A stretch of DNA of 64,000 nucleotides from assembly GCA_903909505.1 (NCBI GenBank), contig CAIVVZ010000022.1, positions 4,908 to 68,907 of the forward strand, written 5' to 3'. The notes beneath the pieces were generated by a model. The model had not been told where the DNA came from and ran no database searches. It saw nothing but the letters and a program-made list of their open reading frames with translations. The stretch is from an uncultured Desulfobacteraceae bacterium. GTDB taxonomy: Bacteria > Desulfobacterota > Desulfobacteria > Desulfobacterales > Desulfatirhabdiaceae. A program made the position numbers and the translations under genes. Below are positions 1 through 64,000 of the stretch, piece after piece (within the stretch, counting starts at the first letter, position 1; each line of letters begins with the position of its first letter).

Positions 1-1
1 G

Positions 2-706
2 GGCAGCGATGTCATCTGTTTTCCGGAGATGTGGACCACGGGTTTCAACTGGCTGAACAATGATCGCATGGCCGCTATGCACGATAAAGTCGTTGATCGT
101 GTTGCGAAGATGGCAAAAACTTATGGCATCTGGATCAATGGGTCGATGCCGGCTCTAAACGAGGCGGGAAAAGTTTCCAATACCTCATTTTTATTCAATG
201 CCAGGGGCGATCGGGCAGCGGTCTATCGCAAAACCCATTTGTTCAGCTTGCTTCACGAGGATGCGCACATGGCGCCCGGAGAACATGTGACGGTTGTGGA
301 CACTCCATGGGGGCGGGTGGGGCTGGCGATCTGTTATGATATCCGTTTTCCGGAGCTGTTTCGAACCTATGCGCTGAAGGGAGCGGAAATCGTATTTTGT
401 CCCATGGCATTTCCCTATCCGCGTCTGGATCACTGGAAGATTCTGGTACGCGCCCGCGCGATCGAGAACCAGATGTTCATTGCCGGAATCAATCGGGTCG
501 GTACCGAGGACTTCGGGTCCGATGGCGTTGTAACCTATTTTGGCGATTCCGTGATCGTTGATCCCTGGGGCAGGACCGTGGTCGAAGCCGGAGAAACCGA
601 TGAAATGCTGCTGACTGCCACTGTCAATATGGATCGGGTCAAAGAGATCCGCGCGAACATGACGGTTCTGAAAGACAGAAGGCCCGATCTCTATGAATTG
701 AGATGA
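2..706 (+). CDS. Carbon-nitrogen hydrolase family protein (nitrilase/omega-amidase-like); 5' end lies outside the window
   Basis: The frame is open from nt 2 (GSDVICFPEMW...). The E-K-C triad contexts are visible: FPEMW, YRKTHLF, LAICYDIRFPE. Confidence 0.85.
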   Translation, partial: GSDVICFPEMWTTGFNWLNNDRMAAMHDKVVDRVAKMAKTYGIWINGSMPALNEAGKVSNTSFLFNARGDRAAVYRKTHLFSLLHEDAHMAPGEHVTVVDTPWGRVGLAICYDIRFPELFRTYALKGAEIVFCPMAFPYPRLDHWKILVRARAIENQMFIAGINRVGTEDFGSDGVVTYFGDSVIVDPWGRTVVEAGETDEMLLTATVNMDRVKEIRANMTVLKDRRPDLYELR

Positions 707-724
707 CTCATCGGTAAAACATTG

Positions 725-769
725 CTGCGGATTGCCTGCCGGGATTGAAACCCGACAGGCAATCCGCAG
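725..769. terminator. Hairpin between convergent genes, possibly a bidirectional terminator
   Basis: ctgcggattgcctg / caggcaatccgcag form perfect 14-bp arms with a further 4 inner pairs. It sits between the stops of the C-N hydrolase (+) and folD (-). The U-tracts are weak. Confidence 0.45.
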
Positions 770-798
770 ATTCATGATAATAGCGATCCGATGAAGGG

Positions 799-1707
799 TT
801 ATGCGATTCCCAGTTTGAACTTCAGGGATTTGAGCGTGTTTTTCATCAGCATGGTGATGGTCATGGGGCCGACGCCGCCCGGGACGGGCGTAATGGAGCC
901 CGCGATTTCCTTGGCTGCGTCAAAATCCACATCGCCTTTGAGGATGGCGATTTTTTTGCCGGTTTTTTCACTGACTTTCTCGCCGACCCGGTTGACGCCC
1001 ACATCGATCACGCAGGCGCCGGGTTTGATCCATTCGGGTTTGACAAGGCCCGGAACGCCGGCTGCAACGATCAGAATGTCCGCCCGCTTGCAGTGCACGT
1101 CCATGTTCTTGGTGCCGGTATGCACGATCGTAACCGTTGAATTGGCGCCGGGGCCTTTTTGAAGCATCATATTGGCAATGGGTTTGCCGACGATGTTGGA
1201 ACGGCCGACCACCACGACTTCAGCGCCCTTGGTTTCCACGCCGGCGCGGACGATCATCTCCTGGATTCCGGCCGGGGTGCAGGGCGGAAATTTGACTTCT
1301 GAGCCGCCGATCATGAGACGTCCCACATTCACCGGATGGAACCCGTCGACATCCTTGTCCGGATCGATGGCGTTCAGCACTTTCTTTTCATTGATGTGCT
1401 TGGGAAGCGGCAATTGAACCAGTATCCCGTTGATGGAATCGTCTTTGTTGTATTTGTCAATGAGCGCCAGAAGATCAGCTTCTGAAATATCCACCGGCTG
1501 GGAATCCTGAACCTCGTTAAAACCGACCCGGTGCGCGGTTTGAATCTTCAAGGTGACGTAAGACATCGAAGCCGGATTGGCGCCGATCAGGATGGTCACC
1601 AGTCCCGGTACCACGCCGTATTTTTCCTTGATTGCCTTGACTTCGGCCGTAATTTCTTCCAGAATTTGCTCGCGGATTTCAGTGCCCAGGATTAACTTTG
1701 CTGTCAT
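799..1707 (-). CDS. folD: Bifunctional methylenetetrahydrofolate dehydrogenase/cyclohydrolase
   Basis: 302 aa with typical FolD motifs: ILIGANPASMSYV, VVVVGRSNIVGKP, PVPGGVGPMT. Confidence 0.95.
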   Translation of the reverse strand: MTAKLILGTEIREQILEEITAEVKAIKEKYGVVPGLVTILIGANPASMSYVTLKIQTAHRVGFNEVQDSQPVDISEADLLALIDKYNKDDSINGILVQLPLPKHINEKKVLNAIDPDKDVDGFHPVNVGRLMIGGSEVKFPPCTPAGIQEMIVRAGVETKGAEVVVVGRSNIVGKPIANMMLQKGPGANSTVTIVHTGTKNMDVHCKRADILIVAAGVPGLVKPEWIKPGACVIDVGVNRVGEKVSEKTGKKIAILKGDVDFDAAKEIAGSITPVPGGVGPMTITMLMKNTLKSLKFKLGIA

Positions 1708-1798
1708 GTTGGATCTCCTTTTTGGGTAAATGGTGGGTGCTTCCTGTATCTATCTTATCAACCTGATTCTACTCAACCTTGCCAACTTTTTCCGGAAA

Positions 1799-2836
1799 TT
1801 AAACCGGATAAGGAACCTGCCGGAGCCCTGTTGTTTCATCCAGACCCAGCATGAGATTCATGTTTTGAACGGCCTGCCCGGCTGCGCCTTTCACCAAATT
1901 GTCGATTGCGGAAATCAGGATCAGGCGGTTTCGGGAAGCATCGAGTCTAAATCCGATATCACAAAAATTGGTGCCGCGGACATTGCGGGTGTCCGGCAGC
2001 TTAATGTCCGGACACAATCGGACAAAATGGCGTCCGGCATAAAAAGATGCCAGGCAGTTGCGAATGACATCTGGACTGACGGATTTTTCCGGCGTGGTAT
2101 AAAGGGTGGTCAGCATCCCCCGGCTCAAGGGAACCAGGTGGGGAACAAAGGTGATCGAAACCGGCGTCCGGGCTTCAATGCTCAAAACCTCGTCCATTTC
2201 CGGGTTGTGTCGGTGCTGGCCGACTTTATAGGCTTTAAAGGATTCCTGAACTTCACAGTAGTGAGCGGTCAGGGAAAGAGAACGGCCCGCGCCGCTGACG
2301 CCGGATTTGGAATCAGCGATAATTGCGTTCGGCGTGATCAGCCCGTTTTTCAATAGTGGGATCAGGGGCATCAGCACGCTGGTGGGATAGCAGCCTGGGT
2401 TTCCGATGAGACGGGCCTTTTTGATTCGCTCTCCATAGATCTCGCTCAGGCCGTAAACCGATTCCTCAATGAGATGCGCGGCCTGATGCGGTTGATAATA
2501 CTGCTCATAAACAGCGACATTTCGAAACCGGAAATCCGCCGAAAGGTCGATCACCCGTTTGCCGTTCTCCAGAAGCGGCGGAATGAAAGACATGGGAAGC
2601 TGATGCGGAAGCGCCATGAAAATCATGTCGGTCTGCTCGCAAGCCACATCAAGGGAATAGTCCCGGCATACCAGATCGACAACGCCGGCCATGGACGGAT
2701 AAACCGCGTCAAATCTCGTGCCCGCATACTGGCGGGAAGTTAACAGCGTTAATTCGACGGCCGGATGACCGGCCAGCAGCCGGACCAGTTCGGCGCCCGC
2801 ATACCCGGTTGCCCCAACAATACCCACGCGGATCAT
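1799..2836 (-). CDS. argC: N-acetyl-gamma-glutamyl-phosphate reductase
   Basis: 345 aa. Rossmann start IVGATGYAGAELVRLL and active-site context NPGCYPTS. Confidence 0.95.
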   Translation of the reverse strand: MIRVGIVGATGYAGAELVRLLAGHPAVELTLLTSRQYAGTRFDAVYPSMAGVVDLVCRDYSLDVACEQTDMIFMALPHQLPMSFIPPLLENGKRVIDLSADFRFRNVAVYEQYYQPHQAAHLIEESVYGLSEIYGERIKKARLIGNPGCYPTSVLMPLIPLLKNGLITPNAIIADSKSGVSGAGRSLSLTAHYCEVQESFKAYKVGQHRHNPEMDEVLSIEARTPVSITFVPHLVPLSRGMLTTLYTTPEKSVSPDVIRNCLASFYAGRHFVRLCPDIKLPDTRNVRGTNFCDIGFRLDASRNRLILISAIDNLVKGAAGQAVQNMNLMLGLDETTGLRQVPYPV

Positions 2837-2962
2837 ATTTTTCTCCTTCTGACTTCTTTCTTACAACCTCTATTTGTAGCAAAGACGATCAACTATTTCA
2901 AGGAGTATCGGATGGTATTTTCAACTGCCTGCCGCAAGCCGGACAAGTCGTCTCGGATCCCC

Positions 2963-4327
2963 TTATTCCAGATACAATTCTCCGGTGTCGTCATCATAGG
3001 CAAATAGCTCCGCATGACGCCCCCAGCTGATGGCGATGTCGAGCTGATCTTCCGCCCGGTTACCGAAATCAGCCTGAAGTTTGTTCAGAAAATACTCCCA
3101 GGCCAGCCGATGGTTATCGTCCCTTCGCAGGGATTCATAAATCCAGGCGATTACCGGCATCCTCAGAACCCGGCCGGCCAGCATTTCCTTTCTGGCAAGA
3201 ATGCTGGCCTCGGCATAAGTCTGGCCCAGCAAAGCCAGAAGCAAATCCCCTTCCTGAACCGAAAGAAATCCTAGCAGATCCCCTGCTTCGACAATGGGCA
3301 ATAAATCATCCAGCTCCAGGGAGAGCTCGCCGCCGATCCGGTAGAGATCTGCTCTGCCGTGTTCATCAGAGAGTTTTTCAACGAGGCCCGCCAACTGATT
3401 CAACAGCGCGCGGGGAAGTCGCCGGGTTGCGCCCGGCTGACCCGGCGCCGTTCCCAGAGATTCGATTTCCGGACGGGTCTGACCCGCAACTGCGGCATAT
3501 ACGCTATCCACCAGGCGCTGAAACGATACATCCTTTCGGTGCCGCGGGTGGCGAAGTGATACCTGAATCTCGGATACAATCCGGCCCGGATCTTTTCCCA
3601 TGACCACGATCCGGTCGGCCATCAGAACCGCCTCTTCAATGTTGTGGGTGACCATCAAAATCGCCTGCGTGGGGATGGATTTGTTCAGCCATAGTTCCAT
3701 CAACTCCCCGCGCAGCGATTCCGCCGACAGGACATCCAATGCTGAAAACGGCTCATCCAGGCACAGCAGTTCCGGTTCAACCGCCAGGGCTCTGGCAAAG
3801 CCAACCTTCTGGCGCATTCCGCCGGAAAGCTCCCGGGGATAGGCAGATTCAAATCCGTCCAGGCCGATGGTATCAATCAGTTTCCGAGCCCTGTCCTGTC
3901 GGATTGCTGAAGGAACGCCCCGGGCCTTTAGCGCAATTTCAACATTTTCTTCAACCGTCAACCAGGGATAGAGCGCAAATGTCTGAAATACGATGGTTGC
4001 ATGCGGATTCACGCCTTTCAGTGTCTCGCCCCGATATTCCACGGTTCCGGATGTGGCAGTATTTAAACCGGTAACGATGCGAAGCAGCGTCGATTTGCCA
4101 CAACCGGATGGTCCCAGAAGCGATACAAATTCACCTACTTTCAGGGTTAGAGACACATCTTTGACTGCCAGGAGCTGTTTGGGATTGCTTCCATAACCTT
4201 TGCAGACATGTTCCAGATTCAACAGAGTTTCGGCGGTTTTGATTCCGGTTATTGTTAGCACTCGCTTTTCCTCACTTTCAATCCGTTGTTGAGGTTGAGA
4301 TTTTTCAACCTTTTCAACAATCCACAA
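2963..4327 (-). CDS. ABC transporter ATP-binding protein (NitT/TauT-like) with a long C-terminal extension
   Basis: Walker A GPSGCGKST, signature LSGGMRQK, Walker B LLCLDEPFSALD. About 190 extra C-terminal residues. Confidence 0.85.
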   Translation of the reverse strand: MWIVEKVEKSQPQQRIESEEKRVLTITGIKTAETLLNLEHVCKGYGSNPKQLLAVKDVSLTLKVGEFVSLLGPSGCGKSTLLRIVTGLNTATSGTVEYRGETLKGVNPHATIVFQTFALYPWLTVEENVEIALKARGVPSAIRQDRARKLIDTIGLDGFESAYPRELSGGMRQKVGFARALAVEPELLCLDEPFSALDVLSAESLRGELMELWLNKSIPTQAILMVTHNIEEAVLMADRIVVMGKDPGRIVSEIQVSLRHPRHRKDVSFQRLVDSVYAAVAGQTRPEIESLGTAPGQPGATRRLPRALLNQLAGLVEKLSDEHGRADLYRIGGELSLELDDLLPIVEAGDLLGFLSVQEGDLLLALLGQTYAEASILARKEMLAGRVLRMPVIAWIYESLRRDDNHRLAWEYFLNKLQADFGNRAEDQLDIAISWGRHAELFAYDDDTGELYLE

Positions 4328-4330
4328 CCA

Positions 4331-6079
4331 TTATTCCATGCGATAGCGTTCCTCTGCCAGGCGGTAAAGCCGTTGCCAGAACAGTCGGTTGATCAAGATA
4401 ACGCTGATGACCAGAATCAGTGTCCCGGCCAGCAGGAGCGCATAATTGCCGGTATCTGTCGCGCGGGCGATCGTTGCCCCGATGCCGGTCGTGGCATAAG
4501 TCTCGCCGCCAAATTCAACATACTCCGCGACGATGCTGGCATTCCATGCGCCGCCGCTGGCTGTAATCGATCCGGTGATGATATAAGGGAATATGCCCGG
4601 AATAATCAAGGTTCGCCAGCGGTCCAGCACTGACAGGCCCAACAGATCGGTTGTAAATCGAAGGTCCTGTGGAATGGCGGCAGCGCCCGCAATGACATTG
4701 AACAGCAGATACCACTGGGTGCCCATCAGCATCAGGGCAATTGCGGCGATATTCAGGCCGCCGTAGACGCGCAGAAGCGCCAGCAGCAACATGGGAAAGA
4801 GCGCGGTTGCCGGTATGGCAGCAACCACCTGGACCAGTGGCTGAAGCAGCGAGGCCAGTCGGCGATTGGTGCCGATAACAACCCCGACCGGGATGGTCCA
4901 CAGCATCGCAATCAGAAGGGAAGCGAAAACGCGGGCAAGTGTGGCCAGCAGTCCAACGCCCAGCTCTATCCAATCATTAAGGGGAATGGTCGCCATCAGG
5001 GCAATGGCCATGAAGCCGCCATAAATTAGCGCTATGAGGCCGATGATCGTCAGGGTAAAGCGCCAGGCCGGTTTCTTGCCCGCTGGTGTGTCAGGCGCGA
5101 TGCGGGAGGCATCTTTCCCTTGAAAGGACTGGTCCATCCACTCATTCAGCAGTTCCATCCGATGCTGGAAAAAGTCCATCAGCCAAGACCGGGAAAGAAT
5201 ATCCAGAAACCAGGACGACGGTTCTTCGTCGCCTTCCACCATTTCAACCTTGAATTTGTCTGCCCAGGCCAGTAGTGGCCGCCAGATAAACTGATCCAGA
5301 AGCACGACAACCAGAATCAGAACACCTGTGCCTGTCAGAACAGCCACGAGATTTCCCTGAGCGGCGGCGGTTTTTAAATAAGACCCCAGCCCCGGCAGAC
5401 GAAAATCGTGGGATCCGACATGAAAAATTTCAGCCGCCATCAAAAAAAACCAGCCGCCGGACCAACTCATCATGCTGTTCCATATCAAACCGATGGCGGC
5501 AAAGGGAAGCTCCAATTCTTTGAAACGAAGCCAGGAAGAAAAACGAAAAATGGCGGAAGCTTCCTGCAGTTCGGTGGGAATGGTGGTCATGGACTGGTAA
5601 AAGCTGAAGGTGATATTCCAGGCCTGAGAAGTGAATATCAACACAATGGCCGATATCTCCGTGGCAAAATGTTCCGGGAAAATGGCGCTCAGACTGAGCA
5701 GTACCACGGGTAAAAACGAGAGAATCGGGACGCTTTGCAAAACGTCCAGAACCGGCATCAGGACTTTTCGGGCAGCAGGGTTTCGTGCGGCCGCGTATCC
5801 GTAAAACAGGCTGAAGACAAGCGACAGAAAATAGGCGATTGCCATCCGGCCCACGGAAAGCAGGGCATACCAGGGAAGAGCGCTCGGGGACAGGGAAATC
5901 TCAGGTCCCGAAACAACCGAAGGAGCGTCAAAGGCAAGCCGAACGCCGCCATAGAGGATCGCTGCAAGTCCCAGCAGAATTAAGCCATCGCCGATGGTAA
6001 AAGCGGGTTTTGGCGGAAAGGCGGGCTTATAATAAAATTGTTTCATGCGTATCGTCTGGCGTACTGGAAGCAATTTCAT
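4331..6079 (-). CDS. ABC transporter permease with duplicated (fused two-module) membrane domain
   Basis: 582 aa, very hydrophobic, with two EAA-like loops (ELQEASAIFRFS..., DLRFTTDLLGLS...). An alternative start at 6046 (MKQFYY) would reduce the overlap with larC. Confidence 0.8.
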   Translation of the reverse strand: MKLLPVRQTIRMKQFYYKPAFPPKPAFTIGDGLILLGLAAILYGGVRLAFDAPSVVSGPEISLSPSALPWYALLSVGRMAIAYFLSLVFSLFYGYAAARNPAARKVLMPVLDVLQSVPILSFLPVVLLSLSAIFPEHFATEISAIVLIFTSQAWNITFSFYQSMTTIPTELQEASAIFRFSSWLRFKELELPFAAIGLIWNSMMSWSGGWFFLMAAEIFHVGSHDFRLPGLGSYLKTAAAQGNLVAVLTGTGVLILVVVLLDQFIWRPLLAWADKFKVEMVEGDEEPSSWFLDILSRSWLMDFFQHRMELLNEWMDQSFQGKDASRIAPDTPAGKKPAWRFTLTIIGLIALIYGGFMAIALMATIPLNDWIELGVGLLATLARVFASLLIAMLWTIPVGVVIGTNRRLASLLQPLVQVVAAIPATALFPMLLLALLRVYGGLNIAAIALMLMGTQWYLLFNVIAGAAAIPQDLRFTTDLLGLSVLDRWRTLIIPGIFPYIITGSITASGGAWNASIVAEYVEFGGETYATTGIGATIARATDTGNYALLLAGTLILVISVILINRLFWQRLYRLAEERYRME

Positions 6080-7256
6080 CGTGCGGGGAAATCTCCCGAC
6101 AAACCCTGGCGATGACCGTTTTTAAAGGGATGTTCCGCGTTAAAGCAATTTCCTTACAGTCCTCGAATTCCGGCGATTGATGGATGATGTCATCCTGAAT
6201 CCTTGCTGTCTTGACCCGGACGGTTCCCAAGGAAGTCGATATTTCCCGAATTTCCCTTCTGGCTTTGATCCGGTTTTCAAAACGCCATCGCAGTCCAATG
6301 GAAGTGGTTTCTTTTAGGAGAAACCGGGAAAACCGCTGAAGATCATCGGGGTAGCACATCAAGGTTAACAGGACGCCCGGTCGGTTTTTTTTCATCTGGA
6401 TGGGTTTTAGAAAGATATCCAGGGCTCCCAGGCTTAAGGCTTGTTGCATCACATAATCATATATCTGCGGGTTCATATCATCAATAACGGTTTCCAGAAC
6501 GGCGACTTGATCCATCTCGCAGTCATTCATATCCGAAGCTGCATCGCCGATGACCACCCGAAGCAGATTGGGGATTTCAGGATTCGCCATGCCGGCGCCG
6601 TACCCGGATTTTTTAACCGTTAGCGCTGGCAGGGGACCGAATCCCTTGGCCAGAGTGGTCAGGATGGCGGCTCCGGTCGGGGTCAGTAGCTCTCCTTGGA
6701 TTTCCGTGGCATAGACGGGAAGCCCTTTGACGAGTTCAAGCGTGGCCGGAGCCGGTACCGGCAAAACGCCATGTGCGCAGGTAACGGTTCCCGAACCCAG
6801 ATGAAGGGCAGAGCAATAGACGGCGTCAATCCCCAGAAGCGACAGCCCTGACATCGCTCCCACCACATCAATGATGGCATCGACTGCCCCGACTTCATGA
6901 AAATGAACTGTTTCAACCGCAGTCCGGTGAACCCTGGCCTCTGCCTTGGCCAGTCGGGTGAATATCGCCATGCATTTTTTCTGGATGTCCCTAGAAAGCT
7001 CGCTGGCCTCGATCAGGCTGCGGATATCCTGAAGGCCCCTGTGTGGATGGTGCATATGGGTGTCGATATCGACAACAGCCTGGCAGCCGCCGATACCTCT
7101 TTTGACTGCCGGCTTGAAGCTGAGAGCGTAGTGATCCAGATGAAGCTTTGCCAGTTCTCGGTTCAGCAGATCCGGATCGAGGCCGGCATCCACCAGGGCT
7201 CCCAGAATCATGTCGCCGCTGGCGCCGGCAAAACAGTCAAAATATGCAATTTTCAT
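6027..7256 (-). CDS. larC: Nickel-pincer cofactor biosynthesis / nickel insertion protein LarC (DUF111 family)
   Basis: N-terminus MKIAYFDCFAGASGDMILGALVDAGL and HFHEVGAVDAIIDVVG are characteristic of the family. Confidence 0.85.
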   Translation of the reverse strand: MKIAYFDCFAGASGDMILGALVDAGLDPDLLNRELAKLHLDHYALSFKPAVKRGIGGCQAVVDIDTHMHHPHRGLQDIRSLIEASELSRDIQKKCMAIFTRLAKAEARVHRTAVETVHFHEVGAVDAIIDVVGAMSGLSLLGIDAVYCSALHLGSGTVTCAHGVLPVPAPATLELVKGLPVYATEIQGELLTPTGAAILTTLAKGFGPLPALTVKKSGYGAGMANPEIPNLLRVVIGDAASDMNDCEMDQVAVLETVIDDMNPQIYDYVMQQALSLGALDIFLKPIQMKKNRPGVLLTLMCYPDDLQRFSRFLLKETTSIGLRWRFENRIKARREIREISTSLGTVRVKTARIQDDIIHQSPEFEDCKEIALTRNIPLKTVIARVCREISPHDEIASSTPDDTHETILL

Positions 7257-7545
7257 GAATGAAGGTCTCGTAAAGAGCGTAAAAAAACAAAATCACTTAG
7301 AAAGATTTTCAGCGTGCGAGGCGTACCAGTCCGTCAATATTTCAAGATGGAGTATCGTCAATTCTGGAAGCTTAATCCATAGCATACAACCGAACATCTG
7401 TCATTAACCGATTTGATAAAAACCGAACTTACGTCCTCAATGGAGACCATGTGTCATTGCAGGTGGGAGAAATGGGGTTAAGGGATTTGCTGACATCTCT
7501 GGCTTGCTCGGTGATATAAAATGCATCGGGGGGGGCTTTCTTATT

Positions 7546-8079
7546 TTAAACGATACCTCCTGCCAGGGCGCTTTGGTAGATGGCATGGTCCTTGTCGGAA
7601 AACAGGACGAAAATGATTTTATGGATATCCGGCCAGACGTCCAGGGCCTTACGGCAGGTATCTATCGCAATCCCACAGGCTTTTTCGATCGGATACCCAT
7701 AGGCTCCGCAACTGATGGCCGGAAAAGCGATGCTCGAAAGGTGGTATTGCGCCGCCAGCTTCAGGCTGTTTTCATAGCAACGGGAAAGCAGAGCCGCATC
7801 CTGAACCGTGCCCGTGTAAACCGGCCCGACCGTGTGAATGACGTATCGTGCCGGCAAATGATATCCACGGGTAATCCTGGCCTCGCCGACCGGGCATCCG
7901 CCAATGGATCGGCACTCGGCCAGAAGCTCTTTTCCGGCGGCACGGTGAATGGCGCCGTCAACGCCGCCGCCGCCCAGAAGCGAACTGTTGGCGGCGTTGA
8001 CAATGGCGTCCACCTCAAGCCGGGTAATATCTCCCTGCCGAACTTCCAGTATGTCCCCTGTCGCTTTGTCGACCGACAT
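7546..8079 (-). CDS. Macro domain protein (O-acetyl-ADP-ribose deacetylase-like)
   Basis: VDAIVNAANSSLLGGGGVDGAIHRAAG and ISCGAYGYP motifs. Confidence 0.85.
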   Translation of the reverse strand: MSVDKATGDILEVRQGDITRLEVDAIVNAANSSLLGGGGVDGAIHRAAGKELLAECRSIGGCPVGEARITRGYHLPARYVIHTVGPVYTGTVQDAALLSRCYENSLKLAAQYHLSSIAFPAISCGAYGYPIEKACGIAIDTCRKALDVWPDIHKIIFVLFSDKDHAIYQSALAGGIV

Positions 8080-8097
8080 TTCAAAAGTCTCCCGTTT

Positions 8098-9246
8098 TTA
8101 TACGATTCCGTTTTTCTGAAACGCGGTAATATCGTCTTCAGCATACCCGATTTCCCGCAAAATGGAAACCGTGCTTTCTCCAAAACCGACGGCCGGTGTG
8201 CGCACTTTGCCCGGTGTTTGGCTTAGCTTGACGGAAACGCCAAAAACCGGTGTCGTTTTCCCTTCTTTTCCCTCAAGGTCAACAACCATCTCCCTTTCCC
8301 GGAACAGGGGGTCTTTCAGCACTTCGTTCAGGTGCTGAACCTTACCCCAGCAGATATCCAGATCCCCGAGGTCGCTGTCCCACTGGCTAAGGGTTTTCCG
8401 GCGAAAAACAGCGCGCAGGGTGTCGATGATTTCCATCCGCATGCCATCGTCATACTGCAGGTCGATGTATTCCGGAAATTCCAGATGCTCGCAAAGCTTT
8501 TTCCAGAAGCGGTGTTCAACGGCGCCGATGGATAAAAATCGGCCGTCTGCGGTTTCGTAGGTATTGTAACAGGCATACCGGTGAGATAGCACGGCATCCG
8601 AGCGCGTGGGGATCTGGCGGGTCAGTTGGTGAAAAAAAAGGGGGATGGAAAGAAACCCCAGCATGCCGTCTGTCATGGAAATATCGATATACTGGCCCTT
8701 TCCGGTCTGATTCCTGGCAACGAGAGCCAGAAGAATGCCGATAACCGCGTTCATCCCGCCGCCGGCTATATCCGCGATCTGAACGCCGGGAATGGCGGGA
8801 GTAGAATCAGCCTGGCCGATTAAATCGAGGATTCCCGCAGCGCTCAGATAATTGACATCGTGGCCGGCCCGATTCACATAAGGGCCTGTCTGGCCATAGC
8901 CGGTTATGGAGCAGTAAATGATGCCCGGATTAACCCTGGAAACCGTCTCATAATCAACACCCAGTCGCTGGACCACACCCGGCCGGAATCCTTCCATCAC
9001 GACATCCGCGGTTTTCACCAGGCGAAAGAAAATCTCCTTTCCCTCGGGAGTCTTTAAATCCAGGGAAAGGTGCTCCTTGTTCCGGTTTACGGTTGTGATG
9101 AAAAAGCCATCCGCGATAAAACGCTTGTCTTCTATGGAAATCACCCGTGCACCATGGTCCGCCAGGATCATCGAACCAAAAGGTCCGGGCAGAAGCCTTG
9201 AGAGATCCAGTACGGTGATTCCGGTCAATGCCCCTTTTTCCAGCAT
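8098..9246 (-). CDS. Family III CoA-transferase (CaiB/BaiF type)
   Basis: GITVLDLSRLLPGPFGSMILADHGARVI N-terminus. The 382-aa length fits the family. Confidence 0.85.
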   Translation of the reverse strand: MLEKGALTGITVLDLSRLLPGPFGSMILADHGARVISIEDKRFIADGFFITTVNRNKEHLSLDLKTPEGKEIFFRLVKTADVVMEGFRPGVVQRLGVDYETVSRVNPGIIYCSITGYGQTGPYVNRAGHDVNYLSAAGILDLIGQADSTPAIPGVQIADIAGGGMNAVIGILLALVARNQTGKGQYIDISMTDGMLGFLSIPLFFHQLTRQIPTRSDAVLSHRYACYNTYETADGRFLSIGAVEHRFWKKLCEHLEFPEYIDLQYDDGMRMEIIDTLRAVFRRKTLSQWDSDLGDLDICWGKVQHLNEVLKDPLFREREMVVDLEGKEGKTTPVFGVSVKLSQTPGKVRTPAVGFGESTVSILREIGYAEDDITAFQKNGIV

Positions 9247-9260
9247 AAGTCCTCCGGTCG

Positions 9261-10067
9261 TTAATTTCCCCTGAAAACAGGGGCTCGTTTTTCCATGAAT
9301 GCGGTTACCGCTTCGATCAAATCATCGGAAGGAAGGGATGCCGCGTTTTTCTGGGCCACATACCGCAGCCCGGAATACACACCGTGATCCCGGTTGTAAA
9401 GCATCACGTCCTTTACGCCCTGAACCGTCAACGGGGCAAGCGCCGCGATTTGCAAGGCCAGCCTGCGGGCCTCATCCATCAGCGCCGAATGGGAATCGCA
9501 CATCCGGGTAATCAACCCCATTTTCAGGGCTTCTTCTGCGATAAAGTCCCGGCCCGTCAGGGCCAGTTCGCCGAACCAGCCTTGTCCGATAATGCGCGGC
9601 AGGCGCTGAAGGGTCCCCAGGTCCGCAATAATGGCAATACGGGTCTCGCGAATGCTGAACAAGGAATCGTTTGAAGCGATGCGGATGTCGCAGGCACTGA
9701 TCAAGTCGATACCGCCGCCGATGCAATGGCCGTGAATGGCCGCGATGACCGGTTTTCTGCACTTTTCGATGGATGAGATGCTGTCCTGCAGACGACCGAT
9801 GGTCTGTCTGAGCGCTTCGCGGCCCGCAGCGGAGGTATCGGCCAGCAGTGCCCCGGCTTCCATCAGGTCGAGCCCGGCGGTAAAGCTTTTGCCCTCGGCG
9901 CGGATCACCACCACCCGGACTTCCGGATTCTGGTCAAGTTCGCGGCAATGGGCCTGAAGCGCAGAAAAAAAATCCATCCCCATGCTGTTTCGCTTGTTCG
10001 GTCGGTTCAGAATCAACCAGGCAATGGGGCCTTCATATTCAACCTTGAATGGATCGGCTGTATCCAT
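9261..10067 (-). CDS. Enoyl-CoA hydratase/isomerase (crotonase) family protein
   Basis: FTAGLDL and AAIHGHCIGGGIDL oxyanion-hole motifs. Confidence 0.85.
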   Translation of the reverse strand: MDTADPFKVEYEGPIAWLILNRPNKRNSMGMDFFSALQAHCRELDQNPEVRVVVIRAEGKSFTAGLDLMEAGALLADTSAAGREALRQTIGRLQDSISSIEKCRKPVIAAIHGHCIGGGIDLISACDIRIASNDSLFSIRETRIAIIADLGTLQRLPRIIGQGWFGELALTGRDFIAEEALKMGLITRMCDSHSALMDEARRLALQIAALAPLTVQGVKDVMLYNRDHGVYSGLRYVAQKNAASLPSDDLIEAVTAFMEKRAPVFRGN

Positions 10068-10081
10068 AATTAGTCTTCCTT

Positions 10082-10657
10082 TCAGGAGAGCATTTCACTC
10101 ATTAAGTCCATGTTCTTTTCCAGCATGGCGCCTTCCATGAGATCGGACATGGCGTTCTTGTAATGATCGAATGCGATGCCGGGGATCAGGTGATTCCGGT
10201 GAATACCGGCCAGAACGGCCATGTTCTGCATGCGGGCATCAATAAGGCCGGGTTTCAAAATGCGGATCACCTGAATATTTCTTTTGTTGCAATAGGCAAA
10301 AATGGTATCGTTATCCACTTCGGGCGCCTGATTCAGACGAACCGGCAAGGGCTGCCAAACGGCATCGTAATAAATGGCGGTGCCGCCGTCTTTGAGAAAG
10401 GCGGTTATTCCCCGGAAGGCCTCGTGCCGCTCCAGTGCCACAACCAGATCGGCTTCGCCCTGCCGGATCAGGGGAGAGTAAACGTTGTTTCCGATGCGGA
10501 TCTGGGATACCACGATACCGCCGCGCTGCGCAAGGCCGTGCGTATCCACTCCTTTAACCGGAAAACCGGCATGGTCGGCTGCCCGGAGCAATATTTCGCT
10601 CAGAAGGCCGATTCCCTGCCCGCCGACGCCTGTCAGATAGATATTGAATGGTTTCAC
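10082..10657 (-). CDS. Stand-alone 2-oxoacid:ferredoxin oxidoreductase gamma-domain protein (IorB/POR-gamma-like)
   Basis: NIYLTGVGGQGIGLLSEIL ... GVDTHGLAQRGG is typical of the POR gamma / IorB domain. No alpha or beta partner is present in the window. Confidence 0.7.
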   Translation of the reverse strand: MKPFNIYLTGVGGQGIGLLSEILLRAADHAGFPVKGVDTHGLAQRGGIVVSQIRIGNNVYSPLIRQGEADLVVALERHEAFRGITAFLKDGGTAIYYDAVWQPLPVRLNQAPEVDNDTIFAYCNKRNIQVIRILKPGLIDARMQNMAVLAGIHRNHLIPGIAFDHYKNAMSDLMEGAMLEKNMDLMSEMLS

Positions 10658-10699
10658 AAAACCTCCTTTAGCTCAAACCTGGTCTGAACACAAAAACAA

Positions 10700-10882
10700 C
10701 TATCTTTTTAGATTGTATTTTTCAATCAATTCATTTCTTTCACTATCAGTAAGGGATGTTAGATACGCTTTCCATCCGGGGCACCATCCGGCATGCCATC
10801 TCCATACCCGCCCCAAAAACGATTTGGGATTATTGTCGTATTTTGCCCTGAAAGAACAATGCTTGCAGTTGTGATCAGTCAT
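10700..10882 (-). CDS. Small conserved-looking Cys-containing hypothetical protein (60 aa)
   Basis: A good RBS (aaaggagatgaatccctATG) precedes it. Contains CxxC plus WRWHAGWCPGWKAY. Function unknown. Confidence 0.5.
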   Translation of the reverse strand: MTDHNCKHCSFRAKYDNNPKSFLGRVWRWHAGWCPGWKAYLTSLTDSERNELIEKYNLKR

Positions 10883-10905
10883 AGGGATTCATCTCCTTTT
10901 ATCTG

Positions 10906-10935
10906 CGAACGGATCCTGAGTTTATTGTTTGAGAG
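10906..10935. repeat. Hairpin motif, copy 1 (copy 2 at 16462-16491)
   Basis: cgaacGgatcctgagTttaTtgttTgagag matches copy 2 at 26/30 positions; all 4 differences are transitions. It lies about 27 nt past the stop of the Cdh-like gene. Confidence 0.8.
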
Positions 10936-10961
10936 TTCTTTTTGTATCGTTCTTTCGCGTT

Positions 10962-11657
10962 TCATTGGCAATTTCCTTCTGTGTAGAGCCACTCGGGGCT
11001 GCCTTTTTCAACCCGGACCATAAATCCGCCATCGGGATGGCCGGCAACGAGCACGCCATAGTCGTTAAGATTCGCATCCAGCGCGCCCTTCTTGGCGGTA
11101 CGCCAGACTTCGTCAAGGTCCCGTAGTCGGGATGCCGGAAGTCCGTCTAAGCGCTGGCGGGCATCTTTTCCGAGGCGAAGAATATGAACGTGGAGCTGAT
11201 CCTGGCTGCGCAAACGCGCCGGATTCACCACAAGTGCGATGGCAGCTTCGTCGCTGATCGTCTTTTGTGCGGCAGCCCAGGCAAAACGCCAGATGCCGTC
11301 CGGGAGATTGGGGTCTTCGACGCCCGTAACCCGGGTGCGGGGTATGGCAAGCCCATGTACAAACCCTTCGGGGCAGCCGCACATTTTACGGTCACGGATG
11401 ATTACATAATCTTCACTCTCAGCCCACAATTCTGTCGTATTTTTACATTCTCTGTTGTATGGGCATGTCGCTTCGATCTTTGGCCAGCGACAACGCAGGC
11501 AATAATCCGTAATCGTAGAATCCAGGCAAGTTGTAACGATTTCCCAAAGTGCGTTTCTGGGGTCAGCCCCATCTGCCGATGCCCCGATAAAAGTGTTCGC
11601 AAAAACCATTGCGCCAAATATCAGGGCTCGAATCGTACTGCGGAAAAAGAAATTCAA
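10962..11657 (-). CDS. CDP-diacylglycerol pyrophosphatase (Cdh)-like HIT-type hydrolase, secreted or membrane-anchored
   Basis: QDQLHVHILRL histidine-triad-like motif, and a layout resembling E. coli Cdh (LWEIV..C, FAWAAA, ALVVNP..RSQDQLH). I place the start at TTG 11657 behind a strong RBS (gggaggaactcacTTG), which gives the signal peptide MNFFFRSTIRALIFGAMVFANTFIGASA. The track ORF extends to 11759 but would run through the promoter-like motif. Confidence 0.6.
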   Translation of the reverse strand: MNFFFRSTIRALIFGAMVFANTFIGASADGADPRNALWEIVTTCLDSTITDYCLRCRWPKIEATCPYNRECKNTTELWAESEDYVIIRDRKMCGCPEGFVHGLAIPRTRVTGVEDPNLPDGIWRFAWAAAQKTISDEAAIALVVNPARLRSQDQLHVHILRLGKDARQRLDGLPASRLRDLDEVWRTAKKGALDANLNDYGVLVAGHPDGGFMVRVEKGSPEWLYTEGNCQ

Positions 11658-11730
11658 GTGAGTTCCTCCCTTACCGGTTTTCCCACTTTGGTTCATTTCA
11701 ATCTGGTTCCAGCTATCTTTACTGCTGCGG

Positions 11731-11759
11731 ATCTTATTACAGGAAGCGCATAATGGCAA
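11731..11759 (-). promoter_or_regulatory. Candidate sigma70-type promoter of the Cdh-like gene; part of the shared 5' motif
   Basis: Read on the minus strand: TTGCCA, 17 nt, TAAGAT. The same architecture and flanks recur upstream of the 16518-17294 gene. Confidence 0.35.
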
Positions 11760-11903
11760 GAAACCGCTTAGACCTTGATCATTTTTTTACAGCGGGACAA
11801 GGCGGTGGACCCAATAAACAATGCAGCCAATTTGCAAAAAATGTTTAGGTGTGATGGCTTCGTAAAAAGCCCAATATCTGCGCTATCTCTGCCCCCTTTT
11901 TGA

Positions 11904-11932
11904 TTGACATCTTTGAGTTACGAGAGTAAAAG
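11904..11932 (+). promoter_or_regulatory. Candidate sigma70-type promoter for the Nramp-related operon
   Basis: TTGACA (11904-11909), 17-nt spacer, TAAAAG (11927-11932). This would give a leader of about 350 nt. Confidence 0.3.
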
Positions 11933-12218
11933 GCAGCCATTCCATGATAGTGTGGATGCTGGTGATTGAAATGAGATTATGATGTATCATAATTTTCATG
12001 TTTTTTTTCAACCCTTAAAATGAAAGGCGGTGGTTGTCTCTTTGGACAGTCATAGTTGTACCCAAATACTCTTATTTGCCATCCAGCGGTAAACGGCCCT
12101 TCCTTTCAAACGCACGGCTCCCGCTGGGTATACATTAATTATCAGCGGCGAGAATCCTTCCTTGGTTATACGGTGCTCTCCCCATAACTTAAATCGGTCT
12201 GTATTTTTTTCGCAATGC

Positions 12219-12260
12219 GACAGCTTTGCAATATATTTTGAAGCTGTCCCTTTTTGTTTC
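12219..12260 (+). terminator. Terminator/attenuator-like hairpin in the 5' leader of the Nramp-related gene
   Basis: gacagctt-(14 nt)-aagctgtc is a perfect 8-bp stem, followed by cctttttgtttc. It ends 33 nt before the GTG start at 12293 (RBS agaggtg). Confidence 0.5.
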
Positions 12261-12292
12261 ATGCATTACCTGACCGATGAAAGAGGTGTCCC

Positions 12293-13564
12293 GTGTTCAG
12301 TCTTTCAAAATTCTACTATAAATTTCGCCGGGTATGGAAGGCGATCAAGCTCTTTTTTATCCTTTCCGGCCCCGGTATTGTGGTCATGGTTGCCGACAAT
12401 GACGCAGGTGGCATCACCACTTACGCTGCAACTGGCGCCAAGTTTGGATACAGTATGATTTGGTTTCTGGTCTTTCTGGTGCCGGTAGCCTACTATGTTC
12501 AGGAAATGACCGTCCGGCTGGGCGCCATAACGAAACGGGGGCATGGCGAAGCTATATTTGCGGGTTTTGGGGCCTTCTGGGGCTGGTTTTCACTCCTTGA
12601 CCTGCTTGTGGTAAACTGGCTGACACTTGTCACCGAATTCATCGGTATGACATCCGCTCTGCGGATATTCGGGATTTCGCCTCTGATAACCGTTATCGGG
12701 GTTTGCGCACTGATGGGGATCATGGTGCTCAACGGCAGATACTGGACATGGGAAAAAATCGCCCTTGTTTTCTGTGCCGTGAACCTGATCTACATTCCAG
12801 GGGCTTTCATGGTACATCCGTCAGTGCATGACATCATTCATACGGGGTTGATCCCGAACCTGCCGCCCGGAGGCTTCAATAACGAATATTTCTTTTTTTT
12901 GATGGCCAATATAGGCACCACTATTGCGCCCTGGATGCTTTTTTTCCAGCAAAGTGCTGTGGTGGACAAAGGCATGAAGGAAAAGGATATTCCCTGGGGC
13001 AAGCTGGATACTTTTGTCGGGTCTCTGCTGACTGTAGTTGTTGCCATTTTTATCGTCGTTGTTACGGGTACGATCCTCAAAGGCGTCAATATTGACGATG
13101 CTGCCCAGGCCTCCCAGTTGTTGATCAAAACCAACAAATATGCCGGCACCTTCATGGCTATCGGTCTGTTTGACGCCGGCCTGTTGGGCGCTATCTGCAT
13201 CTCGCTTGCCAGCTCTTGGGCTTTTGGCGAAGTGTTTGGATGGGCTCACTCGCTGAATAATAAAATCCGTGAAGCCCCGTGGTTCTATGCCAATTATTTC
13301 CTTTCTCTCTTTACAGCAGGGGCCGTGGTTTTAATTCCCAATGCCCCTCTGGTGCTGATTACTCTTTTTGTACAGGTTATTGCCGTAACGCTGCTGCCCG
13401 CAGCTCTGGTCTTTCTGATATTGCTTCTCAACAATAAAAAGACCATGGGTGAGCACACCAACAACCTCTGGCAAAATATCGTTGCCACATTCATTGTGGT
13501 GGTGATCGTAATTCTCTCCAGTCTTTATGGAATCAGCACGCTGTTTCCCAGTATGTTCAAATAA
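12293..13564 (+). CDS. Nramp/SLC11 family transporter with NRMT-like (Mg2+-type) binding-site substitutions
   Basis: SGPGIVVMVADNDAGGITTYAATGAKFGY aligns to the canonical ...DPGN... of TM1. GTTIAPWMLFFQQS aligns to the canonical GAT(I/V)MPH..LHS of TM6. GTG start. Confidence 0.85.
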   Translation: MFSLSKFYYKFRRVWKAIKLFFILSGPGIVVMVADNDAGGITTYAATGAKFGYSMIWFLVFLVPVAYYVQEMTVRLGAITKRGHGEAIFAGFGAFWGWFSLLDLLVVNWLTLVTEFIGMTSALRIFGISPLITVIGVCALMGIMVLNGRYWTWEKIALVFCAVNLIYIPGAFMVHPSVHDIIHTGLIPNLPPGGFNNEYFFFLMANIGTTIAPWMLFFQQSAVVDKGMKEKDIPWGKLDTFVGSLLTVVVAIFIVVVTGTILKGVNIDDAAQASQLLIKTNKYAGTFMAIGLFDAGLLGAICISLASSWAFGEVFGWAHSLNNKIREAPWFYANYFLSLFTAGAVVLIPNAPLVLITLFVQVIAVTLLPAALVFLILLLNNKKTMGEHTNNLWQNIVATFIVVVIVILSSLYGISTLFPSMFK

Positions 13565-13576
13565 GAAGGAGGCGCC

Positions 13577-13750
13577 ATGCTGAAAGGATTTTTATTGAAT
13601 AATTTTTCCAAGATCCGCGAGATTAACCGTAAATATGCAAAACCCAATGTGGAGATGTCCCGATGGGTCAAGGCGACACTTCTGTTTTTGCGTCTGTATC
13701 TGATTTTTCTGGTAGGCCTGCTGCTCTACAAATTTATGACAATGATCTGA
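13577..13750 (+). CDS. 57-aa single-pass membrane protein, not in the supplied ORF track
   Basis: ATG at 13577 follows aggagg (13567-13572). Translation: MLKGFLLNNFSKIREINRKYAKPNVEMSRWVKATLLFLRLYLIFLVGLLLYKFMTMI. There are 12-13-nt gaps to both neighbours. Confidence 0.55.
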   Translation: MLKGFLLNNFSKIREINRKYAKPNVEMSRWVKATLLFLRLYLIFLVGLLLYKFMTMI

Positions 13751-13763
13751 TGGGAGAATCGCC

Positions 13764-15038
13764 ATGAACAGCATCATTAAAAAAAACTCTGACACGGACT
13801 TGGTATTTTTTCTTAGCGATCTCATTGGGAATCCGGTGCGTTTAAATAATAAAAAGATCGGAAAGCTGGACGATCTGATTATCGTTGAAAATGAAAAACT
13901 GCCTGAAGTGACCAATATAACCATAAGCCGTCCCTTCGGTCATAAATCCCTTATGATTCCCGTCAACCGGGTATCAAGCTTCGGACGGGATGTCATCGTT
14001 GTCGATATTGAATCAATCGAGGGCTATGAAGGAGAGCCGGAAGAAAATCAAGTTCTGTTGAAAGACCATATCCTGGATAAAAAAGTCATTGATCTGGATG
14101 ACAATGATATCGACATTGTATATGACGTGAAACTGCTGCTGCACGGCCGTCGAATGTACGTCACCGATGTGGATTTCAGCAGATATGGTCTGATCAAACG
14201 GATAGGGCTGAGCTATGTTGCCGAATTCATCTATCATCTGGCCGAAGTGTTTAAGAAGGAAACTATCTCCTGGCGCTATGTCCAGCGGCTTCCGGAAAAA
14301 ATTGGTAGCTTCAAGGGCAACGTAAAGCTGAAGATCCTCAAAGAAACATTGCCGGAAATCCATCCCGTGGATATGGCAGATATTCTGGAAGAGCTTCCGG
14401 AAGAACAGCGGATAGCCATCTTCAACGAACTTGAAACCGAGCATGCCTCTGATACTCTGGAAGAAATCGAGCCCCGGGTTCAGCGCGCCATTATTTCATC
14501 CCTGACAAAGGAACGTAATGCCGAACTGGTAGGAGACATGACTCCGGCTCAGGCTGCGGATGTTCTGTCAATACTGCCAACGCCCTATGCGGAAGAAATT
14601 CTCGATCTCATGAATCCTACAGATGCGGAACAGATCGAGACCATTCTGGAAAAACAGGATCACACCATCAGCGATCTGGTCACCAGCCACTACATTTGCC
14701 TGACGCCAGAAATCCCTGCAGCAGTGGTGGTTGCCGATTTTCGCCGTCTGGCAGCGGACGCCCATGTGGTGGACTACCTTTATGTGACAGACCCAGACAA
14801 CCGGCTGATGGGGGTTGTCAGCCTAGCTGAACTGCTCATGGCTGAACCCAGAACCCCACTTTCCGATATCATGAGTACCCAGGTTATCAGTTTGGATACA
14901 GGCGATTCCATCAGTGATGCCGAAGAAAAATTTACCCGCTATTCGTTTTCTGCATTGCCGGTGACCAATACTGACGATATCCTCTATGGCGTGGTGCCAT
15001 TCCGCGATATCATGAATCTGGAGCACAAATTTGCTTAA
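13764..15038 (+). CDS. Soluble PRC-barrel + MgtE N-domain + CBS-pair protein (MgtE cytoplasmic sensor module without the channel domain)
   Basis: PRC-like N-terminus (LIGNPVRLNNKKIGKLDDLIIVEN). MgtE_N region (HPVDMADILEELPEEQRIAIFNELETEHASDTLEEI ... AADVLSILP). Two CBS motifs follow. No hydrophobic C-terminal segment. Confidence 0.85.
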   Translation: MNSIIKKNSDTDLVFFLSDLIGNPVRLNNKKIGKLDDLIIVENEKLPEVTNITISRPFGHKSLMIPVNRVSSFGRDVIVVDIESIEGYEGEPEENQVLLKDHILDKKVIDLDDNDIDIVYDVKLLLHGRRMYVTDVDFSRYGLIKRIGLSYVAEFIYHLAEVFKKETISWRYVQRLPEKIGSFKGNVKLKILKETLPEIHPVDMADILEELPEEQRIAIFNELETEHASDTLEEIEPRVQRAIISSLTKERNAELVGDMTPAQAADVLSILPTPYAEEILDLMNPTDAEQIETILEKQDHTISDLVTSHYICLTPEIPAAVVVADFRRLAADAHVVDYLYVTDPDNRLMGVVSLAELLMAEPRTPLSDIMSTQVISLDTGDSISDAEEKFTRYSFSALPVTNTDDILYGVVPFRDIMNLEHKFA

Positions 15039-15153
15039 TTGATCCAGATGCCTAACCACTGGTCATAGCGCCCCGTTTTTGAGATGAAAAAAATATAGAT
15101 TAAAGTTTTCAAGCAGGTCTTTATCGACCGCTTAATAAGCCCAGTTTTTGATT

Positions 15154-15645
15154 TCATTGTCTGGATGGTGAGAACCCAATGGTGTACTCGCCGGGCACCA
15201 CGCCATCATAAGCAAAGGAAATTGTCAGGGCTCCTTCAGGTATAGGTATTGTCCTTTCAAATTCCATGGGAAGCGGAATAGAGCCATCATAATCTCCTGC
15301 ATGAATAAGGACGTTTTCAATAACAATTCCCTGATTGTCCAGAAATAACAGGTATACTGCAAGGCGATGAACAATGTTTGGTCCTATGGCGAATCCACCA
15401 ACCAGTTCGTTGGTTCCAGCAATCTTCAAAGTATCCAGCGTCATCTGGTATTGATATTTTATCGCAAGTTCATTGGTTTTCCATACCCCTTGCTGATTCC
15501 CATCTTTAAGCTGGACCATGAAATCGTTTTGGGTTACCTTGTATCCTTTATAGGTGAACAGCCTCCCCCCGCAGCTGGCAACGGTGAAGGCTGCGATCAT
15601 CAAGATAAACGTTGTTTTTACGAATCGGTTATCTTTAAAATGCAT
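15154..15645 (-). CDS. Hypothetical lipoprotein
   Basis: MHFKDNRFVKTTFILMIAAFTVASCGG contains a lipobox (VASC). The start is taken at the internal Met of the track ORF. Confidence 0.55.
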   Translation of the reverse strand: MHFKDNRFVKTTFILMIAAFTVASCGGRLFTYKGYKVTQNDFMVQLKDGNQQGVWKTNELAIKYQYQMTLDTLKIAGTNELVGGFAIGPNIVHRLAVYLLFLDNQGIVIENVLIHAGDYDGSIPLPMEFERTIPIPEGALTISFAYDGVVPGEYTIGFSPSRQ

Positions 15646-15687
15646 CGGATACACCCCCGTAACTAAAAAGTTGATTTGCAACACCAC

Positions 15688-16317
15688 CTACCTTCGGTAT
15701 TTATCAGTCATACGACGCAAGCGCAACCAGCGCAGTAAACCGAAGCCTACCGCCACAACAACGGTTAGTAACAGTGCCATTTTCTCGTACTGTTTGATGT
15801 CCGTAAACAGCCATTGCAGTGGCTGACCACACAAAAAACCAGCTCCGGCGATCAGCATGGCCCATACTGCCGCTCCAAGCAGGTTGAACACCACAAAACG
15901 CCATGCTCCCACATCGCTCATGCCAATCGAGATCGGACCAGTTATCCGTAATCCGTACATGAAACGCACACTGACGATCAGGCCGGCGTGGTAGCGTTGT
16001 AACAACTGATTGACCGGCTGTGCGCGGTTGGATAGGGACGGGAAGCGTGAAAGCAAGGGAGCACCGTAGTAGCGCCCGAGAAAGAAAAAAATCTGATCTC
16101 CCAGCGTGCCGCCACAGAATGCCAACATTACTACCAGTGGGAACGACAAATATCCTTGATGTGCTGCGAAACCAGCCAGGATCAGTACGGTTTCGCCTTC
16201 GAGTACACTACCGACGAACACTGCCAGGTAGCCATACTGAGATAACGGTTGGGTCAGTAACATATGCTGTCTTTCTTCGGCGATCGGGATTTCGGTGTTG
16301 ATAGTCCAGGTAGCCAT
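15688..16317 (-). CDS. DedA family membrane protein
   Basis: YGYLAVFVGSVLEGETVLILAGFAAHQG ... GGTLGDQIFFFLGRYYG are typical DedA/SNARE-associated motifs. Confidence 0.85.
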   Translation of the reverse strand: MATWTINTEIPIAEERQHMLLTQPLSQYGYLAVFVGSVLEGETVLILAGFAAHQGYLSFPLVVMLAFCGGTLGDQIFFFLGRYYGAPLLSRFPSLSNRAQPVNQLLQRYHAGLIVSVRFMYGLRITGPISIGMSDVGAWRFVVFNLLGAAVWAMLIAGAGFLCGQPLQWLFTDIKQYEKMALLLTVVVAVGFGLLRWLRLRRMTDKYRR

Positions 16318-16461
16318 ACCCGGACTGGGTTGATTTTCAGGAAAGTGCCCGGTTCATGGTTTCGTGTTCCATGTATCATTTCCCACTATATCATTGAACA
16401 GATTTTTTCAGAATCCATTTATAATGTCCCACTCAATATAGCTAATTCAACTACTTATCAT

Positions 16462-16491
16462 CGAACAGATCCTGAGCTTACTGTTCGAGAG
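16462..16491. repeat. Hairpin motif, copy 2 (copy 1 at 10906-10935)
   Basis: cgaacagatcctgagcttactgttcgagag has a perfect 7-bp stem (cgaacag/ctgttcg) and a 12-nt loop. It lies 27 nt past the stop of the 16518-17294 gene. Confidence 0.8.
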
Positions 16492-16517
16492 CACAGGTTG
16501 TGTTGATTTGGCATTTC

Positions 16518-17294
16518 TCACCGATTTTTCCACACGGGTGTTTTCTTTTCGATAAACGCCGCAATGCCGTTCTGGGCGTCTTCGGACGTCAGATTCATGA
16601 CAATGGTATGTTTGGCATAATTCATGGCGGGGTCATCCGGCTGATCAATCTGGGCGTAAAAACCCTGCTTGCCGATGGATAGCACAAAGCGGCTGGCTTC
16701 GGTGATCTGAATGGCCAGCTTTTTTGTTTCTCCGGGCAAATCTTCAAGGGGCACGACGCGGTTAATCAGGCCCAGTTCCCTGGCTTCCGATGCCGGAAAA
16801 AACCGGCCGGTAAGCAGCATTTCCATGGCAGCCTTGCGTCCGATGGCTCGGGTGATCGCCACCATGGGAGTTGTGCAGAACAGTCCGATCTTGACGCCGG
16901 GCGTGGCAAACCTGGCTCCTTCCTCTGCCACAGCCAGGTCACACCAGGCCACCAGCTGACAACCGGCCGCGGTGGCAACCCCCTGAACCTGGGCAATGAC
17001 CGGCTGGGGGATAGTGTGGATCAGCTGCATCATCTGCGTGCACTGGTCGAAAATAAACTTGTATTCTTTTACGCCCTGTTCCCGCATCTCGGACAGGTCG
17101 TGCCCTGCGCAGAAATGTTTCCCAGTCGCCCGGATGACGATGACCTTGATCGATTCATCCACTGACACGGCTGTCAGCAAATAGATCATTTCGCCGATCA
17201 TTTTTTTAGACAACGCATTAAATTTTGACGGATTGTTCAATGTCAGATAGCCGACAGGCCCTTCCGCGGAAAAAAGTAACTCTTCATAATCCAT
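16518..17294 (-). CDS. Enoyl-CoA hydratase/isomerase family protein
   Basis: FCAGHDL and AQVQGVATAAGCQLVA motifs. The start is chosen at MDYEEL behind the RBS caaggaggattttctATG. Confidence 0.85.
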   Translation of the reverse strand: MDYEELLFSAEGPVGYLTLNNPSKFNALSKKMIGEMIYLLTAVSVDESIKVIVIRATGKHFCAGHDLSEMREQGVKEYKFIFDQCTQMMQLIHTIPQPVIAQVQGVATAAGCQLVAWCDLAVAEEGARFATPGVKIGLFCTTPMVAITRAIGRKAAMEMLLTGRFFPASEARELGLINRVVPLEDLPGETKKLAIQITEASRFVLSIGKQGFYAQIDQPDDPAMNYAKHTIVMNLTSEDAQNGIAAFIEKKTPVWKNR

Positions 17295-17387
17295 AGAAAA
17301 TCCTCCTTGATATTTCCGACATTTCAGTTTTATCAAGCCTCTTGATCCGATTCCAGCAACCTTTTTCAATTCAATTCAATTCATATC

Positions 17388-17416
17388 TTATTATTACAGG
17401 AAGCCTGGAATGGCAA
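17388..17416 (-). promoter_or_regulatory. Candidate sigma70-type promoter of the enoyl-CoA hydratase gene; part of the shared 5' motif
   Basis: Read on the minus strand: TTGCCA, 17 nt, TAATAA. The flanks are shared with 11731-11774. Confidence 0.35.
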
Positions 17417-17586
17417 TAAGCCACTTAACCCTGTTTGCATTTATATGGGATCGTAGGGCATATCGATTGGTACCGGCGACACCCAAGAGAACTATTTGCG
17501 TTTTTTAGAGAAATCATTCATAACCTGTCCATCTGGACGGAACTGTAATCACTCTTAATCCCTATACTTTCAGCAGGGCAAAATCC

Positions 17587-18201
17587 ATGAAGACAATCAG
17601 CGAAAAGTGCTCGGGTGTCATTCTTGCCGGCGGCATGAGCACGCGGTTTAACGGCCGAGACAAGGCTATGATTGAGATTAATGGAAAGCGGATTCTGGAT
17701 CGTATCCATGCGGTGTATTCAGAAATTTTCAGCGAAATCATTCTGGTCACCAATACCCCTCAGGCGTATCTGGACTGGAACATGCTGATGGTAACAGATC
17801 TGTTTCCGGTTCGCAGCTCTTTAACCGGAATTCACGCCGGGCTGTTTTACGCCTCCCGGCCCTTTGTCTTTGTTACTGCCTGCGATGCCCCGTTTCTGAA
17901 GCCGGAGCTGGTCCATTTACTGATTTCACAGGCCAGGCCCGGAGTGGATGCGGTGATGCCGGAAACCGCCAAAGGTCTCGAACCACTTTGCGCGGTCTAT
18001 TCCAAATCCTGCCTGAACACCATCGAAGCGCATATCCGGCAGGAAAAACTAAAGATTCAGTGGGTATTTCATAAATCCCGGATCAATAGAATTCCCGAAG
18101 CGAGGTTGCGGAAAACAGATCCCGATCTCATCTCGTTCATCAATATCAATACCCCCGAAGACCTGATGCGTGTATCGTCTTTGGAAAAGGAGCCGTTATG
18201 A
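17587..18201 (+). CDS. mobA: Molybdenum cofactor guanylyltransferase
   Basis: GVILAGGMSTRFNGRDKA nucleotide-binding motif; 204 aa. Confidence 0.85.
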   Translation: MKTISEKCSGVILAGGMSTRFNGRDKAMIEINGKRILDRIHAVYSEIFSEIILVTNTPQAYLDWNMLMVTDLFPVRSSLTGIHAGLFYASRPFVFVTACDAPFLKPELVHLLISQARPGVDAVMPETAKGLEPLCAVYSKSCLNTIEAHIRQEKLKIQWVFHKSRINRIPEARLRKTDPDLISFININTPEDLMRVSSLEKEPL

Positions 18202-18557
18202 ATCTGACCCGGTTGATTGAAAGCATCAAACAGCATCCGGATTATCCCAAGGTCGGGATGATCCTCTGCCATAATGGCGTGGTGCGCGCTACCTCACGGG
18301 ACGGCCGGCAGGTGTCCGGGCTTCGCATTGTTGTTGACCCGGAAAAACTGCGCCAGGTTGTGGAATCGCACAAAAGCCGCGCCGGCATTGTCGAAATCCT
18401 GGTCCATATCAATGGCGACATGGATCTTAAGGTGGGAGAGGATGTGATGTATATTGTGGTGGCAGGGGATATTCGGGAAAATGTCATCTCGACGCTTCAG
18501 GATACCCTGAACACCATCAAGTCGACGGTGACGCAGAAGACCCAGTATTTTGTGTAA
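18198..18557 (+). CDS. MoaE-like (molybdopterin synthase large-subunit fold) protein, short form
   Basis: GMILCHNGVVRATSRDG ... HINGDMDLKVGEDVMYIVVAGDIRE parallels MoaE G.VR...HR.G.l..Ge..v.v.v. It overlaps mobA by 4 nt. Confidence 0.55.
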   Translation: MNLTRLIESIKQHPDYPKVGMILCHNGVVRATSRDGRQVSGLRIVVDPEKLRQVVESHKSRAGIVEILVHINGDMDLKVGEDVMYIVVAGDIRENVISTLQDTLNTIKSTVTQKTQYFV

Positions 18558-18608
18558 CCCTTGCTGCCGAATATTGACGTGTTTAACCATTATGAAGGAG
18601 GGAATCGC

Positions 18609-19262
18609 ATGACACCCGCTTCACAGCAGGCACTGGAAGGTTTAAGGGATTTGACAACCCTGAAATGGTACGTCATTTCCTTGTTGGCCATTGTTTTTTA
18701 CATCTATACCGCCGAGATGAAAAAGGCCCGTCAGACGGGTAACTGGGACGCTGTTTTTGCCGGCCTGACCATTTTCGGCATGGATTTTATCAACGAAACC
18801 TGGAACGGCTGGGTGTTGTACCTGACGGAGCGATCCGCCTGCTGGACCACACCGGGGGAAACAGCCTTGCGGACCCTGGTGGGATGGAATATCGAAATCA
18901 TGTTCATGTTCGCCATATCCGGTATCATTTTTTACAACACCCTTTCGGAAGATCGCCATGAAACTATCCTCGGTATGCCGAATCAATGGTTTTGGGCCAT
19001 CGGATACACGGCTTTCTGCGTTTTTGTGGAATGCCTGCTGAACATGGGCGGTCTGCTGGTATGGGAATATCCGTGGTGGAATCTGTCACCGCTGGGTATC
19101 TGGCCGATTTTTTTCTTCGGCTATTTTCACTTTTACGTGGCGGTCATTCTGGTCATCAACCTGAAGCAAATCCGCAGCAAGATCATCGCCGTGGCAAGCC
19201 TTTACGCGATTGCCATCGTTGCCAATGCGGTCTGCCTGGGATTTCTGGGATGGATTTATTAG
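18609..19262 (+). CDS. Hypothetical integral membrane protein
   Basis: About 6 hydrophobic segments and Trp-rich loops. The start could instead be the track's 18561. No family recognised. Confidence 0.55.
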   Translation: MTPASQQALEGLRDLTTLKWYVISLLAIVFYIYTAEMKKARQTGNWDAVFAGLTIFGMDFINETWNGWVLYLTERSACWTTPGETALRTLVGWNIEIMFMFAISGIIFYNTLSEDRHETILGMPNQWFWAIGYTAFCVFVECLLNMGGLLVWEYPWWNLSPLGIWPIFFFGYFHFYVAVILVINLKQIRSKIIAVASLYAIAIVANAVCLGFLGWIY

Positions 19263-20015
19263 ATGACGACCGAATTTTCCGATGATCAATTTAACCAGGC
19301 CTATCCGGACGGCATAGAGAACCACTGGTGGATTCTGGCGCGAAACAGAATTATAGCAAATATCGTTAAAAAAATCGCCGGCGCCGGTGCCGTCGTACTG
19401 GACGTTGGGTGCGGCCGGGGCATTGTCGTCAAATATTTGCGGGACAAAGGGATAGAATGTACCGGCGTCGAACTTGCAAGGGCACATCCCGTGATTTCTG
19501 TCCGGAACCATGTCCGCGTGGGAATTGACGCCTGGGATCTCTCTCTGACGGAGAGGGTGCGCTACGACACGATACTGCTGCTCGATGTCATTGAACATAT
19601 TCCTGATCCCGCCGCTTTTCTGAAGCATCTGTCCGATGGTTTCCCCAATCTGTCGCATTTGATCATTACCGTTCCTGCCCGTCAAGAATTGTGGTCGAAT
19701 TACGATGAATGCTATGGGCATTGCAGGCGATACAGCCTTGAATCGCTGAAGTGTATTTCCATCGCACTTGGTGTAGACTGCATTTGCGCTGGCTACTTTT
19801 TCCATATAGCATATCCCGTCGGATGGGCAGCGGCTCATCTTGCGAAAAAAAGACAGACAAAGCTGCATGCCCCGCATGGAATAGGCAAGTGGCTCCACAA
19901 GTTGATTTCCCGTGTAATGATATTTGACTATTACATCCTGCCCGGACGTGTGCCAGGTATGAGCGCTCTGGCATGTTTTTCCCTGACTCCTCGCTGTTTT
20001 GAGTTGGTAGTCTGA
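19263..20015 (+). CDS. Class I SAM-dependent methyltransferase
   Basis: VLDVGCGRGIVVKYL (motif I) and ILLLDVIEHIPDP. The ATG directly abuts the previous stop. Confidence 0.8.
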   Translation: MTTEFSDDQFNQAYPDGIENHWWILARNRIIANIVKKIAGAGAVVLDVGCGRGIVVKYLRDKGIECTGVELARAHPVISVRNHVRVGIDAWDLSLTERVRYDTILLLDVIEHIPDPAAFLKHLSDGFPNLSHLIITVPARQELWSNYDECYGHCRRYSLESLKCISIALGVDCICAGYFFHIAYPVGWAAAHLAKKRQTKLHAPHGIGKWLHKLISRVMIFDYYILPGRVPGMSALACFSLTPRCFELVV

Positions 20016-20127
20016 AGAGAGGAATATCGAAGCACAGGCCATGGGGTTTTCGCAGGTTGCCAGCGGCCCGTTTGTTCGGAGCTCCTATCACGCCAAAGAA
20101 CTTTCGGCATTACCCCTTAGGCCATAA
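20011..20127 (+). pseudogene. lipA: Lipoyl synthase (lipA) 3'-terminal remnant
   Basis: Translates to [38 protein letters not shown]. Compare the E. coli LipA C-terminus ...[24 protein letters not shown]. An in-frame stop lies immediately upstream, so only about 38 codons remain. Confidence 0.6.
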
Positions 20128-20204
20128 TCAACTTGTTTGCCGGACTGTGATTATGATAAAGAACGCATCAGGAGTCCATCTGATCTATCGCAGAAGGAAC
20201 GTCT

Positions 20205-20288
20205 ATGAATGTCATCCCAATATCCTTAATAGAAGTGCTTATTGTTGATCCCGATCCCGCATCAACAGCCCAGGGGGTAACCAGATGA
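20205..20288 (+). pseudogene. Possible dTDP-4-dehydrorhamnose 3,5-epimerase (rfbC) 5' remnant, 27 codons
   Basis: MNVIPISLIEVLIVDPDPASTAQGVTR* resembles the RmlC N-terminus (..VI.T.IPDVLILEPKVF). Its stop overlaps the rfbD ATG (ATGA). Confidence 0.3.
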
Positions 20289-21169
20289 ATATTTTAATCA
20301 CCGGCGCCAAAGGACAGCTTGGGACAGAATTGATGCGCCAAGGGCCGGGGAAAGGATTTTCTGCCTTTCCCGTGGATCTGCCGGAGGTGGACATTACCAG
20401 CCCCGATCCTGTTCGAGCGGCTATCTGGGATGCCGGCGCATCCCTGGTGATAAACTGTGCGGCTTATACTCAGGTGGACATGGCCGAGTCGCAGGACATG
20501 CTGGCTTATAAAGTCAACAGCCTGGGACCTGCCATCCTCGCCCATGTCTGCTCTGAGGCAAAAATACCCCTGATTCACATTTCAACTGACTTTGTGTTTG
20601 ATGGCGGCAAGCGAACGCCATATCTGGAAACAGACCCGATTTCGCCAATGAGCGTTTATGGCAAAAGCAAGGCAGTGGGAGAAGCTGTGGTGGAAAGAAT
20701 TCTGAACCGGCACATTATTTTAAGAACGGCCTGGCTATACGCCCTGCAGGGCCAGAATTTTATCCGGACCATCCTGAAGCTGGGAGCCGAAAGGGATGCT
20801 GTGCGGGTGGTTTCGGACCAACTGGGCTGCCCGACCTGCGCTGCTGATCTGGCAGAAGCCCTATTGACCCTTTCAGAAGCTATCCGGACCCACGGGGAAA
20901 TCGCCTGGGGAACCTATCACTACTGCGGAAAAGGGGTGATTTCCTGGCATGAATTTGCTCAGGCGATTCTTGATATCGCCAAAGCGTACATTCCTTTGAA
21001 AACCACCCAGGTGTATCCCATCCCGACCGATCAATATCCAACGCCGGCAAGGCGACCTGCCTATTCTGCCCTGGACTGCGAAAAGATTCAGAACCAGTTC
21101 GGAATTTATCCCAAACCCTGGCGGGATAGTCTTGAAAAAACGCTTCACCAGATGCTGGCCACTCCTTGA
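20285..21169 (+). CDS. rfbD: dTDP-4-dehydrorhamnose reductase
   Basis: MNILITGAKGQLG Rossmann start, YGKSKAVGE (YxxxK), 294 aa. Confidence 0.9.
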   Translation: MNILITGAKGQLGTELMRQGPGKGFSAFPVDLPEVDITSPDPVRAAIWDAGASLVINCAAYTQVDMAESQDMLAYKVNSLGPAILAHVCSEAKIPLIHISTDFVFDGGKRTPYLETDPISPMSVYGKSKAVGEAVVERILNRHIILRTAWLYALQGQNFIRTILKLGAERDAVRVVSDQLGCPTCAADLAEALLTLSEAIRTHGEIAWGTYHYCGKGVISWHEFAQAILDIAKAYIPLKTTQVYPIPTDQYPTPARRPAYSALDCEKIQNQFGIYPKPWRDSLEKTLHQMLATP

Positions 21170-21345
21170 AAAGACATCATAAAATCGAGCTTCTTGCTCC
21201 TGCGGGGAGTTTTGAAAAGCTGAAAATCACCATTCATTACGGGGCCGAAGCGGTATATCTTACTGGCAAGGATTTCAGCTTAAGGAATTGTTCCGGCAAT
21301 TTTGCCCTTCCGGAACTTGACATGGCGATTCGGTTTGTCCATGAT
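21166..21345 (+). pseudogene. Peptidase U32 family gene, 5' stump of about 60 codons
   Basis: MKRHHKIELLAPAGSFEKLKITIHYGAEAVYLTGKDFSLRNCSGNFALPELDMAIRFVHD is a typical U32 N-terminus. The rest of the track ORF (to 21660) has no protein-like character. Confidence 0.7.
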
Positions 21346-21389
21346 TTCTGGGGAAGTTGTTGCAGGCAACATCTTCCCCAGAAATCATG
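21340..21389. repeat. Near-perfect 50-nt palindrome
   Basis: catgatttctggggaag / cttccccagaaatcatg are perfect 17-bp arms. The 16-nt centre ttgttgcaggcaacat pairs 6 further bp. Confidence 0.9.
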
Positions 21390-21677
21390 GACTGGATGCC
21401 ATATCCGGCTAAGGGGCTATCTGGATAGAAAATTTGTATTTTCTCAAACAAAAATATACGGGTTTTGGTATGGGGAGGCAAGACAAGACTCAGGAAACAC
21501 TAATGGTTTATGTGCTGATGGAAGTGATTGTGGTATAGGTGTTCTTTCGGCTGGAAAACCTCGAAAATGTAATGCTATATATGCGGGTGATGTTTGGGTT
21601 TGCCAAGGGAGACTGAATTGTTCAATCCAAATAGTATTTCAACAAAATTACCCACTATAGACAGCGAGAAATCGTTT

Positions 21678-23888
21678 ATGAAAAACACGACTGAGCATCC
21701 TCTGCGATGCCAGGCAGTAATTCCGCATGTCATCGTAATTCTATGGCTGATCTACCTTGGTACTATGATATGGCAACATGACGTTCAAAGCGTACAGACT
21801 CCTCATCACGATCCTTTGACGTATATGGAAAAAGCCATGAATTTCTGGAAGGCTGTGGATCAAGGAAAACTGTTTAACCCTTTGAATATTGAGCCAACGG
21901 CTCGACCCCCTGGAACCATTTTGATGTCTTACCCATTTGGTTTTTTATTCGATTATAAGGGATTCCTCTTTCGATCCGTTTTTCTTCCGATATTGTGCAT
22001 TGTCATTGCCGTTTATATGGCAGCAGGGATACCTCGGACATCTTCTGAGGGGTGGGGTATGGCGGCAGTAACCATCCTTTTTTCTGCTATTCCGATGTTT
22101 TATAATTTTGATTGTAATGAGATTAATCCCGGGTCAACGCACTGGGGTCTGGTTGACAATTTTCAGGCCGGTATCGCCGCACTGGCGGCTGCAGGATTTG
22201 TAAAAAGCCTGAAGGCGCGATCGCTGGTCTGGTTGATGTGGGGAGCATTTTGCGGTTCATTTACGCTATTGATCAAACCATCCGGCCTTATGATTATGGC
22301 CCTTCTAACTGCAACATGGTTAATTGTCGTTATTGTGGAATGGTTGTGGGCAAGGAAATATCAACAATCCAACTCAGATTTGCATCGTTATGTGGTCATC
22401 GGCGGAATCCAGACTTTCCTGATTTTCTCCGTTGTCGTTCTCCTCTGCTTTTTTTCGAATTATTTTTCGATAGAAAACTTCGCATATGCCAAACGCGCAA
22501 TGAAAGTAATGGGAGATGTGTTGAAAGTTCCACCTCTTCAAATTTTATCTTTGTTGTTTGGCAGTGCCGGGATTGCATTTGTTTTGTGGGTTCTTGGGAA
22601 AGTCGTGCTAAGTATCTATTATTGCTTCAGTCGCAATGACAGGTATAACCCTTTATCGGCAAAAAAGGTTGGGTTGCTGTTGAGCACGCCTGTCATCTGG
22701 AGCCTGGGCGTCTGGTATTGGCTGGTGGTTCAGACTGGTGGAAATCAGGTTAGATATTTCTATCCATTTTTTCTGATGGGCGCGGTTTGTATGATTCCGA
22801 TGTCCCTGCATATCTTGCAGTATAGCCATCGTTGGATTCGCCTGGCCGAATTTGTTCTGTGTTTTTTGCCAGCGCTCAATATTGGGGCACTGCTGGCGCT
22901 GGAGTCTCCGTCAATTCAATGGCAGTGGCTTACCGGGGTGAGTGTCTCTGTTGGAAAAGATCGGGAAGAAGTGAATCAGGCTTATGCATTTCTGGATGAA
23001 TTGAGAAGGCGGAATATGAGTGCGAATCTCTATTCGTTTTATTTAGGCGCTCTACCAGATATTTTTGTAACTGTTGGTATATATGAGGGAATGGTAAATC
23101 CCGATCTTCCTGTTTTTAAAACGGTTCTATCGGTAGATTGGGTGCGCGGTTTCATTATCAGGACGGATCAGCTTCTGGATGTAGATTTCATTCTTATTAG
23201 AAAAGATTTGGATTTGCTATCCGAAAAGCTTTTTGATCGACAAATTGATCCATATTTTTCAGAATGTATCGTTTTTCAGGCATGGCTTTGCGGATTGAAC
23301 GAGAGCGCTGGTGTAAAGACTGTATCAGATGGAAGGGTGTTGCAATTGCTGGAAATTATTGATAGAAAAATGTTTGCATATGCCGTCGAATCTTTTGTGG
23401 CAGCGCACTCTTGGCGTCCTGAGTTTATAGCGGCAAATTCACAGCGGCAATGGTCGAACGAGGCGGAAGTATCCGGCTATGCTGGGGATACTGCTGCGAA
23501 AGAACTCGATTTCGAGGGGATATATAGATTACATGTGCTGTCGCTTCGCCGTACAGACACAGGCCTGAAAGTGGAATTATGGTGGGAAGAATTGCGTCAT
23601 GAAGATGCGAACAGACAGCGGATTGTGTTTTTTCATCTTGTCGATCAGTCCGGTAAAATTCTCCACAATCTATCCTTGCCCTTGGATAAGTATGATCCAC
23701 CATTCGACAACCGAAGATGGCGTTATGGATCCGTAACTTTTGATCAACCCCTACCTAACGAAGCGACTTCGCTGGCTTTTGGGATATTCCGTCCAATAAA
23801 CGGCAATGAGTTTTTGAAGCCCGACAAAGGGGTGCGTGACTGGGGAGGAATAAGGGTTCTTGTCCCAATACCTGCCGGTGGTTCCTGA
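21678..23888 (+). CDS. Large polytopic membrane protein, probable GT-C fold glycosyltransferase (ArnT/PMT_2-like) with a C-terminal soluble domain
   Basis: About 450 aa of TM helices with the loop-1 acidic motif HHDPLTY, RPPG and KPSG. The C-terminal domain has the LKVELWWEE..IVFFHLVD..G pattern seen in GT39/83-like proteins. Start taken at MKNTTEH. Confidence 0.55.
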   Translation: MKNTTEHPLRCQAVIPHVIVILWLIYLGTMIWQHDVQSVQTPHHDPLTYMEKAMNFWKAVDQGKLFNPLNIEPTARPPGTILMSYPFGFLFDYKGFLFRSVFLPILCIVIAVYMAAGIPRTSSEGWGMAAVTILFSAIPMFYNFDCNEINPGSTHWGLVDNFQAGIAALAAAGFVKSLKARSLVWLMWGAFCGSFTLLIKPSGLMIMALLTATWLIVVIVEWLWARKYQQSNSDLHRYVVIGGIQTFLIFSVVVLLCFFSNYFSIENFAYAKRAMKVMGDVLKVPPLQILSLLFGSAGIAFVLWVLGKVVLSIYYCFSRNDRYNPLSAKKVGLLLSTPVIWSLGVWYWLVVQTGGNQVRYFYPFFLMGAVCMIPMSLHILQYSHRWIRLAEFVLCFLPALNIGALLALESPSIQWQWLTGVSVSVGKDREEVNQAYAFLDELRRRNMSANLYSFYLGALPDIFVTVGIYEGMVNPDLPVFKTVLSVDWVRGFIIRTDQLLDVDFILIRKDLDLLSEKLFDRQIDPYFSECIVFQAWLCGLNESAGVKTVSDGRVLQLLEIIDRKMFAYAVESFVAAHSWRPEFIAANSQRQWSNEAEVSGYAGDTAAKELDFEGIYRLHVLSLRRTDTGLKVELWWEELRHEDANRQRIVFFHLVDQSGKILHNLSLPLDKYDPPFDNRRWRYGSVTFDQPLPNEATSLAFGIFRPINGNEFLKPDKGVRDWGGIRVLVPIPAGGS

Positions 23889-23951
23889 TGCGTATCGGGC
23901 AACATGAAAGAAGTCCTGTTTTATTAATTTTTACTGATCGGGAAATACCAA

Positions 23952-25385
23952 ATGGCTTTACTTGAAAATGAACATGAAATGTATTGCAAGCGCCGCGCCG
24001 ATCACTGGAACGCGCTGGTCAATCGTCAGTCAGGCTTGTTTTCTTTACATTATCACAGGCGGTTGATAGAAATCTATCGTCATGTGATTGGCGAGTGTGA
24101 CAGCATTCTCGAACTGGGGTGCGGCCAGGGGAAACTTCTCGATGCGCTCAACCCGAAACGGGGTGTTGGGGTGGATATCTCAAAGCAGATGATCGATGAG
24201 GCGCGGATTCGTTATTCGAAATTTCATTTTATTTGTGCTGATTCTCAGACATGCGATCTGGGCGATTCGACGTTTGATGTCGTCATCATTTCTGATTTGT
24301 TGAATGATCTGTGGGATGTACAGGCAACCCTGGCACATATCAGACGGTACTGCAATGAACACACCCGTGTCATCTTCAATGTTCAAAGTCATCTGTGGGA
24401 ATATCCACGTAGATTGGCCGAATATTATCGAATTGTTACATCAAATATGCCTCAGAACTGGCTTACGCCGGTCGATGTCGATAACTTGGCCAGGCTTGCC
24501 GGATTCGATCTGATTCGACATTGGGAAGAGATTTTATGTCCGGCACCTATTCCATTTGTGGCAGCCCTGTGCAATCGTGTTCTGGTGAAGATGCCTATTT
24601 TTAGAGTCGCAGCTCTAACCAATTTCTACATTATGCGGGCGATCGATTTTACGCAGAAATTGACAGAACCCTCTGTTTCGGTTGTGATTGCAGCCAGGAA
24701 TGAAGCGGGGCACATAATCGAGCTCTTGAATAGAATTCCTAAAATGGGATCCAGGACTGAAATAATTTTTGTCGAGGGAAATTCATCGGATGACACCTTC
24801 AATACGATCAAAAATGCAATTTCTCATTTGTCCCCCGCCGATTATCGGTTAATCAGGCAGCCAGGAAAAGGGAAGGGGGATGCGGTACGTGCGGGATTCG
24901 AAATCGCAACAGGTGATATGCTTATGATTCTGGATGCTGACATGACTGTACCTCCGGAAGATCTGCCCCGATTTTATGCTGTACTGGCAAGCGGTCTGGG
25001 TGAATTTGCCAATGGCGTTCGCCTGGTTTACCCAATGCAGGGTGGATCGATGCGGTTTTTTAATTTGCTGGGAAATAAATTTTTCAGTTGGGTATTCAGT
25101 TGGTTGTTGGGGCAGCCGATTCGAGATACCCTTTGCGGAACCAAAGTTTTATGGGCTGGTGATTATCGCAGAATTGCGGCGGGTCGAAACTATTTTGGAG
25201 ATTTTGATCCGTTTGGAGATTTTGATTTGTTATTTGGAGCCTCCCGACAGAATCTTAAAATCATTGAGGTGCCTATCCGGTATCAGACCAGGCGATATGG
25301 AGAAACGAATATCCATCGCTGGAGTCATGGATGGCTACTTCTCAGGATGGTTGTATTTGCAGCACGGCGACTAAAATTCAAGTGA
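23952..25385 (+). CDS. Fusion of a class I SAM methyltransferase with a GT2 glycosyltransferase (DPM1/GtrB-like polyprenyl-phosphate sugar synthase type)
   Basis: N-terminal half: ILELGCGQGKLL. C-terminal half: VSVVIAARNEAGHI, FVEGNSSDDT, GKGKGDAV, LDADMTVPPEDL. Confidence 0.8.
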   Translation: MALLENEHEMYCKRRADHWNALVNRQSGLFSLHYHRRLIEIYRHVIGECDSILELGCGQGKLLDALNPKRGVGVDISKQMIDEARIRYSKFHFICADSQTCDLGDSTFDVVIISDLLNDLWDVQATLAHIRRYCNEHTRVIFNVQSHLWEYPRRLAEYYRIVTSNMPQNWLTPVDVDNLARLAGFDLIRHWEEILCPAPIPFVAALCNRVLVKMPIFRVAALTNFYIMRAIDFTQKLTEPSVSVVIAARNEAGHIIELLNRIPKMGSRTEIIFVEGNSSDDTFNTIKNAISHLSPADYRLIRQPGKGKGDAVRAGFEIATGDMLMILDADMTVPPEDLPRFYAVLASGLGEFANGVRLVYPMQGGSMRFFNLLGNKFFSWVFSWLLGQPIRDTLCGTKVLWAGDYRRIAAGRNYFGDFDPFGDFDLLFGASRQNLKIIEVPIRYQTRRYGETNIHRWSHGWLLLRMVVFAARRLKFK

Positions 25386-26164
25386 GGCGTCTTGTGTTTA
25401 ATCGACTGAAAGCAGCTTTGGCCCATCCTCTGACCAGAGATCTATCCATAGACGATCCTGAAACCACTGATTTGCGGGCTGAAATTATTCGTGAAAAGGC
25501 TTTTTTAAGACGTATTTATCAGACTTGGTATCGTTTGTTGATTGAGAATATCCCTGCAGGAGAGGGTCAGGTTGCAGAAATTGGGTCTGGCGCGGGATTT
25601 TTGAAAGAATTATATTCGACGGCAATCACATCTGAGGTTTTTTATTCGGTTAACATTGATATCGTCTATAATGCCATATCGATGCCATTTAAAGCGGAAT
25701 CATTACGAGCTCTTTTACTTGTTGATGTGTTACATCATATTCCTGATCCGGGCGCATTTTTCTCTGAAGCCATGCGTTGTGTCAAAAGTGGGGGACGATG
25801 CCTTATGGTGGAGCCGTGGAATACTGGCTGGAGTCGATTGATTTACAACCATTTGCATCATGAATCTTTTGATGTGAATGGAGAATGGATAATCCCCATC
25901 ACAGGACCACTTTCTGGAGCCAATGGGGCCTTGCCATGGATATTATTTGAACGTGACCAGAAAATCTTTTCCAGGCGATTCCCAGAGTGGAGAATTTCAG
26001 GCATTACTCCCATGATGCCTCTGGTATATCTATTATCAGGAGGTGTCTCCCTTCGCTCTATTTTCCCAGACTGGACATATCCTTTATTTCGTAGAGGAGA
26101 AACATCATTTGGTTTTGAAAAAAAAGCAGCAATGTTTGCGCTAATCATTCTTGATCGCATTTAA
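25382..26164 (+). CDS. SAM-dependent methyltransferase (type 11-like)
   Basis: AEIGSGAGFLKE and LLLVDVLHHIPDP. A GTG at 25382 overlaps the previous stop (GTGA). The track ORF starts at 25331 inside the upstream gene. Confidence 0.7.
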   Translation: MRRLVFNRLKAALAHPLTRDLSIDDPETTDLRAEIIREKAFLRRIYQTWYRLLIENIPAGEGQVAEIGSGAGFLKELYSTAITSEVFYSVNIDIVYNAISMPFKAESLRALLLVDVLHHIPDPGAFFSEAMRCVKSGGRCLMVEPWNTGWSRLIYNHLHHESFDVNGEWIIPITGPLSGANGALPWILFERDQKIFSRRFPEWRISGITPMMPLVYLLSGGVSLRSIFPDWTYPLFRRGETSFGFEKKAAMFALIILDRI

Positions 26165-26495
26165 GTTTGATGGACACTAAGGTGATAAGAGGGGATCGAA
26201 GAATGTTATATTCAAATGCCGGTTATAATTGTCGCGAAAATCGGTGTTCAAGTAATCCAGTATGTGCAATGTCTAATAACGAGTTGTTTTAATGAAATAT
26301 CCTGTTAAGGTTGCAGAATTTTGGGGTGGAAAAACAAAAAAATAAGCCAGATGCGGTCGAGTGCCATTGGACCGACTCCGAACTGATCATGAAGTATTAT
26401 ATTCATCCGGCAAAGAATGCTCTTCTGGACTCTGGGATACTTATTTCTCAGGCAATGGAACTTGTTGTTAAAGACCAGCTATAAAGGAGTTGTAG

Positions 26496-27287
26496 ATGAA
26501 TTTAGAATACATAGATATGAGCACTGAAAAAGAGAAATTAATGTTGGAGTATCCGCAGGAATCGTTAGAGTTCAATTTGCTTAAGAAGGTTGAAAGCACA
26601 ATATCTCATAAAGATGATATGTACGCAGGAAATGTCGCACATTATTTTAAGGTCGGTTTGTCTGCAATTCAGTGTATCGACAGTTCCATCAGCAACATTG
26701 AAAACCCCAAGATTAATAATATACTTGATATGCCTTGTGGTTATGGGAGAGTGCTGAGGTTCTTATGCCGACGATTTCCAAATGCAAATCTCACAGGAAT
26801 GGATATAGATGAAAACGGAATCGATTTCTGTACGCATACTTTTGGGGTTAAGGTAATCCATTCTAAAAAGAAACTAGACTTATTGACTTTAGGGAGTAAG
26901 TTCGACCTAATCTGGTGCGGCTCATTATTAACACATATAGAGACGATATTTGCAGTTGATCTGCTTCATTTTTTCGATCGGCACCTTTCTGTTGGTGGGC
27001 TTCTCATTTTCTCTTCGCACGGTAACTCTGTTTGTGAAGATATTAAAGATGGCAAAAAAACTTATGGGCTGGATGAAGGGGGAGTCTCGCAATTAATCCG
27101 TTCTTATGCAGAATCAGGATATGGCTACGCCAATTATCCAGGGCAAGCGGACTATGGTATTTCCGTTACCTCAGCAGAATGGTTGCGAGGTCAATTCAAT
27201 AAAATTCAAGGTTGGAAAGAGGTCTATTGTAAAGAGAGAGGATGGGATAACCATCAAGATATTTTCTGTATTCTGAAAAACTTTTAA
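26496..27287 (+). CDS. Class I SAM-dependent methyltransferase
   Basis: ILDMPCGYGRVLRFL (motif I) and DLIWCGSLLTHI. Very AT-rich codon usage. Confidence 0.7.
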   Translation: MNLEYIDMSTEKEKLMLEYPQESLEFNLLKKVESTISHKDDMYAGNVAHYFKVGLSAIQCIDSSISNIENPKINNILDMPCGYGRVLRFLCRRFPNANLTGMDIDENGIDFCTHTFGVKVIHSKKKLDLLTLGSKFDLIWCGSLLTHIETIFAVDLLHFFDRHLSVGGLLIFSSHGNSVCEDIKDGKKTYGLDEGGVSQLIRSYAESGYGYANYPGQADYGISVTSAEWLRGQFNKIQGWKEVYCKERGWDNHQDIFCILKNF

Positions 27288-27299
27288 GTGTTTCTCATT

Positions 27300-27766
27300 T
27301 TCTAAATTGATCCGGTCTACTCGACAAATCCATGAATGTTTTTCATCGGCTGCCAGATGCTGGGGTATATCATCAGTGTTTCTGATGGTTGTCCCAACAA
27401 TACTGTTTCGGCCAAGTGATTGTTCGATTCTATACCAATACGAGGGATCTCTACCAAATGCATAGCTCAAGGCCCAAAATGGAACATTAAACTTCCGAAG
27501 GAAAAGCACCTTTTCGACTTCATCTGTCATTCCAGTCATACATGGCAATAAAATGAGGGACGGATGGTATATGCAATGCCTGCGATTTCTATTCTACGAA
27601 TCGGGACAGACTGCTTTTTGGGGTGATAGATATCCTTCATTTGATATCCTGTAGAGATTTCAGGTGGAAATAGTTCCGGAAATAGCGCAATCTTTTCATC
27701 GATACATTTTCGGAAATCAATCGGGTCAGTGATATTTGCGTGATAAATTTCTTGAGAAAACGGCAA
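27300..27766 (-). pseudogene. Frameshifted, 3'-truncated transposase-like remnant (possibly ISKra4-like; family recalled from memory, unverified)
   Basis: Two frames join near 27540: ...IAGIAYTIRPSF / MPCMTGMTDEVEKVLFLRKFNVPFWALSYAFGRDPSYWYRIEQSLGRNSIVGTTI...LAADEKH. Homology stops where the convergent methyltransferase gene ends. Confidence 0.4.
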
Positions 27767-28178
27767 ACATGTGGTTCTATTTTCTCAGGTAGCGGATTCT
27801 GTTTCTGCATTTCCCATATAGTTAGAGGCCTCCTTGGCGGGTATAGTCTCTAACCATATAAAATTATTTATAAAAAGTATAGTGAAATATTTACAATAAT
27901 ATCAATATGATGTGTTTTGGCCTATTGCCGTCCAGAATAAATTATGTGCAAAAAAATCAGCCTCCCCAAAATCCGATATATTCAGAAAAGATTAGAGCTG
28001 ATGCCTGAGAGGCTGCAATCATTAACCGGATGGCCTTGGATATTAGGATCATCTTGATCGCAATATGGAATAAATGGGAATGCACCCAGTGTCGCTTTTT
28101 GGATTGATCCATCTGAAGACAGGCCTTGTTGTGTTATCGAAATAAATCTACACGAAAATCGGTGTTAATAAGACAATT

Positions 28179-30305
28179 ATGAAAACAGAAGACGAGTTTA
28201 TACCATTTCATGCTTCAGATTTAACCGGAAGGCGCGTGCTTGTGTTGGCGCCTCATCCGGATGACGAAACGCTAGGTTGCGGAGGTACTATCGCGACTCA
28301 TGCTGCTGCAGGTGATCCCGTTAAGGTCGTTTTTTTAACAAATGGCAGTCAGGGCGATATCAAATCTCAATTTGATTGCTCGGTTTATGTTCAAATGCGA
28401 AATCAGGAAGCAACTGCCGCCTGTGTTTTGTTGGGTATTTCAGATACTGAGTTTTGGAATTATGAAGATCGGAGTTTATCCGGAGCACAAGGGATACTGG
28501 TTCAACTATTAGACCTTCTTAATACATATAAACCCGATATGGTTTATGTGCCGTCACCTTTGGAATTTCATCCGGATCATCGCGCAGCATGTTTTCTTGT
28601 TTATAGTGCTGTGCAGTCAGGGTGCCATGAATTTGATATCGCTTTTTATGAAATCAATCAACCTCTCTTTGTCACTGCATTGGTGGATATCAGCAGTGTG
28701 GTGGACAAGAAAAAAAATGCCATTCTTGCTTATCAAAGTCAATTGTCACAAAGACCCTATGATAAATTCATTCTTGGCCTTAATCGTTTTCGATGTCTGA
28801 CACTCCCGAAGTGTGTAACCCATGCCGAAGGTTTTTCCATCTGGTCTTCAACCATCATCCTGCGCATGGGCATATACGGGTTGCCACTGATAAATCCTCA
28901 GCGATTATCCCCTGATGCGCACGAATCAGGCCCACTTGTTTCCATAATTGTTCGCACGCAGGACAGACCCCATCTTCTCATTAATGCATTGCGTTCGATA
29001 GTGCAGCAAACCTATTCGAATATTGAAATTATTGTTGTTAATGACGGTGGAATGAGTGTCAGGGATATTGTTGAATTTACGGCAGGAAGCATACCCTTTA
29101 TCTACATAAACCATGAAACCGTTCAAGGTCGATCTGCTGCAGCAAACAGTGGGATAAAGGCGGCGCGAGGGGGCTTTTTAAACTTTCTTGATGACGATGA
29201 TGTTTTTTATCCGTATCATGTAGAAACTTTGGTATCTTATATACTAAAAAATAATACTCAGATTGTATATTCAGGCGTATTAAATGTATATTATGACAGT
29301 AACTCGTCAGATCCGGATCATCGGGTAAAAGAGGAAGTCGTCTTTAATAAGGAGTATAGTCCGGAGCTTCTCCTTTTTGAAAATTATATCCCCTTGATGA
29401 GTGTATTGTTTTCAAAAGGGATTCTCTCTAAGGTTGATGGATTTTCTGAGGAGCTGACGCTGTTTGAAGATTGGGATTTCTGGATTCGCGTATCAAGGCG
29501 TTATACGTTTTGCCATGTTGATAAGGTAACGGCTGAATACCGGATATATGGATCAACAGATTTCGAGGCGTCTCATCGAAAAAGATACCATTACGATGAG
29601 TCCAGAGCAAAGTTGTTTGATCGGAATCATTCGTTTATTACAGGAAGAGCATGGGTGATCTATCTGAATGAAGGACCGGTTGAGCAATTGAAGGATAGCT
29701 TGAAAGATTGCCGCCAACACATAGCGAATGTTGAGGATATGTTAAAGGATCGTCAGCAGCACATAGCGACGATTGATGAAATGCTGGAGGATAGGCAACA
29801 GCATATCGTGAATATCGAAAAAAGGTTAAAGGATAGCCAGCAGCACATAGCGAATGTTGAGGATATGTTAAAGGATCGTCAGCAGCACATAGCGACGATT
29901 GATGAAATGCTGGAGGATAGGCAACAGCATATCGTGAATGTCGAAAAAAGGTTAAAGGATAGCCAGCAACACATAGCGAATATGGAAGATGAGTTAAGGG
30001 ATCGTCAGCAGCACATAGCGAATGTGGAGGATGAGTTAAGGGATCGTCAGCAGCACATAGCGAATGTGGAAGATGAGTTAAGGGATCGTCAGCAGCACAT
30101 AGCGAATATCGAAGGAAGGTTAAAGGATAGCCAGCAGCACATAGCGAATGTGGAAGATGAGTTAAAGGATAGTATGCAACATATTGTTAATGTTGAACAT
30201 ATATTAATAGATCGCCAGCAGCATATAGCGAATTTAGAGGAGTTGTTGAGGGATCGCCAGCAGCACATAGCGAATCTTGAGGCGTTATTGAAGGATTACC
30301 AATGA
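28179..30305 (+). CDS. Tri-partite protein: PIG-L/LmbE-type deacetylase + GT2 glycosyltransferase + C-terminal repeat coiled coil
   Basis: VLVLAPHPDDETLGCGGT (LmbE). VSIIVRTQDRPHLLINALRSIVQQTYSNIEIIVVNDGG and FLDDDDVFYPYH (GT2). Fourteen 14-aa repeats occupy the last 201 residues. Confidence 0.85.
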   Translation: MKTEDEFIPFHASDLTGRRVLVLAPHPDDETLGCGGTIATHAAAGDPVKVVFLTNGSQGDIKSQFDCSVYVQMRNQEATAACVLLGISDTEFWNYEDRSLSGAQGILVQLLDLLNTYKPDMVYVPSPLEFHPDHRAACFLVYSAVQSGCHEFDIAFYEINQPLFVTALVDISSVVDKKKNAILAYQSQLSQRPYDKFILGLNRFRCLTLPKCVTHAEGFSIWSSTIILRMGIYGLPLINPQRLSPDAHESGPLVSIIVRTQDRPHLLINALRSIVQQTYSNIEIIVVNDGGMSVRDIVEFTAGSIPFIYINHETVQGRSAAANSGIKAARGGFLNFLDDDDVFYPYHVETLVSYILKNNTQIVYSGVLNVYYDSNSSDPDHRVKEEVVFNKEYSPELLLFENYIPLMSVLFSKGILSKVDGFSEELTLFEDWDFWIRVSRRYTFCHVDKVTAEYRIYGSTDFEASHRKRYHYDESRAKLFDRNHSFITGRAWVIYLNEGPVEQLKDSLKDCRQHIANVEDMLKDRQQHIATIDEMLEDRQQHIVNIEKRLKDSQQHIANVEDMLKDRQQHIATIDEMLEDRQQHIVNVEKRLKDSQQHIANMEDELRDRQQHIANVEDELRDRQQHIANVEDELRDRQQHIANIEGRLKDSQQHIANVEDELKDSMQHIVNVEHILIDRQQHIANLEELLRDRQQHIANLEALLKDYQ
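29700..30302 (+). repeat. Coding tandem repeat, 42-bp unit x 14 plus a partial unit
   Basis: The unit encodes L(K/R/E)D(R/S)QQHIANVED(E/M). 29718-29843 and 29844-29969 are a 126-bp duplication with 124/126 identity. 29971-30096 holds three nearly identical 42-mers. Confidence 0.95.
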
Positions 30306-30308
30306 TGG

Positions 30309-31676
30309 GTGCCTTTTTCTCAGATTGTCGCTGATTTATTAACATTGTCCATAAAACTGCAGATGTATGCAGTTGAATATGAAAGCTTGGATATGATTTT
30401 AAGACATGATGATAGCCCTTTGAAAATTTGTATTGTTTCCCGAGAATATCCCCCGGAAACGCTATGGGGGGGGATTGGAACATTTACATATAATCTGGCA
30501 CACGGGTTGAAGAATATAGGTCATGAAGTGGATGTCGTTGCATTTTCACCGTATCAGAATTCTCTTTCCGAAGATAATGGTATCCGAATCCATCGAATTG
30601 TGTCTCCTGAAATGCCGTTTCTGAAAAAAACGCTATGGGAATATGCAACCGTAGCGCTTTCACCGTTTGCATATTGGTACAGCAAGAAAATATCCGCTAA
30701 AATTGAAGAACTGTCTAAAGAAAAAAAATTCGATATTATAGATTTCCCCGAGCATATTGGAGAAGGATTCTGTACGATTCGAAAAAATCTTTACCCGACT
30801 GCCGTCAGGCTATTTACTCCGCTTTCACTGATCGGTAGACTTGGCATGAACAAGGTAAGCAATAGCATGGACTATTATTTTATTGGTCTTTTGGAAAAAT
30901 CTTCAATTCGAAGAGCAACAGCTGTTAACTCTCCTAGCGATAACCTTGCTGGAATGGTTAAACAAAATTTCAAAATAAACCGAAAAATTGAAATTATTTA
31001 TAATCCCATTGATACAGAGAAATTTTCACCAATGGGTGATATGCATTTATCGCAGGCAAAACACCTTCGAGTCGTTTTTGCAGGTCGGCTCGAAGATCGA
31101 AAAGGGGCGCATATCCTTGCTCAGGCGATACCAAAAGTCCTTCGAGCTGTCCGTAACACTCAATTTGACATTCTGGGGAGTGATTGTGCAGGGGTTTTTG
31201 GATATCCATCCATGAAAGCGTATATGATAGATGTGTTGAGAGATCACGGAGCGGTGGACAATGTCAACTTTATTGATCCAATATCTTATGAAGCATTGCC
31301 GGGTTATTATGGGAAAGGGGATGTCTCAGTTGTTCCATCATTGTATGATAATTCTCCTTATACCTGCCTTGAAGCTATGTCCTGTGGCTTGCCCGTAATT
31401 GGGACATCTGCTGGGGGAATGCCTGAATACATAGACAATGGCATAAATGGCATTGTCATTCCTCCAAACGATTCCGATGCTCTGGCCGGTGCACTGATCG
31501 ATCTGCTGAGTCATCATGAAAAAAGACAGGATTTTGCAAAAAAAGCGCGGAAAAAATCTCTAAATATATTTAAAAAAGAAATTGTTTCAGAAAAAATGGT
31601 TACATTTTATCGCAAAACAATATTACATCATAAACGTAGAACTCAGCCCCAATATTTTGGTGATATCGCAAAGTAA
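30309..31676 (+). CDS. GT4 family glycosyltransferase
   Basis: ICIVSREYPPETLWGGIGTFTYNLAHGL N-terminal domain, and the C-terminal EAMSCGLPVIGTSAGGMPEYI motif. The start is uncertain (GTG 30309, ATG 30363 or 30393). Confidence 0.85.
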   Translation: MPFSQIVADLLTLSIKLQMYAVEYESLDMILRHDDSPLKICIVSREYPPETLWGGIGTFTYNLAHGLKNIGHEVDVVAFSPYQNSLSEDNGIRIHRIVSPEMPFLKKTLWEYATVALSPFAYWYSKKISAKIEELSKEKKFDIIDFPEHIGEGFCTIRKNLYPTAVRLFTPLSLIGRLGMNKVSNSMDYYFIGLLEKSSIRRATAVNSPSDNLAGMVKQNFKINRKIEIIYNPIDTEKFSPMGDMHLSQAKHLRVVFAGRLEDRKGAHILAQAIPKVLRAVRNTQFDILGSDCAGVFGYPSMKAYMIDVLRDHGAVDNVNFIDPISYEALPGYYGKGDVSVVPSLYDNSPYTCLEAMSCGLPVIGTSAGGMPEYIDNGINGIVIPPNDSDALAGALIDLLSHHEKRQDFAKKARKKSLNIFKKEIVSEKMVTFYRKTILHHKRRTQPQYFGDIAK

Positions 31677-31689
31677 CCAATAATGTTCC

Positions 31690-32967
31690 ATGAATATTCC
31701 GGGATATGGATTAATGGCAATATTTTTCAGATCAATTCTTAATCGCTTTAAACCAATTCGGTTTTTCAGGTCGCCAACGCCAAGTGTTTTGCCAAATATT
31801 TTGCATATCACGCATTCCTGGGGAGGGGGGATAGAAAGATATCTGTCGGACCTGAAAGAAGTTCTTGAAGACCACTACAATTTCTTTTTATTGAGATCTA
31901 ATGGTCGAGATATGATATTGGAATATACTAAGCAGGGGAAACAGCAAAAAGTTGTTTTCAAATTAGCCTTTCCTGTTACGATTTTGGATTTTTATAATTT
32001 GGACTATCAACGGATAATAAGCAACATTCTCTTGGAATATAACATTCGGATTGTTCACATTGAAAGTATGGTAGGACATACTTTTGATGTGTTTCGGAAT
32101 TCCAGGGAAAAGAGTATACCCGTTATTCTTACTGTTCATGATTTTTATTATATTTGTCCAACATTCCATCTGGTAGATAAAATGGGTGTTTTTTGTAATG
32201 GGTGCAAACTTGGAGATGAAAGGGAAGGTTGCCTGTTGGATCACCCCTATGTAAGTTGCCCTGATTTTGATGATGACATGCTTTTCAACTGGAGAAATAC
32301 TTTTCTGAAAGAAATCTCCTGTGTTGATTTATTTATTTTCCCTTCTGTATCCGCTAAAAATATTTTTTCAACTTATTATTTGATAAACGATGCTAAAATT
32401 CGGATTATTTCACATGGGTCCAATGCGTGCAATGAAACGTTACCCCCGTTAAGTAAGGCTCATGAATCGTTGCGGGTGGGTATATTGGGTTCAATATACA
32501 TGCACAAAGGAGAAGCTCTGCTTGGAAAACTTCTCGATAACATGTTGAAAGACGACATACATTTTTATTCATTTGGTCATTCTAATTTGAAATCCAGGAA
32601 CCTGACCCATTTTGGATCTTATACCCAGGAGGAATTGCCCGGATTGTTAAGGGATCATCCAGTAGATGTCATGTTGTTGCTTTCAACGTGGCCGGAGACA
32701 TTTAGTTATACGCTGAGTGAGTCCATTGCTGCAGGAGTTCCACCAATCGTTACCAACCTGGGTGCTCAGAAAGAACGCATTGAGGACAGCCAGATCGGTT
32801 GGATTGTTGACTATAAGAGTCCTGAAAAAATCGTTGCATTATTAAGATTTCTTCGACAGCATAAAGAGGAGATTGATCATCGTCGTCGTCGGATAAAAGA
32901 ATATCATCTAAAATCAATGGAAGAGATGAAAGAAGATTATGAGAAAGTATATTGTTCTTTTATATGA
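31690..32967 (+). CDS. Glycosyltransferase, GT4-like C-terminal domain
   Basis: LLLSTWPETFSYTLSESIAAGVPPIVTNLGAQKERIED resembles the GT4 E-x7-E region. The N-terminal half is divergent. Confidence 0.65.
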   Translation: MNIPGYGLMAIFFRSILNRFKPIRFFRSPTPSVLPNILHITHSWGGGIERYLSDLKEVLEDHYNFFLLRSNGRDMILEYTKQGKQQKVVFKLAFPVTILDFYNLDYQRIISNILLEYNIRIVHIESMVGHTFDVFRNSREKSIPVILTVHDFYYICPTFHLVDKMGVFCNGCKLGDEREGCLLDHPYVSCPDFDDDMLFNWRNTFLKEISCVDLFIFPSVSAKNIFSTYYLINDAKIRIISHGSNACNETLPPLSKAHESLRVGILGSIYMHKGEALLGKLLDNMLKDDIHFYSFGHSNLKSRNLTHFGSYTQEELPGLLRDHPVDVMLLLSTWPETFSYTLSESIAAGVPPIVTNLGAQKERIEDSQIGWIVDYKSPEKIVALLRFLRQHKEEIDHRRRRIKEYHLKSMEEMKEDYEKVYCSFI

Positions 32968-33073
32968 TTGATTGGCTAAATTTTTAAGTAATGTTGTGAA
33001 AAGTTCTCTATACAATTTTTCGAAAATCTGTGGTCCGTAAAAAATGTCCTAATGGATATTGGGAATGATTGAA

Positions 33074-33961
33074 TTATCTCAGGAATTCAATCATTCGAGT
33101 GGTCATTGGATTTTTATCATCTGGAAAATATTCATCCAATAACAGAAGTGTGACGATCGTTTCCATGTTGACATAATGATTTTTCCTGAGAAAATATATA
33201 AGATCAATCAAATTTTCTGTTGGCTGCAGATATTTGAGATGATGGGCGATCAGCCAGTTCACCTCAAGGCGCACTTTTGCCTCACTACCTGTTTCAAGAA
33301 CTGTATTGGATTCGTGAATTCGGTAGCGGAGAAGGCATTTTTTTAATAATCCAACTTTGAATTGCCTTGAGATACGCAGGAGCATGTCCCAGTCATGGGC
33401 ATATCTCAGTTTTTTAAATTGCCCAATGACATCAAAGGTGGTTTTTTTTATAAAAAAATTGGAGGTGGTGATAGCAATGTTTTGGGCAAAAGCGCATTTC
33501 AGAAAGTCGTTGTTTTCATAAAGTTTCAATGCATCCGTGTACCAGTCCTGCCAGGCAATCGTGTGGGGTGTAGACATATCTGAGACTGACTTGCCATCGC
33601 GGTTTATTCCTTCAACCAAAGTTAGAACGGCTGTTACATCCGGATATTGTTTTATGAAATCAAAGCATTGAATCAGACGGTCTGGAGAATATTCGTCATC
33701 GGAATTCAGGATGCTGATGTATTCCCCTTTTGCTATCGCAATTCCCTTATTAATTGTATAATGAGCTCCTTGGTTTTCCTGGGTGATGTAACGAATTCTG
33801 GGGTCTTTAAAATGTAATATTTCTTTTTCCGTGCGATCTGTAGAGCCGTCGTTAATGATGATAAGTTCAAAATTTCCATAAGATTGTTTCAGGACACTTT
33901 CTATTGAAAGGGCGATATATTTTTCGTGGTTGAATGCGGGTATAATTACGCTGATATCCAT
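33074..33961 (-). CDS. GT2 family glycosyltransferase
   Basis: ISVIIPAFNHEKYIALSIESVLKQSYGNFELIIINDGSTDRTE and ILNSDDEY. The start is at MDISV behind a GGAG RBS. It is the only intact minus-strand gene in the island. Confidence 0.85.
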   Translation of the reverse strand: MDISVIIPAFNHEKYIALSIESVLKQSYGNFELIIINDGSTDRTEKEILHFKDPRIRYITQENQGAHYTINKGIAIAKGEYISILNSDDEYSPDRLIQCFDFIKQYPDVTAVLTLVEGINRDGKSVSDMSTPHTIAWQDWYTDALKLYENNDFLKCAFAQNIAITTSNFFIKKTTFDVIGQFKKLRYAHDWDMLLRISRQFKVGLLKKCLLRYRIHESNTVLETGSEAKVRLEVNWLIAHHLKYLQPTENLIDLIYFLRKNHYVNMETIVTLLLLDEYFPDDKNPMTTRMIEFLR

Positions 33962-34088
33962 AATGATTATCTCCATAAAGAAATGTTATCGGATGCATGT
34001 CAGGCTCTGAATTCTTCCAGTTGATTTATATTTATCATATTTCATCTTTTTATTTCAAGACAATGCAAACTTGTTTGGATTGATTACA

Positions 34089-35024
34089 ATGAACATACTC
34101 GTTTTGGGTGGAGATGGTTTTATAGGTTCACATGTGGTGGATCAACTGGTATCAATGGGTCATGAGATTACAGTGTTTGACCGTTTTCCCTACCGGACAT
34201 CCAGAAATCTTGAACATCATCGGGGCGGCATTCGTTTTATTTCAGGAGAATTTCAAAATCGGAATGACCTTGTTAAGGCATTGAGCGAAAAAGACATTGT
34301 ATATCATTTTGTGAGCGCAACCAGTCCAGCGGAAAGCTGGAATGATCCGCTGATAGAAGTTGAAGAGAGCATCAGGTCATCAATTATGTTCTTCGAGCTG
34401 GCAGTTCGCCAGGGAGTTAAAAAAATCGTTTTTCCTTCTTCGGGCGGTACAGTATATGGGCCCCAGAATCTGCCGGTTGATGAAAATACACTTCCCCGGC
34501 CATTATCGCCTTATGGTATTGCCAAGCTGACAACAGAGCATTTTCTCAATTATTTCCGGGTGCATTATGGAATAGCCTCCGATATTTATCGTATTGGCAA
34601 TCCTTATGGTTCTCGGCAACCGGTGATGCGCCCTCAGGGCGTAATCGCTGTATGGATGCATGAAATATTAAATGGATCGGAAATTCAGATATATGGAGAT
34701 AACACAACGCTTAGAGACTATATATATATTAAAGATGTGGCGTATTTGATGTCCCATTCACTGATAAACCTTATGTCTTCGGACGTCTATAACCTGGGAT
34801 CTGGCGTTGGAACATCCATTATGCAGTTATTGAATATTTTTCAGCAGGTTGTTGATATTCCGTTTCAGTACCGTATTCATGAAAAAAGACCTTCGGACAA
34901 TTCATCAATCGTTCTTGACAGTTTAAAGCTCATGAAGCTATTCCCCGGTTTCCGCTGTCAGAAACTAGAAGAAAGAATTGAAGAAACCTGGACCTATTTC
35001 AAAACGACTTTTCATAAAACCTGA
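34089..35024 (+). CDS. NAD-dependent sugar epimerase/dehydratase (SDR, UDP-hexose 4-epimerase-like)
   Basis: ILVLGGDGFIGSH and YGIAKLTTE (YxxxK). Confidence 0.85.
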   Translation: MNILVLGGDGFIGSHVVDQLVSMGHEITVFDRFPYRTSRNLEHHRGGIRFISGEFQNRNDLVKALSEKDIVYHFVSATSPAESWNDPLIEVEESIRSSIMFFELAVRQGVKKIVFPSSGGTVYGPQNLPVDENTLPRPLSPYGIAKLTTEHFLNYFRVHYGIASDIYRIGNPYGSRQPVMRPQGVIAVWMHEILNGSEIQIYGDNTTLRDYIYIKDVAYLMSHSLINLMSSDVYNLGSGVGTSIMQLLNIFQQVVDIPFQYRIHEKRPSDNSSIVLDSLKLMKLFPGFRCQKLEERIEETWTYFKTTFHKT

Positions 35025-35036
35025 TATTTCTTAAAA

Positions 35037-35186
35037 GGGGTAGTCGGTTAGCTCCTCCCAAAATGCGTCAACAACTTGCAATCAAAAGGTTTTTTGTGGA
35101 TGCTGGCTGGTTATGCTGTTAATGTTCAGTTTTTCGTGTGATTTCGGCTTATTTACTAAGATCCGGTGGAGCTAACCGACTACCCC
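35037..35186. repeat. 19-bp perfect inverted repeat separated by 112 nt
   Basis: ggggtagtcggttagctcc (35037-35055) and ggagctaaccgactacccc (35168-35186). The flanks extend the match with 2 mismatches. Confidence 0.9.
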
Positions 35187-35452
35187 ATTTTCTTAATAGG
35201 GTGCTGATTAATGTGGCATTTTTTGGACTTTCGAAAAATAGGGGAAAACCCTATATGCCACACCAAAAAGCTGTTGATCTTGGCAGGCTATTTGCTGAGA
35301 CCTGGCCTGTCATCCAGATGATCAATCACAATTGGTGGGTGGCTTAAACTGAAGTAAACCTTGCTTGAACTTCACCAACTCCAGGAGCTGTATACAGGAC
35401 TTCAATGACCATGATAACTGCTCAGCATGGCGTATGATATGCAATAAATAGG

Positions 35453-37702
35453 ATGTCTTCGCAGAAAGATTGTAACGTATTGGGAGGCGAGATAAAGGCC
35501 CTGCAACATTCCATGTCCTGGCGGATCACCGCGCCTTTTCGGTGGACAAAAAAAATTGCCATTTCAGGGGTTTTTCTCTTAAAACAGTCTTGTTTAGGGG
35601 GGGGGCGATGGCTTTTTAAGCGAATTCCTTTGACGGAAGCTGCCAGCTACGGAATGAAATCTTTTTTTTACCAGCGGTTTGGGTTGTTGTTTCAAAAAAC
35701 CATTTCATATCAAGTGTGGCAGAATGCCAGAGCTGGTGTGCATCAACCATCGTCGTTCATGAGCCTGTCCGTCGATATCCTATCGCTTGATCCGGATGAG
35801 GTCATATATTTTCCTCAATACCAGCATCCAGATATTTCAGTTGTCGTTCCATTATTCCATCGGGCGAACATTCTGCTCCAATGCCTTAAGTCTTTGTGCC
35901 ATACTTGTACGGGCTATACTTATGAAGTCCTTCTTGTGGATTCTCTGCCGGAGTTGGAAAGTCGGATGCTCCTGGCCAGGATCAAGGGGGTCAGGGTGGT
36001 CCCTGCAGGTCAGGGAAAGTCCATGGCTGAGATGTGGACTTTCGGGGCAGACATGGCTATTGGTAAGTATATAGTATTTTTGGCTGGGGGTCTTTTGCCT
36101 TTGCCCGGCTGGCTGGACGAGATGGGTCGTACCTTCAGAGACCAGTCTGAAGTCGGCTTGGTTGGATCTCAGGTCATTCTGCCTGAGGGGATTATCTGGG
36201 AAGGGGGCGGGATGATAGGTGGAGCGGGAGCCCCCTGTCGCCTGGGATGTGGAGCGAATTCTTTTCAACCCGAGTTCAGCTATCTGCGGGAGGTGGGTTT
36301 TTGTTCGGCAATATCTTTTATGGTCCCAAGAGAACTTTTTATGCAGGTTGGCAGGATTGCGGAGGGCGTTTGTGATGATTTGGTTCAGGTTGGGGCGCGT
36401 TTGTCTGTCGCTCTCCGATTGACAGGACGAAAGGTGTTTAATAACCCTTTGTCGAAAGCAGTTATTCTTTCTAGACCTGAAGAGAATGCTTGGATGTATT
36501 TAAAAGGGGAAGGAGCCGTCCTTGAGAACTTTGATCGAAAGAACATCCGGTCAGGTGGTTCGGGCGACAAAATTTTCGATACAGCCGGTAAAATCTTGGT
36601 TATTGATTTCAGAACGCCCACTCCAGATCAGGATTCCGGATCACAGGACATCATATCCTATTTCAATATCTTCCGTTCCCTTGGTTTTGAGATCACTTTT
36701 ATTCCTGCGGCTGATCTCCAGTTCGTGGAAAAATATACACCTGATTTGCAGCGGATGGGGGTGCGATGCCTTTATTCCCCGTTTGTTCGAGGGGTAAACG
36801 GATATCTCAAGTCCCATGGTCAGGAGTATGATTTGGTGGTGCTCTACAAAGTGCATTGTGCTGCCTACCGTATCGACACGGTTAGGCGATACTGTCCCAA
36901 GGCTAAGATCATTTTTGTTACAGTGGATCTTCATTTTGTCCGGGAGCAAAGGCAGGCTGTGATAGAGATGTCTCATGAGCTTCTGAAAAATGCGAATAAA
37001 ACAAAAAATCAGGAGCTTTCGGTAATCCGAAAGGCCGATTGCACCATCGTTTTAAGCAGCGAGGAGCGAGAGCTTCTTCTTAAGGAGCCCAATGTTAGCG
37101 ATGGAAAAATTGCTGTAATACCTCTGATCCGAGAGATTCCAGGACGAGGAAATTCTTTTTCTGCCAGAAAGGATATATTATTCGTGGGGGGATTCGAACA
37201 TCGTCCCAATGTGGATGCCATGCTTTCCTTTGTCTGTGACATCTGGCCACTGGTCAAAAAATACCTGCCGGAACTTGTTTTCTATATCGTTGGAAGTAAG
37301 CCCCCAAAGGAAATATTGAGTCTGGCCGGAGATGACGTGATAGTTACGGGATATGTCTCTGATATATCGCCATATTTACATGGCTGTCGGCTTTCTGTCG
37401 CGCCTCTCCGTTATGGGGCCGGTCTCAAAGGCAAGGTGGCTACAAGCTTAAGTTACGGCTTGCCTTGTGTGGCTTCTTTCGTAGCTGTTGAAGGTTCAGG
37501 CCTCGAACCGGGAGAGGATATTCTGGTGGCAGACAAACCAGAGGCATTTGCCATAGCTGTGGAACGTCTCTACCGGAACGAAGTTCTGTGGAACACGTTG
37601 TCCGATAGGGGGCTTGACTTCATGAAACAACATTTTTCTTTTGATGCAGGCCGACAGAAGCTGGAGAGTCTGCTGCGGAATCTTGGCGTACTGAAGGGAT
37701 GA
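35453..37702 (+). CDS. Two-domain glycosyltransferase (GT2-like N-terminal half, GT4/GT1-like C-terminal half)
   Basis: ISVVVPLFHRANILLQCLKSL and YIVFLAGGLLPLPGW in the N-terminal half. ILFVGGFEHRPNVDAM ... GAGLKGKVATSLSYGLPCVAS in the C-terminal half. Confidence 0.8.
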   Translation: MSSQKDCNVLGGEIKALQHSMSWRITAPFRWTKKIAISGVFLLKQSCLGGGRWLFKRIPLTEAASYGMKSFFYQRFGLLFQKTISYQVWQNARAGVHQPSSFMSLSVDILSLDPDEVIYFPQYQHPDISVVVPLFHRANILLQCLKSLCHTCTGYTYEVLLVDSLPELESRMLLARIKGVRVVPAGQGKSMAEMWTFGADMAIGKYIVFLAGGLLPLPGWLDEMGRTFRDQSEVGLVGSQVILPEGIIWEGGGMIGGAGAPCRLGCGANSFQPEFSYLREVGFCSAISFMVPRELFMQVGRIAEGVCDDLVQVGARLSVALRLTGRKVFNNPLSKAVILSRPEENAWMYLKGEGAVLENFDRKNIRSGGSGDKIFDTAGKILVIDFRTPTPDQDSGSQDIISYFNIFRSLGFEITFIPAADLQFVEKYTPDLQRMGVRCLYSPFVRGVNGYLKSHGQEYDLVVLYKVHCAAYRIDTVRRYCPKAKIIFVTVDLHFVREQRQAVIEMSHELLKNANKTKNQELSVIRKADCTIVLSSEERELLLKEPNVSDGKIAVIPLIREIPGRGNSFSARKDILFVGGFEHRPNVDAMLSFVCDIWPLVKKYLPELVFYIVGSKPPKEILSLAGDDVIVTGYVSDISPYLHGCRLSVAPLRYGAGLKGKVATSLSYGLPCVASFVAVEGSGLEPGEDILVADKPEAFAIAVERLYRNEVLWNTLSDRGLDFMKQHFSFDAGRQKLESLLRNLGVLKG

Positions 37703-38661
37703 TATCTTCCACGCTCAGCCTGAAGAGATATATTCGGTACTGGAAGCATTTTGCGTTTCATCGCCTATGTAAAGGTAAGAACGGAATATCGGGACCGTTT
37801 GCTCCATTTGAAACCACCAGGATTGAATCCTTTAACGAATATGGCAATTATGTCCGATCCATGGCTGGCGAGTACGAAAGCCGGAATCTGACAGAGCAGG
37901 CGCTACTGGTCGAAAAGGAGCATTTTGTTGTACCGGGTTATTGCTTTGTGTGCAGCCAACCGGTTTCCTTTCTGGCGGATTACGCCTATGGGTTCAAGAA
38001 TGAGGATGGCCGCCGCATTCCCAACTGGCGGGAATGCCTGATTTGTCCAGGGTGTCGTTTAAACAACCGGATGCGAGCGGCCATTCATCTGTTCCAAGAA
38101 CTGTGTCGTCCTCGGTCCGACTGCTCTCTTTACATAACGGAGCAAACAACTCCAATGTTCAAGTGGCTCAATGGGGCTTTTGTAAATGTTGACGGCAGCG
38201 AATTTTTGGGATTAGACTGTTTTCCCGGATCAAAAAACACAAGGGGAATCCGACACGAAGATTTAAATAAACTGTCTTTTGCCGACGAACAATTTGATTT
38301 TGTCCTTTCCTTTGATGTTTTCGAACATATTCCAAGCTACAGGAAAGCTTTCAGTGAGTGCCGGAGGGTGCTCAAAAAGGGCGGAGCCTTATTTTTCACC
38401 ATTCCTTTTGATCTGCATTCCGCTCGAAACATCATCCGGGCTAAAATACTGCCGGACGGAACCACGAAGCATCTCATGCCGCCGGAATACCATGGAGATC
38501 CTCTGCGGGAAAGCGGATGTCTGTGCTTTCGTCATTTTGGATGGGAATGCCTGGAGGAATTGAGAAGTGAAGGATTTTCTGAGGTTGCCTGCTATCTTTA
38601 CTGGTCCCGGGAATACGGATATCTGGGCGGAGAACAGCTTCTCTTTCTATCAAGGGCTTGA
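37699..38661 (+). CDS. SAM-dependent methyltransferase (type 11-like) with an N-terminal Cys4 motif
   Basis: FDFVLSFDVFEHIPSYRKAFSECRRVLKKGGALFFTIP; also CFVCS...CPGC. ATGA overlap with the upstream gene. Confidence 0.75.
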   Translation: MISSTLSLKRYIRYWKHFAFHRLCKGKNGISGPFAPFETTRIESFNEYGNYVRSMAGEYESRNLTEQALLVEKEHFVVPGYCFVCSQPVSFLADYAYGFKNEDGRRIPNWRECLICPGCRLNNRMRAAIHLFQELCRPRSDCSLYITEQTTPMFKWLNGAFVNVDGSEFLGLDCFPGSKNTRGIRHEDLNKLSFADEQFDFVLSFDVFEHIPSYRKAFSECRRVLKKGGALFFTIPFDLHSARNIIRAKILPDGTTKHLMPPEYHGDPLRESGCLCFRHFGWECLEELRSEGFSEVACYLYWSREYGYLGGEQLLFLSRA

Positions 38662-38670
38662 GGAGGAAAA

Positions 38671-39594
38671 TTGACTGTCAATATGCCGACGATTTCAGTT
38701 GTCATTCCCCTTTACAATCATGAGAAATATATCCATGCTGCCGTGGACAGCGCTCTGGGACAGGAGTTGAAACCCAGTGAGATCATCATAGTTAACGACG
38801 GCTCCAGTGATGGTTCAGAGCGAATCATGGCCGATATCCTTCATCATCACCCTGACATCATCTTCTGGTCCCAACCCAATCAAGGTGCTTCTCAGGCCAT
38901 CAATGCTGGGATTCATCGGGCTACCGGGGATCTGGTGGCCATCCTGAATTCTGACGATTGTTATCACCCTCAGCGCCTGAAGCGGTGCGCACAGGTGTTG
39001 GCCGCCTCAACAAATATCATAGCGGTGACCACAGCCATCGATTTCATGAATGCCGGTGGTGCCAAAGTTAAAAACCGTTGGTACGAACGAAGCAGATCTT
39101 TTTATGATAAAGAGGGGGATCTGTCACTGGCGCTAATAAACGGAAACTTTTTTATGACCACATCCAATATCGTTGTTCGGCGTAGCGTATTTCAGGATAT
39201 CGGGTATTTTGCGCCATTGCGTTATATCCATGATCTGGATTTTTTCCTGAGACTTCTGGTTCATGGCAAACACATCCATATGATTGACGACCCGCTGTTA
39301 TCCTATCGGATACATGCCAAGAACACGATTCGGGAAGAACATGCCAACGTTCGTGCGGAATGGGCATTTGCATGCGCACGGTTTATTGTGACCGCCAGGG
39401 GCCTCCCTGAATGGCGGGAAAAGGGATGGGACTATGTGGACAGATTCAACCGAATTATGGAACGACATTCCTTGAGCCGCCTACTGAATATTTTCTTTAT
39501 CTTTTTTGCGAGCCAGTCCACAATGGGCATTGATATAAACCGCTTTGATGAGGATGCTCAATTCTTAAAGCTCCTCCGTCATGTGGCTCAGTGA
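38671..39594 (+). CDS. GT2 family glycosyltransferase (paralog of 33074-33961)
   Basis: ISVVIPLYNHEKYIHAAVDSALGQELKPSEIIIVNDGSSDGSE and ILNSDDCY. TTG start after gaggagg; an alternative ATG is at 38683. Confidence 0.85.
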   Translation: MTVNMPTISVVIPLYNHEKYIHAAVDSALGQELKPSEIIIVNDGSSDGSERIMADILHHHPDIIFWSQPNQGASQAINAGIHRATGDLVAILNSDDCYHPQRLKRCAQVLAASTNIIAVTTAIDFMNAGGAKVKNRWYERSRSFYDKEGDLSLALINGNFFMTTSNIVVRRSVFQDIGYFAPLRYIHDLDFFLRLLVHGKHIHMIDDPLLSYRIHAKNTIREEHANVRAEWAFACARFIVTARGLPEWREKGWDYVDRFNRIMERHSLSRLLNIFFIFFASQSTMGIDINRFDEDAQFLKLLRHVAQ

Positions 39595-40832
39595 ATGTTC
39601 TGTTTATAAGTAATCTCTATCCTCCCAACGTGGTGGGGGGATATGAGAGGCTGTGTTTCGATATGGCGTCAGCCTTTGCTGAGAGAAACCATAGGGTCTC
39701 TGTCCTTACGAGCAACTATGGCGGACGAGTGGAAGATTATTCCGGTCAGGACGTCGAACGCTCATTGCGTCTTCTGGCTGACGAAAGAGATATCTACAGA
39801 TCCTTTGCAGCCTCTGGTATTGAAAAGAAGAGGATTAACGCCCACAATACGACAGTTCTTGAGTGCAAGCTGGCAGAGGTCAGGCCGGATGTCCTCTTTG
39901 TCTGGAATCTGTTTTTTTTCGATCGGTCTTTGCTTCAAGCAATACAGACTGCGGGTTGCCGTACCGTCTTTCTCCTGACTGACAACTGGTTTATCTTATT
40001 GTTAAAGCCTGAATTTTGGTATCGGTATATTACTAAGGAAGTTCTTTCTTCACATTCTCGCACAACCGCAATCCGAGCTGTTTTTGCAAAGCTGCGTTCC
40101 AGAATACATCCAAGGAATTTGTCTATCAATTGTCAGGCTATCTTCCCTAGCCGATTTATGCATGAGCTTTATGTTCAGGCAGGATTCAGATTCCAGGGGG
40201 CTTTGGTAATTCCCCATGGAGTTAGACTCGCCCAGCATCAGGACGGAGAGTATCGGGACCGGATGTTCCCTGTGGAGAAAGGCCGGCTGCGTCTTCTTTT
40301 CGCCGGCAGGGTGGTTGAGATGAAGGGGGGGCACACGATTCTGGAAGCCCTTCCGGCGATCATCCGGGGACTGCCGAAGACCGAGGTCCGAGTGACGGTA
40401 TTAGGGGATAGTCGGGACAGGCAGTATATAGAAAAGTTAGAGGGGATGATCCAGCGGCTGGATCTGGGGGGGAAAGTTGAATTTTTACCGCCGATTCCGG
40501 AATCCGACTTGTTTTGTCTTTTTCAGAACAATGATATCTTCCTTTTTCCTTCCCTATACGAGCCATTTTCACTGACCCTGATTCATGCCATGGCGTCTGG
40601 AATCCCTACTGTGGCCTCAGATGTGGGTGGCAACAAGGAGATCGTATTTCCCGGTCGAACCGGGCTGTTATTTCCCAAGGGGGACCCCCGAGGCCTTGCC
40701 CGGGCAGTATTAAATCTGGCAGGCGATCCAAATCTTAGCCGTACTGTGTCAGCGGGAGCCAGGAAGGTGGCTCAGGAATTTACTTTTCAGACCATGGCCC
40801 AAAAAATCGAAGCATATCTGAGTGCAATGTGA
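39591..40832 (+). CDS. GT4 family glycosyltransferase
   Basis: MNVLFISNLYPPNVVGGYE and HAMASGIPTVASDVGGNKEIV. GTGA overlap with the upstream gene. Confidence 0.85.
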   Translation: MNVLFISNLYPPNVVGGYERLCFDMASAFAERNHRVSVLTSNYGGRVEDYSGQDVERSLRLLADERDIYRSFAASGIEKKRINAHNTTVLECKLAEVRPDVLFVWNLFFFDRSLLQAIQTAGCRTVFLLTDNWFILLLKPEFWYRYITKEVLSSHSRTTAIRAVFAKLRSRIHPRNLSINCQAIFPSRFMHELYVQAGFRFQGALVIPHGVRLAQHQDGEYRDRMFPVEKGRLRLLFAGRVVEMKGGHTILEALPAIIRGLPKTEVRVTVLGDSRDRQYIEKLEGMIQRLDLGGKVEFLPPIPESDLFCLFQNNDIFLFPSLYEPFSLTLIHAMASGIPTVASDVGGNKEIVFPGRTGLLFPKGDPRGLARAVLNLAGDPNLSRTVSAGARKVAQEFTFQTMAQKIEAYLSAM

Positions 40833-41156
40833 CAAACAATAACCGAAGAGAGATCCGGCTGATAATTTTTATATTTCAATCTGGAGCTTGTGAAGATATT
40901 TATTCGTAGCGGAATTGAACTTGATATTTTCAGATAATTATTGGAAAAGAGAATCGCTCACGGGTTTATCCTTTTTGTGTAGGTATTTTTGGCGAAGCAA
41001 CTCTATAAAGGTGTCTCCGCAAAAATCAATGATTATGATAGAGTGTTCCATCCCAATAGGAAGCTGCGATAGTGTATTGAATACGTTGTCATTCCAAGGT
41101 GTTTCGAAATAGCATGAGTTTTGATATGCGCATAAAACGGTAAGGACTTTTTTATT

Positions 41157-42233
41157 TTGTTGGTACCTGAAGCAACAATCGTCATACCCAGTTTTAACGG
41201 ATTGCACCTGTTGAAAACATGTCTACAATCGATTGATAATCAGAGCGTTCGCACCTTTGAAGTTGTCCTGGTGGAGAATGGGTCTGGAGATGGGACTGCT
41301 GACTGGGTAAAACGCAATTATCCGAAAATTGAGATTATACGATTCATCGTCAACAAAGGATTCAGCGCGGCAGTGAATGAAGGTATCCGACGATCCAAAA
41401 GTCGCTATATTTTTTTATTGAATAATGATACGGAGCTTGATCCTGCCTGTCTGGAAATCCTGATTCAAACCGCAGATGCAAATAGTGCATACGCCAGTTT
41501 TGCTCCAAAAATGATTCAGTATCACAACCGAAAGATGCTGGATGGCGCAGGAGACGGGGTCTTCAGGGGCGGCGGCGGATACCGGCTTGGCACTCAGGAA
41601 CCGGATAGCGCGTTGTGGGATCATCCCGTACGCGTTTTTGGCGCTTGTGCCGGCGCAGCCCTGTATCGCAGGGCTTTTTTTGAAGAAGCGGGTCTGTTTG
41701 ATGAGGATTTTTTTGCGTATCTTGAAGATGTGGATATCAATTTTAGGGCTGCGCGCTTGGGCCTCCGGTGTCTGTATGTGCCTGGGGCAAGGGTGTATCA
41801 CATGGGGAGCCAGACTTCAGGAAGCAGGTTGAATACTTTTACAGTGCGCTGGACCACCCAGAATATGATTCGGGTGCTGGTTCACAATTATCCTTCATCT
41901 ATATTGTTACGTCAGTGGCCGGTCATCATGCTGCATCATTTGGGATGGCTGTTTCTGATGATTTTGAGACGACAGTTCCCATCCTATCTTAAAGGCGTCC
42001 GATCCGCATTTCGCGGTCTTCCGGCGATGTTTAAGAAACGGAATCAGTGGAGCACCCGAAAAACCATTCCTGACAGCCTATTCTGGGGTATGGTTGTGCA
42101 ATCTGAAAAGGATATATTGGCTTCCACCCTGAGGCGAAGGAGATTTAGGGGCCAATATGCCAGTCTGATTCGGCTTTACATGAAAATCTTCAATGAGAGG
42201 AATTCGGGTAAAACCATGGTGCGGGCTGAATGA
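41157..42233 (+). CDS. GT2 glycosyltransferase (COG1216 / rhamnosyltransferase-like), tandem paralog a
   Basis: IVIPSFNG, VENGSGDGT, LLNNDTEL, FGACAGAALYR, GLFDEDFFAYLEDVD. Confidence 0.85.
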   Translation: MLVPEATIVIPSFNGLHLLKTCLQSIDNQSVRTFEVVLVENGSGDGTADWVKRNYPKIEIIRFIVNKGFSAAVNEGIRRSKSRYIFLLNNDTELDPACLEILIQTADANSAYASFAPKMIQYHNRKMLDGAGDGVFRGGGGYRLGTQEPDSALWDHPVRVFGACAGAALYRRAFFEEAGLFDEDFFAYLEDVDINFRAARLGLRCLYVPGARVYHMGSQTSGSRLNTFTVRWTTQNMIRVLVHNYPSSILLRQWPVIMLHHLGWLFLMILRRQFPSYLKGVRSAFRGLPAMFKKRNQWSTRKTIPDSLFWGMVVQSEKDILASTLRRRRFRGQYASLIRLYMKIFNERNSGKTMVRAE

Positions 42234-43231
42234 AAGAGCAGGTTACCGTTGTTGTGGTGAACTGGAACGGCAAGGCATGTCTTATCCAGTGCCTGGATGC
42301 GCTACGGGAACAGTCTGTTCAGGGTATGGCCGTGATTGTTGTGGACAATGGCTCTGTTGACGGATCGGTTGAGGCGGTCAAAAATCAATTTCCTGAAGTT
42401 GCCCTCATTGCATTGACGGAAAATCTCGGATTCTCGGCAGCCAATAACATTGCGATTCGAAACGTTCAGACAGACTATGTTGCATTGCTGAATAACGATG
42501 CCATTGCTCACCCCCTGTGGCTGGAAAACCTGATTGACGCCATGTGCAGATATCCGGAGGCGGGATTTGCGGCGTCTAAAATGCTTTATCAGCAGAGGCC
42601 CCAAGTCATAGATCGGGCTGGAGACGGCTATACAACCGCCGGTGCCGGCAGTTTGCGTGGACGCGGCCAGTCCGCAAATTCGTTCTGCCGGACAGAATGG
42701 ATTTTTGGCGCCTGCGCAGGGGCAGCCTTGTATCGAATGACCATGCTTGACGATATCGGACTGTTTGATGAGGATTTTTTTTTGCTTTATGAAGATGTGG
42801 ATTTGAGCTTCAGGGCGCAGCTCAAAGGTTATAAATGCTGTTATGTTCCGGATGCTGTTGTTTATCATCAGGCAAGCCGGACGATTGGACATGATTCTCC
42901 GACATCCGTATATTATGGACATCGAAATCTGGAGTGGGTTTATTTTCAGAATATGCCCGCCTCACTATTAACCCGAACTGCGATGCGTCATCTGGTGTAC
43001 ACGATTGCGGCATTTGGTTTTTTTGCCGCAAAAGGTCTTTTAGCAGCATTTATCCGGGCGAAACGGGACAGTTTTAAAGCATGGAGAACTGTTTTGGATA
43101 AACGCAAAAAAAATCAGGCCCAGCGCAGGGTTAAAGATGATTATATTTGGAGTTTGCTTGAGGCGGAACGGAGTTTTTCCCGTTTATCCCATCGGTTGAA
43201 GAAGCAAAGCTTGAAAAAAGGCAACCTGTGA
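42230..43231 (+). CDS. GT2 glycosyltransferase (COG1216-like), tandem paralog b
   Basis: VVVNWNG, VDNGSVDGS, LLNNDAIA, FGACAGAALYR, GLFDEDFFLLYEDVD. ATGA overlap. Confidence 0.85.
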   Translation: MKEQVTVVVVNWNGKACLIQCLDALREQSVQGMAVIVVDNGSVDGSVEAVKNQFPEVALIALTENLGFSAANNIAIRNVQTDYVALLNNDAIAHPLWLENLIDAMCRYPEAGFAASKMLYQQRPQVIDRAGDGYTTAGAGSLRGRGQSANSFCRTEWIFGACAGAALYRMTMLDDIGLFDEDFFLLYEDVDLSFRAQLKGYKCCYVPDAVVYHQASRTIGHDSPTSVYYGHRNLEWVYFQNMPASLLTRTAMRHLVYTIAAFGFFAAKGLLAAFIRAKRDSFKAWRTVLDKRKKNQAQRRVKDDYIWSLLEAERSFSRLSHRLKKQSLKKGNL

Positions 43232-45366
43232 TTGATATTGTTATCGTAAATTACAATAGTACGGATTATCTTCTGAAATGTTTGCAATCCATTTATGCGG
43301 ATCTGGAAGGATTCCCTGCAACGGTCTGGATCGAAGATAATGGCTCAGCCGATGGGATCCATCGAATCACCGATCAGTTTCCGGATGTGATTCTTTCCCG
43401 CAATGAAAGGAATCTGGGATTTGCCACTGCGGTGAATCATGCGCTGAAAAAGGGCGTAGCCCCTTACGTGGTTTTGTTAAATCCGGATTCCTTGATACTG
43501 AAAGGTTTTTTCCGGGAAGCCCTTTCTTTTATGGAACTGAATCCTCAGATTGCTATAGCAGGCCCCAGAATACTGGACGAGGATGGTTCACTTCAAGGAT
43601 CAGCAAGGGCTTTTCCAACGCCGATGACAGCATTATTTGGTCGTTCATCGCTGTTTACCCGAATTTTCCCCAATAATCCGATAACCAGCGCCAACGTATT
43701 AACAAGTCGTTCCGACGGCATCCATCCGATGGAAGTGGACTGGGTGTCGGGCGCCTGTATGGTGATTCGGCGAAAAGCCATAGATGCGGTCGGTTGTTTT
43801 GATGAACGTTTTTTTATGTATTGGGAAGATGCGGATTGGTGTAAAAGAATGTGGAACGGCGGCTGGAAAGTGGTCTATTTCCCGGTTGTCAGCATTGTGC
43901 ATCATGTTGGCGTCAGCAGCAGCCAACTCCTTTTAAGATCCAGATTTGAATTTCATAAAAGCGTTTATCTTTTGTTTGAAAAATACAGTCCGACAATTCC
44001 CTGGTTGATTAAAATCATGGTGATGGCCAGCCTGTTTGTGCGCTTTGGTCTGCTTCTGGCCCTTAATGGAATTACTCTTTATGTCGGGGCTCCGGGTGCC
44101 TGCCGTTGTATTACTCCACAAGCGAAGTCCGTGCCGCAAAAAATTAAAGTATTGCGATTGATCGCCAGGCTCAATGTCGGCGGGCCGTCCATTCATGTCC
44201 ACTTGCTGACAACAGGGCTTGATTCAAAGCGTTTTGAAACGCTCTTGGTTACCGGTATGATTTCCGACAAGGAAGGGGATATGGCGTATCTGTTTCAGGA
44301 CAGCAGCCATAAGCCCTATCAGCTTTCCGAGATGCAGCGGGACATTCGCATCCCCATGGATATTCGAGTGATACGTCGGGTTTATCAACTCATCCGCAAG
44401 TTTCAACCGAATATCGTCCATACACACACTGCAAAGGCTGGATTCACGGCGCGTATCACGGTGCTTCTTTACAATCTGATTTTCAGAAAAAAGGTCAAAA
44501 TTGTCCACACCTTTCATGGTCATGTCTTTGACGGATATTTCAGTACGATAAAATCCTGGTTGTTTATTCAAATTGAAAGGTTTCTGGCAAGGATGACCGA
44601 TGTGATTGTTGCCATCAGTGAAACCCAGAGAAACGATCTGGCCATAAAATACCACATTGCGCCATTGCAAAAGATCCGGATTATCGAGCTGGGATTTGAT
44701 CTTAACCCCTTTCTTTCCAGCGCTGTTTTAAAGGGACGTTTCCGAAAAAGGCTGGGAGTAGGGGATAAAACGATTATTGTCGGAATCATTGGACGGCTCG
44801 TTCCCATAAAAAATCATGAAATGTTTTTTGAGGCAGCGCGGCTCTTTCTGGAGGCAAACCCGGCAATAGATGTAAAATTTGTTATCGTTGGCGATGGGGA
44901 ATGCCGTGATCATCTTGAAGCGTATTGCAGAAATTTGAACCTGACCCGCCATGTGCTTTTCTTGGGATGGGTTCGGAACGTATCTCTGGCATATGCCGAT
45001 CTGGATATCTTGGCGTTGACCTCTCTGAACGAAGGAACGCCGGTCTCCATCATCGAAGCCATGGCATCCTCTGTTCCGGTGATTGCAACCCATGTCGGGG
45101 GGATTCAGGACCTGCTGGGCAGGCCGAATGATCCCCCATCTGATTGTGGGAGGTTCGCCGTATGCGAGCGGGGTATTCTTTGCCGGAATAATGATGCTAT
45201 CGCTTTTTTCAAGGGGTTAAGTTATCTTGTGGGAGAAGATTTACCAGCCAAGCAAGCCCGCATTAAACGCGCCCGGACTTATGTGGTAAATCGGTTTGCA
45301 AAAGAGCGGTTGTTGAAGGATGTCGAATTGCTATACAGCCAGTTAATGGACAAGGAGATGAAATAG
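43228..45366 (+). CDS. Fusion of COG1216-like GT2 (paralog c) + membrane segment + GT4 domain
   Basis: IVIVNYNS, EDNGSADG, LLNPDS, WEDADWC. Hydrophobic stretch WLIKIMVMASLFVRFGLLLAL. GT4 half: LIARLNVGGPSIHV ... EAMASSVPVIATHVGG. GTGA overlap. Confidence 0.85.
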   Translation: MIDIVIVNYNSTDYLLKCLQSIYADLEGFPATVWIEDNGSADGIHRITDQFPDVILSRNERNLGFATAVNHALKKGVAPYVVLLNPDSLILKGFFREALSFMELNPQIAIAGPRILDEDGSLQGSARAFPTPMTALFGRSSLFTRIFPNNPITSANVLTSRSDGIHPMEVDWVSGACMVIRRKAIDAVGCFDERFFMYWEDADWCKRMWNGGWKVVYFPVVSIVHHVGVSSSQLLLRSRFEFHKSVYLLFEKYSPTIPWLIKIMVMASLFVRFGLLLALNGITLYVGAPGACRCITPQAKSVPQKIKVLRLIARLNVGGPSIHVHLLTTGLDSKRFETLLVTGMISDKEGDMAYLFQDSSHKPYQLSEMQRDIRIPMDIRVIRRVYQLIRKFQPNIVHTHTAKAGFTARITVLLYNLIFRKKVKIVHTFHGHVFDGYFSTIKSWLFIQIERFLARMTDVIVAISETQRNDLAIKYHIAPLQKIRIIELGFDLNPFLSSAVLKGRFRKRLGVGDKTIIVGIIGRLVPIKNHEMFFEAARLFLEANPAIDVKFVIVGDGECRDHLEAYCRNLNLTRHVLFLGWVRNVSLAYADLDILALTSLNEGTPVSIIEAMASSVPVIATHVGGIQDLLGRPNDPPSDCGRFAVCERGILCRNNDAIAFFKGLSYLVGEDLPAKQARIKRARTYVVNRFAKERLLKDVELLYSQLMDKEMK

Positions 45367-45478
45367 AAATCGTTATCCCCAAAACCCGTTTTACCCGGAA
45401 CACCCTGCTGAATCTTTCCGGTCAGATCTTTCTCTGGACAGTATGGATTATGCTGTGGATGATTGGGTTGACAAAAAA

Positions 45479-46693
45479 ATGAAAATCCTCTGTGCTTTGG
45501 GAAAATATCAATACGGCGATCCTGCACGGGGACTTTCCACCGAATATGCCGCATTCATGCCGGCATTAAAAAATATAGGTCATGATGTGGTGCATTTTGA
45601 GCTTTGGGATAGAAGGCTCTATTCGAATTATACTGAATTAAATCAATTAATTCTAAAGGCTGTGGATCGTGAATGCCCGGAAGTGCTTTTGACTGTCCAA
45701 CTTGAGTATGAAATATTTATCGAAACTCTGGAAGCCATCAGGAAGCGTGGAGATGTGGCAACGATCTGCTGGACTACTGACGATTCATGGAAATACCGGG
45801 AGGTTTCCCGTTTTATCGGCAAATATTATCATGCCATGACCACCACCTATCCTGAGGTGGTTTCCAAATATCACCGGGATGGAATTTCTCATATCCTCTC
45901 GACCCAGTGGGCGGCCAGATCGGATCAACTGTTCCCGCCGTTACTGTCCCATCAATGTCGCTATCCGGTATCGTTTATAGGTGAGGCTCATGGTAACAGG
46001 AAACAGCGGATTCAATGGCTGCAGAAGCAGGGGATTCCAGTTTCATGTTTTGGATTCGGATGGCCTCATGGACCGGTTTCAGCCGATGATGTTCCAAAGA
46101 TTATGAGAAACTCCGCCATCAGCTTGAATTTTGCCAATTCCAGAGGAAGACAGAATCAAATAAAGGCCAGAACTTTTGAAGTTCCTGGTGCTGGTGGCTT
46201 TCTTCTGACCGAATTGGCACCGCATTTGGAAAATTGGTATGTCCCAGATCAGGAACTCGCTGTTTTCCTGAGTGATCAGGATCTGGTTCAAAAAATTAAG
46301 TTTTATCTTTCTCATCCTGAGATTCGAGATCGGATTGCAGCAGCAGGATTTGACAGGACCCGCAATAATCATACTTATGAGAAACGACTTCAGTTGGTTC
46401 TAAGTTATGCTTTGCATGCAAAGGCTGATATGCAGAATCTGGGCAATCAACCTGCCAGGCCAGAGGGGAGAAGGGGGACACTTTTTAATACAAGCAAGTC
46501 AGTCCTTTCAAAAGCGGAACGATTGAGCCGTTTGGTACGATGGGCTCTGGTTTGGGGGTGCAATCGGATTTGGGGACAGAGCCGTGGTTTGAGGGCTGCT
46601 CGCAGAATCGTATTTGAGCTGAGCTGGCGTTTGGCCAAAGAAAAAACATTTTCGCAGTCCGGATGGCCCGCTCGCATGTTTCCGGAACTCTAA
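45479..46693 (+). CDS. CgeB-like glycosyltransferase-fold protein (DUF3880 / Glyco_trans_1_2 type)
   Basis: KARTFEVPGAGGFLLTE and the HPEIRDRIAAAGFDRTRNNHTYEKR tail resemble the CgeB family. Start at MKILCALG. Confidence 0.6.
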   Translation: MKILCALGKYQYGDPARGLSTEYAAFMPALKNIGHDVVHFELWDRRLYSNYTELNQLILKAVDRECPEVLLTVQLEYEIFIETLEAIRKRGDVATICWTTDDSWKYREVSRFIGKYYHAMTTTYPEVVSKYHRDGISHILSTQWAARSDQLFPPLLSHQCRYPVSFIGEAHGNRKQRIQWLQKQGIPVSCFGFGWPHGPVSADDVPKIMRNSAISLNFANSRGRQNQIKARTFEVPGAGGFLLTELAPHLENWYVPDQELAVFLSDQDLVQKIKFYLSHPEIRDRIAAAGFDRTRNNHTYEKRLQLVLSYALHAKADMQNLGNQPARPEGRRGTLFNTSKSVLSKAERLSRLVRWALVWGCNRIWGQSRGLRAARRIVFELSWRLAKEKTFSQSGWPARMFPEL

Positions 46694-46696
46694 TTC

Positions 46697-47509
46697 ATGA
46701 AAACGGTTCCTGTCAGTGTGATTATCCCCTGCTACAATTGCTGCGATACCATTGAACGGGCAGTCCTTTCGGTGGTGAATCAAACAGTCTGTCCTGCCGA
46801 GGTGTTTTTCATAAACGATGCCAGCACGGACAACACCTTGCGTCGGCTTTTTGAACTGCAGAAAAAATATGGCAAAACCTGGATCAAGGTGATTTCATTG
46901 CCTCAAAACCAGGGACCTGGAGCGGCTCGCAATGCCGGTTGGAATCAATCCAGCGAGCCTTATCTGGCTTTTCTGGACGCAGATGATGCGTGGCATCCTG
47001 AAAAAATCAATTTTCAGTATGATTGGATGAAAAAGAGTCCAGATGTTGCCGTTACTTCACACCGATGCGTTCAGCTTGCCCCCTATTATTCTGTATGGGA
47101 TTTACCCCAAAACCATATCGCCTATTCTCTGAAAGCTTTTAGATTATTGATCTGGAATCAAATGTTGACGCGATCGGTCATGCTGCATCGAATGCTGTCA
47201 TTTCGCTTTCCGGAAGATAAGCGTTATTCGGAGGATTATTGTCTGTGGTTGGAAATGTTACTAAATGGAATCAATGCGTGGCACCTGGATATTCCTTTGG
47301 CGGTTTCATTTAAATCTTCCTATGGCGAAGGGGGCTTAAGCCGTGATCTGGTCGCTATGGAGAAAGGGGAGTTGGATACTTATAAGCGGCTTTGGCGAAA
47401 AAACCTGTTGCCGACCAGTTTAACGATTGGATTGTTTGGATTTTCCCTTATCAAACACTTGAGGCGTATGATAATTCATTGGGCCACTAAGGGAAAGCAT
47501 GAATTATAA
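46697..47509 (+). CDS. GT2 family glycosyltransferase
   Basis: VSVIIPCYNCCDTIERAVLSVVNQT, FINDASTDNT, FLDADDAW. Confidence 0.85.
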   Translation: MKTVPVSVIIPCYNCCDTIERAVLSVVNQTVCPAEVFFINDASTDNTLRRLFELQKKYGKTWIKVISLPQNQGPGAARNAGWNQSSEPYLAFLDADDAWHPEKINFQYDWMKKSPDVAVTSHRCVQLAPYYSVWDLPQNHIAYSLKAFRLLIWNQMLTRSVMLHRMLSFRFPEDKRYSEDYCLWLEMLLNGINAWHLDIPLAVSFKSSYGEGGLSRDLVAMEKGELDTYKRLWRKNLLPTSLTIGLFGFSLIKHLRRMIIHWATKGKHEL

Positions 47510-48800
47510 ACTCATTGTTGAGTATTATCAGTCAAAAAAAGAGCATATCATCAACTTCAGCTCCTTCTTTGCCAATAGACTTATATCATTGGGTTTGTTT
47601 GCATTTACAACCTCGATTTTCATCAACAGGGCAGGCAGTAAAGAATTTGGTATTCTTACAATGCTGCTTCTGATCTATAGCTACATATCTGTCGCGGATT
47701 TGGGAATGGGGTATGCTGTCGGTTATCGTTTAACAAGGGCTGTTTCACGCGGAAATTTCGGATATGCATCTAAGATATTGCAACATGCATTGCCTTTTTA
47801 CATTATCGTGGGTGGATGTGCAAGTATCCTTATTTTTGCATTTTCATCTGATATTTCAATTATGTTTACTAAAACAGTGGAATATTCGTTTATTTACAAA
47901 GTGATATCTTTAGGCATCTTCCCACTGGTAATTGATACGGTTGTGTTGATGGTCATGCAGTCTTACAATAAGGTATATCTGATAAATTTATCCAGACTCA
48001 TATATGACATATTCAGAGCGACTCCCTTGTTGCTCGTAGTGGTATACAAAAACGACTTGCTGGAAAAAATAATGATCATAGTTGTTGCCGGTTGTTATAT
48101 AAAGCTGATGACAGACATATACCTGTGTTATAAACTCATCGGTAACCTGACTTGGCTAAAGCCAGTGCTGGTCTTTAAAGAATTACGTTTCAATATAAAG
48201 TACGGTATTCCAATGCTGCTGACGTTAATAATTGGAATGATAATTACAAGCATCGACAAATTTTACATAACCAATCTCCTGTCGATGGAACAGTTGGCGT
48301 ATTATTCAGTGGCGCTTGAGGTCAATGTCAAAGCCTGGTTTCTGATCTGGGCTGTTACCGGCAGCCTCACCACCGTTTTGATACGTCGAAACGTTTTAAA
48401 AATAAGCACACATGACATAGAAAAATTTTCCATGGTGTCGGTAGTTGTAATATTCGTTTTGTATTACCTGCCGTTGATCGTTTTCGCTAAAGAAATACTT
48501 GCATTGTGGATCAATAGAGATTTTGCCGAAAAAAGCTTCCGGATTACTCGGATACTCTCTGTTGCCTCGCTCTTCTATATGCTGTACGCGGTAAAGCATA
48601 ATATCCTGCAGGCCGAGGGGAGATTTATAACGATAACAGGCATATATGGTGTTGGACTGGTCCTGCTGCTGATTTCGCTGTTGGTGCTGCCGAAGTACTT
48701 TGGCGCTGAAGGTGTTGCCTGTTCTTATGTACTCACCTATGCCGCTTTCGTTGGCTCATCCATCATAATTATGAAAAAGACCAAACAAACATATGGTTAA
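47499..48800 (+). CDS. Polysaccharide flippase-like membrane protein (MOP/Wzx type)
   Basis: 433 aa, about 12 hydrophobic segments, AT-rich, sited in a polysaccharide cluster. The family is assigned by architecture only. Confidence 0.6.
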   Translation: MNYKLIVEYYQSKKEHIINFSSFFANRLISLGLFAFTTSIFINRAGSKEFGILTMLLLIYSYISVADLGMGYAVGYRLTRAVSRGNFGYASKILQHALPFYIIVGGCASILIFAFSSDISIMFTKTVEYSFIYKVISLGIFPLVIDTVVLMVMQSYNKVYLINLSRLIYDIFRATPLLLVVVYKNDLLEKIMIIVVAGCYIKLMTDIYLCYKLIGNLTWLKPVLVFKELRFNIKYGIPMLLTLIIGMIITSIDKFYITNLLSMEQLAYYSVALEVNVKAWFLIWAVTGSLTTVLIRRNVLKISTHDIEKFSMVSVVVIFVLYYLPLIVFAKEILALWINRDFAEKSFRITRILSVASLFYMLYAVKHNILQAEGRFITITGIYGVGLVLLLISLLVLPKYFGAEGVACSYVLTYAAFVGSSIIIMKKTKQTYG

Positions 48801-48864
48801 ACATAATATCTCAAATTCAGGCGGAAAAAGTTGTTTTATAGATTCTGGCGAAAGCGAACACAAT

Positions 48865-49659
48865 ATGAATCGATCTCTGATAATAATCTATAATTTGCTA
48901 TTGATGTTCGGAATTAACCCTCTAAAATCAATTTGTTTCATGAAGGGGTTGCCATACTATCTTCGCGATCTCTCGACACTAAAAAGCCAGAAGGCTTCCG
49001 CTGTAAGAGACTTTCCATTTGGCAAACCCTACCCATGCCTCGAAGATCGATTCGGAGAAAGTGGTCCTGCTAACGGACACTATTTTCACCAGGATTTGCT
49101 GGTGGCCAGAAGAATCCATTTGAATAATCCGGTTACTCATGTTGATGTTGGCTCAAGTCTAGAAGGGTTTGTCGCTCACGTAGCTTCATTTCGTCCAATT
49201 GAAGTGTTTGATATACGCCCGCTATCTGTCTCCATACCAAATATTAGGTTCATACAAGCAGATCTGATGACTCCCGTATGTGACAATCTACTCGATTACT
49301 GTGATTCGTTGTCATGCCTGCATGCATTGGAACACTTTGGCTTGGGAAGATATGGTGACCCTGTAAATTATGATGGGTACGTTCTTGGGTTGATCAACTT
49401 TCACCGTATCTTGAAGAAAGGCGGAAAGATTTACATTTCTGTTCCTATTGGCCCGCAAAGAATTGAGTTCAACGCTCATAGAGTTTTCTCGGTTGGTTAT
49501 CTGCTGGAATGTTTTGAAGGTAAATATCATATAGATCATTTCTCGTTTGTTGATGACCAATGGGAATTACACGAAAATACGCCAATCACGCACAGCGACG
49601 TAAAGCATGACTACGGCTGCGTATATGGATGCGGCATTTTCGAAATGACAAAGTTGTGA
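48865..49659 (+). CDS. DUF268-like putative SAM-dependent methyltransferase
   Basis: SLSCLHALEHFGLGRYGDPVNYDG resembles the DUF268 signature as I recall it. Start at the internal ATG; the track ORF begins at 48793. Confidence 0.5.
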   Translation: MNRSLIIIYNLLLMFGINPLKSICFMKGLPYYLRDLSTLKSQKASAVRDFPFGKPYPCLEDRFGESGPANGHYFHQDLLVARRIHLNNPVTHVDVGSSLEGFVAHVASFRPIEVFDIRPLSVSIPNIRFIQADLMTPVCDNLLDYCDSLSCLHALEHFGLGRYGDPVNYDGYVLGLINFHRILKKGGKIYISVPIGPQRIEFNAHRVFSVGYLLECFEGKYHIDHFSFVDDQWELHENTPITHSDVKHDYGCVYGCGIFEMTKL

Positions 49660-49696
49660 TGAACGTGTCTGATTTCCATATCACTCGCAAAAACAG

Positions 49697-50905
49697 ATGA
49701 TTTACAGAAACAAGAGAATCTCTTATCAGGGTTCAGAAGCGATGCTCCAGTCAGACATTAAAAAATACGCCTTTATCGATGCACTTCGAGGCATGGCAAT
49801 CCTCGGAGTAATTCTTGTTCATTCGTCTCAGTTGGTTGCACCAACCAACGCAACGCTTTTGTGGGTTATGCGTGAAGGCGCACGAGGCGTTCAGCTTTTC
49901 TTTGTAGCCAGCGCACTGACACTTTGCATGTCTTGGCTGACTAGAAGCTCTTATGAAAATTTTCCAATTCGGAATTTTTATATCAGGCGATTCTTTCGAA
50001 TTGCCCCGATGTTTTATATTGCTATATTGATTTACATCTCCATGAAAGGGGTCTCTTCTTCATACTGGTCATCCAATGGTATCGAGTGGTGGTTTGTTCC
50101 GGTTACTGCGGCATTCCTTCACGGATTCCACCCGGAAACCATCATATCCGTTGTTCCAGGTGGTTGGTCGATCGCTGTAGAAATGAGTTTTTACTTTATC
50201 CTGCCATTTTTGCTTCCGCATATTAAATCCATTAAATCTTGTTCCTTCTTTCTCATTATCAGCATCGTATTGTCCGGCCTCAATATGCTTTTAGTACCAC
50301 GTATTTTCTCTTACCCTGAAAGCCAGCAGTACCTACTTAAAAATTTCTACTATCTCAACTTTCTTGGCCAACTACCGGTATTCATCATCGGTATTTTTTG
50401 TTATTTAATACTTCGCGAAAAATATCCTCTCAAGCAAATCGCCATTGTTGGCGGATCATTTTTTGCCATTCTTCTTCTGGCATTTTTATACCCAGTCTTC
50501 AAACTGCCAGGTCATTTTATTACAGATAAGCTATTTAAACTACCACACCATTTTATTGCTGGAGGGCTGTTTTCTGTCTTTGCCCTTCTATTGGCAAACT
50601 GGCCGATACGACTTTCAGTAAACAGAATTACCACTACCCTTGGAAAATTGAGTTTCAGCATGTATTTAACGCATTTTGCAATATTGACATACTTTTCTAT
50701 GCTTGGATTTAGCGACATTTTTCCAAAATCGAATATAGCAAGCCTTCTACACTTTCTGTGCGTTGTTCTTGTGACCGCCGTTGTGTCATCCTTTTTCTAC
50801 AAGTACATTGAGAAGCCCGGCATTGCACTGGGTAAGCGTGTAATCGAAAAACTCGAACAAGAAGCTGCACGAAACCATATCGCGGGAAACCAGTTATCAA
50901 CTTGA
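49697..50905 (+). CDS. Acyltransferase family 3 membrane protein (putative O-acetyltransferase)
   Basis: FIDALRGMAILGVILVHS N-terminal motif and about 10 TM segments. An alternative start is at 49742. Confidence 0.85.
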   Translation: MIYRNKRISYQGSEAMLQSDIKKYAFIDALRGMAILGVILVHSSQLVAPTNATLLWVMREGARGVQLFFVASALTLCMSWLTRSSYENFPIRNFYIRRFFRIAPMFYIAILIYISMKGVSSSYWSSNGIEWWFVPVTAAFLHGFHPETIISVVPGGWSIAVEMSFYFILPFLLPHIKSIKSCSFFLIISIVLSGLNMLLVPRIFSYPESQQYLLKNFYYLNFLGQLPVFIIGIFCYLILREKYPLKQIAIVGGSFFAILLLAFLYPVFKLPGHFITDKLFKLPHHFIAGGLFSVFALLLANWPIRLSVNRITTTLGKLSFSMYLTHFAILTYFSMLGFSDIFPKSNIASLLHFLCVVLVTAVVSSFFYKYIEKPGIALGKRVIEKLEQEAARNHIAGNQLST

Positions 50906-51005
50906 ATCCAGAACTTCGGGTACTCAAACGGGCATTTTAGAGCAGTTGCTTTTACGACATGACAGCCATCGCCAAAGCATCGAAAATTTTTAAAACCGTC
51001 AGCCG

Positions 51006-51036
51006 GGATAGCAACTGAAAAACGCTATCCTATTTT
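51006..51036 (+). terminator. Terminator-like hairpin after the acyltransferase gene
   Basis: ggatagc-(11 nt)-gctatcc followed by tatttt. Confidence 0.4.
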
Positions 51037-51085
51037 GGGGCATTCTGTAAAATGTACAACAGCAAATTATAGGAATATCTTCATC

Positions 51086-51886
51086 ATGAAATATTCGCGA
51101 ATAATAAAAAATGTCATAAGAATGAAGAGATTACAGCCTTTCTGGGAGTTCATGCTCGATGTGACCCTATACGGTATGAACATCGGGCCAGCATCGCTTC
51201 CGCGTTATAGCGGCGAAACTTATTTATTGAAAAATCTGAGCAGGATACTTCAAAAGAAGGAAAATTCCGTAATCACCGTGTTTGATGTGGGAGCAAACAT
51301 CGGTGATTATGCGCTGGAAACTTATTTAATTTTAGAAACGGCAGTCAGGATATTTTGCTTTGAGCCATCGAAAGCAACCTGTGAAATGCTAAGAGAGAAC
51401 ACTCGAAGCATCGGTCCTATCGTAGTGTATCCTCACGGGTTCAGCGATAAAGAGGAAGAGATAGAACTCTTTTCGGACAAGCAGGGATCGGGTCTGGCGT
51501 CTCTCTATGACCGTCGGCTGGATCATCTGGGTACCCATCTTCTAAACAGGGAAATGGTCAGATTGTCGACGATAGATCGGTTTTGTCGTGAGAATAACAT
51601 TATGTCGATAAATCTGTTGAAAGTGGATGTGGAGGGGCATGAATATAAGGTTTTTGCAGGGGCGGCAGAGATGCTCGAGGTAAATGCCATCGACATGATA
51701 CAGTTCGAATTCGGGGGTTGCAATATTGATTCCCGAACTTATTTCCGGGATTTTTATTATCTCCTGAATCCGAAATACAGATTGTACAGGCTGGCTGTGG
51801 ATGGAATCGTGCCTATCGATATTTACAACGAGAAATACGAACAATTCAGAACCACCAATTTCATTGCCATTCACAGGAATATCTAA
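51086..51886 (+). CDS. FkbM family methyltransferase
   Basis: VFDVGANIGDYA and LLKVDVEGHEYKVFAGA. Start at MKYSRII; the track ORF begins at a TTG inside the hairpin at 51035. Confidence 0.8.
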   Translation: MKYSRIIKNVIRMKRLQPFWEFMLDVTLYGMNIGPASLPRYSGETYLLKNLSRILQKKENSVITVFDVGANIGDYALETYLILETAVRIFCFEPSKATCEMLRENTRSIGPIVVYPHGFSDKEEEIELFSDKQGSGLASLYDRRLDHLGTHLLNREMVRLSTIDRFCRENNIMSINLLKVDVEGHEYKVFAGAAEMLEVNAIDMIQFEFGGCNIDSRTYFRDFYYLLNPKYRLYRLAVDGIVPIDIYNEKYEQFRTTNFIAIHRNI

Positions 51887-51904
51887 GGGAGTTGGATTGT
51901 TTAA

Positions 51905-53842
51905 ATGTGTGGTATAACAGGGTTTATCACCAATAACCAGTTTGAATCCTTCAGCCGGTCGCTGCCGTCGGCAACGGCATCCCTGGCGCATCGGGGGCCG
52001 GATGATTCCGGCATTTATGTGGACTCATCCGCCGGCGTGGGGCTGGGCCATTGCAGGCTGTCCATTTTGGACTTATCCCTTTTGGGCCATCAGCCCATGG
52101 CAAGCGATGATGCCAGGGTGAGAATCGTCTACAATGGCGAGGTGTATAATTTCAAGGTACTTCGAAAAGAGCTTGAAAAAGCCGGACATCAATTCAGGAG
52201 CGATTCGGACACCGAAGTGATTCTGAAGGCTTACCTGGAATGGGGAACAGAATGCTTGGGGCGTTTTACCGGCATGTTTGCGCTTGCCATATGGGATGGC
52301 CGCTGTCGGCGGCTGTTTCTGGCCAGGGATCAACTGGGGATAAAGCCCCTTTATTATTACCATCATCACGGAAACCTGATTTTTGCATCCGAACTGAAAG
52401 GGATTCTGGCATTCGATGGAATTTCCAAAACCCTGGATACAGGGGCTGTTCCGCTTTTTTTGCATTATCAATATATTCCCGCTCCTCGAACCATTTATCA
52501 GCACATTTTTAAGCTGCTTCCGGGGCATTTTCTGATCTGCGATTCCGAAACCTTCCGCACCTGCTCCTGGGCCATGACGCCTAATGCGTCAAGCAGGCGG
52601 TCATCTCTATCGGGGATACCTGGCAGCGAATCGGCGTGTCTGGATCAGCTTCACGAAATTCTGACCCAGTCGGTTTCGGATCAGATGGTCAGCGACGTTC
52701 CGCTTGGGGCACTCTTAAGCGGTGGCATCGATTCTTCGCTGGTTGCCGCCATCATGCAGCAGGTCAGTTCCCGCCCTGTCAGAACCTTCAGCATCGGATT
52801 CAGGGAATCCAAATTCAATGAGGCGCCATGGGCTGCCAAAGTGGCGGCCTGCTTGGGGACTTGCCACACCGAACTCTATGTGACTTCGAAGGATGCCCTT
52901 TCGGCGATTCCCCGGCTCCCGGAGATTTATGATGAGCCTTTTGCCGATGCTTCGGCAATACCATCCTTTCTGGTCAGCCAGCTGACCCGTTCCCATGTAA
53001 CCGTGGCCCTTTCCGGGGATGGCGGGGATGAACAGTTCTGCGGATATACCCGGTATTGGGCGACTCGGGCCATGGCCACCGGTTTTCAGAGATTGCCGGG
53101 ACCCTTAAGAACCTGGCTTTACAGGTCCCTTTTGCTGGTGCCAACCCCTTTTGTCGAGAATCTTTACACCGGGCTTCTGCCCGTTCTGCCCTCGGCGTTC
53201 AGGTCGGCCAATTTTCCGGATAAATGGCAAAAGTTGATTGCCCAGATGGGCCATGCGGATCTTCAGTCCCTTTACCGGGCTTCGGTGTGTCTCTGGGACA
53301 GGGATGAGGTCGGACGTTTAACCGGCCGGTTTCCGGAACCGTCCCGGTTTGAGCAGGCCTTTGATCGGACAATGGACTGGCCGGTCTTGTCAAGGCTCAT
53401 GCGGGTGGATCAGCAGACCTATCTTGCCGATGCCATGCTGGTCAAAGTGGATCGGGCCAGCATGGCGGTTGCCCTTGAAATCCGCGTGCCGCTTCTGGAT
53501 CAACGGGTAGTTGAATACGCATCGCGAATCCCTGAAGAGTTTCTTTTTCAAAAGGGCCAGGGCAAGCATATTCTTCGCAGGCTGCTGTCGCGCTTCATTC
53601 CCGCAGCTCTCTTTGAAAGGCCAAAAATGGGATTTGCGATTCCCGTTTCCCAGTGGCTTCGAGGTGAATTGAAGCCCATGCTTCTGGATTATCTTGCTGA
53701 AGGGCGACTGAAAGGGGAAGGCCTTTTCAATCCATCTTTGATTGCTGCAACGGTTTCAGATCATCTATCGGGCCGAGCGAATCATCCGCATCGGCTCTGG
53801 GCCTTGTTGATGTGGGAGATGTGGCGGGAAAAATGGCTATGA
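51905..53842 (+). CDS. asnB: Asparagine synthase (glutamine-hydrolysing) family amidotransferase
   Basis: MCGITGF (Ntn Cys2), LSGGIDSS PP-loop, 645 aa. It may act as a sugar amidotransferase given its context. Confidence 0.9.
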   Translation: MCGITGFITNNQFESFSRSLPSATASLAHRGPDDSGIYVDSSAGVGLGHCRLSILDLSLLGHQPMASDDARVRIVYNGEVYNFKVLRKELEKAGHQFRSDSDTEVILKAYLEWGTECLGRFTGMFALAIWDGRCRRLFLARDQLGIKPLYYYHHHGNLIFASELKGILAFDGISKTLDTGAVPLFLHYQYIPAPRTIYQHIFKLLPGHFLICDSETFRTCSWAMTPNASSRRSSLSGIPGSESACLDQLHEILTQSVSDQMVSDVPLGALLSGGIDSSLVAAIMQQVSSRPVRTFSIGFRESKFNEAPWAAKVAACLGTCHTELYVTSKDALSAIPRLPEIYDEPFADASAIPSFLVSQLTRSHVTVALSGDGGDEQFCGYTRYWATRAMATGFQRLPGPLRTWLYRSLLLVPTPFVENLYTGLLPVLPSAFRSANFPDKWQKLIAQMGHADLQSLYRASVCLWDRDEVGRLTGRFPEPSRFEQAFDRTMDWPVLSRLMRVDQQTYLADAMLVKVDRASMAVALEIRVPLLDQRVVEYASRIPEEFLFQKGQGKHILRRLLSRFIPAALFERPKMGFAIPVSQWLRGELKPMLLDYLAEGRLKGEGLFNPSLIAATVSDHLSGRANHPHRLWALLMWEMWREKWL

Positions 53843-55158
53843 ACAAGAATTCGAAATCCGTCTGGGGATGGGCCATGTATGACTGGGCCAATTCGGCGTT
53901 TGCCACCACCGTGATGGCCGGCTTTTTCCCGCTGTTTTTCAAACAATACTGGAGCATCGGTACGGATGTCAACACCAGCACCGCGCTTCTGGGTTTTGGA
54001 AATTCCGCTGCCAGCCTGCTGGTGGCGCTCTGTGCTCCGGTTCTGGGTGTTCTGGCAGACAGGTGTGCGGCCAGAAAGACATTGCTGATCTGCATGGCTT
54101 ATCCGGGAGCGTTGGCCACTGCCCTGTTGTGGGCGGTTCCAAAGGGAGAATGGGGTTGGGCCATTATCTGTTACGGTGTGGGCATGATCTGTTTTGCAGG
54201 CGCCAATATTTTTTACGATGCGCTGCTGGTTGTCGTTGCTCCGGTACCGGATCGGGATCGGGTATCCAGCCTGGGTTATGCGATGGGATATCTGGGTGGC
54301 GGCCTGCTTTTTGTGCTCAACGTCCTCATGGTCCAGCGGCCCCAGTGGTTTGGCCTGATGAATTCGGGGCAGGCGGTTCGGTATGCATTTCTTTCGGTTG
54401 CGCTGTGGTGGGCGGGTTTTACAATATTCCTGATGGTGTGGGTTCATGAGGAAAAATATGTGTTACCACCCGTCAGTGCCCTTGTTTTCCTGAAGCAAGG
54501 CTGTCTACAATTGAAAAATACAGTCAGGCGGATCTTCAGGCTGAAGTCGGCCGGGCTGTTTCTTTTATCTTTCTGGTGCTATATGGATGGCGTAGATACC
54601 ATCATCCGCATGGCCGTTGATTATGGGCTATCCATCGGGTTTACCGGAAAAGATTTGATGCTCGCCCTTCTGGTGGTTCAGTTCGTCGGGTTTCCTTCGG
54701 CCCTGGTATTTGGACAGCTCAGCCGCAGATGGGGGACTCGTAACTGTATTTTTATAGCCATTGCCGGATATGCGGCAGCCACCCTCTTGGGAGCATTTAT
54801 GAAGCAGCGGATGGATTTTTATATCCTGGCGGTTGTTATCGGACTGTTTCAGGGTGGGATTCAGGCACTTAGCCGATCATATTATACGCGTTTCATTCCG
54901 GAAGGTCAGTCTGCCGAATATTTTGGATTGTTCAACATGATGGGTAAATTTTCAGCGGTCATCGGTCCGGCTTTTGTTGGGGTAGTCGGTTTGATATCGC
55001 GGAAAATCCTGATGCCGGCCACCCCAACATCCGAACAACTACGGCATGTTGGCCAACTGGCCTCTCGCTGGGGAATCGGTTCGATTCTGGTTTTTTTTGT
55101 TGCAGGCGCGCTGCTTTTGTTTGTTTCAATAAAATATGATGGCAAAGTAAAAAGTTGA
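53833..55158 (+). CDS. MFS transporter, UMF1 (Atg22-like) family
   Basis: WGWAMYDWANSAFATTVMAGFFPLFF N-terminus and about 12 TM segments. The start overlaps the asnB-like stop (alternatives 53812 and 53839). Confidence 0.7.
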   Translation: MAMNKNSKSVWGWAMYDWANSAFATTVMAGFFPLFFKQYWSIGTDVNTSTALLGFGNSAASLLVALCAPVLGVLADRCAARKTLLICMAYPGALATALLWAVPKGEWGWAIICYGVGMICFAGANIFYDALLVVVAPVPDRDRVSSLGYAMGYLGGGLLFVLNVLMVQRPQWFGLMNSGQAVRYAFLSVALWWAGFTIFLMVWVHEEKYVLPPVSALVFLKQGCLQLKNTVRRIFRLKSAGLFLLSFWCYMDGVDTIIRMAVDYGLSIGFTGKDLMLALLVVQFVGFPSALVFGQLSRRWGTRNCIFIAIAGYAAATLLGAFMKQRMDFYILAVVIGLFQGGIQALSRSYYTRFIPEGQSAEYFGLFNMMGKFSAVIGPAFVGVVGLISRKILMPATPTSEQLRHVGQLASRWGIGSILVFFVAGALLLFVSIKYDGKVKS

Positions 55159-55245
55159 AGATCAACGCAGATATGGAGTTTTTACGAAGCCATCAAAGGA
55201 CGCGTCGTCTGCTCAATAGTGACCTGACTCAGGAGAAATTCATAA

Positions 55246-55899
55246 ATGGATACACCAGATTCAGCTATAAGTCGTCTCTATCAACTGGCCAATTGGTTGG
55301 CCTTGATCACCATTTATTATAACCTGCTTGAAGGGGCGGTTTCGGTATTTTTCGGGTTTCAGGATGAAACTCTTTCGCTGTTTGGATTCGGCCTGGATTC
55401 GTTTGTCGAGGTGATCTCGGGAATTGGCGTCTGGCACATGATTCGCCGGCTCCGGCAATCAACGGATGGAAATCCGGACCGTTTCGAGCAGCGGGCATTG
55501 AAAATAACGGGAACGGCGTTTTACCTGCTGACAGCGGGACTGACGCTGACGGCGCTTTACAATATCTATTCAGGTCATCATCCGGAGAGCACATTCTGGG
55601 GGGTCGTCATTTCCCTGATTTCCATTGGGTCCATGTGGGCACTAGTTCATTTCAAGGTCAAAGTGGGAACCGCCTTGAATTCCCAGGCCGTTCTGGCAGA
55701 TGCGGGATGTACCCGGACCTGCTTGATCCTTTCCGGGGTTTTGCTGGCAGCCAGCCTTATTTATGAGCTGACCGGGTTTGGGGGGGTGGATTCCCTATGC
55801 TCCATTTTCATTGCCTGGCTGTCTTTTCGGGAGGGCCGGGAGGCCTTTGAAAAGGCCAGCGGTATAGGCGGGTGTGGCTGTTGCGGCATCAGACCCTGA
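55246..55899 (+). CDS. Cation-efflux-like membrane protein (CDF-type membrane domain only)
   Basis: LLEGAVSVFFGFQDETLSLFGFGLDSFVEVISG resembles the CDF TM1-TM2 motif. Cys-rich tail GGCGCCGIRP. Confidence 0.4.
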   Translation: MDTPDSAISRLYQLANWLALITIYYNLLEGAVSVFFGFQDETLSLFGFGLDSFVEVISGIGVWHMIRRLRQSTDGNPDRFEQRALKITGTAFYLLTAGLTLTALYNIYSGHHPESTFWGVVISLISIGSMWALVHFKVKVGTALNSQAVLADAGCTRTCLILSGVLLAASLIYELTGFGGVDSLCSIFIAWLSFREGREAFEKASGIGGCGCCGIRP

Positions 55900-56184
55900 A
55901 AGTGACAGAATGCACTTTTCGGGTGTCATTTTCAATGATTTGAAGCCGAAGGCTCGAGGCAGAGGCAGCCTCCCCCGGGAAGAACAGGAATCCATGAGCA
56001 AGGGTTCCTGGCTCGATAAGGATTGGTGGCCAATGACTTCAAGTTCATGGGGCCCCTGGTTGTCGAAAATGACCTGAACCGGCAACATGCCGGCTCCCAG
56101 AACATCAAAACCAAACATCTGTGTGGCTTCATCGGGATTGGCGAATGCCTTGGCGGCAATCAGCTTTGTTGTGCCGGAAAATTC
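55889..56184 (-). pseudogene. 5'-truncated and frameshifted remnant of an unidentified (lipoprotein-like?) gene
   Basis: Frame 1: (E)FSGTTKLIAAKAFANPDEATQMFGFDVLGAGMLPVQVIFDNQGPHELEVI. Frame 2: PILIEPGTLAHGFLFFPGEAASASSLRLQIIENDTRKVHSVTFRV*. There is no start codon; it begins right after the EF-G stop. Confidence 0.4.
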
Positions 56185-58224
56185 TCAAATCCGGTCAAAG
56201 TGAGAAAACTGCATGGTAAAGGTTCCCCGGCCCTGAGTGGCAGACCGTATCGCGGTTGAATAACCGAACATTCGCGCCAGGGGAACAATGGCCCGAATGG
56301 CCTGAAATCCGATTTTGGGTTCAATGGCTTCGATCTTTCCCCCCCGGCTGTTCAAGTCGCCAATCACATCGCCCGTGAATGTTTCCGGAACAAAGATCTC
56401 CACATCCATGATCGGATCCAGCAAGAAAGGCCCCCCCCTGGACAGTGCATCCTTGCAGGCCATGGATGCGCTGACCTTGTACGCCAGATCGGTCCCCTGA
56501 GACTCACGGTAAGAACCGCCAGACAGGCAGGCCTCGATATCCACCGCCGGATATCCCATGAGGGTTCCGCTTTCCAGCGATTCCATAACGCCTTTTTCAA
56601 TCGCTTTCATGAACTGGGGTGGAATGGCGCTGTCGGGAAGATCCAGAATGAACCGGTTGCCGGACCCCCTGGACAGGGGTTTGAGGTTCACGCGGACCTC
56701 GGCATAATGACGCTGACCGGCCACTTCCTTATCGAAAACAGCGGTTGCGGCTGCTTCTTTCTCAATGGTTTCCCGGTATACCACCTGGGGTTTTCCCACG
56801 TTGACGCTGGTATTGAACTCTCTGGTCATTCGGCTGATGATGACTTCAAGATGCAGCTCTCCCATGCCGGAAAGAATTTTCTGTCCTGTGTCCGGATCTT
56901 CCTTGACCCGTAAGGTAGGGTCTTCTGCCAGAAATTTTTCCAGCACCTGATCCAGTTTTTCCTGATCCGATCGGGTTTTGGGTTCAATCGCCAGTGAAAT
57001 GACCGGCTCATAAAACTCCATCTTTTCCAGAAGAATGGGGTGATCCGGCTGACAAAGCGTTTCTCCGGTTGAGGAATCCTTCAGACCGATAACCCCGACA
57101 ATGCTTCCCGCCCCGGCTTCATCAATCCGCTCCCGCTTGTTGGCATGCATCTGCAGGATCCGGGATAGTTTTTCCTTTTTATTCCGGAAAGGGTTGAACA
57201 CATCATCGCCAGCTTTGATCTTTCCGCTGTAAATCCGGACAAAGGATAGCTTTCGGCCTTCTGCCATGGAAACCTTGAAGATCAGGGCCGCCAGCGGTGC
57301 CTTGTCTGTTGCCGGGCATTCGATAGGGTCTCCGCTCTGGGGATGAACTCCCTTGATCGGCGGAACATCGGCAGGGCTGGGCAGGAACTGAGCGATGGCG
57401 TCCAGAAGCGGTTGAATCCCCTTGTTTTTCAGCGCGGAACCGCATAAAACCGGTACCGCTTTCAGTGCGATGGTGGCGTTTCGAATGGCTTCCAGCAGCA
57501 TGTCGGGTTCTATCGGGATTTCTGCAAGATAGGCCTCCATGACCTGGTCATCCACTTCGGCAAGCGCTTCGATCAGTTTATCCCGGTAATTTCGAGCAGA
57601 TTCCAGGCGGTCCGCGGCAATGTCCTCAAGGTTGAATGTGGCTCCCAGAGAGTCGTCATCCCATACGATCTGTTTCAGATGGACGAGATCGATCACACCG
57701 GTAAAAGATTCTTCTTCTCCGACAGGCAGCTGCAGAATCAAGGGGTTGGCGTGAAGTCTGGTGCGCATCATGTCAATGGTTCTGAAAAAATCAGCTCCGA
57801 TGCGATCCAGTTTATTCACGAAAGCGATTTTCGGAACGTGGTATTTGTCTGCTTGGCGCCACACGGTTTCGGACTGAGGCTCTACGCCGCCGACCGCGCA
57901 AAAAACCCCGATTGCTCCGTCCAGAACTCGCAGGGACCGCTCGACCTCTATGGTGAAATCCACATGGCCCGGCGTATCAATCAGCTGAATATCGATGTCT
58001 TTCCAGTGACAGGTGGTTACCGCCGATGTGATGGTAATGCCCCGTTCCTGCTCATCCGGCATCCAGTCCATGATGGCTTCGCCATCATGGACCTCGCCGA
58101 TTTTATGGGATTTGCCGGTATAATACAGAATCCGTTCGGTAACGGTCGTCTTTCCGGCGTCGATATGGGCAATGATGCCGATATTACGGATGGAATTGAT
58201 TTTTTGTTTTTTCATCGTTTTCAA
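56185..58224 (-). CDS. fusA: Elongation factor G paralog (outside a str operon context)
   Basis: [21 protein letters not shown]; 679 aa. Confidence 0.95.
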
Positions 58225-58343
58225 CCTGTTGTCATTTTTAAAAACTGAATTTTATGGCAACAATCAAGCGATGTCAAGGAAAGAGAACCGAACTGTTTAC
58301 TGAAAGGGCAAGAAAGCGAAGCGGTTGAAGGCAAAAGAGGGGG

Positions 58344-59831
58344 CTATGAAATTCCAAAAAAAGATTTGATTTTTTGAATGAACCCTCCGGATGTGGCAGC
58401 AGACAGGGCGCTGCTATCCCCTTCCTGTCTGGCCAGTTGCTGCTGGCGTTCAGCCAGCACCTGACCCAGGTATTCGGATATCCCTGAATTGGCTGTAAGA
58501 ATCTCTGAAAAAATATCCTTTTGAATCTTGATCACTTCGGTGTCTTCAATTGCGCGAACGGTTGCGCTCCGTGGCTCACCGGTTAACAAGCTCATTTCGC
58601 CAAAAAAATCCCCTTTTTTAAGAACGGCAACTTGCTTGAATTGTCGGGAATCGCTTTCCAGAAGCACTTCGCACGTTCCTTTGACGATGATGTAGAGGGA
58701 GTCGCCGGCCTCCTGCTGCCGGACAACGATTTCACCTTCACCGAACGGTTCGATTTTAACCTGATGGGCCAGTTGAGCGCGTTCTTCCGGAGAAAGGGGC
58801 GAGAGCACGGGTACTTTCTCAAACATCCGGACCATGTCATTACAGCGATGTTCACGCATTGCCGCCTGGTGGGCGCGCTCCTCGTGGGCGTGGTGGATGT
58901 TGCGAATCGGAAACGGAATAGCGATGTTGTGCCTTCTGAGAGCATACCAGATGAGGATGTTGATTTCAGATTTGATCTTGGGTTCGTTTGAGAAATTTTC
59001 GTGCCAGAAACGAATTTCATAAAGAATGGCCGAGTCACCAAAAGTGATCAGCAGGACATCGGGGGCAGGATGCTTTAGCACCTTCTGATGCTGGTATAAC
59101 ATGTCCAGAATCACTTTTTTCACCCGATCCGGCGGCGCGTCATACTCCAGGCCAATCGTTATTTTGGAACGCACCTTTCGGTCCGGTTTGGAATAGTTCA
59201 AAAAGATACGGGAAGTGATTTCCGAATTGGGAATATAGATGAGCACCTGATCCCGTGTGAGAAGTTTGGTTGATTTCCAGTTGATGCTGGTAACCATACC
59301 GATATTATCACCCACCTGAATCCAGTCTCCGATGTCGAATGGTCGTTCAAGCTGAAGGACAAGGCCAAAGAAAAAATTGCTGAGCATCGACTGGGCGGCA
59401 AATCCCAGAACAACGGTGAGCGCGGCGGACGTGGTGATCAGGCTGACCAGATTGATATTGCTCTGTAGGCGAAGGACAATAAAAACCAGAATCACATAAC
59501 ACAGAAAAAGAATAAAATCCCGTGTGATTCTGGGAATGGGTTTTTTCCCGCGGACTTTTAGCGGAATTTCCAAAGCGCCGGCAAAAACCAGTCGTGCAAC
59601 CGCCCAGGACAGCACAATGGATTCGATGACGGTGAGCCAGATGCTCCAATCGGTGGATGACACAAGGGATTGGGTCAGGCGGGAAAAAAATAGGATGCAA
59701 AAATAAATGATTAAGAGCGTTAGGGGGAGTTCGGGGAGTTTGGAATACTGTTTCGACGCCAGGCAATACAGACTGAGCAGGACAATAGACAGCAGCGACA
59801 TCCATGAAATCGAATCAATAAAAGCTGACAC
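58344..59831 (-). CDS. MscS-family mechanosensitive channel fused to a C-terminal cyclic-nucleotide-binding domain
   Basis: MscS core (FDIGDWIQVGDNIGMVTSINWKSTKL) and cNMP domain (GDFFGEMSLLTGEPRSATVRA). Confidence 0.85.
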   Translation of the reverse strand: MSAFIDSISWMSLLSIVLLSLYCLASKQYSKLPELPLTLLIIYFCILFFSRLTQSLVSSTDWSIWLTVIESIVLSWAVARLVFAGALEIPLKVRGKKPIPRITRDFILFLCYVILVFIVLRLQSNINLVSLITTSAALTVVLGFAAQSMLSNFFFGLVLQLERPFDIGDWIQVGDNIGMVTSINWKSTKLLTRDQVLIYIPNSEITSRIFLNYSKPDRKVRSKITIGLEYDAPPDRVKKVILDMLYQHQKVLKHPAPDVLLITFGDSAILYEIRFWHENFSNEPKIKSEINILIWYALRRHNIAIPFPIRNIHHAHEERAHQAAMREHRCNDMVRMFEKVPVLSPLSPEERAQLAHQVKIEPFGEGEIVVRQQEAGDSLYIIVKGTCEVLLESDSRQFKQVAVLKKGDFFGEMSLLTGEPRSATVRAIEDTEVIKIQKDIFSEILTANSGISEYLGQVLAERQQQLARQEGDSSALSAATSGGFIQKIKSFFGIS

Positions 59832-59924
59832 GCTTTGCCATCCTACTTCCTTTCATCGATTGGTTTCGAAACGTCATGGTAGGCTCTGTTATGGGTACGA
59901 ATGGATGATGGGCTGCAATGACAT

Positions 59925-59959
59925 CAAAAAAGGGGCAACCGAAAATCTCAGGCTACCCC
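59925..59959 (-). terminator. Rho-independent terminator downstream of the small lipoprotein gene
   Basis: Minus-strand RNA GGGGUAGCC-(10 nt)-GGUUGCCCC gives 9 pairs including U-G and G-U wobbles, followed by UUUUUUGAU. Confidence 0.55.
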
Positions 59960-60024
59960 TCAGGACTGGCTTACTTTATTCGTCATCGGTAAAAATAAGC
60001 GGTATGCTAAGTCAGGAACGATTT

Positions 60025-60234
60025 TTAGTGTCTTGCGTAAGAAATTCCCCACCATTTTTCCTGAGCCGATTTTTCAGCGGCTTTATCCGTCACATTATTA
60101 AATCCCCACCAACTGAATCCCAGATGGCTCCAGGTTTTGTAATGGGAGTCGTGCCCCATGTATTCGGATTGTTTGATTCCCGCGCATCCTGTCAGAAGCA
60201 TTCCCAATGCAATGATTAAAACCAATTTTTTCAT
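60025..60234 (-). CDS. Small lipoprotein (69 aa)
   Basis: MKKLVLIIALGMLLTGCAG lipobox. RBS aaaggaggaaaactcATG. Confidence 0.6.
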   Translation of the reverse strand: MKKLVLIIALGMLLTGCAGIKQSEYMGHDSHYKTWSHLGFSWWGFNNVTDKAAEKSAQEKWWGISYARH

Positions 60235-60545
60235 GAGTTTTCCTCCTTTTATTGAATCATTAACAAAATAAATTACACTTCTCCATATTCTCCGTAGAAT
60301 TTCATATAACAAAATCATAAAGAGTGCAATCAAAATTCTGAAAAAAATCCGTAACGGAGATTATCCCCACTGAAACTCAAAAAGTGCGATTAAGTCAACA
60401 AGTACCACAACCGACATTTTCTGCAAAGGAATATTTTTGTTGGAAGGGGATCAAAATAAGATCTTGAAAAACCGATCATGTTCGAATATGAATTAAAAGA
60501 TCTGATTTGACGCCTTATGGGCTTAATCCGGTTGAGGAGGTAGAA

Positions 60546-61019
60546 ATGGGACAGAAGATTCTGGTTGCCCTTGATGATTCCATGAATGCGATGCGGACAA
60601 TTGCATTTATTACCAAAACTTTTTCTCCATCTGAAAACGACATTACCCTTTTCAGCGTTCTCCCCGATACCGCGGCGCTTTGCGACATGAACAGCCCTGA
60701 ACTGACTCCATATTTTCTTTCTCAGCATAGCAATTTCTGTCAGCTTGAAGAGCGAAAGAAACAGCTGGTCAATGAAGCCCTGAAACAGGCAAAGGACGTT
60801 CTGGTAAGCGCCGGTTTCGACAAAGATCGTGTTCGCCTGAAAGTTCAGGTAAAGAAGAGAGGAATTGCCAGAGACATCATTGAAGAAGCCCATTTCGGGT
60901 ATTCCATTATCGTTATGGGAAGAAGAGGCCTTTCCGGAGTCAAGGAGTTTATACTTGGAAGCGTTTCTCAAAAAGTCATTCATAGTGTGAAAGACATCTC
61001 GGTGCTTATTGTGAACTGA
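60546..61019 (+). CDS. Universal stress protein (UspA family)
   Basis: KILVALDDS ... IVMGRRGLSGVKEFILGSVSQKVIH. RBS gaggaggtagaaATG. Confidence 0.85.
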   Translation: MGQKILVALDDSMNAMRTIAFITKTFSPSENDITLFSVLPDTAALCDMNSPELTPYFLSQHSNFCQLEERKKQLVNEALKQAKDVLVSAGFDKDRVRLKVQVKKRGIARDIIEEAHFGYSIIVMGRRGLSGVKEFILGSVSQKVIHSVKDISVLIVN

Positions 61020-61065
61020 TCTTTAGTGCACTTCCATTTTCCTTTTTTCTGGATTTATATAGACG

Positions 61066-62082
61066 ATGAATTCTCCCCGAACGGTTGCTTTTTCAAAAAA
61101 TGCGACCAATGTTTTTTTTCATATTCTGACAGCATGCAACCTGCGATGCCGTCACTGCTATATCAATCCTTCCCAGCATGGTGCTGAATCTCTGGATATC
61201 GATACGATCATTGCCTGGTTGAACGAATTTACCGGAAAAGAAAACCTGCCGAATGTAATTTTTCTGGGTGGAGAGCCCACCTTACATCCGGAACTTCCCC
61301 TTGCCGTAAAACATGCCAGACGACTGGGGTATCAATCGATTACCATCGATACGAATGGATACCTGTTTCATGATATTCTCAATTGCCTGAATCCCGATGA
61401 TGTGGATTTTTTTAGTTTCAGCCTGGATGGTGCCACGCCTTCGGTCAACGATAGCCTTCGGGGAGACGGCTCCTACCATATCTGTCTGAAGGGGATACGG
61501 CAGGCGGTTTCCAGAGGGTTTAACACCAGCCTGATTTATACGGTTAGCAGCGCCAATCTCCATGAACTTGAAAAAATGCCCGAGCTTCTGGCGAATATGG
61601 GAATCCGCCGGTTTTTTATTCAGGTTGTCGGCATTCGGGGGAAATCTGCTCAGGCTGTAGCATTCGAACCGGACAGAATAAATCAGGTTTCTCCGGACCA
61701 GTGGTTGCGCGAGGTTCCGGCGGTAGCCCAAAAAGCAGCGATGATGGGCATTTCCGTTACCTATCCCAGGGTTTTTCTGAAGCCGGGCGAGCCTTTCGAG
61801 TGCGCCGGCAGGGTGGCGGACAATTATTTTATTTTTCCAAATGGCAGGGTTTACCAATGTCCGCTCTGTGAAGATTATCCCCTTCACAGCAAAATTTTTG
61901 TGAATAATCGTCTGATTTCAACACCGGGAATCAATGAAACGGATCTCTTTAAGCTTGATATTCCCGAAGGCTGTGTCATGAACCGGATCATCCAGCCGGG
62001 CAATATCCGTTACTTACCGGATGGATCGCCGGAGTATCGCATTGCCTGTTGTCTATTGAAGGAAGAGATTTGTGGAGGATAA
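61066..62082 (+). CDS. Radical SAM protein with a Cys-rich (SPASM/twitch-like) C-terminal region
   Basis: CNLRCRHCY (CX3CX2C). C-terminal cysteines at CAGRV...CPLCEDY...CCLLKEEICGG. Confidence 0.8.
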   Translation: MNSPRTVAFSKNATNVFFHILTACNLRCRHCYINPSQHGAESLDIDTIIAWLNEFTGKENLPNVIFLGGEPTLHPELPLAVKHARRLGYQSITIDTNGYLFHDILNCLNPDDVDFFSFSLDGATPSVNDSLRGDGSYHICLKGIRQAVSRGFNTSLIYTVSSANLHELEKMPELLANMGIRRFFIQVVGIRGKSAQAVAFEPDRINQVSPDQWLREVPAVAQKAAMMGISVTYPRVFLKPGEPFECAGRVADNYFIFPNGRVYQCPLCEDYPLHSKIFVNNRLISTPGINETDLFKLDIPEGCVMNRIIQPGNIRYLPDGSPEYRIACCLLKEEICGG

Positions 62083-63244
62083 GATTTTGAATTCAAATCT
62101 GATTTGGTCGGAAATTGATTTAAATGCCATTTCTCATAATGTGCGGGAGCTTTGCCGTATCACCAGCCCCGGTTCCCGGTTGATGGCCGTGGTCAAGGCC
62201 AATGGCTACGGACACGGAGCCCTTGAGGTCGCGCTGGTGGCTCTGAAAAATGGGGCGGACTGTCTGGGGGTGGCCCGAATGGATGAAGGGGTTCATCTGC
62301 GAAAGGCCGGGATTACCGTTCCCATACTGATTCTGGGGTATACTCCGCCGGAACACAGCGAGACGCTTGTTGCTCATCGTCTGATCCAGACCGTTTATAC
62401 GTTCGAAGCTGCGGAAGCCTTGTCCGAAGCAGCCGCAGGGCTTCAGGAAAGGGCAAAGGTCCATATTAAAGTGGATACCGGCATGGGCCGGCTGGGTCTT
62501 CTTCCGGACAGCCCCCGCATTTCTCTGCTGGGAAAACACCTGCCTGGAAACGCACAGCGGGTGATTGAGTCCATATTCAGGCTCCCCCATATTGAGATTG
62601 AAGGGATTTTTACCCATTTTGCGACGGCGGACAGCCAGGATAAGACCCACACCCTCCAGCAGTTGGAACGGTTCCTGGAATTTCTGGACAAGCTGAAAGC
62701 TCATGGTCTGGAATTCCCCCTGCGGCATGCCGCCAACAGCGCCGCACTCATCGATCTGCCCGAAACCCATCTGGACATGGTCAGGCCAGGCATTTCTATC
62801 TATGGGTTTTATCCGTCCGACGAGGTCAGCAAGGAGCGCGTTTCCCTGGCACCGGCCATGATGCTCAAAACCCGGGTCATTCACGTTAAAATGGTTCCTG
62901 CCGGATTTCACGTCAGTTACGGGTTGACATACCAAACCGAAAATCCAACGGTCATTGCCACGGTTTCAGCCGGATATGCAGATGGGTTGAACCGCCTGCT
63001 GTCATCGCGGGGACAGATGCTGGTTCGGGGAAGCCGGGCCAAAATTGTCGGACGGATCTGCATGGATCTGACCCTGCTGGATGTGGGGCATATTCCGGAT
63101 GTTCGTATCGGGGATGAAGTGGTGATCTTTGGCAGTCAGGGGCAGGAATTCATTCCGGTTGAGGAAATGGCGGAAGCCCTGAACACCATCCATTATGAAA
63201 TCGTTACATCTGTGGCATCCCGGGTAGAGCGGGTTTTTTTATAA
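62072..63244 (+). CDS. alr: Alanine racemase
   Basis: AVVKANGYGHG (PLP-Lys). 390 aa with the typical C-terminal YEIVTSV..RV. Confidence 0.9.
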   Translation: MEDKILNSNLIWSEIDLNAISHNVRELCRITSPGSRLMAVVKANGYGHGALEVALVALKNGADCLGVARMDEGVHLRKAGITVPILILGYTPPEHSETLVAHRLIQTVYTFEAAEALSEAAAGLQERAKVHIKVDTGMGRLGLLPDSPRISLLGKHLPGNAQRVIESIFRLPHIEIEGIFTHFATADSQDKTHTLQQLERFLEFLDKLKAHGLEFPLRHAANSAALIDLPETHLDMVRPGISIYGFYPSDEVSKERVSLAPAMMLKTRVIHVKMVPAGFHVSYGLTYQTENPTVIATVSAGYADGLNRLLSSRGQMLVRGSRAKIVGRICMDLTLLDVGHIPDVRIGDEVVIFGSQGQEFIPVEEMAEALNTIHYEIVTSVASRVERVFL

Positions 63245-63404
63245 AAGCACGGATTTGAGAGGTCGATGTGGTTGCTGCTGGCAATTGGATGATTTCGTTC
63301 CTATCAAAATGCTTTACAAAGAACAGGCCATGAACTATAAAAAACAGCAGGATTAAGCATCCATCCGTTTTAATCCCTGCCTTAACCTTTATGAGGAGGA
63401 TGCC

Positions 63405-64000
63405 GTGACAGATGCGGTTACCCTGGTGATTGCCACGAAAAATAGCGGCAAGCTTATCGAAATTGCTGCGTTGTTAAAAAACTATCCGGTGCGTCTGAAA
63501 AGTCTTTCAGAATTCGGGCCTATTCCGCCTGTCGAGGAGGACGGCGCCTCCTTTGATGACAATGCCTATAAAAAAGCTGCTTTTACTTCAAGGGTACTGG
63601 GCCTGTCCGCCTTGGCCGACGATTCAGGGCTCGTTGTTCCGGCTCTGGGGGGCGGACCCGGAATCCATTCGGCCCGGTATGGCGGTGACAGCCTGACAGA
63701 TGCCCATCGCTGCGATTTGCTGCTTCAGAACCTGAAGGGGAAGACTGACCGCCAGGCATCCTTTTCCTGCGTCATATCCATTGCCACACCCACGGGCGCC
63801 GCTCTGACATACGAAGGCCGATGTGAAGGGCTGATTGCCGAATCTGCTTCCGGCACAAACGGGTTTGGCTATGATCCGATTTTTTATTATCCTCCCTTGA
63901 ACAAAACCTTTGCAGAAATGACTCCTCGGGAAAAGAGCCAGATCAGCCATCGCGGCAAGGCTCTGAAACAACTTCAGGACGAATTTGATAAGGTGCTGCT
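63405..64000 (+). CDS. rdgB: Non-canonical purine NTP pyrophosphatase (RdgB/HAM1); 3' end lies outside the window
   Basis: GTG start after gaggagga. VIATKNSGKLIEI, DDSGLVVPALGGGPG, FGYDPIF, SHRGKA. It is absent from the track because no stop falls within the window. Confidence 0.9.
   Translation, partial: MTDAVTLVIATKNSGKLIEIAALLKNYPVRLKSLSEFGPIPPVEEDGASFDDNAYKKAAFTSRVLGLSALADDSGLVVPALGGGPGIHSARYGGDSLTDAHRCDLLLQNLKGKTDRQASFSCVISIATPTGAALTYEGRCEGLIAESASGTNGFGYDPIFYYPPLNKTFAEMTPREKSQISHRGKALKQLQDEFDKVL

What the first reader, a model, noticed from the sequence alone, without database searches (positions are those of the whole stretch)
12293..15038. Nramp-related transporter with a Mg2+-type (NRMT-like) site, a mini membrane ORF and a pore-less MgtE sensor protein in one operon
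Seen in the sequence:
- The 423-aa SLC11/Nramp ORF reads VADNDAGG where Mn/Fe Nramps have the TM1 DPGN motif.
- It reads GTTIAPW where they have G-A-T-x-M-P-H in TM6. The changes are Asn to Gly, Ala to Thr and Met to Ala.
- Twelve nt downstream sits an RBS-preceded 57-codon single-TM ORF.
- Thirteen nt further on is a 424-aa soluble protein made of a PRC barrel, an MgtE N-domain and a CBS pair. That is the Mg2+-sensing cytoplasmic module of the MgtE channel, with no transmembrane pore.

Established, from my memory of the NRMT work on Clostridium acetobutylicum NrmT and the Eggerthella lenta EleNRMT structure: loss of the soft Met ligand and the Asn-to-Gly change mark the Mg2+-transporting Nramp-related clade.

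Inference: this is a three-gene Mg2+ uptake unit in which an MgtE-type sensor regulates a non-MgtE transporter in trans. I am not aware of this pairing having been described.
Basis: partly seen in the sequence, partly recalled or inferred. Interest (0 to 1): 0.75.

Follow-up and report, generated by a model that had tools for sequence, protein, structure and literature searches.

The report
Magnesium transporter operon with sensor and mini-subunit
This is a three-gene operon for an Nramp-related magnesium transporter, a tiny membrane protein and a pore-less MgtE-type sensor; the transporter-sensor pairing was already reported in 2014, but the tiny protein looks like an undescribed, strictly conserved third component.

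Summary

The transporter belongs to the NRMT clade. It has the DxxG/TxxA site signature. It scores 220 bits to EleNRMT, against 53 bits or less to canonical Nramps.

The novelty claim fails. Shin et al. 2014 (PLoS Genet, PMC4072509) reported that most nrmT genes sit next to a gene for the MgtE cytoplasmic domain. They also speculated that it gives feedback regulation. Its function is still unresolved.

What I add:
- The trio is conserved in about 100 loci from four bacterial phyla and methanogenic archaea.
- The 57-aa ORF is a real gene (dN/dS about 0.08) with no known family.
- It changes position: NRMT-mini-sensor or NRMT-sensor-mini.
- In some metagenomic proteins it is fused to the NRMT C-terminus.
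- In Eggerthellaceae it is absent, and there the sensor carries its own C-terminal TM helix.
- M-box Mg2+ riboswitches precede the operon in 9 related loci but not in this window.

Most likely this is a Mg2+(/Mn2+) uniporter complex gated by cytosolic Mg2+. It is a variant of a known kind, of moderate interest.

The parts
11760..12292 (+). Leader / promoter region of the operon; no Mg2+ riboswitch
   Evidence: It lies between a divergent CDH-like gene on the minus strand and the NRMT start. Rfam gave no hit at gathering thresholds. No M-box appeared even at E <= 10. Promoter-like hexamers are not more frequent than in shuffled sequence.
12280..12286 (+). Shine-Dalgarno-like AAAGAGG before the GTG start of the transporter gene
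   Evidence: Read directly from the sequence. The N-terminus MF..YY.FRRVWKAIKL aligns with orthologues that start with ATG at the same position.
12293..13564 (+). NRMT-clade (Nramp-related Mg2+ transporter) gene, 423 aa. Site residues D37, G40, T209, A212; also W214, Q219, E115, Q361
   Evidence: Pfam Nramp E = 4e-73. It scores below the cut-offs of the NCBIfam MntH/Nramp models. EleNRMT 7qia is the best solved relative at E = 6.8e-64, against 2.5e-13 for the next chain. It is 69-97% identical to orthologues in 30 genome loci.
13565..13572 (+). Shine-Dalgarno GAAGGAGG for the mini ORF
   Evidence: Read from the sequence. Comparable purine-rich sites precede the orthologous mini ORFs.
13577..13750 (+). 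57-aa single-TM protein: basic cytoplasmic N-terminal segment with the motif EINRKYxxP..M, then the TM helix LLFLRLYLIFLV
   Evidence: Conserved in all informative loci. dN/dS is about 0.08. It has 12 invariant positions across bacteria and archaea. It has no Pfam, NCBIfam or PDB relative. Natural fusions to the NRMT C-terminus exist.
13752..13757 (+). Shine-Dalgarno-like GGGAGA for the sensor gene
   Evidence: Read from the sequence.
13764..15038 (+). Soluble, acidic 424-aa protein: PRC barrel + second beta domain + MgtE_N + CBS pair. It has no pore domain and no plug helix
   Evidence: Pfam. NCBIfam mgtE model positions 18-250 of 450 only, 133 bits against a cut-off of 233. PDB MgtE cytosolic domains, E = 1e-27. 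AF2 model with pLDDT 75.5, whose Foldseek top hits are MgtE cytosolic domains at E = 3.5e-19. No TM segment.
13803..14009 (+). PRC-barrel domain (residues 14-82)
   Evidence: Pfam PF05239, E = 1.3e-07. This is a beta-strand region with pLDDT 76-91 in the model.
14358..14651 (+). MgtE_N helical domain (residues 199-296). It holds D230 and D266, which correspond to T. thermophilus MgtE E59 and D95
   Evidence: Pfam PF03448, E = 3.6e-24.
14676..15023 (+). CBS pair (residues about 305-420). It holds Y338, E356, F395 and D415, which correspond to TtMgtE Y170, D188, F227 and D247
   Evidence: Pfam PF00571, two stretches.

Best explanation
The three genes form one operon for a Mg2+ uptake complex.

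- Transporter. The 423-aa protein is an NRMT-type LeuT-fold carrier. By analogy with EleNRMT, it moves largely hydrated Mg2+ (and also Mn2+) into the cell without proton coupling.
- Sensor. The 424-aa protein is the cytoplasmic gating module of the MgtE channel, detached from any pore and extended at its N-terminus by a PRC barrel. It most likely binds cytosolic Mg2+, and possibly an adenine nucleotide, and then inhibits the carrier when Mg2+ is sufficient.
- Mini protein. The 57-aa protein is a membrane subunit of the transporter. I propose that its conserved cytoplasmic N-terminal segment is where the soluble sensor docks.

Shown: the identity of the three parts, the strict conservation of the trio, that the mini ORF codes for protein, its fusion to NRMT in some sequences, and Mg2+ riboswitches on orthologous operons.

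Inferred: Mg2+ as the main substrate, physical association of the three proteins, and the direction of regulation.
For: Transporter:
- It has the NRMT site signature DxxG-TxxA, at D37..G40 and T209..A212.
- The two TM6b histidines used for proton coupling are replaced by W214 and Q219.
- E115 and Q361, corresponding to EleNRMT E133 and Q379, are kept.
- It scores 220 bits to EleNRMT, against 53 bits or less to canonical Nramps.

Link to Mg2+:
- M-box riboswitches (RF00380, 119-147 bits) lie upstream on the same strand in related loci L008-L014, L097 and L114.
- In L009 no long ORF lies between the M-box and the NRMT gene.
- The archaeal trios sit next to corA.

Conservation of the trio:
- 29 of 29 genome loci found with the sensor carry all three genes.
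- Across all 117 loci, 70 show the full NRMT-mini-sensor order and 24 more are truncated but still have the mini ORF. Only one locus (L099) has the NRMT gene alone.

Mini protein:
- dN/dS is about 0.08.
- The core motif is invariant.
- Gene order is shuffled to NRMT-sensor-mini in L107, L111-L114 and L116.
- NRMT-mini fusion proteins exist: P0490 and P0499.
- In Eggerthellaceae loci without a mini gene, the sensor has its own C-terminal TM helix.

Sensor:
- Three of six TtMgtE cytosolic acidic Mg2+ ligands are invariant in the family: D230, D266 and D415.
- The ATP-contacting Y338 and F395 are also invariant. The residue lists come from PMC5882242 and PMC5529423.

Shin et al. 2014 proposed the same feedback role.
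Against: - No experiment links the sensor to transport. Shin et al. 2014 found that C. acetobutylicum NrmT transports Mg2+ without the MgtE-like fragment. Co-expressing the A. capsulatum fragment changed nothing, and that transporter behaved mainly as a Mn2+ importer.
- EleNRMT is active alone in liposomes.
- Three of the six mapped Mg2+ ligands are lost (D91 to A, D226 to S, D250 to N). The plug-helix sites E258/D259 have no counterpart, because the protein ends there.
- This window has no M-box.
- I found no covariation between the invariant TM arginine of the mini protein and the trio-specific D294 of NRMT.
- The similarity between the mini TM and the Eggerthellaceae sensor tail is only 7 bits.
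- The fusions are metagenomic fragments.
- No multimer structure prediction was available.
Confidence: 0.55

Rival explanations
1. The carrier is chiefly a Mn2+ (transition-metal) importer. The MgtE-like protein then senses Mn2+ or something else, so the operon is not a Mg2+ system.
For: Shin et al. 2014 found that the A. capsulatum NrmT-group protein, which also has an adjacent MgtE-like gene and no riboswitch, fully rescued a Mn2+ transport defect. It rescued Mg2+ only at millimolar levels. EleNRMT also transports Mn2+. This window lacks an M-box.
Against: Orthologues 80-87% identical to this transporter in Geobacter and Oryzomonas follow M-box Mg2+ riboswitches. Archaeal trios neighbour corA. 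The site is identical to that of EleNRMT, including T209, whose equivalent T224 is needed for Mg2+ but much less so for Mn2+.
Confidence: 0.2
2. The sensor protein does not gate the carrier. Instead it acts as a Mg2+ buffer or chaperone, or as an assembly or stability factor for the transporter. The mini protein would then be a stabilising subunit, comparable in role to MgtS for MgtA.
For: Shin et al. list a metal-chaperone role as an alternative. Transport does not need the fragment. Half of the MgtE Mg2+ ligands and the plug helix, which executes gating in MgtE, are missing.
Against: The MgtE_N-CBS interface ligands that are retained (equivalents of E59, D95 and D247) are invariant across 46 family members. 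That argues for a conserved Mg2+-dependent domain closure rather than simple buffering. Membrane tethering, either in cis (Eggerthellaceae) or through the mini gene, suggests action at the carrier.
Confidence: 0.2
3. The 57-codon ORF is not a functional protein. It would be a chance ORF, or a leader or coupling element for translation of the sensor gene.
For: It is short. It has no family match. Sources that name it call it a hypothetical protein.
Against: dN/dS is about 0.08, with 55 of 56 third codon positions variable against 25 of 56 second positions. Twelve residues are invariant from Desulfobacterota to Methanomicrobiales. It keeps its own RBS. It moves to a different position in the operon. 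It occurs fused to NRMT.
Confidence: 0.02

Closest known systems
NrmT / NRMT operons with an adjacent MgtE-cytoplasmic-domain gene (Shin et al. 2014, PLoS Genet, PMC4072509; C. acetobutylicum Ca_c0685/Ca_c3329, A. capsulatum ACP_2976/2977)
   Same: An Nramp-related carrier gene is co-transcribed with a gene for the MgtE N-terminal cytoplasmic module. M-box riboswitches occur on many members, including orthologues of this locus. The speculated role is the same: feedback regulation.
   Different: Here the sensor gene lies downstream rather than upstream, and a conserved 57-aa TM gene lies between the two. This copy has no riboswitch. The text of that paper mentions only one common additional gene.
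EleNRMT from Eggerthella lenta (Ramanadane et al. 2022, eLife, PMC8806188; PDB 7QIA)
   Same: Same fold and the same ion-site residues (D, G, T, A). The TM6b His is replaced by Trp. The conserved Glu (TM3) and Gln (TM10) are present. In close relatives of EleNRMT (Paraeggerthella, Adlercreutzia) the gene is also paired with a PRC-MgtE_N-CBS gene.
   Different: Only 35% identical. In the Eggerthellaceae loci the sensor is upstream and carries its own C-terminal TM helix, and there is no mini gene. The trio-type carriers have extra conserved charged residues, for example D294 and H319.
MgtE Mg2+ channel (T. thermophilus; PDB 2YVX/2YVY)
   Same: It has the MgtE_N + CBS-pair cytosolic module (E = 1e-27 by sequence, 3.5e-19 by fold). 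The protein is acidic. Counterparts of E59, D95 and D247 and of the ATP-contacting Y170 and F227 are invariant.
   Different: It has no plug helix and no five-helix pore domain. The counterparts of D91, D226 and D250 are lost. It has an added N-terminal PRC barrel and a second beta domain. Whatever it regulates is encoded by a separate gene of an unrelated fold.
Small membrane proteins that modulate Mg2+/Mn2+ transporters (MgtS, MgtR, MntS in enterobacteria; from my own knowledge)
   Same: It is a very small protein, here with a single TM helix like MgtS and MgtR, encoded with or near a metal-transport system. It presumably acts by direct binding.
   Different: There is no sequence relationship: the Pfam, NCBIfam and PDB searches were empty. 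It has a distinct conserved motif (EINRKYxxP...LLFLRLYL) and a far wider phylogenetic spread, including archaea.

Membership tests
NRMT clade of the SLC11/Nramp superfamily | Nramp (PF01566) LeuT-type fold | tested here: met
   Pfam Nramp E = 4e-73, covering profile positions 1-356 of 357.
NRMT clade of the SLC11/Nramp superfamily | DxxG motif in the unwound part of helix 1, in place of DxxN (Ramanadane 2022) | tested here: met
   D37-A-G-G40 aligns with EleNRMT D55..G58.
NRMT clade of the SLC11/Nramp superfamily | TxxA/T motif in helix 6, in place of A/CxxM | tested here: met
   T209-T-I-A212 aligns with EleNRMT T224..A227.
NRMT clade of the SLC11/Nramp superfamily | Loss of the proton-pathway histidines on helix 6b | tested here: met
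   W214 and Q219 stand at the positions of EleNRMT W229 and N234.
NRMT clade of the SLC11/Nramp superfamily | Closer to characterised NRMT than to MntH/Nramp clades | tested here: met
   220 bits to 7qia, against 53 bits or less to all other Nramp chains. It scores below the cut-offs of all NCBIfam MntH/Nramp models. I did not build a full phylogeny.
NRMT clade of the SLC11/Nramp superfamily | Uncoupled Mg2+ transport | not testable with these tools
   This needs liposome or complementation assays.
M-box-regulated nrmT operons (Shin 2014) | M-box (RF00380) riboswitch in the leader | tested here: not met
   No hit in the window at gathering thresholds or at E <= 10. It is present in orthologous loci L008-L014, L097 and L114.
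nrmT + MgtE-fragment gene pair (Shin 2014) | A gene for an MgtE cytoplasmic-domain homologue next to nrmT on the same strand | tested here: met
   The sensor gene starts 200 nt after the NRMT stop on the same strand. The pairing is conserved in about 100 loci.
MgtE channel | MgtE_N domain followed by a CBS pair | tested here: met
MgtE channel | C-terminal five-helix pore domain and plug helix | tested here: not met
   The protein ends 5 residues after the point aligned to TtMgtE residue 251. It has no hydrophobic segment. It reaches only 133 bits on the NCBIfam mgtE model, whose cut-off is 233.
MgtE channel | Acidic Mg2+ ligands of the cytosolic sites Mg4-Mg7 | tested here: inconclusive
   The equivalents of E59, D95 and D247 are invariant. 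The equivalents of D91, D226 and D250 are replaced.
MgtE channel | ATP pocket in the CBS pair (Y170, R187, D188, N203, F227) | tested here: inconclusive
   Y338 and F395 are invariant, and E356 is a conservative change. The R187 and N203 positions are not kept.
Known small regulators of Mg2+/Mn2+ transport (MgtS, MgtR, MntS) | Sequence membership in a described family | tested here: not met
   The mini ORF and 32 of its relatives have no Pfam or NCBIfam hit. A profile search of the PDB gave nothing below E = 0.1.

The most novel reading that the evidence does not exclude
The 57-aa protein is an obligatory third subunit. Its TM helix packs against the NRMT carrier, and its conserved cytoplasmic EINRKYxxP segment recruits the PRC-MgtE_N-CBS protein. 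The Mg2+-dependent clamp of the MgtE channel would thus have been transplanted, through a small adaptor, onto an unrelated LeuT-fold carrier. In Eggerthellaceae the same arrangement would be achieved by fusing a TM helix to the sensor. That would give a defined mechanism for the MgtE-like fragment, whose role has been open since 2014.
Probability: 0.35. Interest if true: 0.6.

Novelty: new variant of a known kind. Interest (0 to 1): 0.4.

Why it matters
NRMTs are the fourth class of prokaryotic Mg2+ importers. How their activity is matched to cytosolic Mg2+ is unknown.

The adjacent MgtE-like gene was noticed in 2014 but has no assigned role, and structural work on EleNRMT did not address it.

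This analysis gives a concrete, testable model of a gated carrier complex. It rests on three points:
- A large NRMT subclade always carries a third, tiny membrane protein.
- That protein is sometimes fused to the carrier.
- Where it is absent, the sensor has its own membrane helix.

The model also gives structural biologists a defined three-protein target.

For genome annotation, these transporters are routinely labelled as Mn2+/Fe2+ Nramp transporters, and the mini gene as a hypothetical protein or not called at all.

Tried and rejected
- M-box or any other Rfam element in the window leader: none, even at E <= 10.
- Promoter and terminator consensus scan of 11700-15300: counts no higher than in shuffled sequence, so uninformative.
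- Homology of the mini protein to anything known: Pfam, NCBIfam and a PDB profile search were all empty. The only PDB hits are TM helices of SK potassium channels at E about 0.1, which I take as compositional.
- Mini protein as a split-off twelfth helix of the carrier: rejected. Its basic N-terminal segment predicts an N-in orientation, opposite to a helix directly following TM11. The shared reading frame with NRMT is not conserved (L003).
- Charge-pair covariation between mini R39 and the trio-specific NRMT D294: none seen. There are 96 D/R pairs and 6 N/R pairs, and L113 has G with D.
- Homology between the mini TM and the C-terminal TM tail of the Eggerthellaceae sensors: only 7 bits, so I treat it as an analogy.
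- Pfam assignment of the second beta domain of the sensor (residues about 95-195): no hit at E <= 10.
- A pseudo-fusion AlphaFold run of NRMT + mini: considered and not run. A short linker would force the wrong topology, and only single chains can be modelled here.
The metagenome scan returned only the trio-type subclade.
Full report
**1. The observation**

- 12293-13564: 423 aa, GTG start
- 13577-13750: 57 aa
- 13764-15038: 424 aa

The gaps between them are 12 nt and 13 nt. Each start follows a purine-rich ribosome-binding site. Both flanking genes are on the minus strand: a CDH-like gene ending at 11759 and an unassigned ORF at 15154-15687, followed by a VTT/DedA gene. The trio is therefore a self-contained transcription unit.

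Domain and composition checks:
- Pfam assigns ORF1 to Nramp (E = 4e-73).
- Pfam assigns ORF3 to PRC + MgtE_N + two CBS domains. ORF2 matches nothing.
- NCBIfam scores ORF1 far below the MntH/Nramp cut-offs.
- NCBIfam matches ORF3 only to positions 18-250 of the 450-position mgtE model.
- ORF3 has no hydrophobic segment and is acidic, with 76 D+E against 43 K+R.
- ORF2 has one TM segment after a basic N-terminal region.

**2. The transporter**

The best solved relative is EleNRMT (7qia) at E = 6.8e-64 and 220 bits. Every canonical Nramp chain scores 53 bits or less.

Ramanadane et al. 2022 define NRMTs by a DxxG-TxxA/T ion-site signature. The window protein has D37..G40 and T209..A212. It also has:
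- W214 and Q219 at the positions of the two proton-pathway histidines
- E115 and Q361, the counterparts of EleNRMT E133 and Q379

Overall identity to EleNRMT is only 35%. This is a separate, deep NRMT subclade whose members are 54-97% identical to one another.

**3. The pairing is already published**

Shin et al. [quoted passage not shown] They speculated that it provides cytoplasmic feedback regulation or acts as a metal chaperone.

They also reported two experimental points:
- C. acetobutylicum NrmT works without the fragment.
- Co-expressing the A. capsulatum fragment had no effect, and that transporter behaved mainly as a Mn2+ importer.

I found no later paper on the accessory protein. The function remains open.

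**4. Conservation**

*Genome scan.* I searched one genome per species with the sensor protein and got 31 loci. These come from Desulfobacterota (Desulfobacteraceae, Geobacter, Oryzomonas), Verrucomicrobiota, Nitrospirota and one Rhodopila. All 29 loci with enough flank carry NRMT, then the mini ORF, then the sensor.

*Archaea.* Methanomicrobiales loci have the same trio, next to corA.

*Metagenome scan.* A scan seeded with NRMT motifs added 80 loci. An HMM survey of all 117 loci gave the following:
- 70 complete NRMT-mini-sensor units
- 24 truncated loci that still have the mini ORF
- 1 locus with the sensor inverted (L097)
- 1 locus with the NRMT gene alone (L099)
- a divergent group (L107, L111-L114, L116) in which a shorter mini ORF of 36-48 aa follows the sensor instead

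*Caveat.* Both scans are biased toward this subclade. The genome scan also presupposes the sensor.

**5. The mini protein is a real gene and a likely subunit**

Evidence that it encodes a protein:
- Pairwise Nei-Gojobori analysis gives a median dN/dS of 0.079.
- Third codon positions vary in 55 of 56 codons, against 25 of 56 for second positions.
- Twelve positions are invariant from bacteria to archaea, including the EINxKY motif and an arginine and a tyrosine inside the TM helix.

It has no Pfam, NCBIfam or PDB relative.

A profile search of 1.84 billion representative proteins found 230 members. Among them are proteins in which the C-terminal part of an NRMT continues through a hydrophobic linker into the mini sequence: P0490, P0499 and perhaps P0500. 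Such fusions argue for physical association with the carrier, although these are metagenomic fragments.

In the Eggerthellaceae, the family of EleNRMT, the arrangement differs:
- The PRC-MgtE_N-CBS gene lies directly upstream of the NRMT gene.
- There is no mini gene.
- The sensor ends in its own TM helix..LFLVLYTMALF.. in Paraeggerthella and ..LLFLTLYTLTL.. in Adlercreutzia.

That tail resembles the mini TM (LLFLRLYLIFL), but the profile score is only 7 bits. I treat this as an analogy, not as shown homology. Either way, the sensor appears to need a membrane helix, supplied in cis or in trans.

**6. The sensor**

An AlphaFold2 model built on 46 family members (pLDDT 75.5) shows four parts:
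- a beta domain at residues 13-80, the PRC barrel
- a second beta region at residues 99-175, with no Pfam match
- a helical MgtE_N domain at residues 189-297
- a CBS pair at residues 302-417

Foldseek's top hits are MgtE cytosolic domains (E = 3.5e-19).

I mapped the T. thermophilus MgtE ligands listed in PMC5882242 and PMC5529423 through the HMMER alignment. The result is mixed:
- E59, D95 and D247 correspond to the invariant D230, D266 and D415.
- D91, D226 and D250 are replaced by A, S and N.
- The plug-helix residues E258 and D259 have no counterpart, because the protein ends there.
- ATP-contacting Y170 and F227 correspond to the invariant Y338 and F395. D188 becomes E356. R187 and N203 are not kept.

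Mg2+ sensing and nucleotide binding are therefore plausible but not established.

**7. Link to magnesium**

The window has no M-box. Nine related trio loci do have one upstream on the same strand, at 119-147 bits: L008-L014, L097 and L114.
- In L009 no long ORF separates the riboswitch from the NRMT gene.
- In L097 the gap to the NRMT start is 73 nt.
- In L014, porin-like ORFs lie in between.

Shin et al. argued that the riboswitch is the best marker of Mg2+ specificity within this group. The corA neighbours in archaea point the same way.

**8. Mechanism**

I consider a Mg2+(/Mn2+) uniporter complex most likely. The mini protein would be a membrane subunit. The MgtE-type module would close on Mg2+ and inhibit the carrier.

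My confidence differs by element:

| Element | Confidence |
|---|---|
| Identity of the three parts | about 0.95 |
| Mg2+ as a substrate | about 0.7 |
| Mini protein as a carrier subunit | about 0.6 |
| Sensor-mediated gating | about 0.45 |

In this window, which lacks the riboswitch, control would rest on this post-translational route.

Rivals are a mainly Mn2+ role, a chaperone or stability role for the accessory proteins, and a non-coding mini ORF. The last is effectively excluded.

**9. Verdict**

- The pairing is already known.
- The conserved mini subunit, its mobility within the operon, its fusions, and the membrane-anchored sensor in Eggerthellaceae are details I could not find described.

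This makes the locus a variant of a known kind, of moderate interest.

Noticed in passing
window 21594-51000: A long run of + strand genes with low GC (0.38-0.48) and strongly positive GC skew. It is rich in glycosyltransferases (GT2, GT4), a PIG-L deacetylase fusion and methyltransferase fusions. It looks like a large polysaccharide biosynthesis cluster, possibly acquired horizontally.
   Followed up: partly
L005-L007, L016-L028, L032-L034 compared with window 12293-13564: The NRMT protein is 69-87% identical across Desulfobacterota, Verrucomicrobiota, Nitrospirota and an alphaproteobacterium, and about 70% identical to Methanomicrobiales. The neighbouring sensor is less conserved, at 50-69%. 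This suggests repeated horizontal transfer of the whole operon.
   Followed up: partly
L097 6486-7766: In this one metagenomic locus the sensor gene is on the opposite strand, convergent with NRMT-mini. An M-box sits 73 nt upstream of the NRMT gene. This is either a real inversion or an assembly artefact.
   Followed up: no
L014 1533-3437: Here the M-box is followed by two porin-like ORFs (possibly one frameshifted gene) before the NRMT trio. This hints at an outer-membrane component under the same Mg2+ control.
   Followed up: no
L032 1449-2531; L033 5697-6776; L034 2754-3833: In Methanomicrobiales loci, corA genes lie directly beside the trio. Two different Mg2+ uptake systems are thus clustered together.
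   Followed up: no
protein P0386 (5774 aa, representative library): A giant protein matches positions 15-28 of the mini profile (the EINRKY region) in 18 separate stretches. This is probably an unrelated repeat protein that shares a short basic motif.
   Followed up: no
window 8098-10657 and 16518-17369: A family III CoA-transferase, two enoyl-CoA hydratases and a pyruvate:ferredoxin oxidoreductase gamma-type subunit flank the operon. This fits an anaerobic acyl-CoA-degrading Desulfobacteraceae-like host. The closest genome loci are Desulfobacteraceae and 'Deltaproteobacteria' MAGs.
   Followed up: no

Follow-up and report, generated by a model that had tools for sequence, protein, structure and literature searches.

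The 64-kb window analyzed here (the whole stretch of DNA, 64,000 nucleotides) contains a gene whose 3' end is built of tandem repeats, and the question it raises is whether the tail encoded there could act as a molecular ruler for a glycan and how its length changes. Coiled-coil rulers are the accepted explanation of chain length in ABC-transporter-dependent O-antigen and related glycans. Insertions in the coil of WbdD raise the modal chain length and truncations lower it (reviewed in PMC5082667), and an extended coiled coil is a characteristic marker of terminator and ruler proteins; in some of these the coil is the last element (PMC11231755). The evidence for rulers rests so far on a few proteins of enterobacteria that were engineered to carry insertions or deletions. 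A preliminary description of the locus had compared the tail to the rulers WbdD and WbbB and had suggested that changes in repeat number tune it in the manner of a contingency locus. We found that the tail is real and that, judged by analogy, it resembles known molecular ruler stalks; by the same analogy, its reading as a coiled-coil spacer is plausible. The positions of all features are collected in Table 1.

Table 1. Features of the repeat-tailed gene and its neighbors (positions in the window)
Feature	Position	Strand	Evidence or remark
PIG-L + GT2 + repeat-built helical tail, 708 aa	28179..30305	+	ORF listing, Pfam domains
PIG-L/LmbE-type de-N-acetylase domain, aa 21-144	28239..28610	+	PF02585, E = 9.6e-32
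GT2 (GT-A fold) glycosyltransferase domain, aa 255-455	28941..29543	+	PF00535, E = 1.2e-23; also PF10111
Start of predicted tail helix before the repeats, aa 500-507, VEQLKDSL	29676..29699	+	AlphaFold2 helix from residue 500
Tandem array, 14 units	29700..30287	+	Each a 14-residue double heptad; consensus L-K-D-R-Q-Q-H-I-A-N-V-E-D-E
126-bp block A, nested duplication	29718..29843	+	124/126 versus block B; 126/126 in L001
126-bp block B, nested duplication	29844..29969	+	In L004, a single copy with both block-B variants
Units 8-10, near-identical 42-mers	29994..30119	+	Unit identity matrix; units 8 and 9 agree at 41/42
Units 12-14, differentiated terminal units	30162..30287	+	Orthologous by position to the final three units in the 87%-identical lineage
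Partial unit LKDYQ + TGA stop	30288..30305 (LKDYQ, 30288-30302)	+	Stop and ~13 nt beyond conserved between lineages
GT4 glycosyltransferase gene, downstream	30309..31676	+	Pfam; starts 4 nt past the stop
Second downstream GT4 gene	31690..32967	+	Pfam

The start codon of the 708-aa ORF is backed by homologues that open with MxTEExLIPYH, and the part of the protein preceding the tail carries two catalytic modules. The first scored 110.6 bits against PF02585 (curated cutoff, 28.2) and belongs to the PIG-L/LmbE family; the family alignment shows no variation in its PHPDDE and HPDH motifs or at H26, D28-D29-E30, and P132-D133-H134, and the matches of the domain in the PDB by sequence or fold include diacetylchitobiose deacetylase and BshB. 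The second scored 84.4 bits against PF00535 (curated cutoff, 23.3), which places it in GT2; its DDDD motif (D338-D341) is conserved in the family alignment, and its PDB matches include PglI/AvpGT and chondroitin polymerase. Searches of the PDB by sequence and by fold returned only these separate LmbE and GT-A matches and no relationship to WbdD or WbbB. Every NCBIfam match to the full-length protein fell far below its cutoff, giving no characterized orthologue, and our literature search yielded no paper joining LmbE, glycosyltransferase, coiled-coil, and Wzt. The gene product is a cytoplasmic two-domain glycan-assembly enzyme. Transfer of GlcNAc followed by the action of a PIG-L-type enzyme is known from the bacillithiol, mycothiol, and GPI anchor pathways, and by analogy the head probably installs GlcNAc and then deacetylates it to GlcN.

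Counting in frame from the first base of the array, we obtained 14 units of 42 bp, a 5-codon partial unit, and the TGA stop; the 196 + 5 = 201 codons close the ORF, exactly as the preliminary description had counted. The reported identity of the two nested 126-bp blocks was reproduced, and the three 42-mers in positions 29971 to 30096 that had been called almost identical agree pairwise at 40 to 41 of 42 positions. Tandem Repeats Finder detected the array at period 42 (13.4 copies, score 489) and at period 126 (4.4 copies, score 587) and found no second tandem array within the 64-kb window, and a six-frame scan of the window found the repeat peptide motif nowhere else. An origin by duplication and unequal recombination, as had been suggested, is supported by the near-identity of the 126-bp blocks and by the arrangement of the units in relatives, in which interior units differ between lineages and end units are orthologous. 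The repeat sequences also hint that intra-array conversion may have occurred.

All copy numbers given here rest on metagenome assemblies, and one explanation of the array is that assembly created it or its copy number. The window is part of a metagenome-assembled genome (the protein lies on an 80,050-bp NCBI/ENA contig), such arrays differ in copy number between assemblies, and a perfect 252-bp duplication would probably be uncountable with 150-bp reads alone. Against this explanation, an independent metagenome contig from a different sample (L001), 98.7% identical over 22 kb and thus 1.3% diverged, carries all 14 units in unchanged order and differs by substitutions only, which makes invention of the array by assembly unlikely. 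Moreover, the array is in frame, its ends and stop are conserved, and an orthologous array is present in a third lineage that has been assembled twice. Taking both sides together, we regard an assembly artefact as highly improbable; the existence of the array is secure, and doubt is limited to the exact copy number. The count of 14 in the window is well supported, as a number drawn from assemblies and not from long reads.

Comparison with closer and more distant relatives revealed other copy numbers. A contig that is 99.8% identical to the window (L004) has 11 units, exactly one 126-bp block fewer (alignment gap at positions 29779 to 29904), but it is a gapped scaffold, and both an N gap and a cluster of mismatches fall inside the same gene, so that a real allele and a short-read assembly collapse are equally likely. 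In the 87%-identical lineage, two independent assemblies gave identical genes with 11 units. Its terminal units are positional orthologues of those in the window (W12 to L9, W13 to L10, and W14 to L10/L11, with W for the window and L for that lineage), whereas the interior units vary in number and order. These comparisons show that blocks have been gained and lost in the course of evolution. A pattern scan of metagenome-contig DNA for further alleles returned the two known contigs and one repeat-less chance match, and a word-index search of proteins, with only the tail as query, returned a single match (P0121). Copy number differs between lineages, 14 versus 11 units, and the lone variant among close relatives may be a real allele or a collapsed one.

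Could the array be a contingency-like locus, in which frequent in-frame changes in repeat number within populations retune a ruler and with it the modal length of an ABC-exported polysaccharide? The perfect and near-perfect 126-bp and 42-bp copies lend themselves to slipped misalignment, and L004, if real, is the kind of variant expected. Near-identical proteins with the same repeat type also differ by whole blocks (1204/1344/1484/1694 aa in one cluster; 956 versus 1096 aa for a Legionella cincinnatiensis methyltransferase), and there is a precedent in NeuO, where tandem repeats encode heptads, the repeat number varies naturally, and enzyme performance is graded accordingly (PMC3046976). However, the 14 units of the window are unchanged in L001 despite the divergence of the surrounding DNA, the two assemblies of the 87%-identical lineage agree on 11 units, and the block-length series all come from short-read or draft assemblies (e.g., a k141, MEGAHIT-style contig), which probably misreport the lengths of such repeat genes. 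Contingency loci have short, slippage-prone units, whereas the unit here is 42 bp long, with a 126-bp higher-order block, and is not a simple-sequence repeat. The window locus, moreover, has neither Wzm/Wzt nor a tether (see below). We consider rapid switching of this kind quite unlikely, and the contingency idea of the preliminary description is weak.

The tail itself has the character of a coiled coil. Its hydrophobicity shows a dominant period of 3.5 residues, uninterrupted over 201 residues, which contain no proline and one glycine. Within the unit, positions 1 and 8 are always L and I, respectively, and position 11 holds V, I, L, or M in 14/14 units. The expected two heptads per unit were borne out, with the refinement that position 4, one of four core positions per unit, is polar (R, S, or C) in all 14; the surface residues D3, Q6, H7, N10, and E12 are invariant. 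AlphaFold2 predicted residues 500 to 707 to be entirely helical, in a monomer run that says nothing on oligomeric state. The predicted helix gives the window protein an extended coil joined to a catalytic module, as in proteins of the WbdD/WbbB type. Pfam assigned the tail to no specific family, giving only sub-cutoff generic coiled-coil noise (Rod_CreS, DUF745, and ATG16), and precomputed domain lists likewise gave generic noise (CCDC39 and CRWN_N). In the AlphaFold2 model the tail doubles back as a hairpin, the break lying at residues 579 to 591 and having low confidence, and an antiparallel arrangement, half as long, would be an alternative. The residues of that break include no helix-breaking residue.

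A GT4 gene lies directly downstream of the ORF in the window, L001, and L004 alike and is a probable operon partner. A scan for promoters and terminators between 27200 and 34100 gave counts near the shuffled expectation and was uninformative. The two genes share a reading frame, with TGA-TGG between them, and we considered two histories for this junction. Read-through, or a recent nonsense mutation that split the tail from the GT4 module, was rejected because the stop and ~13 nt beyond it are kept in the 87%-identical lineage, in which the downstream sequence is unrelated. Fission of a PIG-L-GT2-coil-GT4 fusion was also set aside: the GT4 enzyme of the window is only generically like the GT4 modules fused in two homologues (P0071 and P0085), with 25 to 26% identity spanning the C-terminal half. 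No ABC2_membrane protein and no Wzt were found in the 64-kb window, and when the window was searched by tblastn with the Wzm and Wzt of relatives, the only match was a generic one, to the ATPase of a binding-protein-type transporter. The sole ABC transporter in the window is of this binding-protein-dependent type; a candidate MOP/MatE-like flippase is present.

The window protein belongs to a large, uncharacterized family combining PIG-L, GT2, and a coil, with more than 3600 matches, mostly in Desulfobacterales and Nitrosomonas; a scan of species-representative genomes returned nothing closer than ~58% identity, and the relatives are Desulfobacterales-like. The usual tail is nonrepetitive, ~100 aa long, and ends in a basic segment or continues into fused GT modules (GT2-like, GT4, or RgpF). 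Tail length was measured in 99 stand-alone homologues and is 68 to 131 aa in most of them (median, ~101); the 213-aa tail of the window protein is twice the median. A basic C-terminal segment (net charge of at least +4) is present in 96/102 stand-alone homologues and is missing in the window lineage alone (net charge of -2 to +1); the last 30 residues of the window protein have a net charge of -1, compared with a median of +6. The window protein instead ends in LKDYQ, at a stop conserved in the sister lineage, and has neither a basic membrane-binding or polymerase-recruiting end nor a fused polymerase GT. For 39 relatives, 6 kb or more of sequence was available upstream; a Wzt-like ABC ATPase lies just upstream in 23 of them and no such gene is nearby in 16. 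Pfam identified ABC2_membrane and ABC_tran proteins (Wzm and Wzt) in two of the loci, L015 and L029, the latter also having Wzt_C. The WbdD/WbbB analogy thus stands for the family, with its Wzt-like neighbors, basic ends, and GT fusions, but not for the window locus, which lacks both Wzm/Wzt within 64 kb and the basic C terminus. One homologue (P0058) has a related 3-copy HIxNLE segment, and two others (P0007 and P0018) carry independent 49-aa (seven-heptad) duplications in the tail. The HIxNLE 14-residue unit is native to the coiled coil of the PIG-L-GT2 family.

Loss of the basic end and of the ABC-transporter neighborhood, which give ruler geometry its meaning, would fit a tail that serves only in oligomerization or scaffolding (forming a dimer or trimer or recruiting a neighbor), its length being a neutral by-product of expansion. 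Family tails ranging from 68 to over 200 aa, and a gene that travels as a single cassette between unrelated contexts, are likewise in keeping with this explanation. A short coil would suffice for such a role, however, and every length change observed (14, 42, 49, and 56 residues) is heptad phased; phase is always kept because the gained or lost units or 3-unit blocks are multiples of seven residues. Also, the terminal units keep their positional orthology, and the H-I-x-N-L-E core recurs in unrelated enzyme families, which, together with the invariant surface residues, suggests constraint beyond simple zippering. We think it doubtful that oligomerization is the whole explanation, while treating it as a serious alternative.

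Our preferred hypothesis is a glycan-assembly enzyme with a repeat-built coiled-coil spacer whose length changes on an evolutionary scale, and taken as a whole we judge it about equally likely to be right or wrong. The 201-residue heptad-phased helical segment was built by amplification of the 14-residue HIxNLE unit, and the array changes by whole units or 3-unit blocks, with its ends conserved. The tail may form a parallel homo-oligomeric coiled coil of ~30 nm, to which each unit would contribute ~2.1 nm and each 126-bp block ~6.2 nm. As a WbdD/WbbB-like spacer or stalk, it would hold the catalytic head and the binding partner of the conserved C-terminal units a fixed distance apart. Units 12 to 14 are a candidate docking end, and candidate binders are the putatively cotranscribed GT4 enzymes or another membrane-proximal assembly component. 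A block gained or lost could then alter the place at which the head acts on the growing glycan, or the chain length at which it does so. Such changes would probably arise by homologous or slipped recombination between the 42/126-bp repeats, between strains or over evolutionary time and not as a fast contingency switch. Points against the spacer hypothesis are the absence of Wzm/Wzt from the window, the lack of a basic C terminus, the polar core position, and the hairpin model.

The nearest parallels differ from the window protein in instructive ways. WbdD (E. coli O9a/K. pneumoniae O3), a kinase-methyltransferase chain terminator, likewise has an N-terminal head and an extended C-terminal coil, and most homologues of the window protein share its layout of a basic, probably membrane-associating end and adjoining Wzm/Wzt (PMC11231755, PMC5082667). 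Its kinase-methyltransferase head, however, has no sequence or fold relationship that we could find to PIG-L + GT2, and the window coil consists of near-identical tandem units, without the basic C terminus and without Wzm/Wzt in the window. WbbB (K. pneumoniae O12) and ORF6 (K. pneumoniae O7) have a terminator-coil-polymerase layout that is shared by the PIG-L-GT2-coil-GT members of the family, whereas the window protein ends right after the coil, with GT4 as a separate gene. In E. coli O101/O162, a methyltransferase also combines an enzyme head with a coil that ends the protein; its catalytic head differs, and the accessible part of the report proposes a WbdD-like ruler and describes no repeat-coded structure (PMC13168486). 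NeuO, the polysialic acid O-acetyltransferase of E. coli K1 encoded by the CUS-3 prophage, is also polysaccharide modifying and has heptad-coding tandem repeats. Its 7-nt unit is slippage prone and acts as a frameshift on/off switch, whereas the 42-bp unit is always in frame; the NeuO heptads are N-terminal and basic and form no coiled coil in the crystal structure, whereas the window repeats are C-terminal. In the secreted needle and hook rulers of the YscP/FliK type, internal duplications change the length of the measured structure, but these are neither enzymes nor coiled-coil stalks of glycan machinery.

With more than 3600 sequences, often adjoining Wzm/Wzt, the PIG-L + GT2 + coil family is a candidate new class of coil-bearing glycan-assembly enzymes. 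If copy number does vary among natural strains, these genes would offer a ready-made allelic series for testing rulers outside the enterobacteria, and repeat stalks would give evolution a simple way to adjust the length of surface glycans; the 14- and 11-unit arrays and the block-length series given above hint at such a natural series. A broader reading is that HIxNLE 14-residue repeats are a general, naturally length-polymorphic ruler module of glycan-terminating or -modifying enzymes (methyltransferases, sulfotransferases, and the PIG-L-GT2 family), in which block gain or loss (42 to 70 residues, ~6 to 10 nm) would set the modal length in each strain and the PIG-L-GT2 head would terminate chains by a new chemistry, capping them with GlcNAc that is then deacetylated to GlcN. 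We consider this unlikely. HIxNLE-type repeat tails do occur on S-adenosylmethionine (SAM) methyltransferases, sulfotransferases, and an FkbM methyltransferase, and one protein (P0124), a methyltransferase-HIxNLE coil-GT2 arrangement that mirrors ORF6 of O7, has its gene immediately behind those for Wzm and a Wzt_C-bearing Wzt.

The preliminary description of the repeat array (its units, their 42-bp length, the 126-bp duplication and the coordinates) was correct to the base. Positions 29718-29843 and 29844-29969 (blocks A and B) are identical at 124 of 126 positions, and 29971-30096 comprises three 42-mers that match one another at 40 to 41 of 42 positions. Tandem Repeats Finder, run on the 64-kb window, returned periods of 42 (13.4 copies) and 126 (4.4 copies) and no tandem array besides this one; the repeat peptide motif was not found elsewhere in the window in any of the six frames.

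Features of the repeat-tailed gene and its product
Feature	Location	Strand	Remark
Tail-bearing ORF, 708 aa	28179..30305	+	
Fourteen consecutive 42-bp units	29700-30287	+	In frame with the ORF; followed by a 5-codon partial unit (LKDYQ) and TGA
PIG-L/LmbE de-N-acetylase domain	aa 21-144		Within the N-terminal 500 residues
GT2 glycosyltransferase domain	aa 255-455		Within the N-terminal 500 residues

Residues L1, D3, Q6, H7 and I8 are invariant across the 14 units, position 11 is V, I, L or M in every unit, and position 4, the would-be core “d,” is R, S or C in all 14. Assigning L1 and I8 to “a” and position 11 to “d” would put H7 (g) and E12 (e) in the canonical g-e′ register for pairing. The coiled-coil character originally proposed for the tail was borne out: the hydrophobicity spectrum has its maximum at 3.5 residues, proline is absent and glycine occurs once, and AlphaFold2 (monomer, 40-sequence family alignment, mean pLDDT of 80.5) predicted helices at 500-578 and 592-707. 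A low-confidence break between these helices bends the model into a hairpin, which we read as the usual monomer artefact, although an antiparallel arrangement of the tail is still conceivable. An extended, parallel tail of 201 residues would span ~30 nm, with each unit contributing ~2.1 nm and each 126-bp block ~6.2 nm.

The PIG-L plus GT2 architecture is common to >3,600 proteins, the majority from Desulfobacterales-type MAGs, with Nitrosomonas and other members at about 35% identity; no characterized member was found in NCBIfam or the literature. The catalytic motifs PHPDDE, HPDH and DDDD are kept family-wide in the alignment. By both sequence and fold, the nearest solved structures are diacetylchitobiose deacetylase and BshB for the PIG-L domain and PglI/AvpGT and chondroitin polymerase for the GT2 domain; the same searches of solved structures gave no resemblance to WbdD or WbbB. 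Pathways in which a GlcNAc transferase is followed by a PIG-L enzyme make bacillithiol, mycothiol and the GPI anchor, and by analogy the head probably adds GlcNAc and then deacetylates it. That this product serves as a terminating cap is speculation.

Among 99 stand-alone members from the best 120 matches, the catalytic part is followed by a tail of ordinary, nonrepetitive helical sequence, mostly 68 to 131 aa long (median, about 101), versus 213 aa in the window protein. Net charge over the last 30 residues is at least +4 in 96 of 102 stand-alone members (for example, ...SSKGWLWLSRYRSLKIKLG and ...HLAYRAYRKIKDLMKHRG); the window protein and its two nearest relatives have the lowest charges of all, −2 to +1. 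In other members, a GT2-like, GT4 or RgpF(-HAD) module comes after the coil. Of the 39 relatives whose upstream sequence reaches at least 6 kb, 23 have a Wzt-like ABC ATPase (YSSGM signature) encoded on the same strand no more than 8 kb upstream, and Pfam identified ABC2_membrane and ABC_tran in a Desulfobacteraceae MAG (L015) and in Nitrosomonas oligotropha Nm75 (L029), with Wzt_C in the latter. In L015, a GspD-type secretin gene (3348-5624), an unusual neighbor for an ABC-type glycan export operon, directly precedes a Wzm-methyltransferase-Wzt-GT2-(PIG-L-GT2-coil) series. The Nm75 protein (9998-14599) is a 1,533-aa fusion of PIG-L, GT2, an unannotated stretch that is presumably the family coil, RgpF (rhamnan synthesis) and a HAD hydrolase, with Wzm and Wzt bearing Wzt_C 3 kb upstream.

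This layout of coil, fused GT modules and upstream Wzt-like ATPase is that of the terminator/ruler proteins described by the Whitfield laboratory, in which an extended coiled coil carries a catalytic head at its distal end and which in some cases are fused to polymerase modules and in others end after the coil (PMC11231755). In WbdD, coil insertions raise and truncations lower the modal chain length (PMC5082667). The ruler analogy drawn in the preliminary description is well founded for the family, with its coil, basic C termini and upstream ATPases, but a ruler role is not established at the window locus, where both the ABC transporter (neither Wzm nor Wzt is present in the 64-kb window) and the basic tether are absent. 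We view the window protein as a glycan-assembly enzyme of the coil-bearing kind, but with a catalytic head not described before, a repeat-coded stalk of unusual length and no evident tether.

When the tail alone was used as the query in a full HMMER search of 1.84 billion representatives, 633 matches reached an E value of ≤1e-3 and 84 reached ≤1e-10. The best share the 14-residue unit ((K/R)D-x-H-I-x-N-L-E-x-x-L), often in higher-order repeats of 28, 42, 56 or 70 residues. This HIxNLE unit builds the tails of SAM methyltransferases, sulfotransferases, an FkbM methyltransferase and a methyltransferase-coil-GT2 protein (P0124) whose gene directly follows Wzm and Wzt with Wzt_C and precedes two GT4 genes. 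A family member with a normal basic C terminus (P0058) has three such units ahead of it. The window array is therefore an amplified motif native to the family coil. Two paralogues from one Deltaproteobacteria MAG (P0007 and P0018, at L008 and L010) carry an independent 49-residue (seven-heptad) tail duplication, so heptad-phased tail expansion happened more than once in the family.

We then compared the array, which lies on a MAG contig, with four independent assemblies of the gene lineage (L001 to L004). The metagenome contig L001 is syntenic, with 98.7% identity over 22 kb, and shares all 14 units; its 126-bp blocks are identical at 126 of 126 positions. The two arrays differ by nine substitutions and no other changes; three share one unit offset, a hint of intra-array conversion. 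L002 and L003 carry an identical gene whose nonrepeat part shares 87.5% nucleotide identity with the window; it has 11 units and its own older duplication (36 to 38 of 42 positions). Unit types can be matched between the lineages at about the identity of the flanking gene. Units at the ends (the first one and the final three) are positional orthologues, whereas those between them vary in number and order. The array is therefore older than the lineage split and evolves by interior gain and loss. Block duplication and interior turnover agree with the proposed origin by recombination or slippage. The array has held at 14 units across 1.3% divergence. That constancy weighs against a contingency locus, for which the sole support is one ambiguous variant: the gapped scaffold L004 is 99.8% identical and lacks exactly one 126-bp block (11 units), the remaining copy having both block-B variants. 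The same gene bears an N gap and a mismatch cluster, so an assembly collapse is as likely as a real allele.

Lengths of HIxNLE-tailed proteins within clusters of at least 90% identity point the same way, with the same weakness that they are assembly based. P0124-cluster proteins (L088, 10001-14455) have 1,204, 1,344, 1,484 or 1,694 aa, differ by single coil blocks of 140, 210 or 280 aa, and are 99.5 to 100% identical elsewhere. Two Legionella cincinnatiensis methyltransferases (P0125/P0280), WP_058463749.1 (956 aa; draft) and WP_172465423.1 (1,096 aa; complete 4.04-Mb genome), match at 955 of 956 positions apart from one 140-aa block inside the coil. Both sets could be strain polymorphism or short-read collapse of the repeat. 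For the tuning of a polysaccharide enzyme by repeat number, the closest true precedent is NeuO, which differs in having a 7-nt slippage repeat rather than 42-bp units and in not being a coiled coil in its crystal structure (PMC3046976). Overall, the preliminary interpretation is partly supported. Most likely, the tail would form a homo-oligomeric coiled coil, a stalk holding the PIG-L/GT2 head away from a partner that binds the conserved C-terminal units; the length of this stalk would be set by recombination among heptad-phased repeats.

The host glycan cluster spans roughly 34 kb (about 17.6-51.9 kb of the window) and encodes RmlD, many methyltransferases, GT2 and GT4 enzymes, an acyltransferase, an FkbM methyltransferase and a MOP/MatE-like flippase candidate. 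The tail gene lies in a low-GC subregion (about 26000-36000; GC of 0.38 to 0.42 versus about 0.47 to 0.55 in the flanks), which suggests an acquired subisland. Two GT4 genes follow closely, with gaps of 3 and 13 nt. The first (GTG at 30309) shares the reading frame of the tail ORF, with only TGA-TGG between them (30303-30311), as in L001 and L004; this looks coincidental, because the post-stop sequence in the sister lineage L002 is unrelated. Nucleotide homology with L002 (28165-30318 versus 2784-4811) runs from 14 nt before the start codon to 13 nt past the stop, and the surrounding contexts are unrelated, as if the gene were exchanged between glycan clusters as a single-gene cassette. A 125-aa ORF without a Pfam or NCBIfam match (27171-27548, minus strand) fills the roughly 890-bp gap upstream. 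A 764-aa multipass membrane protein without a family match (21594-23888) adjoins a methyltransferase-GT2 fusion (23952-25385; best NCBIfam match AglJ, far below cutoff); the two may be a GT-C-like enzyme and polyprenyl-phosphate-sugar synthase pair for glycosylation outside the cytoplasm. Large multidomain transferases (GT2 plus GT4; 749 and 712 aa) lie among GT2, GT4 and methyltransferase genes at 35453-46693, where some proteins are weakly similar to PEP-CTERM/XrtA-system glycosyltransferases, and this second half of the cluster may be responsible for a polymer of its own.
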